This document shows positions 1 through 28,311 of a DNA stretch of 28,311 nucleotides, piece after piece (the stretch's first letter is position 1; every line of letters begins with the position of its first letter). This stretch comes from Candidatus Heimdallarchaeota archaeon (GTDB taxonomy: Archaea > Asgardarchaeota > Heimdallarchaeia > Heimdallarchaeales > Kariarchaeaceae). A model generated the notes under the pieces. That model saw nothing but the letters and a program-made list of their open reading frames with translations. It did no database searches and had not been told where the DNA came from. Position numbers and translations under genes: made by a program. Where the stretch lies: positions 1-28,311 of the forward strand of contig WAKA01000190.1 of the NCBI GenBank assembly GCA_015523565.1. Direction: 5' to 3'.

Positions 1-6
1 GACATC

Positions 7-1170
7 ATGAACGTTGATGCTGAAGGGTTAAGTTTGTACTTGTCCACGCTCATGCTGTTATTAGTCCCCACCATGGATTTAGCCATTGAATTGTCACTGG
101 CAATTTTCGGCATCCTCTTTTTGGCAAATGTCCTGCTTATCCTGAAAGTACATCACCCATATTTGGCGGTTCCCATACATAAAAAAATATTGACGCCCTT
201 TTTCAAAACAGCAGGATTATTTATACTCTTCTTTACTTATATGATTACGTTTGCCTCTGGCAAAACGAAAAATGATCCAACCAAATTAAGCTGGCCTGGT
301 GCAAAGAGTTGGTTGGATCAGCAAAATGTTCCCCCACCAGAGGGATTCAAGTCTTGGATCGACTTTTTCCTTTTTAAGCCCCATATTCTCTTGTTTTTCT
401 TCGCGGTTCTTGGCATTTTCATCATAATTATTTTGCTTCCCGAAATCATTGTCCAGACAGGTATGGTCAAGGCACCCAAACTGAGAAGAATCCGCCAGCT
501 TCACGACTTCTACGATGATTTTGTTCCGGACTTCAACAGGTTTTGGAGACTGTGGTCTGAGAAGGTTCTTTCGGTGAGTGAGGGTCCGGCTCCTGAACAG
601 TGGTTTAAACTTCTCGAGGATCCCATTTGCCTTCCCAGTGACCTGTTTGAACGACTGCCTTTCCTTTCGGATTGGAGTTTCATCGAGGTAATGGGCGGCA
701 AGCTCAGGTTTGTCTCAATCGATGTGGTCACAACCAAGAGGATAGGCATTCTTTCTTTTCAAAACCATTACGATCTTCTGCCCACCTTTCTGAGGGATCC
801 AACTGCACTGACAGTGGGCATAGTCTCGTTTCCCATCCCAAAGGACATGATCCGTCACCTGGAAGGGCACGGAGCTGTCGATTTTGAGGATTTCGACAAT
901 ATGGGCAGTCATGTCTCACTGTTTCTGAGGTTAGAGGATAAAAGCCCCAACCGACCGTTATTGGAAGGCTTGAAATCCTTCTGGCAGGCACATGAGAGGG
1001 AATACCTTGAAGAGGTGGAGAGGCTGAAAGCGGAGCTTCGGCAGGAACTCCAAGAGCCCCTGAATCTCGGATGGAGAAATCCCATCAGGCGATTGAGAAG
1101 GAAGCATGAGCTGAAGGTCAAGAAGAACCTGTTAAATGAGTTGGAACGGGAATTTTCCGATAATGTCTAG
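7..1170 (+). CDS. Hypothetical multi-pass membrane protein with C-terminal soluble domain and coiled-coil tail (may be 5'-truncated at the window edge)
   Basis: 387-aa ORF with about 4 hydrophobic segments in the first 150 aa and a charged helical C-terminus (EEVERLKAELRQELQE). No family recognised. Confidence 0.7.
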   Translation: MNVDAEGLSLYLSTLMLLLVPTMDLAIELSLAIFGILFLANVLLILKVHHPYLAVPIHKKILTPFFKTAGLFILFFTYMITFASGKTKNDPTKLSWPGAKSWLDQQNVPPPEGFKSWIDFFLFKPHILLFFFAVLGIFIIIILLPEIIVQTGMVKAPKLRRIRQLHDFYDDFVPDFNRFWRLWSEKVLSVSEGPAPEQWFKLLEDPICLPSDLFERLPFLSDWSFIEVMGGKLRFVSIDVVTTKRIGILSFQNHYDLLPTFLRDPTALTVGIVSFPIPKDMIRHLEGHGAVDFEDFDNMGSHVSLFLRLEDKSPNRPLLEGLKSFWQAHEREYLEEVERLKAELRQELQEPLNLGWRNPIRRLRRKHELKVKKNLLNELEREFSDNV

Positions 1171-1217
1171 ATTATGGCGGACGGTGGACGAATACAATTG
1201 GATGACTTGGATTGTAA

Positions 1218-1778
1218 TTGCACTTGACATTGCCTTCGGGTATGCCGCCATGGAGACAGGGGGTGCGCCCCTGCTCATTGGCATGCTTGGCGAAATTCAC
1301 GATCCCAAAAGGCAATATGACACCACATCAGGGAAAAGAGGGATGCAATGATCAACGTAATTGTGACAGGTGCCATGCAAGCAACTTTGATTCAGTTGAA
1401 GAACAGACAAAATTCAAGGAGGATACATCACAATTCTTTCTTTCCCTTTTTGGTTACCATTTATTGTTTGCTGCAATTAATGGGATGGTTTATAGTAGGA
1501 AATCTTCATTGGAAGTTATGAATGATCTGCTTTCTCCAGTTATTGGTCAATTCATTTTTGACAAGGTGGTAAAGAGTTTATTTGTTATTACTGGAGTGTT
1601 GGGGTTATTATATTCCTTTACTGACTTGATAATTTATCCACATTTAAGATTTTTGCTTATTGATTTAATATTAACTGTAACTGGACTTTTCAATCAATTT
1701 ATGTCTATAGTTTTGCTTATGCTGAACCTAATTGTAGCCTTTGTCTACGGATTGATTGCAGGTTATTTGAAATTTTAG
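1218..1778 (+). CDS. Hypothetical membrane protein, start uncertain (possibly frameshifted with the ORF at 1163-1351)
   Basis: The C-terminal 110 aa carry 3-4 TM helices. The N-terminus has only a TTG start and overlaps another short hydrophobic ORF. Confidence 0.45.
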   Translation: MHLTLPSGMPPWRQGVRPCSLACLAKFTIPKGNMTPHQGKEGCNDQRNCDRCHASNFDSVEEQTKFKEDTSQFFLSLFGYHLLFAAINGMVYSRKSSLEVMNDLLSPVIGQFIFDKVVKSLFVITGVLGLLYSFTDLIIYPHLRFLLIDLILTVTGLFNQFMSIVLLMLNLIVAFVYGLIAGYLKF

Positions 1779-1788
1779 GTGATGAAAA

Positions 1789-2943
1789 GTGTCGAAAGCA
1801 AAAGTTAGCGGAAACGTGGCGAACACATCTCGCACTAGTTTAACAATCTCTTCAATAGTCTATTTTTCGATGTTCAGTTTTGCAATTGTTCTCATTGGCT
1901 TTTTTGCTTTGCTAACGGGAAATTCCATTGCCAAAAGTTTTTTGGAATTCTTGACTCCAAATCCAGAGCAAAATCTAATGGTTTCGGTAGGATTAATTGC
2001 TTTCGGAATGCTATTATTCATGGGATTTTTAATTGGTAGTCTTCTTAGGTACTTAAAAAAACCACATGCCTATGCCATATCATTCTATCGTTTTCTCTTT
2101 TATTCAACTCCTTTATTGGGGTTCTTTCTTGGTCACGCCGTTATTTCTGTAATATTCTATTCAGAAAGAATTTTGTTTACCATTGTGCTGGCAATTGTCT
2201 TAGCTTTATTTTTGTTTCGAATGAATTTGTTTCACAGTTATTTGGTTACAGAAAGCAAAATTCCTATTTTCTCACGATTGGATGGGTTACGATCCCATTG
2301 GACTTATTTTCTTTTAGTTTTTGCTTGGCTTTCAGGACAGATAACAATTATGATTTCTGTAGGAAACAAAGGTATACTTGTCTTTACAATTCTTTTATTA
2401 TTTGTAAACATTCTTTTTTTCTTTCATTTAATAAAACTGGAGGATTTGTTTGCAAGATATTTCTTTTGGATGGAGGTCTTTGCCATAATGATACTTGCTT
2501 TTGATTTGATTGTCAAAGAAATTATTGGAAACAGCTTGGTGTTTGGGAACAATCCGACGTTATTTTGTTTAGGAGTTGCTTCTCTAGTAGCATATGCCCA
2601 ATCTAAAAATGTGCTTTTCCTATGCAGGAAACAAATCGAGAAAATTTGTATTGTTCCTGGAACAATGAGAAAAGTGTTTTTTTCAGGGGAAAATGCCATT
2701 GATGAAATGAATAACATGTATCTTGGACAAATGAATGATTCCTTGGTTTTTCTTTTAGCATATAGGGTTTCCTCTCATCCCATCCTTATTGATATTCAGC
2801 AGTTTCTTGAATTGAAGGAAAAGATTGAAATGCAGGAAGGTTTTAAGGCAGAAAAGCTTGTGGCAGTGGCAATGAAATTTCCCGATGAAGTTTTGCAATT
2901 TGCTACTTCAAAGGGTATTATTGTACTTGAATGCAAAAAGTGA
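1789..2943 (+). CDS. Polytopic membrane protein with a C-terminal soluble domain resembling a degenerate Mrr/restriction-endonuclease fold
   Basis: GTG start preceded by AGGTGA; about 8 TM segments; tail VAVAMKFPDEVLQFATSKGIIVLE resembles the Mrr_cat C-terminal pattern. Confidence 0.7.
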   Translation: MSKAKVSGNVANTSRTSLTISSIVYFSMFSFAIVLIGFFALLTGNSIAKSFLEFLTPNPEQNLMVSVGLIAFGMLLFMGFLIGSLLRYLKKPHAYAISFYRFLFYSTPLLGFFLGHAVISVIFYSERILFTIVLAIVLALFLFRMNLFHSYLVTESKIPIFSRLDGLRSHWTYFLLVFAWLSGQITIMISVGNKGILVFTILLLFVNILFFFHLIKLEDLFARYFFWMEVFAIMILAFDLIVKEIIGNSLVFGNNPTLFCLGVASLVAYAQSKNVLFLCRKQIEKICIVPGTMRKVFFSGENAIDEMNNMYLGQMNDSLVFLLAYRVSSHPILIDIQQFLELKEKIEMQEGFKAEKLVAVAMKFPDEVLQFATSKGIIVLECKK

Positions 2944-3124
2944 ACTTTTCCATAATTTTTTAATCAGGTTCCACCACAATACTTTGATTACTTCCCATCT
3001 GATGATTAATCTGGTTTTTTAATTAATTTTTGCAATGTGTCTATAAGGTGAATGCAATTAATTTCAGATTTTTCAATAAATTGTCATCCATAATTTTAAT
3101 GATTGCATGTTTGTTTGCTTATTC

Positions 3125-3150
3125 CACATTGCAATGGTTATGCATATAAT
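3125..3150 (+). promoter_or_regulatory. Putative TATA box with adjacent palindrome upstream of the Rpn-like gene
   Basis: ATATAAT at 3144-3150, 22-28 nt before ATG 3172; perfect palindrome CATTGCAATG at 3127-3136. Confidence 0.35.
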
Positions 3151-3171
3151 TCAGTTCGTTTATGTCAGTTT

Positions 3172-3897
3172 ATGGTTTGGGATGCCAGTTTTAAGAATTT
3201 CTTGAAAAGATTTATTGAAGCAGACATTTCCACTGAAATTGATGTTCCAACAGCTAACCTCAGACTTGACTTCTTAATTAAAAAAAAAGGGAAGTTGCCC
3301 TTTCCTTTTTCTTATACTAAGGGAACAATATTGGGGGAATTCAAGAGTGAAAGGGACAAATTTTCAATTGACGACATATACAAAGGGTTGGCAAAGGCTT
3401 ATCTTCATATAGGGTCAAGCAAATCAGAAAATGTCACGGATGTTACACTGATGTTCATAATTGGGGAAAAACCTCTACCTTCAAAACTTCCTGTTTATTT
3501 TGATTTAAATCCAATTGAAAAAGGCGTCACAGTGCTTCAACATCAGGTTCATACTATTGTTGTTGAACTTGACAAGATAGAATACGATGAAGAAAACATG
3601 TTTCTTGGTATTTTTGCGTCCAAACCAATCAGGAAACGGATAATTGCCAAAGCCCTTCAAGAAAGGGAAAGTTTTATTATATCATATTCATATTTTCTTT
3701 ATAAGGACGAGGTGGTCGAAGTGGCTAAGGCAGAGAATATTGAAGTTGATCCTAGAGCATTAAGCATAAGGTCAGCAGTGGAAAGCATTGGGATAGATCG
3801 GATCATAGAGGAATTTGGGATTGAAAAAACGTTGAGTCAATTGACTCCAGAACAGAAAGATAAGATTTTGAAAATACTTTCTCAAGAAAGGAAATAA
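3172..3897 (+). CDS. Rpn-like / PD-(D/E)XK nuclease-family protein with C-terminal helical repeat domain
   Basis: ATG 3172 (MVWDASFK) is in frame with the listed ORF. Motifs WDASFK, LRLDFLI and GEFKS fit PD-(D/E)XK. C-terminus IGIDRIIEEFGIEKTLSQLTPEQK. Confidence 0.7.
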   Translation: MVWDASFKNFLKRFIEADISTEIDVPTANLRLDFLIKKKGKLPFPFSYTKGTILGEFKSERDKFSIDDIYKGLAKAYLHIGSSKSENVTDVTLMFIIGEKPLPSKLPVYFDLNPIEKGVTVLQHQVHTIVVELDKIEYDEENMFLGIFASKPIRKRIIAKALQERESFIISYSYFLYKDEVVEVAKAENIEVDPRALSIRSAVESIGIDRIIEEFGIEKTLSQLTPEQKDKILKILSQERK

Positions 3898-4015
3898 TTG
3901 TTTGCAGAAATATGCTAGAGTTTAATGATTTTTTCATTACTTAGATTAGCTCCTCATGAAAGAGAAGGTTTTATTACAATATTTTCATATTTTTCATAAG
4001 AAGGAGATATAAAAA

Positions 4016-4270
4016 ATGTCAAAGGAAGGGAACGAAGTTGATCCCATATCATTAAGCATAAGGTCAGCAGTGGAAAGCATTGGGATAGATCGGATCATAG
4101 AGGAATTTGGGATGGCTAGGATCATAGAGGAATTTGGGATGGCTAGGATCATAGAGGAATTTGGGATGGATCGGATCATAGAGGAATTTGGGATTGAAAA
4201 GACGTTGAGGCAATTGACTCCAGAACAGAAAGATAAGATATTGGAGATACTTTCCCAAAAAGCTGAATGA
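4016..4270 (+). CDS. Small protein paralogous to the C-terminal domain of the upstream Rpn-like protein (candidate RpnS-type antitoxin, or a gene fragment)
   Basis: AAGGAG RBS before ATG; nt 4050-4113 are identical to 3758-3821; four 9-aa repeats; T-run after the stop. Confidence 0.65.
   Translation: MSKEGNEVDPISLSIRSAVESIGIDRIIEEFGMARIIEEFGMARIIEEFGMDRIIEEFGIEKTLRQLTPEQKDKILEILSQKAE
4082..4189 (+). repeat. 4 x 27-bp in-frame tandem repeat encoding G(I/M)(D/A)RIIEEF
   Basis: Units start at 4082, 4109, 4136 and 4163 (gggatRgMtMggatcatagaggaattt). A single copy lies at 3790-3816. Confidence 0.95.
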
Positions 4271-4291
4271 TTTTTTGGAATTAATTTCAGT

Positions 4292-6397
4292 TTATTTGAT
4301 TTTGTTGGATTTCTTTGTTCTTGGATCACATTTGTTTTGTTCAAAAGGTTGTATCCAAATATACTTGAAACATCCTCCTGCTTTGTTGGCGTTATAATTT
4401 TCTTTGACATTTTCATATGAAGATATTCCTTTTGGATCAAAGAAAAGCACTTTTTTCATTCTTGGCAAGATGACTGTCCAAAAATGATCACCTATTTCAA
4501 TTCCAATCCATTTTCTTTTTAATTTATGTGCAACGGCAATTGTTGTTCCACTTCCCGCGAAAAAGTCCATTACGTATTCATGTGGTTTTGTGCTGGTTAG
4601 GATTACTCTTTCAAGGAGTTCTTCAGAATTTTCCGTTTGAAATCCCCAAGAGGAAGTGTACCCTTGGATATCTGTCCAGTTTGAATCAATGGGGAAATCT
4701 TTTCTTTCTTCAATGAGGTAATCGACTTTTGGATTGTTCAATCCACATTCTGGACACCCTTTCCACGTTCCTTTTCTATGGATGTATCCACAGGGGCATC
4801 TAATTCTTATTTTTTCTTGTTTTTCAAGTTCATCGATTTTTTTTTGTGAAAAGGTCCATCCTCTTCCTTTCGGAGGGGATATTTTGGCACCGAAAATTTT
4901 TTTTGCTTTTCCTCCGCTGATGGAAAGGTTCATGGAAGTCATGTCATGCCAATATGGTTTTTTTGGTTTTGTCAATTTTTTACGGAACGGGTTGAAGTAA
5001 TGATTGTTTGATTTGGAATAAAAGAACAGTGAATCATTTGCGACAGGGTAACGTTTTGCATTGAATCCCTTTTTGACGATCCTCTTGATTTGGATTTCGT
5101 TTCTGAAATTATCGGGACTGAATATCTGATCCATCAATAATCTTACAAGCATGTTGCCATTATGGTCACATCTGACAAAAATGGATCCATCTTTTTGGAG
5201 AAAATGTTTGGCTATCGAAAGTCGGTTTTCGAGGAGAGTTATCCATGTGCTGTTCTTATAGTTGGTTTTATACTTGTATCTGTTTTGTCCACCTAAATTG
5301 AATGGGGGATCGATATAGATTGCCTTGACTTTTTCTTTGAATAATGGCAAAAGAAAATTGAGCGCTTGGAAATTTTCAGAGAAAATGAGCCATCCGTCAA
5401 TTATTTTCTCGTTTATTATTTCTGAGAAACTAAAATTGAAGTATTTGGTATCAAGTGGCAAGAACTGTATAGGTTTTGGCAATATTTCTGTTTTCAAGGA
5501 AATGGGTTCAGAGATGAATCCAAGTTCCATCCATTCCTGCATTTGCATTTTCCAACCTTCTGTTTCTGATAATTCCATTAGAAGTTTCATTCCTCCAATT
5601 TCCAATATCCTGTCCAAGGTGATAACAAAATGGGTTTCCAGGATAGGTTTTATTTTGAGCCATCTGTTGAGTTCATGATGAAGGATATCTATCAGAAAAT
5701 TGATGATTATGTCTCCCAATTGTACAAAAATGCCAAAATTATTTCTGTTTGAGATGAATTGTTTGTATTTCCAATAATTGAACTGTTCTTGTAGAAATTC
5801 TTTTGGGTTTTTTGGTATAAAGTACTCAATCTCATTTCGGTTCCAATAACTGTTGATTGCTTTTTTGATTGGTGAGGTTTTAAGGTTCAATGCTTTGGAA
5901 AGGGAGTCAATGAAGTCGTTTAGATTGAAATTATTGTTGACCGGGTTGCAATTAAGCAAAATATGAACCTGGACTTGTCTACTTGTCTTTTTTATGTTTT
6001 TGATTTTCATTGAAATGAATGCTCTATAGACCCTTGACTTTTCCGTTAGTTGGCTTGTGTCAAAAAAAAATGAAAATTGTTTTCCTTCTATTTTTATTGT
6101 TGTTTTTTCAGATTTGAATTCCCCTTCTTTTCGTATTAGGTAATGTTGTTCTGTTATCCATACAAGTTTGACATCATTGAGATTCACAATTCTTTCTTTT
6201 GGTTTAGCTTTCAAATTCAATGACTTGACAAATTCAGTCATAGTTTCAAGGTTTTTTTCATGAAGCAAGGTTTCTTGTTGTAATAATTCATTTTTTAATT
6301 CAATTGTTCTTTCCTTCTCCCCAATTGGCTCAAGATATGCGGAAACTGCCTTGATCAGTTTATCCACTTGTTTCATTAGATCCTGCTGATTTTTCAT
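4292..6397 (-). CDS. Site-specific DNA amino-methyltransferase, beta class, type III Mod-like; no res gene adjacent
   Basis: Catalytic IYIDPPFN precedes SAM-binding DFFAGSGTT; SENFQAL, WITLLENRL and RKWIGIE motifs; Cys-rich insert in the target-recognition region. Confidence 0.9.
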   Translation of the reverse strand: MKNQQDLMKQVDKLIKAVSAYLEPIGEKERTIELKNELLQQETLLHEKNLETMTEFVKSLNLKAKPKERIVNLNDVKLVWITEQHYLIRKEGEFKSEKTTIKIEGKQFSFFFDTSQLTEKSRVYRAFISMKIKNIKKTSRQVQVHILLNCNPVNNNFNLNDFIDSLSKALNLKTSPIKKAINSYWNRNEIEYFIPKNPKEFLQEQFNYWKYKQFISNRNNFGIFVQLGDIIINFLIDILHHELNRWLKIKPILETHFVITLDRILEIGGMKLLMELSETEGWKMQMQEWMELGFISEPISLKTEILPKPIQFLPLDTKYFNFSFSEIINEKIIDGWLIFSENFQALNFLLPLFKEKVKAIYIDPPFNLGGQNRYKYKTNYKNSTWITLLENRLSIAKHFLQKDGSIFVRCDHNGNMLVRLLMDQIFSPDNFRNEIQIKRIVKKGFNAKRYPVANDSLFFYSKSNNHYFNPFRKKLTKPKKPYWHDMTSMNLSISGGKAKKIFGAKISPPKGRGWTFSQKKIDELEKQEKIRIRCPCGYIHRKGTWKGCPECGLNNPKVDYLIEERKDFPIDSNWTDIQGYTSSWGFQTENSEELLERVILTSTKPHEYVMDFFAGSGTTIAVAHKLKRKWIGIEIGDHFWTVILPRMKKVLFFDPKGISSYENVKENYNANKAGGCFKYIWIQPFEQNKCDPRTKKSNKIK

Positions 6398-6489
6398 ATT
6401 AAAGATTGTTTCTCATTGTGTCAAAATAATTTATGAGATGGGTGCATTAGAAGTCTAGAAATAAAAAAGAAATATAACTTCAAATTTGT

Positions 6490-6837
6490 ATGGACTTCAT
6501 AATGGACTGGAAACCTGAAGAAATAAGGATAAGACTGTCTCGTTTACTCGATACACTTGTTACATTGGCGATGGAGGACAACTTGGTTACTGATGATGAG
6601 GAGGCAATAATAGAGCGTATAAGGTTTGCCCTGTGGTCATTGGAGAACGAATTTCAAGAGCTGATTAAGCTGGATGAATATTCGTTTAGGAATAAAATGC
6701 AAAGCATGTTTGATAAGGTTCTCCAAGATGTTATTTCTACCGCAAGGGCTGATGGTTTGATTACAAGTGACGAAAACAGGTTGATTAAGAAGATCAAGGA
6801 ATTTCTAGCAACAAATGGGCTGTCTAGAATTATTTGA
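6490..6837 (+). CDS. Small helical TerB-like protein with duplicated A-x-x-D-(G/N)-x-(I/V)-T-x-D-E motif
   Basis: AMEDNLVTDDE and ARADGLITSDE. Confidence 0.65.
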   Translation: MDFIMDWKPEEIRIRLSRLLDTLVTLAMEDNLVTDDEEAIIERIRFALWSLENEFQELIKLDEYSFRNKMQSMFDKVLQDVISTARADGLITSDENRLIKKIKEFLATNGLSRII

Positions 6838-7957
6838 CTCCTAGCAGTAAGCTAACTAATGCTTGGACTATTCCCGAAGCGATGAATCTTAGAATGAGTG
6901 CAATTATGACTGTTGCAAATGCAAGTCCCCATCCTTGATCCAATGCACGTTTAATGCAATACATGAAAACAAGAATTGCCCAAATATATGCCAAAATACC
7001 TGCCAATCCAATAATTAATGAAATATTCCCCAAATTAATCAGTAACTGTGCGATTGCAGTGGCAATTAATCCATATCCTAGCAGTCTTATGATCTCGCTG
7101 GGGGAAGTTTCAGTTCCTGCACCTCCGAGTCCCTTTCCTACATATGCTATTGCAAGGATGTAAACAGGAAATCCAACAAAATAAGTAATGAATAATCTGG
7201 CAAATGTAAAAACAAAGGAGGAATTAGTACTTGGATAAAGATATTCAAAAATAACATTAGCCAAGAAGGAAACGAAAAGTGAAATTCCCAGCAAGATTCG
7301 ACCTTCCTTATCCAAATCTTCTCTACGTTCAATTTCCTCAACTATATCGATGTTGAATGTTAATACACCAAAAATTCTTTGCCAAATGGATTCAGTTTCT
7401 TTATATCCTGCGGGAATTACATATTTGTTTGGATTGAAATATTGTTGTTGAGAGACAGGAGCTCCCATCATTGGGTTGTAAGGGGTATTTCCATACTGTC
7501 CCTGAGGATATTGTGGCGGGTATTGCCCTTGTGGATATTGGCCTTGTGGTGGGTACTGTCCCTGAGGGTATCGCCCTTGAGGAGGATACTGTCCCTGTGG
7601 TGGGTACTGTCCCTGAGGATATTGGCCCTGTGGTGGGTACTGTCCCTGAGGATATTGACCCTGTGGTGGGTACTGCCCTTGAGGATATTGTCCTTGTGGT
7701 GGGTACTGCCCTTGAGGAGGATACTGTCCCTGTGGAGGTTGTTCTTGAGGAAATTGAGTTGGACTACTTTTGGAGTCAGGTACAGTTTGATTTTGTTGTT
7801 GTGTTGTTTCCAATTCATTAGAATTTTCTGTTCCTAGAGTTTTAGCGGGTTTTTCTTCCTGAATTTCAGAAGGTGCATCGACAGGAGTACCACAGTTGGT
7901 ACAGAATTTTTGTCCAGTTACGTCGGCACCACATGATACACAATATTGTGGAGGCAT
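6830..7957 (-). CDS. Zn-ribbon + PQGQY low-complexity repeat + Yip1-like membrane domain protein
   Basis: CVSCG..FCTNCGTP at the N-terminus, about 15 (P)PQGQY repeats, and 5 C-terminal TM helices with a Yip1-like pattern (RLLGYG, WAILV..IKRALD). Confidence 0.8.
   Translation of the reverse strand: MPPQYCVSCGADVTGQKFCTNCGTPVDAPSEIQEEKPAKTLGTENSNELETTQQQNQTVPDSKSSPTQFPQEQPPQGQYPPQGQYPPQGQYPQGQYPPQGQYPQGQYPPQGQYPQGQYPPQGQYPPQGRYPQGQYPPQGQYPQGQYPPQYPQGQYGNTPYNPMMGAPVSQQQYFNPNKYVIPAGYKETESIWQRIFGVLTFNIDIVEEIERREDLDKEGRILLGISLFVSFLANVIFEYLYPSTNSSFVFTFARLFITYFVGFPVYILAIAYVGKGLGGAGTETSPSEIIRLLGYGLIATAIAQLLINLGNISLIIGLAGILAYIWAILVFMYCIKRALDQGWGLAFATVIIALILRFIASGIVQALVSLLLGVK
7493..7738 (-). repeat. 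Coding tandem repeat of 15/18-bp units encoding (P)PQGQY
   Basis: About 15 units with synonymous variation between them. Confidence 0.95.
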
Positions 7958-8032
7958 AATTCATTATCACATATTCGATTTTTAAGTATTTAATATTAAA
8001 GCGAAAAATTCTGTTGCATGTGATGAAAAAAA

Positions 8033-8695
8033 TTACGTAATTTGGCTTAATGGAATAAACAATTCAATGAAGACAAACGAAAATACAATTGCGGTGGCAT
8101 TGAAAAATCCTATATTTGTAAAATCATGGATAATTTTGATCCTAAGGACAATGTAATAGATATAGGTGATAAAAAAGAAAAGTGATAATGATGAAAAAGG
8201 AAATAAGGTTAAGAAGGGAATGGATGCAATTGTTGTAACTAAATACATTCTTACAACGCCATGAAAATGCAATAATTTATTATTTGAATATGTTATAATG
8301 GATTGGACAATTGCAAGGGCAATTTGGATTGCAAAGAATAATGGTATGAATATCCCACTGTTGAATGGAAGTTGCGGGTCGTATTGTATCCATGAAAGAA
8401 TTGACAGGTAAATGATTTCTGCCAAAATAGTTAATGTTACAACTTTGTTTGTTTTTTTATCTAAAATGAATTGATTTAATCTTCCATTGTCCGCCAACAA
8501 GACACCAACAATCAATTGAATTGCAGAGGGGTCCTTAAAGACAGTTCTCCGTTTTTTTTTACTTTTGAACAAATCAAACACATCGGATGATTTATTGCTT
8601 TCTAAATAATGCTTTTTCAATTGAATTCCGCAATGGATACAAAAATTGCTTTCTTCAATTTCTGCATAGCAATTGGGACAATTCATTTTGCTCAC
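8033..8695 (-). CDS. Zn-ribbon membrane protein (divergent Yip1-like)
   Basis: CPNC..FCIHCG, then about 5 TM helices; GTG start overlaps the upstream stop codon. Confidence 0.7.
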   Translation of the reverse strand: MSKMNCPNCYAEIEESNFCIHCGIQLKKHYLESNKSSDVFDLFKSKKKRRTVFKDPSAIQLIVGVLLADNGRLNQFILDKKTNKVVTLTILAEIIYLSILSWIQYDPQLPFNSGIFIPLFFAIQIALAIVQSIITYSNNKLLHFHGVVRMYLVTTIASIPFLTLFPFSSLSLFFFITYIYYIVLRIKIIHDFTNIGFFNATAIVFSFVFIELFIPLSQIT

Positions 8696-9663
8696 TAACT
8701 TTTCAGATCGATTTTGGATAGGGATTGTCTCAGTTGGCTCAGTCTTAAAATGGATCGATTCAGTGAATCTAAGAGATTTTCAAAGCTGTCTACCGTTTTT
8801 CCGACATTTCTGAACTTATCTGTCAATTCTTCAATTCCTTCAACAACATCTGCTGTTGATGTTTTTCCTGATGTATTCAATAAGTTTCCGAGGTCTTTCA
8901 ATTCTTCGCTCAATCTTTTAGTTTGGTCTGCAAGTTTTTGAACGTTGTTTGAAACAACTTGGAACCCTGACCCAAGCTGACCAACTTTAACAGCTTCAAT
9001 TTCTGCATTAAGGGAAAGTATCTTGTTCTGTTTTGCAATTGAATTCAGAAGACTTGAAAACTCCATTATTTTTGAGGAAGTATTGACAACAAGTTCCTCA
9101 AAACTGCTGATTTCAGTTGCAGTTTGGTTCAAGGCATCATTCAATACATTTTGGAAGTCAATCAGGTCTTCACGTAAATCGATGTAATCTGCCAAAAGGG
9201 AGTTTATTCTATCGATCTCGTAATCAATTTTCTCATAGACTGCATCAATTTCGACTTTATAGAGGTCTTGAATTTCTTGGGTTTTTTCAAGTTGATTATC
9301 AAGCATTTCAAGTTTTTCATCAAGTTTCTTGAATTCATTTGGGATAGGTCCAGGATGTATTGCACTTCTTTTTCGAAGAGTTATGTCATCTACCCTGTTT
9401 TCGGTATATTCAATGTATGGTTTTATTTCAGTGAAGTAATACGTGAGAAGATAAGTTGCCAGTCCAACAGCAATGATTTGAAAGAAGTAGAATACCAAGA
9501 AGTATTCCGCAATTACCAAAAGCATGGCAATAATGGAGAAAACAACAGCACCCAAACCTGAGATCAAAATTCTATGTTTTTTTGCCTTTTCAATAGCTTC
9601 CTTTAATTCAAAGTTCATTTTTCTTGGATTGAATAACTTTGACTCTGTCTTATCCTCAAGCAT
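8695..9663 (-). CDS. Methyl-accepting chemotaxis-like protein (2 TM + MCP signalling hairpin)
   Basis: IAKQNKILSLNAEIEAVKVGQLGSGFQVVSNNVQKLADQT matches the MCP tip consensus. Confidence 0.85.
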   Translation of the reverse strand: MLEDKTESKLFNPRKMNFELKEAIEKAKKHRILISGLGAVVFSIIAMLLVIAEYFLVFYFFQIIAVGLATYLLTYYFTEIKPYIEYTENRVDDITLRKRSAIHPGPIPNEFKKLDEKLEMLDNQLEKTQEIQDLYKVEIDAVYEKIDYEIDRINSLLADYIDLREDLIDFQNVLNDALNQTATEISSFEELVVNTSSKIMEFSSLLNSIAKQNKILSLNAEIEAVKVGQLGSGFQVVSNNVQKLADQTKRLSEELKDLGNLLNTSGKTSTADVVEGIEELTDKFRNVGKTVDSFENLLDSLNRSILRLSQLRQSLSKIDLKS

Positions 9664-9740
9664 TTACATGTTGCCTAAAATTTTCTTGTAGATTAATATT
9701 CCTAGTAATGAGTAGACAATCAAGAAAAAGTGGGGATAAT

Positions 9741-10331
9741 TTATGGGGTGAAATGATATTCCAGATATTGTGCAGTATAATCTGCCGCTTCTTCTCCAAA
9801 GAACTTGTAAACAAGGTACAAAGCCAGATCGATACCACAACTGATTCCTGCGGCAGTAACAACGACATCATCCTCATAGTACCTATATCCTTCAATCCAT
9901 TTGACTTTGGGGAATTTTGTCTTGAATTCATCGATTCGTGAGTGATGGGTCAAAAGCTCCAATCCTTTTCTGTCTCCTGCTAAACAATAAAGGTAGCTAC
10001 CTGTACAAACTGTTGCAACTTGTTCAACTTTGGTTTCCATTTTTCTGATGAATTTGACTTCAGGTTCATCACCTTTCATCTCCCTAGCGCCTTTTCCACC
10101 AGGGATAATTAATAGATCTAGATTTTCTATTTCTTGGAACGTTTTATCTGGAATTACCTTAAGTCCTCCCTTTACCTTAATCGGTTCTTTGCTCTTTGCA
10201 ATGGTAAATGGATTGAATAAGGGTTGTTCCTTTTGTTTTTCTGAAAGACGAGCCGCATAGAACACTTCGAGAGGTCCTGCAAAATCCAAGAGTTCTACAT
10301 CATCAAATATCAAGATTCCTACATCCAACAT
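9741..10331 (-). CDS. DJ-1/PfpI family protein (isonitrile hydratase/ThiJ-like)
   Basis: FDDVELLDFAGPLEVF, LIIPGG, TVCTGS (nucleophile Cys), VTAAGISCGID. Confidence 0.92.
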   Translation of the reverse strand: MLDVGILIFDDVELLDFAGPLEVFYAARLSEKQKEQPLFNPFTIAKSKEPIKVKGGLKVIPDKTFQEIENLDLLIIPGGKGAREMKGDEPEVKFIRKMETKVEQVATVCTGSYLYCLAGDRKGLELLTHHSRIDEFKTKFPKVKWIEGYRYYEDDVVVTAAGISCGIDLALYLVYKFFGEEAADYTAQYLEYHFTP

Positions 10332-10346
10332 AATCTGGGATTAGTT

Positions 10347-11423
10347 TCAAGTCACTTTATGTTTTTCATGAAGTATTGAATACTTCTTCCATTTTTCATA
10401 AACTGGACCTCTTTCAACAAGGTCATATCCGTATGATCTAAGTTGCTTCATCAGGAAATTCCATTTTGGCCAGGGACTTGAGTAATTTACATAATCAGGG
10501 GTTATTGGAGAAATTCCTCCGAGATCATTTGCACCTGCATTGATTCCATAATGTATTGGAAATCCTGAAAGGTTGGGTGGGAATTGGACATTCAATGAAG
10601 GCGGTAAAATGTATCTTGTTGCAGATATTGTATCCAATAAAAGATAGGGTGGACATTCTTCGGTATTTCGCATAGGGGTATTTGGAAGTGGATGAAATGG
10701 CTGTACAATCACTTCCTGTAAAGTTTCAAATTCATTGGCCAAATTTGCCAGTGTCTCAATGGTTTTGATTCTTTCTTCGTCAGTTTCCCCAATTCCCACA
10801 AGCAATCCTGAAGTAAATGGAATTTCCAATTCAAGAGCCGCCTTGATAGATTCAATTCTGGCTTTTGGTATCTTGTCAGGAGATGCATAGTGGACCTGAC
10901 CTTTTTCAGTAAGCCTATTGGAAATATTTTCAAGCATCAGACCTGCTGAAGCGACAACTGGTTTGAGTTTTTCCCATTCCTTCCTTGTTATGACTCCTAG
11001 GTTGACATGGGGCTGAAGACCCATACTGACAGCCATTTTACAAGCCTTAACCGTATAGTCAACAGCATTTTCACAGTCATTGGCTTCAAGAAATTCACGA
11101 ACGTTTCTATTGATCTGTTCCGGTCTATCTCCAAGCACAAAAAGAATTTCTTTGCAATTATATTCCTTGGCTTCCTTTAATTTATCTTTTAATTGATCAA
11201 GATTTACGACCATGTCCTCAAATTCCTTGGATATTTCTGATTTTCTGGAGAAACCACAGTATTGGCATGCATTCCTGCAATACTTGATCAATGGGATGAA
11301 ATAATTTTTTGATGCAGTGACGATGTTTCCAAAATATTTTTCTCTTATTTTCCTTGCTTCATCCCTTATTTTTTTTCTTCCACCCAATGCCAATAAAGGA
11401 TCATGGTCTGATGTAATTTGCAT
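10347..11423 (-). CDS. cofG: FO synthase subunit CofG (7,8-didemethyl-8-hydroxy-5-deazariboflavin synthase), radical SAM
   Basis: FIPLIKYCRNACQYCGF, PHVNLG, GLMLE, SPDKIP, PFTSGLLVGIGE, QFPPNL, GANDLGGISPITPDYVN. Confidence 0.92.
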   Translation of the reverse strand: MQITSDHDPLLALGGRKKIRDEARKIREKYFGNIVTASKNYFIPLIKYCRNACQYCGFSRKSEISKEFEDMVVNLDQLKDKLKEAKEYNCKEILFVLGDRPEQINRNVREFLEANDCENAVDYTVKACKMAVSMGLQPHVNLGVITRKEWEKLKPVVASAGLMLENISNRLTEKGQVHYASPDKIPKARIESIKAALELEIPFTSGLLVGIGETDEERIKTIETLANLANEFETLQEVIVQPFHPLPNTPMRNTEECPPYLLLDTISATRYILPPSLNVQFPPNLSGFPIHYGINAGANDLGGISPITPDYVNYSSPWPKWNFLMKQLRSYGYDLVERGPVYEKWKKYSILHEKHKVT

Positions 11424-11471
11424 ACAATATTGCTTCTTTGGGTTTGTTTATGTTTTTATCTATCTGGGTGA

Positions 11472-12044
11472 TTAGACCTTTTCAAGTTTGAAATATGCTT
11501 CCACTGTCTTGATGGCATTCTCAAATTCATAATCCTCAAATTTTTGTGAATGCATGGACACTTTCTTTGTTTGTTCAAAGTAGTTATCAATATTTGGGGA
11601 ATCGGTTTCAAGATAGCTGGACTCTAAAATTATAGAATCCAAGGTCATTCCGAATTCGCTTATTATTTCAGTTATGCCGATATCTAGTTTCTTACTCGTT
11701 TCACTGATCAGATTAATGGCAATCCTGCTTTTGGATAAAATCCTCTCAATCACTTGCCTTTCCCTTTCCATTCTTTTCAGATAAGGGTCAGGGGCAGAAA
11801 TTACAATGACGATATTCTCTGTTGCATGGGAGAAAAAAAATCTTTCATTTCCAAATCCGATGTCATGAAGCTCATTTTTCAAGTTCACTTGGGAGAACAT
11901 GTCTATTGCAGACAAGAATCCTGCGAGAAGGGCAGTTTTAGCGGAATCGAAACCATCAAGATGAGTACCATACCGTCTTGCGAACAAGGGGGTTCCAGAG
12001 CTTTCCATAACAATAAAAGCGTGGATAGGTACAGCACTTTGCAT
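11472..12044 (-). CDS. Longin/roadblock-like (profilin-fold) domain protein of Asgard type
   Basis: FIVMESSGTPLFARRY...LLAGFLSAIDMFS pattern typical of longin-like domains. Confidence 0.6.
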   Translation of the reverse strand: MQSAVPIHAFIVMESSGTPLFARRYGTHLDGFDSAKTALLAGFLSAIDMFSQVNLKNELHDIGFGNERFFFSHATENIVIVISAPDPYLKRMERERQVIERILSKSRIAINLISETSKKLDIGITEIISEFGMTLDSIILESSYLETDSPNIDNYFEQTKKVSMHSQKFEDYEFENAIKTVEAYFKLEKV

Positions 12045-12097
12045 TCTTAGATAATGGTTGTTTGTTTCTATATAAATCCACCATAATTTTCCTGGAT

Positions 12098-12943
12098 TTA
12101 TTTTTGGTCTAATGGAAAGACTTTTTCTATCTCAAGAAAAGAATTGATGATTACATCTGGTGTGATATTGTTTTTCATGTATTCTTCCAGAAGTTCCTCA
12201 TCGTATTTTCCTGTTTTGACAAGGATTGTTTTTGCTCCAACTTTCTTTCCGCCTTCAATGTCTGCCTCCAAATCGTCTCCGACCATGCATGCCTCTGTTG
12301 GTTCTATTCCAATCTTTTTGCAACCAGAAATTATGAAATCTGGGTTCGGCTTTCCCAAGACTTTCATCTTTTTCCCCGATGCGTTTTCCAATAGCTTTCC
12401 ATAGGAACCTGAATCAAGGGAAAGTCCTTTAGAGGAGACGTACGTTATTCCTTTTTGCATGACATAGAGATCTGCCCCTCTTTTCAGGCATCTTAATGCC
12501 GTATTCAGTCTTTCTTGAAGATCCTTTCTTCCTCTTACATCACCCACAATTACACAATCCGGAGAGAAATCGTCCTGTTTCACATCTTGGAAATATTCTT
12601 CAAGATCTTCAGTGACAAGCAAATAAGTGGATTTTCCTGAATTCATCAAAAATTCATGGATATATTCAGGTACACTAAAAACTTTCTCTTCAGGCAAATG
12701 TAATCCAATTCTCAAAAAATAATCCATAAGAAAAGATTTTGATTTACTATCTGTATTGGTCAGGAACAAGACGTTATAATTTTCCATTAGCCTATCAAGA
12801 ATTTCCTGAACCCCGTCCAATGGTTTTCCATGAATATAAACTGTTCCGTCCAAGTCAATAAGAATTCCTTTGACTTGATCCCTAATGTCCTTGATCGCCT
12901 CATTGAAATCTGTATGCATTCGTGTTATCCATTCCGTATCCAT
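12098..12943 (-). CDS. HAD-superfamily hydrolase, subfamily IIA (NagD/LHPP-like)
   Basis: DLDGTVY, FLTN, GKPNP, MVGDDLEADIEGG, LVKTGKY. Confidence 0.93.
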   Translation of the reverse strand: MDTEWITRMHTDFNEAIKDIRDQVKGILIDLDGTVYIHGKPLDGVQEILDRLMENYNVLFLTNTDSKSKSFLMDYFLRIGLHLPEEKVFSVPEYIHEFLMNSGKSTYLLVTEDLEEYFQDVKQDDFSPDCVIVGDVRGRKDLQERLNTALRCLKRGADLYVMQKGITYVSSKGLSLDSGSYGKLLENASGKKMKVLGKPNPDFIISGCKKIGIEPTEACMVGDDLEADIEGGKKVGAKTILVKTGKYDEELLEEYMKNNITPDVIINSFLEIEKVFPLDQK

Positions 12944-13112
12944 TTAAAATATTTCTTTTCTTTTGTGATTGTCAGTTCTGTTAGACAATCTAATTAAAAT
13001 GAAAACAAAATATGTAGTGTAAATTATCAAGAAGGCAATTAAAATATATCAAGCATAAAATTACATACATCTCCGATTTTGATCATATTATAAAGCTAAA
13101 TTGTAATGAAGG

Positions 13113-13385
13113 GTGATGAGGACAATTTCGACGAATAAGTTTGACAATTTTCTGAAACTTGCAATACGAAGCCTGGAAAAAGGCTATGTCACTCTTGATT
13201 CATGGAGTTTTAGAATGGAAGTCATAAGACCACTGGAATTACTAAACTTCAAAATATCAAGAATTGGGGACTATTATTATGTTGAGGATTTTGATGAACC
13301 ATTAATTGTATTTTCCTATTCAGATGGTAAGTTCAGGGTATGTGAAACATTTTTTGAATATCATTTCCATGAAAATTCCTTTTAA
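13113..13385 (+). CDS. Small hypothetical protein
   Basis: 90-aa ORF in an otherwise empty interval, with an AT-rich TATA-like stretch (ttataaa) upstream. Confidence 0.5.
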   Translation: MMRTISTNKFDNFLKLAIRSLEKGYVTLDSWSFRMEVIRPLELLNFKISRIGDYYYVEDFDEPLIVFSYSDGKFRVCETFFEYHFHENSF

Positions 13386-13387
13386 GC

Positions 13388-13498
13388 CATTATTACCTAT
13401 TCCATTTTTTGATGGATGCGATTTCTTTTCCCGTCTCCGCGTAAAGGAGACCACTTCCTGTCACTATTGCCTATCTCATTTTTGATGAATGCGATCTC
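13388..13498. repeat. Two imperfect ~37-bp direct repeats separated by a ~36-bp spacer that contains a hairpin
   Basis: cattattacctattccattttttgatggatgcgatttc (13388-13425) and cactattgcctatctcatttttgatgaatgcgatctc (13462-13498); gtctcc/ggagac stem in the spacer. Confidence 0.6.
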
Positions 13499-13564
13499 AT
13501 AAGCGGGAAATTATTGGGAAATTGAGAAAGTTCCCTGTACAAGGGAAATCAAACACCAAAACAA

Positions 13565-13771
13565 TCAAAGTGGTCTGAGACCAATGGATACCGCAATTTG
13601 GTTATATTTTTCAGTGTATTCCTTGATTTGTTCCTCTGTTCCATCTCCATTTCTTAATTCCTCAATTTTTTTGGAAAGGGATTTGAGTTTTGCCGCTTTT
13701 TGTCTTAGGCAAATTTCACAATGATTATGTTCAACAATTGGATTGTTTCCACATACAATGCAGGTATTCAT
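13565..13771 (-). CDS. Small Zn-finger protein with helical hairpin
   Basis: ATG at 13771 gives MNTCIVCG...HCEICL (two CxxC) followed by a coiled segment. Confidence 0.65.
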   Translation of the reverse strand: MNTCIVCGNNPIVEHNHCEICLRQKAAKLKSLSKKIEELRNGDGTEEQIKEYTEKYNQIAVSIGLRPL

Positions 13772-13899
13772 ACATGGTTGTTTCACATCAACTGATAAAA
13801 ACTTTAGGAACAAAAAAAAGAACAAGTGAATTGGTTTTAAAAGATATCCCTTGATTCTTTGAAGTAAAGTATCATTAACTTGATTTCAAACAAGATTGT

Positions 13900-15117
13900 A
13901 TGGTCAAAGCACAAGCGTTGTTAATGGTAGTGATGTTATTATTCATTCCTTTACCCAATAACGGACAGAATGACGATGTTTGTTTGGTGCCATGCAATGG
14001 TATTGTCAATGGAGGTCCTGGAATTGATGGCATTCCCTCTATAGACAATCCTGTCTATATTACAAAAGATGAAGCGGACAAACAATGGAAAGGTTCTGAT
14101 TTGGTTGCAGGGGTTGTGATAGATGGTCAAGCTTATGCATTTCCTTATCTGATCATGAATTGGCATGAAATAGTCAATGATGTTTTTGGGAATGTCAGAT
14201 ATGCCTTGACATATTGTCCATTGACTGGTTCTGCACTTCTGTTCGACAGGGACAAGTCAATCGGGGGAGCAACATTTGGAGTATCTGGCAAACTGTTTCA
14301 GAATAATCTTGTCATGTATGATCGGGATACCATGACGTACTATAGTCAAATGTACCATATTGGCATCAAGGGAAAAGACATAGGTAATCTTCTTGATCCT
14401 GTCCCTATCGTTGAGACAACTTGGCGGGCATGGTCACAACTGTTTCCTGACACTGTTGTGCTGTCAACAGAAACAGGATATTCTCGTGATTATTCAAGAA
14501 GCCCCTATGGGATCTACGATGAATCAAAGTCAATTTATTTCTCAACCCATTACGATTTTGAAAAAGAGCCAGACAAGCTTTATCATCCGAAGAACAAGAC
14601 AGTTGTGATAACAACCAATGAAGGAGTTCATGCAGTTCCATTTGGTGTATTAAAAGATAATCCTGCATATGTTTTGGATTCAACAAATGAATCCATTGTG
14701 ATTTTTTTCATTGGTGAAGAAAATTTGGCGTTGACCTATTATTTTGATCCTGCCGTGTCTGGCAGTTCCTTTAAAAAATTGGATGAAATCGATTCATCAA
14801 CACATTTTCCACTATTTGAAGATGAAAATGGCAACAAATGGAATATTCTTGGTAAATCAATTGATTCTGATAAGAGCCTTGTCCAAGTGAATTCATTCAA
14901 TGCATTTTGGTTTGCAGTGATTTCCTTTTATCCAAATGCCTTCTATCATTTGAACAATGGCACAGTTCAATACCAGACGACAAATGACCTTAACATCACA
15001 GGATATTCGATCAATGATTCCAAATCATATAATGGACCATTTCTATTGAATCTTCTCGTTATTCCCACATTGCTATTGATTGTTATGATTTCTAATAAGA
15101 AAAGAAAATATTCTTGA
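13900..15117 (+). CDS. DUF3179 domain exported, membrane-anchored protein
   Basis: Signal peptide; GGPGIDGIPSIDNP, AFPYLIMNWHEIVND, TYCPLTGS, FGVSGKL..NLVMYDRDT; C-terminal TM plus basic tail. Confidence 0.88.
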   Translation: MVKAQALLMVVMLLFIPLPNNGQNDDVCLVPCNGIVNGGPGIDGIPSIDNPVYITKDEADKQWKGSDLVAGVVIDGQAYAFPYLIMNWHEIVNDVFGNVRYALTYCPLTGSALLFDRDKSIGGATFGVSGKLFQNNLVMYDRDTMTYYSQMYHIGIKGKDIGNLLDPVPIVETTWRAWSQLFPDTVVLSTETGYSRDYSRSPYGIYDESKSIYFSTHYDFEKEPDKLYHPKNKTVVITTNEGVHAVPFGVLKDNPAYVLDSTNESIVIFFIGEENLALTYYFDPAVSGSSFKKLDEIDSSTHFPLFEDENGNKWNILGKSIDSDKSLVQVNSFNAFWFAVISFYPNAFYHLNNGTVQYQTTNDLNITGYSINDSKSYNGPFLLNLLVIPTLLLIVMISNKKRKYS

Positions 15118-15202
15118 AATCCTTGTAACGAAACAATTGATCAATGATGCATTTTCCACAAGTAATCAAAAACCTTTATTTCATGTATGTAAAAAGTAAA
15201 TT

Positions 15203-15616
15203 ATGTCAAATGTATGTCCCAACTGCCATTCTGCTGTGGAACCCAACGCAAAATTCTGTATGGAATGTGGAACTCAAATTCAACCTTTGAAAGGAGTGCC
15301 TACAACGACATCGCAACAACAGCCAGTTATTCCAAATCAACAATCACAAGCAACTGTTTCTGCTCCGATTTCACAGCAATCAATGGCTTCGTATGATCCC
15401 AACAAATTTTATCGTTCGTGGAATGACAGAAAATGGTTAGGGGTCTGTGGCGGTCTTGCAAAACATTTGAATATGGATTCGGATCTTGTCAGGTTTTTGA
15501 CCGTCGTGTTGTTCTTGATGACTGGCGGGTCAGTCTTAATTGCCTATATTGTTGCGGCGTTGATTTTCCCATATGATCCAAGAGAATATCCCCCGCAACC
15601 CATGCCAACGGTCTAA
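15203..15616 (+). CDS. Zn-ribbon + PspC domain protein
   Basis: CPNC..FCMECG; FYRSWNDRKWLGVCGGLAKHLNMDSDLVR...YIVAALIFP fits the PspC consensus. Confidence 0.88.
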   Translation: MSNVCPNCHSAVEPNAKFCMECGTQIQPLKGVPTTTSQQQPVIPNQQSQATVSAPISQQSMASYDPNKFYRSWNDRKWLGVCGGLAKHLNMDSDLVRFLTVVLFLMTGGSVLIAYIVAALIFPYDPREYPPQPMPTV

Positions 15617-15638
15617 TTAAAACAAACAGAACAATAAC

Positions 15639-15678
15639 ATAACAAATTGTAATAATAATAACACAATTGTTATATTTA
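15639..15678 (+). promoter_or_regulatory. Putative lys-operon promoter: TATA box preceded by two ATAACA(C)AATTGT motifs
   Basis: TTATATTTA at 15670-15678, 23-31 nt before the lysW ATG; ataacaaattgt at 15639-15650 and ataacacaattgt at 15658-15670. Confidence 0.45.
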
Positions 15679-15700
15679 TCAGTTTTATGGTAAGCTTAGT

Positions 15701-15889
15701 ATGAGTACAACATCAAGCTTATCAGAATTTATCTGTCCAATTTGTGATGCAAGAAATGAATATGATGACATATTTGAGGTTGGGGAACTTCTAGATTGTT
15801 TTGAATGCGGAAGTGAATTGGAAGTCGTTTCCACAAATCCACTTCAAATTATAGAGTCAGAAATCGAAGCTGAAGATTGGGGACAATAA
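15701..15889 (+). CDS. lysW: Amino-group carrier protein LysW with non-canonical C-terminal Gln
   Basis: CPIC/CFECG Zn ribbon, GSELEVVS, acidic, ends EDWGQ (gaa gat tgg gga caa taa). Confidence 0.93.
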   Translation: MSTTSSLSEFICPICDARNEYDDIFEVGELLDCFECGSELEVVSTNPLQIIESEIEAEDWGQ

Positions 15890-15899
15890 GGTAAGAAAA

Positions 15900-16751
15900 A
15901 TGAAAATTGGATTTATTCATTCTCTCATTCGCAAAGATGAGAAATTATTGATCGCAGAGTTCAACAGAAGAACCAATGTAGACCTAGTTAGAATTGATTC
16001 CCGTCAATTTTTGGGGGATTTTGATGGAATGAATGCTTCATTGGAACAATTTGATGGTGCAATTGAACGGACTATAGGAATGACTGAAGGTCGATACATG
16101 GCAATGATGCTGGAAGGCTATGGTATTCCTGTCATCAATTCTTCAGAAGTGATTGCGATTTGTGGGGACAAGGTTACAACTTCTTTTCGTTTGTCACAAT
16201 CTGGAATATCCCAACCACAGACAGGCATTGCATTTTCGGCAGAGAGCGCAATGGATTTGGCAGAGAGGATGGGATTTCCTGTTGTCATCAAACCCATTGT
16301 CGGGTCATGGGGACGTCTTCTTGCCAAAATAAACGACAGGGATGCACTTGAGGCAATTGTGGAGCACAAGCTAAGATTGGGAAATTTCACCCATTCAGTC
16401 ATTTACATGCAGAGTTTTATAGAAAAGGGAAATAGGGATATACGTGCCTTTGTTGTAGGGGATCAATGCATTGCGGCCATTTACAGGGAAAGTGAACATT
16501 GGGTTACAAACACTGCGAGAGGGGGAAAAGCATTCAATTGTCCCGTTACTGATGAACTGAATGATATTGCAACAAGGGCCGCCAGTTCTGTTGGTGGGGG
16601 AATTTTGGCAGTTGACCTCATGGAAAGTCAAGATGGTTTAGTCGTGACAGAAGTCAATGCAACAATGGAATTCAAAAACAGCATTAAGACGACAGGTGTA
16701 AACATCCCTGCCCATATTGTCTCATTTGTTTTAGAGGAGGCAAGAGCATAA
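15900..16751 (+). CDS. lysX: Alpha-aminoadipate/glutamate--LysW ligase (RimK-family ATP-grasp)
   Basis: CGDK, VIKPIVGSWGRLLAK, RDIRAFVVG, HWVTNTARGG, EVNATMEFKNS; directly follows lysW. Confidence 0.93.
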   Translation: MKIGFIHSLIRKDEKLLIAEFNRRTNVDLVRIDSRQFLGDFDGMNASLEQFDGAIERTIGMTEGRYMAMMLEGYGIPVINSSEVIAICGDKVTTSFRLSQSGISQPQTGIAFSAESAMDLAERMGFPVVIKPIVGSWGRLLAKINDRDALEAIVEHKLRLGNFTHSVIYMQSFIEKGNRDIRAFVVGDQCIAAIYRESEHWVTNTARGGKAFNCPVTDELNDIATRAASSVGGGILAVDLMESQDGLVVTEVNATMEFKNSIKTTGVNIPAHIVSFVLEEARA

Positions 16752-17776
16752 TGATTGACGTATCAATTGTCGGCGGTTCTGGATTTGTGGGTGGTGAACT
16801 TTTGCGGATCCTGCTGTCTCATCCTGAAATAAATGTGAAGCAAGTTACATCGGAAAGGTATGCAGGACGGTATTTGAAAAGCGTTCATCCTCATTTACGT
16901 GGTCGTACCAACCTGAAGTTTTCAAATGCAAGTGAAATGGAATGTGTAGATTTGGTTTTTCTGGCTCTACCGCATGGTGAATCCTCTCGACGGATTGGTT
17001 ATTTTGAAGAAGTCAGTGAAAGGATTATTGATCTTTCAGCAGACTTTCGGCTTGGCAGTAATGAAGAATATGTACAATGGTATGGATTTGAACATCCACG
17101 TGAAGAGCTTTTAGATCGATTTGCTTATGGGATTGCAGAGATAAACCGAGAACAAATCAGGAATTCGCGGTTTGTTTCATCAGCAGGATGCAATGCCACT
17201 GCAAGCATCCTTTCACTTTATCCATTGGCAAAAGAGGGAATGATCTCTGATGTTTTGATTGACGCAAAAGTTGGAACTTCAGAAGGAGGACGCAAAAGTT
17301 CTGAAGCATCCCATCATCCTGTCCGAAGTGGAAGCATAAGAAGTTACAGGCCCGTTATGCATCGTCACATTGCAGAAATTGAACGTTATTTGGGACTTTC
17401 AGGGGTGAAATTCAGTTCAACTTCATTTGATTTTGTCAGGGGTGTATTGGTCACAGTTCATGCAAGTTTGACCGATAATATGAATGAAAGGGATTTATGG
17501 AGGCTTTACAGGAAATACTATTCTTCAGAGCCTTTTATAAGGTTCATTAATGACAAAAGGAGCATATTCAGGTATCCTGATCCAAAATTGGTAGCGGGAA
17601 CAAATTATTTTGATCTTGGATTTGCAGTTGATGATCATAGTGACCGGGTCGTAATTTTGGGAGCATTGGACAATTTGATGAAGGGAGCCGCGGGACAAGC
17701 AGTCCAAGCCATGAATTTAATGCTTGGGTTTGAGGAGACCATGGGACTAGAGTTTCATGGAATTTTTCCATTGTAA
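16751..17776 (+). CDS. lysY: [LysW]-aminoadipate/glutamate phosphate reductase (ArgC family)
   Basis: GGSGFVGGELLRIL, FLALPHG, IDLSADFR, AGCNATA, SHHP, DNLMKGAAGQAVQ. Confidence 0.93.
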   Translation: MIDVSIVGGSGFVGGELLRILLSHPEINVKQVTSERYAGRYLKSVHPHLRGRTNLKFSNASEMECVDLVFLALPHGESSRRIGYFEEVSERIIDLSADFRLGSNEEYVQWYGFEHPREELLDRFAYGIAEINREQIRNSRFVSSAGCNATASILSLYPLAKEGMISDVLIDAKVGTSEGGRKSSEASHHPVRSGSIRSYRPVMHRHIAEIERYLGLSGVKFSSTSFDFVRGVLVTVHASLTDNMNERDLWRLYRKYYSSEPFIRFINDKRSIFRYPDPKLVAGTNYFDLGFAVDDHSDRVVILGALDNLMKGAAGQAVQAMNLMLGFEETMGLEFHGIFPL

Positions 17777-17790
17777 AGAGGTGAAAGAGT

Positions 17791-18465
17791 ATGTGTAGAA
17801 TACTGACAGGCAAATTTAGAAGATTTGTGGAAATCAATGGCTTATTGGAAGAATTTGCCATGCAATGCCGAAACAGCGAAGAATATCAAGGGCATGGCTG
17901 GGGAATTACCTATTTTAATGGTCAGGATTGGATCACAAGAAAATGGATTGAACCTATTTGGCAATCCCTTCCAGAAGAAAAGATATTGACAAGTGTTTTT
18001 TTGGTTCATGCCAGATCCGCTTTTCGTGATGAGGGTATAAAAATAGAGAACAATATGCCATTTGAGAATGAGAGGTATGTATTTGCTTTCAATGGAGAGT
18101 TGAGGGATGTAAGACTGAAAGCAAAAGGTGAAACAGGAGCCCATAAGATATTCAACATGTATCAAAGGCATAGGGAACCAAGTCCCATGCTTAGACTGGC
18201 GAAATTGACAAATTTACTGAAAAAACGGTCTGGATATATTAAAGCAATGAATATTGCCATTCTGGATAAATTCACCCAGTTGCAGTATGTCTATTCATAT
18301 TTCAATGAAAATCCAGACTATTTCAGACTTCATCGACAAACAGGAGCAGGTTCAACAATCATAAGTTCAGTTCCATTGGTTCGCAACTGGGTTAAGGAAT
18401 TGATGAAAGATACCCAGATCACATTGAAATCAGTCATGGGAAACCAATTTCTGGAAGTAATTTAG
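17791..18465 (+). CDS. Class II glutamine amidotransferase / Ntn-hydrolase (YafJ/EgtC/Dug3-like)
   Basis: N-terminal MCR (Cys2 nucleophile), GHGWG, LVHARSA, NNMPF, FAFNG; GAGGTGA RBS. Confidence 0.88.
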   Translation: MCRILTGKFRRFVEINGLLEEFAMQCRNSEEYQGHGWGITYFNGQDWITRKWIEPIWQSLPEEKILTSVFLVHARSAFRDEGIKIENNMPFENERYVFAFNGELRDVRLKAKGETGAHKIFNMYQRHREPSPMLRLAKLTNLLKKRSGYIKAMNIAILDKFTQLQYVYSYFNENPDYFRLHRQTGAGSTIISSVPLVRNWVKELMKDTQITLKSVMGNQFLEVI

Positions 18466-18474
18466 GGTGAACAA

Positions 18475-20478
18475 ATGAGGCGAATAATAAAAATCGGCGG
18501 AGGAAGGTCAATCAATCTTGAAGGTATAGCAAGAGGGCTTTCGAAGCTTGAGGGTGAAAACATAATTGTTCTTGGAGCAAACGCCCTTCGTGATGAGTTT
18601 GCGTTTAGGCTCGGTTATAAGAAAAAAACCATTAGGTCTGTTTCAGGAGTTGAGAGTGTATTTACTGATGATGAAATGATGGACTTGATTAATTTGTCCT
18701 ATTCCGGCATAAGAAGAAACAGGTTTGTTGAAATGTGCCACACTTATGGGATAAATGCAATTGGTCTTTCAGGGATTGATGGAGGATTAATTCAAGGAAA
18801 AAAGAACAAAGGCATAAGAACGATTATCAATGGAAAGAAGAAGGTGATCAGGGATCAAAGCGGTAAACCTGTAAAAGTCAACGTAAAATTGCTTGAACAA
18901 TTATTGGTCAGCGGATACACTCCTGTGATAACGATTCCCATTTTGGGGCAGGACAATGAAATTTTGAATACAGAAAATGATCAAATTGTTTCATTGCTTC
19001 AAAGGGAAATGCTGGCTGATGAGGTAATTCATTTTATTGAAGCAAATGGGATAATTGGTGATGATGGAGGCACAATTTCCCAATTGGAAAAAGATGATCT
19101 TGAAATCCTTGTTAAAAATTCGGATGGAAGGTTTCGAAGGAAACTGATGACTTTTCAATCCATCTTGGAAAATTCTGCGGTCATTCGAGTTGTCGATGGC
19201 AGGGGTGATTGCCCAATAACTGATTTAATTGAGGGAAAAGGGACAACCTTGAATGTGCGGATGGGTACAAGAGAAAATTTGGAAAGAGTGATGACTGAAA
19301 ACATTGAAACAGAAAAATCTCTTTCAGTATTGGTCACCAATAAGAGAAATATTTCATTGGAAAGGGGCAAGGGTTTGTATGTTTGGGATTTGACTGGTCG
19401 AAAGCTTCTTGATTGCAGTGGGGGATGGGGGGTTGCGTTGGTTGGTCATTCCAATGATTCAGTTATTCAGGGACTTATTCGTCAAATGAGCCGTATAATG
19501 ATAGCGCCTATAACATTTGGGAATTCATCAAGGCTTTCATTGATGAGGAAATTGGTTGAAATTACACCTTCTAGATTAAATCGTGTATTTTTAGCTAATT
19601 CAGGAACGGAAAGCATTGAGGCGGCAATTAAATTTGCATTGCAAAGCACAGGTCGCAAAAGAATTGTATCTGCAACTAAGGCATTTCATGGACGGTCACT
19701 TGGAGCGCTATCGGTTACGCATTCCCCAAGATACAGAAATCCATTCAAGGGTTGGTTGAATGAAGAAAATGTTGATTTTATTTCATTTAACTCGCTGAAT
19801 TCATTGGAAGAGAAAATAACAGGAGAAACCGCCGCAGTGATTTTGGAACCAGTGCAAGGTGAAGGAGGAGTCAATCTTGCAAAAACGGAGTTCATAAAGG
19901 CGATACGGAAAAGATGTGATGACGTGGGGGCATTGTTGATTTTTGATGAGGTTCAGACAGGATTTGGAAGAACTGGAAGAATGTTTGCTTTTGAGTGGTA
20001 TGGCATTGAGCCTGATATTTTGTGTTTGGCTAAAGGAATTGCTGGAGGATTTCCGATGGGAGCTGTGTTGGTTAACAACAAAGTCAATATCCAACTTGGT
20101 TCCCATGGTTCAACATTTGGGGGTAATCCAATGGCTTGTGCCGCGGCACTTGCCTCCTTGAATTTCATAATTGAAAACAATCTTGTTGGGCAATCGGAAA
20201 TAATTGGAAAGTATTTCCTGAAAAAGCTTGAAGATGAAATTTTACCGTTTCCAAATGTCAGATCAGTTAGGGGGAAAGGACTCATGATTGCTGTTGAATT
20301 GAAGCGTTCAAACAAGGAACTGTCTAATTATATGCATGAAAATGGCATTATTGTGATTCCAACAGGAAGAAATGCAATCCGTTTTCTTCCCCCTCTTATA
20401 ATTGAAGAAGCAGAAATTGATTTTATTGTTTCAGTATTGAAAGAAGGGTTACAGAAAGGGATGAAATTCAAGGATTAG
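18475..20478 (+). CDS. lysZ/lysJ: Fused [LysW]-aminoadipate/glutamate kinase (LysZ) and semialdehyde aminotransferase (LysJ)
   Basis: N-terminal [24 protein letters not shown] (amino-acid kinase). C-terminal [53 protein letters not shown] (class III PLP aminotransferase). No internal stop. Confidence 0.9.
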
Positions 20479-20573
20479 TAAAGACAATTTCTTTAAGACA
20501 TTTTGGCTTCAAATTTTCCAATTGATGTGAAATTTATAAGGAGAACAATTCTGATATTTGTAGTGATGATTGC

Positions 20574-22535
20574 ATGACTCGGAAATTGTTGTGGAAACCT
20601 AGTGAAGAACGAATAAAAAACGCCAACATAACGAGATTCATTGAATTTGTGAATAAACGTCATGGTCTTGATCTCAAGGACTATAATGACCTACATAAAT
20701 GGTCAATATCCGAGGTCGAAAATTTTTGGAAAGCTGTTTGGGATTTTGTGGAAATTAAACATTCCAAGCCTTATGAAAAAGTTGTTGAAAATCTGCATGA
20801 CTTTCCTCCTAAAACCCAATGGTTTGTTGGAGCAGAACTTAATTTTGCAGAGAACCTTTTAAGGTATAATGATGACCATGATGCCTTTTTGTTCAAAAGG
20901 GAAGATTCAGATGTCAGAAGAATGACATATGCACAACTTCATGATGAGGTAAGAAAGATTCATTTTGGCTTGAAAAAGCTTGGAATTAAACCAGGGGACA
21001 GGGTTGTTGGATATATGCCCAATACAATAGAAACTGTGATTGCCATGCTTGCGGCGGCTTCATTAGGGGCAGTGTGGGCTTCATGCGGTGCAGAATTGGG
21101 TTCTGATGCGGCATTGGATAGATTGGGTCAAGTGGAACCCGTTGTTCTGTTTACTGCTGATGCATACATGTACAAAGGGAAAAAGTTCGATTTGTTGGGC
21201 AAAGCCAAAAAGGTGGCTGATGGTATTCCAAATCTTAAACAAATGGTGGTATTGCCATATGTGGAACAAAATCTTGAATTAAATGGAATTGATAAGGCAG
21301 TTTCTTGGAACGATTTTTCTGAGGAATCAACTGAAAAGATTGAATTTGTACAATTGCCTTTTAATCATCCCCTGTATATCATGTTCTCATCAGGAACAAC
21401 GGGCAAACCAAAATGCATGGTTCAAAGTGCTGGTGGGGTTCTGATTAACCATTTGAAGGAATTGGTTCTTCATACTGACCTAAAGAGAGATGACAAGATT
21501 CTATATATTACATCACCTTCTTGGATGATGTGGAACTGGCTTGTTTCTTCCTTGGCTGTGGGTGCAACTGTTGCATTATATGATGGCAATCCCCTTTATC
21601 CTGATTGGCGGGTTATCTTCAAGTACATTCAAGATGAGAAAATCACAATTTTCGGATGCAGTGCCAGTTATATCCATACATTGATCAAACTTGGAGCCAA
21701 TCCAGCCGAGGAATTTGACCTTTCTGCTCTCAGGGAAATTTCACAAACAGGTTCTGCTCTTTCTGAAGAGGGATTCGAATTTGTCTATTCAAAGATCAAG
21801 AAGGATCTGCACTTCAATTCGATTTCTGGTGGAACAGACATAAATGGATGCTTTGCCGCTGGCAGTCCCACCTTGCCTGTTTATATGGGTGAATTACAGG
21901 CTCTTGCACTGGGAATGAATGTAAAGGCGTATGATTATGACATGAACCCCATTTATGATGAACAGGGAGAGCTTGTCTGTGAAACTCCTTCCCCTTCAAT
22001 GCCTATCTATTTCTGGAATGACCCCAATAATGAAAAGTACAACAGGGCATATTTCGAGTTTTTCAAAGGGAAAAGGGTTTGGAGACACGGTGACTATGTA
22101 CTGATCCATAAGGATACTGGTGGTATTACATTTTATGGGAGATCTGATTCTGTTCTGAAGCCTTCTGGTGTTAGGATTGGCACTGCCGAAATTTACAATA
22201 TTGTAGAGGAAATGCCTGAAATTGTCGACAGTTTGGCAATTGGGAAGAATGTTGATGGAGATCAAATTGTTTTGCTGTTTGTCCAAATGGCAGAAGGATA
22301 TGAACTTACAGAAGAGCTGAAGAAACGGATAAAAGAAAGTCTGAAAACACGGGCATCACCACGTCATGTGCCAGCAGAGATTATTCAAGCCCCAGATATC
22401 CCATATACATTTAGCGGTAAAAAGGTGGAATCTGCTGTGACTAACATTATCAATGGGAGACCAGTGACAAATCGTGGTGCGCTTCGCAATCCTGAATCTC
22501 TTGATTTTTATGAAGAATATGCAAAGAATCATTAA
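20574..22535 (+). CDS. Acetoacetate--CoA ligase (acetoacetyl-CoA synthetase)
   Basis: LNFAENLL, MFSSGTTGKPKC, SWMMWNWL, SISGGTDI, VWRHGD, GRSD..LKPSGVRIGTAEIY, SPRHVP, SGKKVE. Confidence 0.95.
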   Translation: MTRKLLWKPSEERIKNANITRFIEFVNKRHGLDLKDYNDLHKWSISEVENFWKAVWDFVEIKHSKPYEKVVENLHDFPPKTQWFVGAELNFAENLLRYNDDHDAFLFKREDSDVRRMTYAQLHDEVRKIHFGLKKLGIKPGDRVVGYMPNTIETVIAMLAAASLGAVWASCGAELGSDAALDRLGQVEPVVLFTADAYMYKGKKFDLLGKAKKVADGIPNLKQMVVLPYVEQNLELNGIDKAVSWNDFSEESTEKIEFVQLPFNHPLYIMFSSGTTGKPKCMVQSAGGVLINHLKELVLHTDLKRDDKILYITSPSWMMWNWLVSSLAVGATVALYDGNPLYPDWRVIFKYIQDEKITIFGCSASYIHTLIKLGANPAEEFDLSALREISQTGSALSEEGFEFVYSKIKKDLHFNSISGGTDINGCFAAGSPTLPVYMGELQALALGMNVKAYDYDMNPIYDEQGELVCETPSPSMPIYFWNDPNNEKYNRAYFEFFKGKRVWRHGDYVLIHKDTGGITFYGRSDSVLKPSGVRIGTAEIYNIVEEMPEIVDSLAIGKNVDGDQIVLLFVQMAEGYELTEELKKRIKESLKTRASPRHVPAEIIQAPDIPYTFSGKKVESAVTNIINGRPVTNRGALRNPESLDFYEEYAKNH

Positions 22536-25500
22536 GAACCAAAAATTTTGTATTTAACAGTAATGGGCTGATTTTTGAAAAGGATTGTTTCTTTTCCTGT
22601 GCACATGTCAACAAAATTCCGAATTCTGGATGCATTTTTCATACTTTGCCGTTTTTTAGGGATATAATTCAAGAAATTATTTGAAGCAACCAAGATAATT
22701 TTTCCTTTTGCACGAGATGTCAATACATTGAATCTGTTCAGTTCATAAATGAATTCCTCCTCTTTCTCCAATTGGGATCTTGATGAAATTCCTATTGTTC
22801 CAATTATCAAGTCCCTGTCAGATCCTTGGAATTTTTCCACAGAGAATGTTGTATTTCTTAGTTCAGCCATCAGTTCCTCATTTTGAAGATTACTAATGTC
22901 TTTTAGGCTTTCATATATTTTTCTGACTATTAATCGTCCTTGTGCATTATGTGGTGCTACAATTCCTATTTTGGTACTCCAGAATTCCTTTTCTGATTGG
23001 ACTGAATCTGGTTCAATCATTTTGAAATAATTGGCAACAATATTTTCAGTTATGTCTGCTTCAATTTCTGAGATGGATGTATCAAATTTGGTATCATGGA
23101 CAATGGTCAACAAGATTTTTTTAGGATCCAATACTAGACTGGCAAAACTATCTGTTATATTGTTTATATTGCCTTGAATTTTGTATTCTGCGTTATTCTT
23201 ATGAACCTGTAGGTTATTATAAATCTGCAATGAACGGGTATAGTTGACAATCTCTTGGTTTGATCTGTAATTGACATTCAATTGAATAGGTATCATTCCA
23301 TGGATTTCAACAAAATATGAAAATGCACTTTTCAAGATTCCCTCCAGCTTTCGAGGTGGCAAGATTGGTTGAACAGGTGGAAGCTGGAAATGATCACCAA
23401 CTAGTACAAGTTTGGTCAGGTCGTCAAATTCTTTTGAAGTCTCAATTTCAATTGCCTGATAATCCAAAATCCTACCATTTTCCCCCAATTCACTGGTGAT
23501 TTTGATAGTAGTCTCTGCTTGTTTCAAGAACAGCAAAATACTTAGAAATTGATCGATTGGCAATTGGGAGGATTCATCGCAAATTATGTAATCAAATCCG
23601 AATCCCTTGTCAAATGGCATTTTTCCATCTATCCCGAAATACAGGTTGACAATCTGTTGGGGATTTGCAAAGATGATGAATGATTCTTTTAAATGATCAG
23701 TCAGTCTTTTCCTTTTTGTTATGACTCTTGATTTTCCATTCAATTTCCATGTCCTTCCGTCTTTCACCAGATTTATGATTCCTTCAGCAGATTCTCTTGA
23801 AGCCGATCGGACAAAAACAAGATCAATCTCCTTGTCAGCAACAATTGGTTTTAATTTTTCCAAGACAACATGCATTGCTTGATAAGAAAATGCCGTGATC
23901 AAGATTTTGACTGTTTTTTCATTGTTCACAAGAATTTCATTGACCAATGCCGCGATTGTTTGAGATTTTCCTGTTCCTGGTGGTCCTTGAATTAATGAAA
24001 AAATGGAATTCATTGCATTGATGATGGCTTGTTTTTGTGATTCATCTGGATTGGGATTGTTTTTTGACTTGATTTGCGTTATTGGCGTCAGCGGTTTGAT
24101 TTGATTCAATGCTTTTGGCTTGAAGAGGTATACTGTAGCAATGTCATTCTTGAATTCAATTTCTCCATTTGGAGGTTTCAGTGTTTTTTGTGTCAATCCC
24201 ATAATTTTCTCGAAACGATGCCCTAACCATGTTGTGCCAATATTTTTTTCATAGAGAATGCTCTTCAACTTGCTTGACCAAAAATCCCCTGAAAATGGAT
24301 AAAGGAACCATTCAGATTTGTCACCATCACTTGACATGTTTTTGTATTCCTGAATGAAGTTTTTGCTGACATAATCTGAAATTAAAACAAAAGACTTTGT
24401 CTCAGGATCCCATTCCATTGAAATTATTCTTATTTTCCATGAGTTGACGATTTGGCTATCTCTAAAGTCATAGGGAACAATCAATACAATGTCCCCCTTG
24501 GAAATTTTCATGTTTGCTGAAAGACCTTTGATCCTGATTTTGTATTGATATGAAATTCCTCCTCTGGAGCCTTCTATCTTATTAATTATGGAAATATCAT
24601 CAATTTTGGCGGCCATAAGTTTTGCAATAGAGAAAAGTGGAAACATCTGCCTATAATATGCAACTTCCAAGTTTTGTACTGTTCCAGACAATTTGGAAAA
24701 AAGATACCAGATTTTGGCAATTCCATGAAAATCCTCATCAAGATAATTAATTCTTAATGCCTTAGATTCAACAGGAATGGAATACTTGGATATCAGTTCT
24801 CTAGCCGACCTTTGAAACTGAATCCGGATGCTATTAAGTACTTCCAATTTTCGCAGTTGCTGTGATTTTATCTTTTCGATCATCCTGAATTTTTTGTCAA
24901 ATCTTTTTTCTTCCAAAGCAAAGTGCCATTTCTGAAATTCCATGTAATTGAAATGCTGTTTCCAATAGTTTGAATCAATACTCTTTGGGAATTTACTTCC
25001 AAGGTAATATTTTCCAATGTCTCTCCAAGTGTAATTCAATACAAAAGGAAATCCCATTAATGTTTCTGCAAATGCCCTTAGGTCGTAAACTTTCTTTAGT
25101 TGCAGATCATGCCTTACCTTGCTTTCTTTTGGAGTTAACCATTCCGTTACGGCTTGAAGATATTTTCTGCTATTTTTGTCAGAGAACAACATATACATGG
25201 TTCTTTCGAGAAGGGCCTCAATGCTTTCAAGAACTTCATGAGACCAATAATACGCCGCGGTTACTGGTGCTTTATGGCTTTTCCCGTAAGGGGTTTCAAT
25301 TGTTACCTGTGCCATTTCCTCTAAATAAGAAGCAAGCCTGACCAAATTGCTTAGGAACTTTAATGCGGTTTTGGCAAGGGTGATTTCATCTTCCCTGTCA
25401 AGACTTCCTGCAACATAAGAGTATCCAAAAGAAATGATTTTGCTTCCGTTTTGAAGCTCTTGGATATTTACGTCAATATTTTCATCATCACATATGCTTT

Positions 25501-26923
25501 GAAGCATAGAGGTGGCATTTTTGAAATTGTGCTTTGTAATCTTTGATTTGATGTTCTTACTTGCTGAAAGTTCATTAAGTCTTTCCAAGGATTTATCAAA
25601 TATTTCTGATTGATTTTGTTTTTCTATTTCTTTTTGTTGTTTTAATTGCATTTTTGCAATTTTGAATATTGTTTCCCATATTTCTGAAAACAACTCATAA
25701 TATTCAGTACCGCGATAAATGAAAATTGAACAATAAATGCCTATCGAATAGATAAAATCATTTATTGGATCCAAATTCGCATCAAATACAATGGAAATGT
25801 CTGAAAATTTAGGAATAGAAATTGAGACTGCTTCTTTTCTGTTTGGTTTTTGGATTTGATTGCTGAGCAATGCTTTTGTCTTAAGCTTTAGAAGGGGTAA
25901 TTCCGCATACAAGGGTCGTGGAATTTCTCCGATTTCAAAATTGGAAAGGATATCATTAGCCTTTTTTAGTGTCTTGATACCCATTTGTTTTAGCTCTTCA
26001 ATTGTTGAGTAATCCAAATATGGAATGAGATCGATTTTCCAATTGCTACGCGAACTATTGATCCCAAATGTTTCCTTGCAGTCTGGCAAATACTTGCATC
26101 TCCCACATGATGGCTGTATTTTTGTTGGAATGGTTTCAATCGTTGCGGGAAGGTTCTTTGATATTTCTGATAATGTCTCAAGTGCATTGCCATAAATTTG
26201 TGATGCTTCATCATAATTGAATCTAATGGCCGATTTTTCAAATTCTTCAATTGTAGGAGGCATTTTCATTTCAACATTCGGGACTATGCCATTTCCATTA
26301 GCCTTGACAAAAAAACGATTGTCTAGTCCATGGTCTCTCAAAAACCAAGCCAATGCATGCATGTAAAGAAGTATTTCTGCAAAATGTTTTTTGCTGACAA
26401 AATCCTCATGAGTGATCTTGATGTCCAGAATTGTTATTCCAATAGGGTTCATGACATTGGAGGGAAGATTTTCAACTTTGCCCTGCCAAGTAAATATCTT
26501 TTCATCCTCTCTCAATGGTCTAAAAATTAGTATATCTGGTCTAAACCTATCTGAATAAGATTTAGGCAAATTTCCATTAAGTAACTCTTGAATGAATTTT
26601 CTATTGACCTTGAAACTATGTTCCAATAAAACAAGACTTGGGACAAAATTTTGATTTTGAAGAAACATTGGGTTCAAAACTGTTTCTTCTATTTGATTTC
26701 CTTGCTCATTATAGAATACATTGGACAAAGGAGTAAGTAATTGATAAACTCTCCTTTCATGGTTTTTTCCATAATTGACTTTTGTTTTCTGATATTTCTG
26801 TTTAGATATCTTTCTTTCATTTGTAATCCAGTTATTGTCATCTTCACCTAACATCAAAAACAATTGGCGTTCACATTCAAAGTCTGTCCACCTAACAAGA
26901 ACTTCTTTTCCAAATTTCCCCAT
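22532..26923 (-). CDS. Dna2/TM0106-like nuclease-helicase: PD-(D/E)XK nuclease with Fe-S cysteines + SF1 (Upf1/Dna2-type) helicase
   Basis: FECERQ, FRPDIL, ILDIK, CGRCKYLPDC; QGPPGTGKS, ICDESSQ, VGDHFQLPPV, NYRS, VEKFQGSDRD, RFNVLTSRAK. Confidence 0.9.
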   Translation of the reverse strand: MGKFGKEVLVRWTDFECERQLFLMLGEDDNNWITNERKISKQKYQKTKVNYGKNHERRVYQLLTPLSNVFYNEQGNQIEETVLNPMFLQNQNFVPSLVLLEHSFKVNRKFIQELLNGNLPKSYSDRFRPDILIFRPLREDEKIFTWQGKVENLPSNVMNPIGITILDIKITHEDFVSKKHFAEILLYMHALAWFLRDHGLDNRFFVKANGNGIVPNVEMKMPPTIEEFEKSAIRFNYDEASQIYGNALETLSEISKNLPATIETIPTKIQPSCGRCKYLPDCKETFGINSSRSNWKIDLIPYLDYSTIEELKQMGIKTLKKANDILSNFEIGEIPRPLYAELPLLKLKTKALLSNQIQKPNRKEAVSISIPKFSDISIVFDANLDPINDFIYSIGIYCSIFIYRGTEYYELFSEIWETIFKIAKMQLKQQKEIEKQNQSEIFDKSLERLNELSASKNIKSKITKHNFKNATSMLQSICDDENIDVNIQELQNGSKIISFGYSYVAGSLDREDEITLAKTALKFLSNLVRLASYLEEMAQVTIETPYGKSHKAPVTAAYYWSHEVLESIEALLERTMYMLFSDKNSRKYLQAVTEWLTPKESKVRHDLQLKKVYDLRAFAETLMGFPFVLNYTWRDIGKYYLGSKFPKSIDSNYWKQHFNYMEFQKWHFALEEKRFDKKFRMIEKIKSQQLRKLEVLNSIRIQFQRSARELISKYSIPVESKALRINYLDEDFHGIAKIWYLFSKLSGTVQNLEVAYYRQMFPLFSIAKLMAAKIDDISIINKIEGSRGGISYQYKIRIKGLSANMKISKGDIVLIVPYDFRDSQIVNSWKIRIISMEWDPETKSFVLISDYVSKNFIQEYKNMSSDGDKSEWFLYPFSGDFWSSKLKSILYEKNIGTTWLGHRFEKIMGLTQKTLKPPNGEIEFKNDIATVYLFKPKALNQIKPLTPITQIKSKNNPNPDESQKQAIINAMNSIFSLIQGPPGTGKSQTIAALVNEILVNNEKTVKILITAFSYQAMHVVLEKLKPIVADKEIDLVFVRSASRESAEGIINLVKDGRTWKLNGKSRVITKRKRLTDHLKESFIIFANPQQIVNLYFGIDGKMPFDKGFGFDYIICDESSQLPIDQFLSILLFLKQAETTIKITSELGENGRILDYQAIEIETSKEFDDLTKLVLVGDHFQLPPVQPILPPRKLEGILKSAFSYFVEIHGMIPIQLNVNYRSNQEIVNYTRSLQIYNNLQVHKNNAEYKIQGNINNITDSFASLVLDPKKILLTIVHDTKFDTSISEIEADITENIVANYFKMIEPDSVQSEKEFWSTKIGIVAPHNAQGRLIVRKIYESLKDISNLQNEELMAELRNTTFSVEKFQGSDRDLIIGTIGISSRSQLEKEEEFIYELNRFNVLTSRAKGKIILVASNNFLNYIPKKRQSMKNASRIRNFVDMCTGKETILFKNQPITVKYKIFGS

Positions 26924-27006
26924 TAAGTTGAATACGGTTTATCAAACTTAACTTTTTTGCTTAACGTGAACAATACGATTTTCTGTTAACGAGCCACTAA
27001 AATAAG

Positions 27007-27975
27007 ATGCGTAATCAAGTTGAAATAATGGCGGAGATAATAGAGCCACGTCAAGATGTTGTCACCTCTCTCCATTTGGATGATGAAAATCGTTTGGTTG
27101 TTGGAATGGGGGATTACCGCGTTCGTTTCTGGGATCTGAAATCTTATATGTTCTTGAAAGAAATCACGGGATTCTGGGAAGTAAGAGCTGTTTCTTCAGA
27201 TGAAGATTATTATTATATTGGTACATTAAGGGAAACAATTGAAGTTCTGGATAAAAAAACCTTTGAAAAGGTCAAGACATTGAGGCATGATCTTGGAATT
27301 CTCCATCTTTTCACGGATGGTTTCTTTCTTTATTCATGCTCACATGATGGGTCTGTGAAGGTATTTGATTTGGAAGACCTATCGGAATATAAAGTCTTGA
27401 TAGGGCATATGGAACGGGCAAATTGTACATGGTCTGATGACAATTTTGTATTTGTGGGCGAGGGTTTTATGATGAAAGGAGGGGTTTCAATTTATGATGC
27501 CAAGGATTTCAAATTGGTAAACAAGCTTCAAGATTTGAATTGCAAAAGAATCAATGCAATTTCAGGGAATAAGGATTATTTATTTTTGGGACATGGAAGT
27601 CCTCCTCGGCTTACCGTATGGGACAGGGATGATTATTCCATAATTCATTCAATTGATAGTTTTAACCATGATGTAATAGACATTCAATTGAACACAAAAT
27701 CTGCATTTATTGCAAGCAAAAGGCAATTATTGAAAATAGACCTTGAAACCATGCTTCCAGAGATCTTTCTCGAAATTGATGGTTATCCAATCAGCAGAAT
27801 GGCAGTCAATGACAGGTTTGTCTTTTTGGGATCAGGTCCTGACGTCATTGGTCTTGATGCAAATTCGATGATGAAAGTTCTTGAATTGAGAGGAGACAGT
27901 GTGGAAAATATAGAGCAAACGGAAGAAGAGGAATATGGCAAAATGGAACGTTTCACTGGTTTTAGCTTGCTTTAG
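27007..27975 (+). CDS. WD40/beta-propeller repeat protein
   Basis: About 40-aa repeats (VRFWDL, SCSHDGSVKVFDL, LIGH, LTVWDR). Confidence 0.88.
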   Translation: MRNQVEIMAEIIEPRQDVVTSLHLDDENRLVVGMGDYRVRFWDLKSYMFLKEITGFWEVRAVSSDEDYYYIGTLRETIEVLDKKTFEKVKTLRHDLGILHLFTDGFFLYSCSHDGSVKVFDLEDLSEYKVLIGHMERANCTWSDDNFVFVGEGFMMKGGVSIYDAKDFKLVNKLQDLNCKRINAISGNKDYLFLGHGSPPRLTVWDRDDYSIIHSIDSFNHDVIDIQLNTKSAFIASKRQLLKIDLETMLPEIFLEIDGYPISRMAVNDRFVFLGSGPDVIGLDANSMMKVLELRGDSVENIEQTEEEEYGKMERFTGFSLL

Positions 27976-28275
27976 AACATTATTCCAATCTCGGGTTTGA
28001 CAGTTTTTACTGCTAGACCCTCTAATGGTTTGATTTTCTTGAAATTTCTTTTCTTATTGGTTACAACTTCAATTTGTTTCAATATTGTTCTAAATTTCCT
28101 GATTTGGACTTGAGCTTCTTTCAATCCTTCTGTTGAATATTCCAGAGGCTTTCGATAATTAATTTATATATCTAAAAAAGCAAGGTGTTCTTACCGAGTT
28201 TTTTTAGAACGTCCTTTATCGTAATAAATTCTTATGTGTTTTATTCATTTTTTCCTTGTTAGTGATTAGGAATCC
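27972..28275 (-). pseudogene. Decayed cysteinyl-tRNA synthetase-like fragment (KMSKS region), frameshifted
   Basis: Manual minus-strand translation across frames gives GFLITNKEKMNKTHKN / ITIKDVLKKLGKNTL / INYRKPLEYSTEGLKEAQ, collinear with the CysRS pattern GFL..GEKMSKSLGNFITI..(H)YR.PL.(F/Y)S.E.L. Confidence 0.6.
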
Positions 28276-28295
28276 TTAACGTCGGAATTTTCCAA

Positions 28296-28311
28296 CTGTC
28301 TCTTATACCCA
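28296..28311 (+). other. Probable Nextera/Tn5 mosaic-end adapter remnant
   Basis: CTGTCTCTTATACCCA matches CTGTCTCTTATACACA at 15/16 positions, at the extreme end of the sequence. Confidence 0.75.

What the first reader, a model, noticed from the sequence alone, without database searches (positions are those of the whole stretch)
15701..18465. LysW ending in Gln (EDWGQ) co-encoded with an Ntn-amidohydrolase: candidate Pup/Dop-like activation of an amino-group carrier protein
Seen: lysW ends gaa gat tgg gga CAA taa (15872-15889), giving EDWGQ. A class II glutamine amidotransferase with intact Cys2 lies between lysY and lysZ with very short gaps (14 nt and 9 nt) and its own RBS. Established: LysX activates the gamma-carboxyl of the C-terminal Glu of LysW (EDWGE), and Gln has no free gamma-carboxyl. 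In actinobacterial pupylation, Pup-Gln must be deamidated by Dop before ligation. YafJ/EgtC/Dug3-type Ntn hydrolases cleave gamma-glutamyl amides. Inference: this GATase converts LysW-Q to LysW-E, adding a maturation or regulatory step that I do not know to be described for the LysW pathway.
Basis: partly seen in the sequence, partly recalled or inferred. Interest (0 to 1): 0.9.

Follow-up and report, generated by a model that had tools for sequence, protein, structure and literature searches.

The report
Gln-ended LysW with EgtC-like hydrolase
This Asgard archaeon's carrier-protein (LysW) amino-acid operon really does encode a carrier ending in glutamine and a cysteine amidase, but that amidase most likely replaces the missing release enzyme LysK, and glutamine-ended carriers also turn out to be common where no such amidase exists.

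Summary
lysW (15701-15889) ends GAA GAT TGG GGA CAA TAA, giving EDWGQ. A Cys2 Ntn-hydrolase gene (17791-18465) lies between lysY and a lysZ-lysJ fusion. All five relatives that carry the operon keep both features.

The Dop-like reading is only partly supported.
- The amidase belongs to a large EgtC-like family found in 573 species genomes. In the 80 loci fetched it sits between lysY and lysZ wherever flanks allow, bar three.
- Of 62 linked LysW genes, 46 end in Glu and 16 in Gln, with at least 10 switches on a LysY tree.
- None of 20 such genomes, nor this one, has a LysK above the family cut-off.
- Gln-ended LysW is also common without this amidase. In 37 of 101 Nitrososphaeria genomes it stands beside LysX and LysK, and no amidase homologue was found.

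Best reading (0.55): the enzyme hydrolyses gamma-glutamyl amides at the LysW C-terminus. It would release ornithine or lysine in place of LysK, and would convert LysW-Gln to LysW-Glu in passing.

This scan reported the operon type before on other DNA. Several of those reports said the Gln end occurs only in amidase operons; my data contradict that. I found no paper describing either feature.

The parts
15701..15889 (+). lysW, a 62-aa amino-group carrier protein. It has a Cys4 zinc ribbon (C12, C15, C33, C36) and an acidic tail ending EDWGQ.
   Evidence: Pfam PF21344 scores 47.5 bits. TIGR01206 scores 47.3 bits, below its cut-off of 53.2. It is the only LysW found in the 90%-complete genome.
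15884..15886 (+). CAA codon for the C-terminal Gln, at the position of the canonical attachment Glu.
   Evidence: Gln is conserved in the five related genomes that have the operon. Both CAA and CAG are used across species.
15900..16751 (+). lysX, the ATP-grasp ligase that loads the carrier.
   Evidence: TIGR02144 LysX_arch scores 333.2 bits against a cut-off of 275.6. Pfam RimK and LysX_preATP_grasp also match.
16751..17776 (+). lysY/argC-type semialdehyde dehydrogenase.
   Evidence: TIGR01850 scores 378 bits. Pfam Semialdhyde_dh and Semialdhyde_dhC_1 match.
17778..17784 (+). GAGGTGA ribosome-binding site, 6 nt upstream of the amidase start codon.
17791..18465 (+). 224-aa stand-alone Cys2 Ntn hydrolase with a class II amidotransferase fold, EgtC-like. 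Proposed [LysW]-gamma-glutamyl amide hydrolase.
   Evidence: The AlphaFold model has pLDDT 94.7. The best PDB match is EgtC 4zfl/4zfj, TM 0.75. Invariant residues are C2, R3, W57, R75, P90, N101, G113 and G116. The position between lysY and lysZ holds in the 80 loci fetched, wherever flanks allow, bar three.
18475..20478 (+). lysZ-lysJ fusion, joining an amino-acid kinase to a class III aminotransferase.
   Evidence: Pfam AA_kinase covers residues 1-234 and Aminotran_3 covers 292-657. The LysJ models score about 400 bits.

Best explanation
The window carries a LysW (amino-group carrier protein) operon of a widespread but undescribed type: lysW-lysX-lysY-amidase-lysZ(J), with no lysK. The window's genome shares a genus with a MAG labelled Heimdallarchaeota.

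Shown:
- The operon architecture is conserved across many phyla.
- The amidase has an Ntn fold and keeps a glutaminase-type catalytic set.
- Genomes with this operon lack a recognisable LysK.
- Linked LysW genes end in either Glu or Gln, and the two have been exchanged repeatedly.

Inferred: the amidase is a [LysW]-gamma-glutamyl amide hydrolase.
- Cys2 attacks the gamma-carbonyl of the C-terminal residue of LysW.
- Arg75 holds that residue's free alpha-carboxylate.
- Asn101 and Gly102 form the oxyanion hole.
- The Asp that binds the free alpha-amino group of glutamine in true amidotransferases is an invariant Gly (G116). This fits a glutamyl residue whose amine is in peptide linkage to LysW Gly61.

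Its main turnover would be the last step of the pathway: LysW-gamma-Orn/Lys to LysW-Glu plus the free amino acid, which is the job of the M20 enzyme LysK elsewhere. LysW-Gln is the smallest substrate of the same kind (gamma-glutamyl-NH2). The same enzyme would therefore deamidate newly made LysW-Gln once, after which the carrier cycles as LysW-Glu. That would make a Glu-to-Gln change nearly neutral, which fits the repeated switching.

In LysK-type operons with Gln-ended LysW (Nitrososphaeria and another Asgard lineage), the conversion must be made by something else, most simply LysK itself.
For: Architecture.
- The order W-X-Y-amidase-Z(J) is seen in the window and five relatives.
- It is seen in a Melioribacter genome and a gammaproteobacterial MAG.
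- It is seen in the 80 loci fetched out of 573 matching species genomes, spanning Binatia, Ignavibacteriota, Bacteroidota, Gammaproteobacteria, Thermodesulfobacteriota, Gemmatimonadota, Calditrichota and archaeal MAGs.
- No other gene family is conserved across these loci; the most widespread occurs in 19 of 80.

LysK.
- 0 of 20 amidase-type genomes, about ten of them complete chromosomes, reach the TIGR01902 cut-off of 163 bits. Their best scores range from none to 105 bits.
- The window's own genome reaches 107 bits at best.
- LysK-type genomes score 200-319 bits: 80 of 101 Nitrososphaeria, plus the Thermus, Deinococcus, Haloferax and Sulfolobus controls.
- Only 2 of 80 amidase loci have any M20 gene within 10 kb.

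Enzyme.
- The closest solved fold is EgtC, a gamma-glutamyl amide hydrolase (E 2.5e-10, TM 0.75), followed by YafJ-like proteins and the PurF and GlmS glutaminase domains.
- Cys2, Arg75, Asn101 and Gly102 are invariant or nearly so in 85 diverse members.
- The family motif G-x-x-G116-A-E-K aligns to G-S-T-D-S-E-V of PDB 3mdn, so Gly takes the place of the canonical Asp.
- The amidase is basic (median pI 8.6; window 9.5) and LysW is acidic (pI 4.05).

Glu and Gln.
- There are 46 Glu ends and 16 Gln ends in amidase operons.
- A LysY tree needs at least 10 switches, and at least 4 are forced by strongly supported branches.

Established chemistry. LysX links the substrate to the gamma-carboxyl of the terminal Glu, and an E54A carrier causes arginine auxotrophy (PMC10433800). 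LysK is the pathway's hydrolase (PMC12998189).
Against: - No biochemical data exist for any member of this amidase family.
- The window's genome and its congener encode a generic ArgE/DapE-family deacylase (TIGR01910, 260 bits). It is unlinked to the operon and could in principle act as a LysK.
- The genome is only 90% complete.
- Gln-ended LysW is common with LysK and without the amidase. The amidase is therefore not needed for Gln-ended carriers in general. The idea that LysK deamidates LysW-Gln in those genomes is untested.
- The Asp-to-Gly argument rests on one profile alignment to one PDB sequence, plus textbook knowledge of PurF and GlmS.
- Which amino acid this operon makes is unresolved. 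argF is present. No homocitrate synthase or lysA reaches its family cut-off.
Confidence: 0.55

Rival explanations
1. The amidase is a dedicated, Dop-like LysW-Gln deamidase, acting as a maturation or regulatory step. Product release is done by some unlinked M20 deacylase.
For: The terminal Gln cannot be activated by an ATP-grasp ligase. The enzyme has glutaminase-type residues and lies in the operon. The window's genome has an ArgE/DapE-family deacylase elsewhere.
Against: 46 of 62 operons with the amidase encode LysW-Glu, which needs no maturation, yet they keep the enzyme in the same slot. Several such genomes have no credible M20 candidate at all. Their best TIGR01902 scores are none, 28 bits and 34 bits. 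Gln-ended LysW exists in many genomes without the amidase.
Confidence: 0.08
2. Gln-ended LysW is used as it is. In these lineages LysX would ligate the substrate to the alpha-carboxylate of the terminal residue, as RimK-type relatives do. The side chain, Glu or Gln, would then serve only for recognition, and no deamidation would occur.
For: Gln ends are stable across whole clades that have LysK and no amidase: 118 of the 120 best homologues, and 37 of 101 genomes. LysX belongs to the RimK family, which uses alpha-carboxylates. Free exchange of Glu and Gln would be expected if the side chain is not the attachment site.
Against: Gamma-linkage is established for Thermus, Sulfolobus, Thermococcus and Natrinema carriers (PMC10433800). 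The amidase keeps the Arg that binds a free alpha-carboxylate and loses the Asp for a free alpha-amine. That pattern is expected for a gamma-linked C-terminal glutamyl substrate. Close relatives with Glu and with Gln carriers would also need the same regiochemistry.
Confidence: 0.12
3. The amidase has another role in the pathway. It could proofread mis-loaded carriers, for example by removing the wrong amino acid. It could also act as a glutaminase supplying ammonia or glutamate. Release would then be by an unknown enzyme.
For: Stand-alone class II amidotransferase-fold proteins have varied and mostly unknown functions. The family scores below the Pfam and EgtC cut-offs.
Against: No synthase partner and no other conserved gene accompanies it. 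Its strict placement inside the operon, together with the lack of LysK in the same genomes, is most simply explained by substitution. Loss of the alpha-amine-binding Asp argues against free glutamine as the substrate.
Confidence: 0.1

Closest known systems
LysW/ArgW amino-group carrier pathway (Thermus thermophilus LysWXZYJK; Sulfolobus, Thermococcus and Natrinema ArgW/LysW)
   Same: It has a small Cys4 zinc-ribbon carrier with an acidic EDWG tail. It has a LysX ATP-grasp ligase, a LysZ kinase, a LysY reductase and a LysJ aminotransferase, all in one operon.
   Different: The carrier ends in Gln rather than the Glu that carries the substrate. There is no LysK. An unrelated Cys-Ntn hydrolase sits inside the operon. 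LysZ and LysJ are fused.
LysK, the [LysW]-lysine/ornithine hydrolase (M20 metallopeptidase, ArgE/DapE family; TIGR01902, NF003367)
   Same: The proposed reaction is the same: hydrolysis of the gamma-glutamyl isopeptide bond that releases Lys or Orn and regenerates LysW-Glu. In the genomes compared, those with the amidase operon lack LysK, and those sampled with LysK lack a true amidase-family member.
   Different: There is no homology. LysK is a metal-dependent M20 enzyme, whereas this protein is a Cys N-terminal-nucleophile hydrolase. The function is inferred and has not been assayed.
EgtC (ergothioneine gamma-glutamyl-hercynylcysteine sulfoxide hydrolase; PDB 4zfj, 4zfk, 4zfl; TIGR03442)
   Same: It is the best structural match (TM 0.75). 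Both are stand-alone Ntn hydrolases of about 225 aa with Cys2 that cleave a gamma-glutamyl amide without passing on ammonia.
   Different: Identity is 12%. The TIGR03442 score is 24 bits against a cut-off of 219. The gene context is LysW, not egt. The position of the canonical alpha-amine-binding Asp (as in 3mdn, PurF and GlmS) is Gly. The presumed substrate is a protein C-terminus.
Pup/Dop (actinobacterial pupylation)
   Same: The logic is shared. A small protein is encoded with a C-terminal Gln that must become Glu before its gamma-carboxyl can be ligated. Dop is also the enzyme that later cleaves the isopeptide bond, which parallels the proposed 'release enzyme also matures the carrier' idea.
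   Different: Dop has a carboxylate-amine-ligase fold and depends on ATP. It is unrelated to Ntn hydrolases or M20 enzymes. Deamidation of LysW-Gln has not been shown in any organism.

Membership tests
LysW/AmCP carrier protein (PF21344, TIGR01206) | Profile match to the LysW zinc-ribbon domain. | tested here: met
   PF21344 scores 47.5 bits against a cut-off of 27. The stricter TIGR01206 scores 47.3 bits, below its cut-off of 53.2.
LysW/AmCP carrier protein (PF21344, TIGR01206) | Four zinc-binding Cys and an acidic tail with the EDWG motif, encoded next to lysX. | tested here: met
   C12, C15, C33 and C36 are invariant in 47 sequences. The tail reads ...EAEDWG-. lysX starts 11 nt downstream.
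LysW/AmCP carrier protein (PF21344, TIGR01206) | A C-terminal Glu whose gamma-carboxyl carries the substrate (EDWGE). | tested here: not met
   The encoded terminus is Gln. Whether the mature protein ends in Glu cannot be told from sequence.
Class II (Ntn) glutamine amidotransferase fold | An N-terminal nucleophile Cys directly after the initiator Met. | tested here: met
   The protein starts Met-Cys-Arg. C2 is invariant in 85 family members.
Class II (Ntn) glutamine amidotransferase fold | The four-layer alpha-beta-beta-alpha Ntn fold. | tested here: met
   The model has pLDDT 94.7. Foldseek matches EgtC, YafJ-like 1te5, 3mdn, PurF and GlmS with probability 1.00.
Class II (Ntn) glutamine amidotransferase fold | An Arg that binds the substrate alpha-carboxylate, and an Asn-Gly oxyanion hole. 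| tested here: met
   R75 and N101 are invariant and G102 is nearly so. They align with the H-x-R and N-G motifs of 3mdn and EgtC. Equivalence to PurF R73/N101/G102 is from my own knowledge.
Class II (Ntn) glutamine amidotransferase fold | An Asp that binds the free alpha-amino group of glutamine (PurF D127, GlmS D123, motif [ST]D[ST]E). | tested here: not met
   Invariant G116 aligns with the Asp of the 3mdn motif 'STDSE'.
Class II (Ntn) glutamine amidotransferase fold | A fused or partner synthase domain that accepts the ammonia. | tested here: not met
   The protein is a 224-aa stand-alone. No conserved partner gene was found in 80 loci.
Class II (Ntn) glutamine amidotransferase fold | A Pfam GATase_4 or GATase_6 score above the gathering cut-off. 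| tested here: not met
   The scores are 20.2 against 23 and 22 against 27.
EgtC (TIGR03442) | An equivalog-level profile score and an ergothioneine gene context. | tested here: not met
   The score is 24.4 bits against a cut-off of 218.65. The context is lysWXY-ZJ.
LysK ([LysW]-lysine hydrolase, M20) | An M20 metallopeptidase matching TIGR01902 or NF003367 above the cut-off, in the operon or elsewhere in the genome. | tested here: not met
   The best score in the window's genome is 106.8 bits against 163.1, and that protein is a generic ArgE/DapE deacylase. 0 of 20 other genomes with the amidase operon reach the cut-off.
Pup/Dop-type activation | Enzymatic deamidation of the C-terminal Gln to Glu before ligation. 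| not testable with these tools
   This needs mass spectrometry of the carrier with and without the enzyme. The sequence shows only that the Gln is encoded.

The most novel reading that the evidence does not exclude
Gln-capped carrier proteins are obligatory pro-forms, not neutral variants. The pathway's own release hydrolase would uncap them: the Ntn amidase here, and LysK in Nitrososphaeria and other Asgard archaea. This would be a Pup/Dop-like logic in primary amino-acid biosynthesis. In ammonia-oxidising archaea the lysine carrier beside LysX-LysK ends in Gln, while in most of them a second carrier ends in Glu (beside argG in the one locus read). There the cap could gate or separate lysine flux from arginine flux.
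Probability: 0.25. Interest if true: 0.8.

Novelty: new variant of a known kind. Interest (0 to 1): 0.7.

Why it matters
The LysW pathway is a textbook case of carrier-protein amino-acid biosynthesis. Its terminal Glu (EDWGE) is treated as invariant and essential. Two things here depart from that picture, and I could find no paper on either.

1. A non-homologous cysteine amidase occupies the operon in hundreds of species that lack LysK. That would be a case of non-orthologous replacement of the final step.
2. The carrier is often encoded with Gln at the attachment site, including across the abundant ammonia-oxidising archaea. This implies either an undescribed deamidation step or a different ligation chemistry.

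Both questions can be tested directly with a few recombinant proteins and mass spectrometry. Both affect how lysine and arginine prototrophy is inferred from genomes of uncultured Asgard archaea, Binatia, Ignavibacteria and Thaumarchaeota.

Tried and rejected
- **Complex prediction** of the amidase with LysW gave no verdict. The score was 0.45, but a control with an unrelated protein in place of the amidase scored 0.52. It counts neither for nor against binding.
I relied on conservation across species instead.
A closer 39-sequence alignment worked.
- **A word-indexed homologue search** with the window's LysW alone found only 3 proteins.
- **A short DWG[EQ]-stop pattern** across 151 Asgard genomes was noisy. 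Its controls also matched, and 4 of the 5 places I fetched were false. Only the G219 locus was used.
- **The LysX 'GSWGR' motif** named in PMC10433800 was not found near the C-terminus of these LysX proteins with a simple pattern. No conclusion was drawn.
- **Thaumarchaeal hits to the amidase profile** (25-90 bits, about 250 aa). The three best, which I inspected, belong to a different subfamily. They are not near LysW genes and lie beside proteins I did not identify.
- **Sequencing error or pseudogene** as the cause of the Gln end was considered and rejected.
- **Exclusive pairing** of the Gln end with the amidase was considered and rejected.
Full report
**1. The observation**

The 62-aa ORF at 15701-15889 ends gaa gat tgg gga caa taa, which reads EDWGQ. 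It matches the Pfam LysW zinc-ribbon model at 47.5 bits against a cut-off of 27.

It is followed by four genes:
- lysX at 15900-16751 (TIGR02144, 333 bits);
- lysY/argC at 16751-17776;
- a 224-aa ORF at 17791-18465 that starts Met-Cys-Arg;
- a lysZ-lysJ fusion at 18475-20478.

This is the only LysW in the 90%-complete genome. The genome shares a genus with a MAG labelled Candidatus Heimdallarchaeota.

**2. The Gln end is real**

Five related genomes of the same family carry the operon. Their LysW identity to the window's falls as low as 45%. All end in EDWGQ and keep the gene order W-X-Y-amidase-Z(J). Across species the Gln is written with both CAA and CAG. Read mapping was not possible.

**3. 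What the Cys2 protein is**

Pfam GATase_4 and GATase_6, and the EgtC model, match only below their cut-offs.

An exhaustive profile search found a distinct family of proteins of about 210-225 aa. It has 105 representatives at E below 1e-30 and 720 at E below 1e-3. A word-indexed search listed 2206 proteins.

An AlphaFold model built on 85 diverse members has pLDDT 94.7. Its best solved match is EgtC, the ergothioneine gamma-glutamyl amide hydrolase (TM 0.75, E 2.5e-10). Next come YafJ-like proteins and the glutaminase domains of PurF and GlmS.

C2, R3, W57, R75, P90, N101, G113 and G116 are invariant, and G102 is nearly so. In a profile alignment to PDB 3mdn, the family's G-x-x-G116-A-E-K lies over G-S-T-D-S-E-V.

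From my knowledge of PurF (C1, R73, N101, G102, D127) and GlmS (C1, R73, N98, G99, D123), I read this as follows:
- the nucleophile, the alpha-carboxylate clamp and the oxyanion hole are kept;
- the Asp that holds the free alpha-amino group of glutamine is replaced by an invariant Gly.

That pattern is what one expects if the glutamyl residue to be attacked is the C-terminal residue of a protein, with a free carboxylate and an acylated amine. This step is inference.

**4. Where the family lives**

A scan of one genome per species found 573 genomes with a relative, and the best 80 loci were fetched.
- In all of them the gene directly precedes lysZ wherever sequence is available.
- It directly follows lysY except in three loci that hold only amidase-Z-J (L065, L075, L076). 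In a handful of loci (L087, L127, L129, L132) the contig ends too close upstream to tell.
- Many Ignavibacteriota and Bacteroidota loci also carry a homocitrate synthase after lysW, so those operons make lysine.
- Only 2 of 80 loci have any M20 gene within 10 kb.
- No other gene family is shared by more than 19 loci.

**5.

LysW was visible in 62 of the 80 amidase loci. 46 end in EDWGE and 16 in EDWGQ. Melioribacter has Glu and a gammaproteobacterial MAG has Gln.

On a LysY tree of these 62 species, the Glu or Gln state needs at least 10 changes. At least 4 of them are forced by strongly supported branches, and some occur between very close relatives. Most operons that keep the amidase therefore have nothing to mature.

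**6. The converse: Gln ends without the amidase**

A metagenome scan for EDWGQ-TAA gave 25 LysW genes.
- Several lie in canonical operons with no amidase and with an M20 gene beside lysX. Examples are HCS-W-X-M20 together with X-Y-Z-J (L142, L146, L171, L186) and W-X-Y-Z-J-M20 (L156).
- Two have the amidase (L187, L200).

A profile of the LysK-type Gln sequences retrieved 2840 proteins. 118 of the best 120 end in EDWGQ, and sources name them Nitrososphaera, Nitrosopumilales and Thermoproteota. The query was built from Gln-ended sequences, which slightly favours Gln.

One thaumarchaeal contig reads argG-ArgW(EDWGE)-X-Y-Z-J ... HCS-LysW(EDWGQ)-LysX-LysK. Its LysK scores 272 bits.

In a sample of 101 genomes of that class:
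- 37 have EDWGQ-stop and 80 have EDWGE-stop;
- all 37 Gln genomes have LysK above the cut-off; in every case I compared it lies about 0.9 kb from the Gln stop codon, giving W(Gln)-X-K;
- none of the 37 has even a weak match to the amidase profile at E up to 1e-5.

Eighteen other genomes do have weak matches. The three best, which I inspected, are a different subfamily of about 250 aa and are not near LysW genes.

Another Asgard lineage has W(Gln)-X-Y-Z-J-LysK, with LysK at 285 bits.

The Gln end is therefore not tied to the amidase. Several earlier reports of this scan said it occurs only in amidase operons. My data contradict that.

**7. What the amidase does track**

LysK (TIGR01902, cut-off 163 bits) was not found above the cut-off in any of 20 amidase-type genomes, about ten of which are complete chromosomes. 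Their best scores range from none to 105 bits. It was not found in the window's genome either, where the best is 107 bits.

That best protein is a generic ArgE/DapE deacylase, unlinked to the operon. It remains a caveat for this genus.

By contrast, LysK-type genomes score 200-319 bits. Among the well-known control genomes, only Thermus, Deinococcus, Haloferax and Sulfolobus match.

**8. Mechanism**

Putting this together, the best-supported reading is that the Ntn amidase is the release enzyme of this operon type. It would hydrolyse the gamma-glutamyl amide at the LysW C-terminus, freeing ornithine and/or lysine and regenerating LysW-Glu.

LysW-Gln is the minimal substrate of that kind. It would be converted once and would then cycle as LysW-Glu. 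This explains why Glu and Gln are exchanged so freely.

The literature establishes the background:
- linkage is to the gamma-carboxyl of the terminal Glu;
- LysX recognises the EDWGE tail;
- an E54A carrier is non-functional (PMC10433800);
- LysK is the pathway's hydrolase (PMC12998189).

The basic amidase (pI 9.5) and the acidic LysW (pI 4.05) are compatible with binding. The complex prediction gave no verdict.

What this operon makes is open. argF is present at 403 bits. No homocitrate synthase or lysA reaches its cut-off. Ornithine for arginine is the safer guess, possibly with lysine as well.

**9. Rivals**

- **A dedicated Dop-like deamidase.** This is unlikely given sections 5 and 6.
- **Use of LysW-Gln without deamidation**, through the alpha-carboxylate. 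This cannot be excluded and would explain the stable Gln in Nitrososphaeria. It conflicts with the known gamma-linkage and with the amidase's residue pattern.
- **A proofreading or glutaminase role.** This is possible but leaves the pathway without a release step.

**10. Novelty**

Searches of the paper library found nothing that links LysW with deamidation, amidotransferases, Ntn hydrolases or EgtC, and no paper containing 'EDWGQ'. Subscription journals are not covered.

The operon type is thus a new variant of the known LysW system. Earlier work in this scan already reported it on other DNA. What this report adds:
- the Asgard instance;
- the residue-level argument (Asp replaced by Gly);
- the count of Glu/Gln switches;
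- the correction that Gln-ended carriers are just as much a feature of LysK-type operons.

Noticed in passing
L261:3001-12133 (thaumarchaeal contig); also class-level: In 35 of the 37 Nitrososphaeria genomes with a Gln-ended LysW, a Glu-ended carrier (EDWGE-stop) is also present. In the one locus read (L261), the Glu-ended one lies beside argG-ArgX-Y-Z-J and the Gln-ended one beside homocitrate synthase-LysX-LysK. One Nitrososphaera genome (G061) has two Gln-ended carriers. The Gln cap may mark the lysine carrier.
   Followed up: partly
L266:3351-8546 (Asgard genome G219, another family of the same phylum): A canonical operon W(EIEGEDWGQ)-X-Y-Z-J-LysK with no amidase. LysK scores 285 bits on TIGR01902. 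The same LysW type occurs in metagenome loci L156 and L162.
   Followed up: partly
window 18475-20478; also L060, L074, L137: LysZ (kinase) and LysJ (aminotransferase) are fused into one protein of 667-694 aa in the Heimdall-type genomes and in one Gemmatimonadota MAG. A related Asgard genome (L054) and nearly all bacterial loci have them as separate genes. The two enzymes catalyse non-consecutive steps.
   Followed up: no
L058:5504-6638: In a gammaproteobacterial MAG, lysX of the same operon type is split by a Transposase_mut gene. The second assembly (L059) also shows only a truncated 106-aa lysX piece, at its contig start.
   Followed up: no
L056:7159-7831 (genome G002, same genus as the window): The amidase gene is in two overlapping frames of 123 and 110 aa. 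This is either a frameshift or an assembly error.
   Followed up: no
L187:4690-9350: A different LysW-Gln subtype has a second zinc knuckle reading C-x-E-C-x-x-R-L. Here the amidase lies after lysJ, not between lysY and lysZ. Relatives L141, L166 and L216 have the same LysW subtype, but their flanks are too short to judge.
   Followed up: no
L174:13046-13225: A LysW-like ORF ending EAEDWGQ has 13 kb on its downstream side with no lysX, Y, Z or J detected. It is either an orphan carrier or belongs to a split operon.
   Followed up: no
own genome G000: C155:12949-14043, C147:558-1325, C204:14410-15315: The genome has ornithine carbamoyltransferase at 403 bits. It has no homocitrate synthase over the cut-off (184 against 414 bits) and no diaminopimelate decarboxylase over the cut-off (76 against 298 bits). 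How it makes lysine is unclear. The genome is 90% complete.
   Followed up: partly
L067, L082, L095: MAGs labelled Candidatus Woesearchaeota (DPANN) carry the full amidase-type operon with homocitrate synthase. In their LysY sequences they cluster among bacterial operons. This suggests lateral transfer or mis-binning.
   Followed up: no

What the first reader, a model, noticed from the sequence alone, without database searches (positions are those of the whole stretch)
17791..18465. No lysK in the operon: the Ntn-hydrolase may be a non-orthologous LysW-lysine/ornithine release enzyme
Seen: the operon encodes W, X, Y, Z and J functions but no M20 peptidase (LysK), and the next gene is unrelated. 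Established: LysK hydrolyses the gamma-glutamyl amide between LysW and the product, the same bond type cleaved by EgtC and Dug3. Dop is both a deamidase and a depupylase. Inference: this enzyme could replace LysK, or do both deamidation and product release. Caveat: lysK is unlinked in some genomes.
Basis: partly seen in the sequence, partly recalled or inferred. Interest (0 to 1): 0.75.

Follow-up and report, generated by a model that had tools for sequence, protein, structure and literature searches.

The report
Cysteine hydrolase replacing LysK in lysine-operon
In this Asgard archaeon and in many bacteria, the carrier-protein (LysW) route to lysine lacks its usual last enzyme, LysK, and a small unrelated cysteine hydrolase sits in the operon instead; it most likely cuts the finished lysine off the carrier and probably also converts the carrier's terminal glutamine to the glutamate that the pathway needs.

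Summary
Observation confirmed. 17791-18465 encodes a 224-aa stand-alone class II glutamine-amidotransferase-like (Ntn, Cys2) protein, structurally closest to EgtC. It lies in lysW-lysX-lysY-[gene]-lysZJ (fused) of a Heimdallarchaeia genome (90% complete) that has no LysK. All 80 best GTDB relatives sit beside lys genes, none with lysK in the locus. Genome-wide, 2 of 143 genomes with this family hold LysK, and none of 99 other LysK genomes holds an intact copy. LysW ends in Gln (as here) only where this family or another glutamine-amidase is present, and Glu/Gln switches about 24 times within these operons. The enzyme keeps the nucleophile, oxyanion hole and carboxylate-binding Arg, but the Asp that binds a free alpha-amine is Gly, as expected for a protein-terminal gamma-glutamyl substrate. 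Best reading: non-orthologous LysW-gamma-lysine hydrolase (about 0.85) that probably also deamidates LysW-Gln (about 0.7). No activity has been measured, and I found no paper. This scan found the same family several times before on other DNA. New here: an Asgard copy, and a class I amidotransferase in the lysK slot in Undinarchaeota-like operons.

The parts
15701..15889 (+). lysW, amino-group carrier protein (62 aa, zinc ribbon, 16 Asp/Glu against 1 Lys/Arg), C-terminus EDWGQ: Gln in place of the usual Glu
   Evidence: PF21344 E 1.4e-12, TIGR01206 47 bits; Gln also in relatives G001, G002, G003, G006, G007, so not a sequencing error
15900..16751 (+). lysX, ATP-grasp LysW:aminoadipate ligase; substrate signature F-I-T-NS (lysine type)
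   Evidence: TIGR02144 333 bits over cut-off; motif read against PMC12998189
16751..17776 (+). lysY, LysW-aminoadipyl-phosphate reductase (ArgC family)
   Evidence: TIGR01850 378 bits
17778..17783 (+). Shine-Dalgarno-like GAGGTG, 7 nt before the ATG; places Cys at residue 2
   Evidence: sequence
17791..18465 (+). stand-alone class II GATase-like Ntn hydrolase; proposed LysW-gamma-lysine hydrolase and LysW-Gln deamidase. Cys2 nucleophile, Arg75, Asn101-Gly102, Gly116 (for the GlmS Asp123 position), Lys119
   Evidence: PF13230/PF13522 weak; model pLDDT 92; EgtC Z 23.7, rmsd 2.1 A over 198 residues; conservation; profile alignments; context
18475..20478 (+). lysZ-lysJ fusion (kinase residues 1-234, class III aminotransferase 292-657)
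   Evidence: also fused in the other genus members and in one Gemmatimonadota locus

Best explanation
The protein is the release enzyme of a LysW-dependent lysine pathway, a non-orthologous replacement of the metal peptidase LysK. After removal of Met1, Cys2 attacks the gamma-glutamyl amide between the C-terminal Glu of LysW and lysine, with Asn101-Gly102 as oxyanion hole. Lysine leaves, and the thioester is hydrolysed to regenerate LysW-Glu. Arg75 would hold the free alpha-carboxylate at the LysW C-terminus. The Asp that binds a free alpha-amine in GlmS, EgtC and YafJ-like enzymes is Gly116, which leaves room for the Gly-Glu peptide bond. Conserved basic residues (R3, R75, K119, R126) may dock the acidic carrier. 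The same chemistry on a terminal Gln releases ammonia, which would mature the EDWGQ carrier encoded here (probability about 0.7). Shown: fold, residues, gene context, distribution. Inferred: every catalytic step and the substrate.
For: (1) Context: 80 of 80 best GTDB loci have lysY or lysX before and/or lysZ after the gene (72 lysY before, 78 lysZ after), and none has a LysK-like gene. Distant members at 116-130 bits follow lysJ, the usual lysK slot, or sit next to homocitrate synthase. (2) Exclusion: LysK is over cut-off in 2 of 143 distinct genomes with the family, and in none of ten single-chromosome assemblies. In four small genomes the LysK search found no candidate at all (G117, G157, G160, G301). 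An intact copy of the family is in 0 of 99 other LysK genomes. The LysK model finds T. thermophilus, D. radiodurans, H. volcanii and S. acidocaldarius in the control. (3) In the own family the six genomes with LysX over cut-off are exactly the six with this gene. (4) Chemistry: the closest structure is EgtC, which removes a gamma-glutamyl group (PMC11993508). Cys2 89% (10% gaps), Arg75 100%, Asn101 98%, Gly116 98%, Lys/Arg119 100% in 106 diverse representatives. Gly116 aligns to the Asp of GlmS SDTD and EgtC CDS. (5) Gln-ended LysW sampled by motif, independently of this gene: 105 of 114 are in genomes with the family, none in a LysK-only genome. Among Glu-ended LysW, at least 85 go with LysK and 6 with this family. 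Glu/Gln needs 24 changes among family rows on a LysX tree and none among LysK-only rows. (6) A second unrelated amidase, class I, fills the lysK slot in other operons. (7) Complex prediction with LysW: weak support, 0.50 against best control 0.00; runs agree in at least 66% of contacts, partner pLDDT at least 73. That mark was reached by 58 of 80 solved complexes and 2 of 110 mismatched pairs, but at 0.60 or under by only 7 of the 80 and by both mismatches.
Against: No biochemical or genetic data. Most genomes are incomplete MAGs and related: the swap between the two enzymes needs only about 6 changes on the LysX tree, and the independent-pairs test (4 pairs, none in the wrong direction) cannot reach significance. 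This genome and many others hold a generic ArgE/DapE-type M20 that could in principle release lysine. Two genomes hold both enzymes: G159, which looks like a mixed bin (3 LysW-like, 3 LysX-like, 2 LysK), and G195. The GlmS profile alignment itself is weak (probability 9%); the EgtC and YafJ-like ones are 94-95%. The role of Asp123 and Arg73 in GlmS is from my own knowledge; I could not open the paper.
Confidence: 0.85

Rival explanations
1. The enzyme is only a carrier-maturing deamidase (LysW-Gln to LysW-Glu, like the first function of Dop on Pup). Lysine is released by an unlinked, generic M20 peptidase.
For: The LysW here ends in Gln. 105 of 114 Gln-ended LysW go with this family. G195 keeps an intact copy beside LysK with a Gln-ended LysW, while its LysX sister G282 (Glu-ended, lysK in the operon) holds only a deleted, frameshifted remnant. 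The genome has an ArgE/DapE-type M20.
Against: 46 of 63 LysW in the best family operons end in Glu and need no deamidation, yet the gene is intact and lysK is missing. 35 of 50 such genomes have no match to the LysK model even at E 1e-20, and four have no candidate at all. A deamidase-only role does not explain why lysK is absent.
Confidence: 0.08
2. It is a glutaminase subunit or a recycling amidase that supplies ammonia or glutamate to the pathway, or removes mis-loaded amino acids from LysW, without being the main release enzyme.
For: Pfam and fold place it among class II glutamine amidotransferase domains; GlmS and PurF score Z 20-21.
Against: No ammonia-accepting synthase is in any of these operons, and the pathway has no such step. 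The Asp that binds the free amine of glutamine is replaced by invariant Gly. It does not explain the loss of lysK.
Confidence: 0.05
3. The gene is a passenger in a horizontally spread operon. The exclusion reflects one ancient event and the pathway is completed by something else.
For: Most family operons form one LysX clade (153 rows, support 95), so the genomes are not independent.
Against: The gene is intact across more than 15 phylum labels of both domains. It appears in at least two operon positions and with several LysX lineages, and it has decayed in the one LysK, Glu-ended genome where a trace was found.
Confidence: 0.02

Closest known systems
LysK, [LysW]-lysine/ornithine hydrolase (M20 metallopeptidase, ArgE/DapE family; TIGR01902, NF003367)
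   Same: Same proposed reaction (release of the product from the gamma-carboxyl of the LysW C-terminal Glu) and same pathway; distant members occupy the same slot after lysJ.
   Different: No sequence or fold relation: a cysteine Ntn hydrolase of 210-225 aa against a metal-dependent peptidase of about 350 aa. Activity is shown for LysK and only inferred here.
EgtC, ergothioneine-pathway Ntn amidohydrolase (PDB 4zfj/4zfk/4zfl; TIGR03442)
   Same: Closest solved structure (Z 23.7, rmsd 2.1 A, 198 residues); stand-alone class II GATase-like domain with N-terminal Cys; removes a gamma-glutamyl group.
   Different: 13% identity; 24 bits against a cut-off of 219; no egt genes nearby; EgtC keeps the Asp for a free glutamyl amine, here Gly116; the proposed substrate is the end of a protein.
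Dug3 and YafJ-like GATase_4 proteins (PF13230)
   Same: Same Pfam family at weak scores; Dug3 is a class II amidotransferase-like part of the fungal glutathione-degrading complex (PMC12653102).
   Different: Separate subfamily with its own motifs (QG[HD]GWG, HARSAF, GA[EQ]K). In the genomes checked, YafJ-like paralogues score under 80 bits on its profile, members in lys operons over 115.
Dop (Pup deamidase/depupylase)
   Same: Analogy from my own knowledge: one enzyme both deamidates a C-terminal Gln of a small carrier and cleaves an isopeptide on the resulting Glu.
   Different: Dop has a glutamine-synthetase-like fold and acts in protein tagging; no homology was found or expected.

Membership tests
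Class II glutamine amidotransferase-like Ntn hydrolases | N-terminal Cys nucleophile after Met removal | tested here: met
   Met-Cys-Arg start with a ribosome-binding site; Cys2 in 89% of 106 representatives, 10% gaps. Processing in the cell is not shown.
Class II glutamine amidotransferase-like Ntn hydrolases | Ntn alpha-beta-beta-alpha fold | tested here: met
   Model pLDDT 92; EgtC E 6e-10, Z 23.7; GlmS domain Z 21.4
Class II glutamine amidotransferase-like Ntn hydrolases | Asn-Gly oxyanion hole and carboxylate-binding Arg | tested here: met
   N101-G102 and R75 align with GlmS HNG and HTR and are 97-100% conserved
True class II amidotransferases (GlmS, PurF, AsnB, GltB) | Asp that binds the alpha-amine of free glutamine | tested here: not met
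   Position is Gly116 (98%) in profile alignments to GlmS/PurF, EgtC and YafJ-like sets; the role of the Asp is from my own knowledge
True class II amidotransferases (GlmS, PurF, AsnB, GltB) | Fused or linked ammonia-accepting synthase domain | tested here: not met
   Stand-alone 224 aa; no acceptor gene in 80 loci. Fused forms were not searched with the 'longer' option.
EgtC | TIGR03442 score over cut-off | tested here: not met
   24.4 bits against 218.65
EgtC | Ergothioneine (egt) gene cluster | tested here: not met
   Conserved neighbours are lysW, X, Y, Z, J and homocitrate synthase
LysK (M20) | M20 peptidase sequence and fold | tested here: not met
   No M20 hit in Pfam or NCBIfam; the fold is Ntn
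LysK-like function | Hydrolysis of LysW-gamma-lysine | not testable with these tools
   Inferred from context, exclusion and chemistry only
LysW (AmCP) lysine pathway | lysW, X, Z, Y, J all present | tested here: met
LysW (AmCP) lysine pathway | LysX with the aminoadipate-type signature F-I-T-NS | tested here: met
   Window LysX and 150 of 158 LysX-like rows from family genomes (motif from PMC12998189)
LysW (AmCP) lysine pathway | Carrier encoded with C-terminal Glu | tested here: not met
   EDWGQ here and in five relatives
LysW (AmCP) lysine pathway | Upstream aminoadipate enzymes in the genome | tested here: inconclusive
   One homocitrate/isopropylmalate-synthase-like, one homoaconitase-family and one isohomocitrate/isopropylmalate-dehydrogenase-like gene, unlinked, mostly under specific cut-offs; no lysA over cut-off

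The most novel reading that the evidence does not exclude
One cysteine Ntn hydrolase both matures (Gln to Glu) and unloads (lysine release) the LysW carrier, a Dop-like double role in amino-acid biosynthesis. The release step of the LysW pathway has then been solved three times independently: M20 metallopeptidase (LysK), class II Ntn amidase (this family), and a class I glutamine-amidotransferase-like amidase in Undinarchaeota-like operons.
Probability: 0.55. Interest if true: 0.75.

Novelty: new variant of a known kind. Interest (0 to 1): 0.62.

Why it matters
It fills a missing last step of lysine synthesis in hundreds of species (573 related stretches in GTDB), among them Ignavibacteriota, Binatota, many Gammaproteobacteria, Woesearchaeota and Heimdallarchaeia, which pathway tools keyed on lysK would score as incomplete. 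It gives an unnamed family of about 2,200 clusters a testable function. It implies that a carrier encoded with a terminal Gln can be functional through post-translational deamidation, which matters for mining amino-group-carrier clusters by the EDWGE motif. It also offers a metal-free enzyme that cleaves a protein-terminal gamma-glutamyl isopeptide.

Tried and rejected
Single-sequence search of PDB sequences: nothing; the profile found only SPO2029 and EgtC weakly. An unlinked lysK in the own genome: not found by TIGR01902, by a custom LysK profile (best 158 bits against 414-544 for real LysK) or by tblastn with two real LysK. EgtC orthology and a GlmS/PurF-type amidotransferase role: rejected (membership table). 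Ornithine/arginine as product in this genome: disfavoured by the LysX signature and by the absence of argG and argH hits; some distant operons lie beside argH-argG-argF with another LysX motif and may make ornithine. Literature: ten searches found no paper that links LysW to a class II amidotransferase or Ntn hydrolase; GapMind 2026 (10.1101/2024.10.14.618325) does not contain 'LysK' or 'amidotransferase'. The library lacks most subscription journals, so novelty is not proven. Promoter and terminator scans were at chance level. Independent-pairs test: too few pairs. Direction of gene transfer was not tested. Genome G201 (unpublished) is one of the 50 Glu-type genomes; leaving it out changes 48/50 to 47/49.

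Full report
Observation. The window holds a tight run of genes on the + strand: lysW 15701-15889, lysX 15900-16751, lysY 16751-17776, the gene in question 17791-18465, and a lysZ-lysJ fusion 18475-20478, with gaps of 10, -1, 14 and 9 nt. The next gene, 95 nt on, is an acetoacetate-CoA ligase. The carrier ends in EDWGQ, not EDWGE; five relatives also have Gln. The host is in the same genus as 'Ca. Heimdallarchaeota archaeon BWSM_123': G003 and G110 give identical coordinates. The genome is 90% complete. It has six M20 peptidases, none on this contig and none over the LysK cut-off (106.8 against 163.1 bits). The best is a generic ArgE/DapE deacylase in an unrelated context.

What the protein is. 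It has 224 residues, begins Met-Cys-Arg behind a GAGGTG site, and hits class II amidotransferase models only weakly. A model with pLDDT 92 matches EgtC best (E 6e-10; Z 23.7, rmsd 2.1 A over 198 residues), then the GlmS and PurF glutaminase domains. EgtC removes glutamate from a gamma-glutamyl intermediate (PMC11993508). In 106 diverse representatives Cys2, Arg75, Asn101-Gly102, Gly116 and Lys/Arg119 are nearly invariant. Profile alignments put Arg75 and Asn101-Gly102 on the GlmS substrate Arg and oxyanion hole, and Gly116 on the Asp that GlmS, EgtC and YafJ-like proteins keep. From my own knowledge that Asp binds the free alpha-amine of glutamine. Its loss, with the Arg kept, fits a glutamyl group whose amine is in a peptide bond and whose alpha-carboxylate is free, which is the C-terminal residue of a protein.

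Context. The family has 2,206 clusters at 90% identity and 573 related stretches in GTDB. All 80 best loci have lys genes next to it, mostly W-(homocitrate synthase)-X-Y-gene-Z-J, in Ignavibacteriota, Binatota, Gammaproteobacteria, Calditrichota, Acidobacteriota, Woesearchaeota and others; none has lysK in the locus. Distant members at 116-130 bits follow lysJ, where lysK usually lies. The LysX signature is F-I-T-NS in the window and in 150 of 158 rows, the aminoadipate type of T. thermophilus (PMC12998189), so the product is lysine in most cases. In the genome's own family, the six genomes with LysX are the six with this gene.

Mutual exclusion at genome level. Of 143 distinct genomes with the family, 2 have LysK over cut-off. 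Ten single-chromosome assemblies have no match to the LysK model at E 1e-20, and in four small genomes the search found no candidate at all. Of 99 other genomes with LysK, none has an intact copy. The exceptions: G159 looks like a mixed bin with several LysW, LysX and LysK genes. G195 has a Gln-ended LysW, LysK and an intact divergent copy. Its sister on the LysX tree, G282, has a Glu-ended LysW, lysK in the operon, and only a remnant with about 65 codons missing and a frameshift. This single pair fits the idea that the gene is dispensable once LysK is present and the carrier ends in Glu, but an assembly error is not excluded. These genomes are related: the swap needs about 6 changes on a LysX tree, and only 4 independent pairs are available, none contrary.

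The terminal Gln. In the best family operons LysW ends in Glu 46 times and in Gln 17 times, never in another residue. To avoid selecting on the gene, I sampled LysW across GTDB by a DNA motif ending in Gln-stop or Glu-stop, 120 stretches each. Gln-ended: 64 of 114 have the gene in the locus and 41 more elsewhere in the genome; none is in a LysK-only genome; 9 have neither, six on short or cut contigs and three small archaeal genomes. Glu-ended: 37 have lysK in the locus, 48 of 50 further genomes have it elsewhere, and 6 have this family. Glu/Gln needs 24 changes among family rows and none among LysK-only rows. LysX activates a carboxylate (established chemistry of ATP-grasp ligases), so a Gln-ended carrier must be deamidated first. 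The simplest candidate is this gamma-amide hydrolase. Because most of the best family operons encode Glu and still lack lysK, deamidation cannot be its only job.

A third solution. Two of the three small archaeal genomes (one titled Undinarchaeales) have W(Gln)-X-Y-Z-J followed, with a 4-nt overlap, by a 222-aa class I glutamine-amidotransferase-like gene (PF00117 E 7e-18, catalytic GVCFG and FHAE motifs), and no LysK over cut-off. Three homologues at about 50% identity lie directly after lysJ in fuller aminoadipate operons, one with a Glu-ended LysW. An unrelated glutamine-amide hydrolase in the same slot supports the reading that gamma-glutamyl amidases can replace LysK.

Binding. The complex of the enzyme with LysW scored 0.50 against a best control of 0.00, graded weak support (runs agree in at least 66% of contacts, partner pLDDT at least 73). 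The mark was reached by 58 of 80 solved complexes and 2 of 110 mismatches, but at 0.60 or under by only 7 solved ones and both mismatches. I give it little weight.

Mechanism and rivals. Most likely (0.85): Cys2 attacks the gamma-amide of LysW-gamma-Lys, lysine leaves, and hydrolysis regenerates LysW-Glu; the same site probably deamidates LysW-Gln (about 0.7). Deamidase only, with release by a generic M20 (0.08), fails on the Glu-ended operons and on genomes without candidate M20s. Glutaminase or editing amidase (0.05) has no acceptor and lacks the amine-binding Asp. Passenger gene (0.02) is unlikely given conservation across both domains. All catalytic steps are inferred.

Known systems and novelty. 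It works like LysK but is not an M20 protein. It belongs to the class II amidotransferase-like Ntn fold but is neither EgtC nor a true amidotransferase. Ten literature searches and GapMind 2026 gave no description; most subscription journals are not in the library. Earlier agents of this scan reached the same reading on at least seven other genomes; I read those notes after my own tests and do not count them as evidence. Verdict: real, first reading supported, a new variant of a known pathway, interest 0.62.

Noticed in passing
L450:7685-8353, L451:7641-8309, L463:6001-6672, L465:6001-6672, L466:6001-6657: A class I glutamine-amidotransferase-like gene directly follows lysJ in LysW operons of Undinarchaeota-like archaea; the two genomes tested (G177, G179) have neither LysK nor the Ntn family. 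Candidate third type of LysW release enzyme.
   Followed up: partly
window 18475-20478: LysZ and LysJ are fused in one 667-aa protein; the fusion is shared by this genus and one Gemmatimonadota locus (L089), although the two steps are not consecutive in the pathway.
   Followed up: partly
window 15701-20478 against relatives G001-G082: Among 82 genomes of the same class only six, all in the own family, have LysX over cut-off, and their LysX groups with bacterial operons of this type; gain by horizontal transfer is likely but direction was not tested.
   Followed up: partly
L474:1382-1803 (G282) and L441:311-973 (G195): Genomes with sister LysX: one has Gln-ended LysW, LysK and an intact divergent copy of the Ntn gene; the other has Glu-ended LysW, lysK in the operon and a deleted, frameshifted remnant.
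   Followed up: partly
L446:1389-9609: A divergent operon argH-argG-argF-lysW(Gln)-X-Y-Z-J-Ntn gene with a different LysX signature; may make ornithine for arginine.
   Followed up: no
L438:10409-11731: A homocitrate-synthase-like protein with an N-terminal LysW-like zinc ribbon, next to a divergent copy of the Ntn gene and aconitase and dehydrogenase genes, in a probably mixed bin.
   Followed up: no
L462:1901-2746 (G000 contig C229): A second, distant class II amidotransferase-like gene in the own genome (51 bits on the family profile), not linked to lys genes; similar paralogues are common in the order.
   Followed up: no
window 22532-26923 (-): 1463-aa superfamily 1 helicase (AAA_11/AAA_12) with a long N-terminal part that has a nuclease-like look; weak hits to anti-phage helicase models.
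   Followed up: no
window 15203-15616, 4292-6397 (-), 8695-9663 (-), 27007-27975: Zinc-ribbon plus PspC protein just upstream of lysW; an N6/N4 DNA methyltransferase; a methyl-accepting chemotaxis signalling domain; a WD40-like propeller. ORFs at 7-3897 have no Pfam match.
   Followed up: no
G000 whole genome: argF is present but argG and argH were not found by tblastn, and no lysA passes its cut-off.
   Followed up: partly
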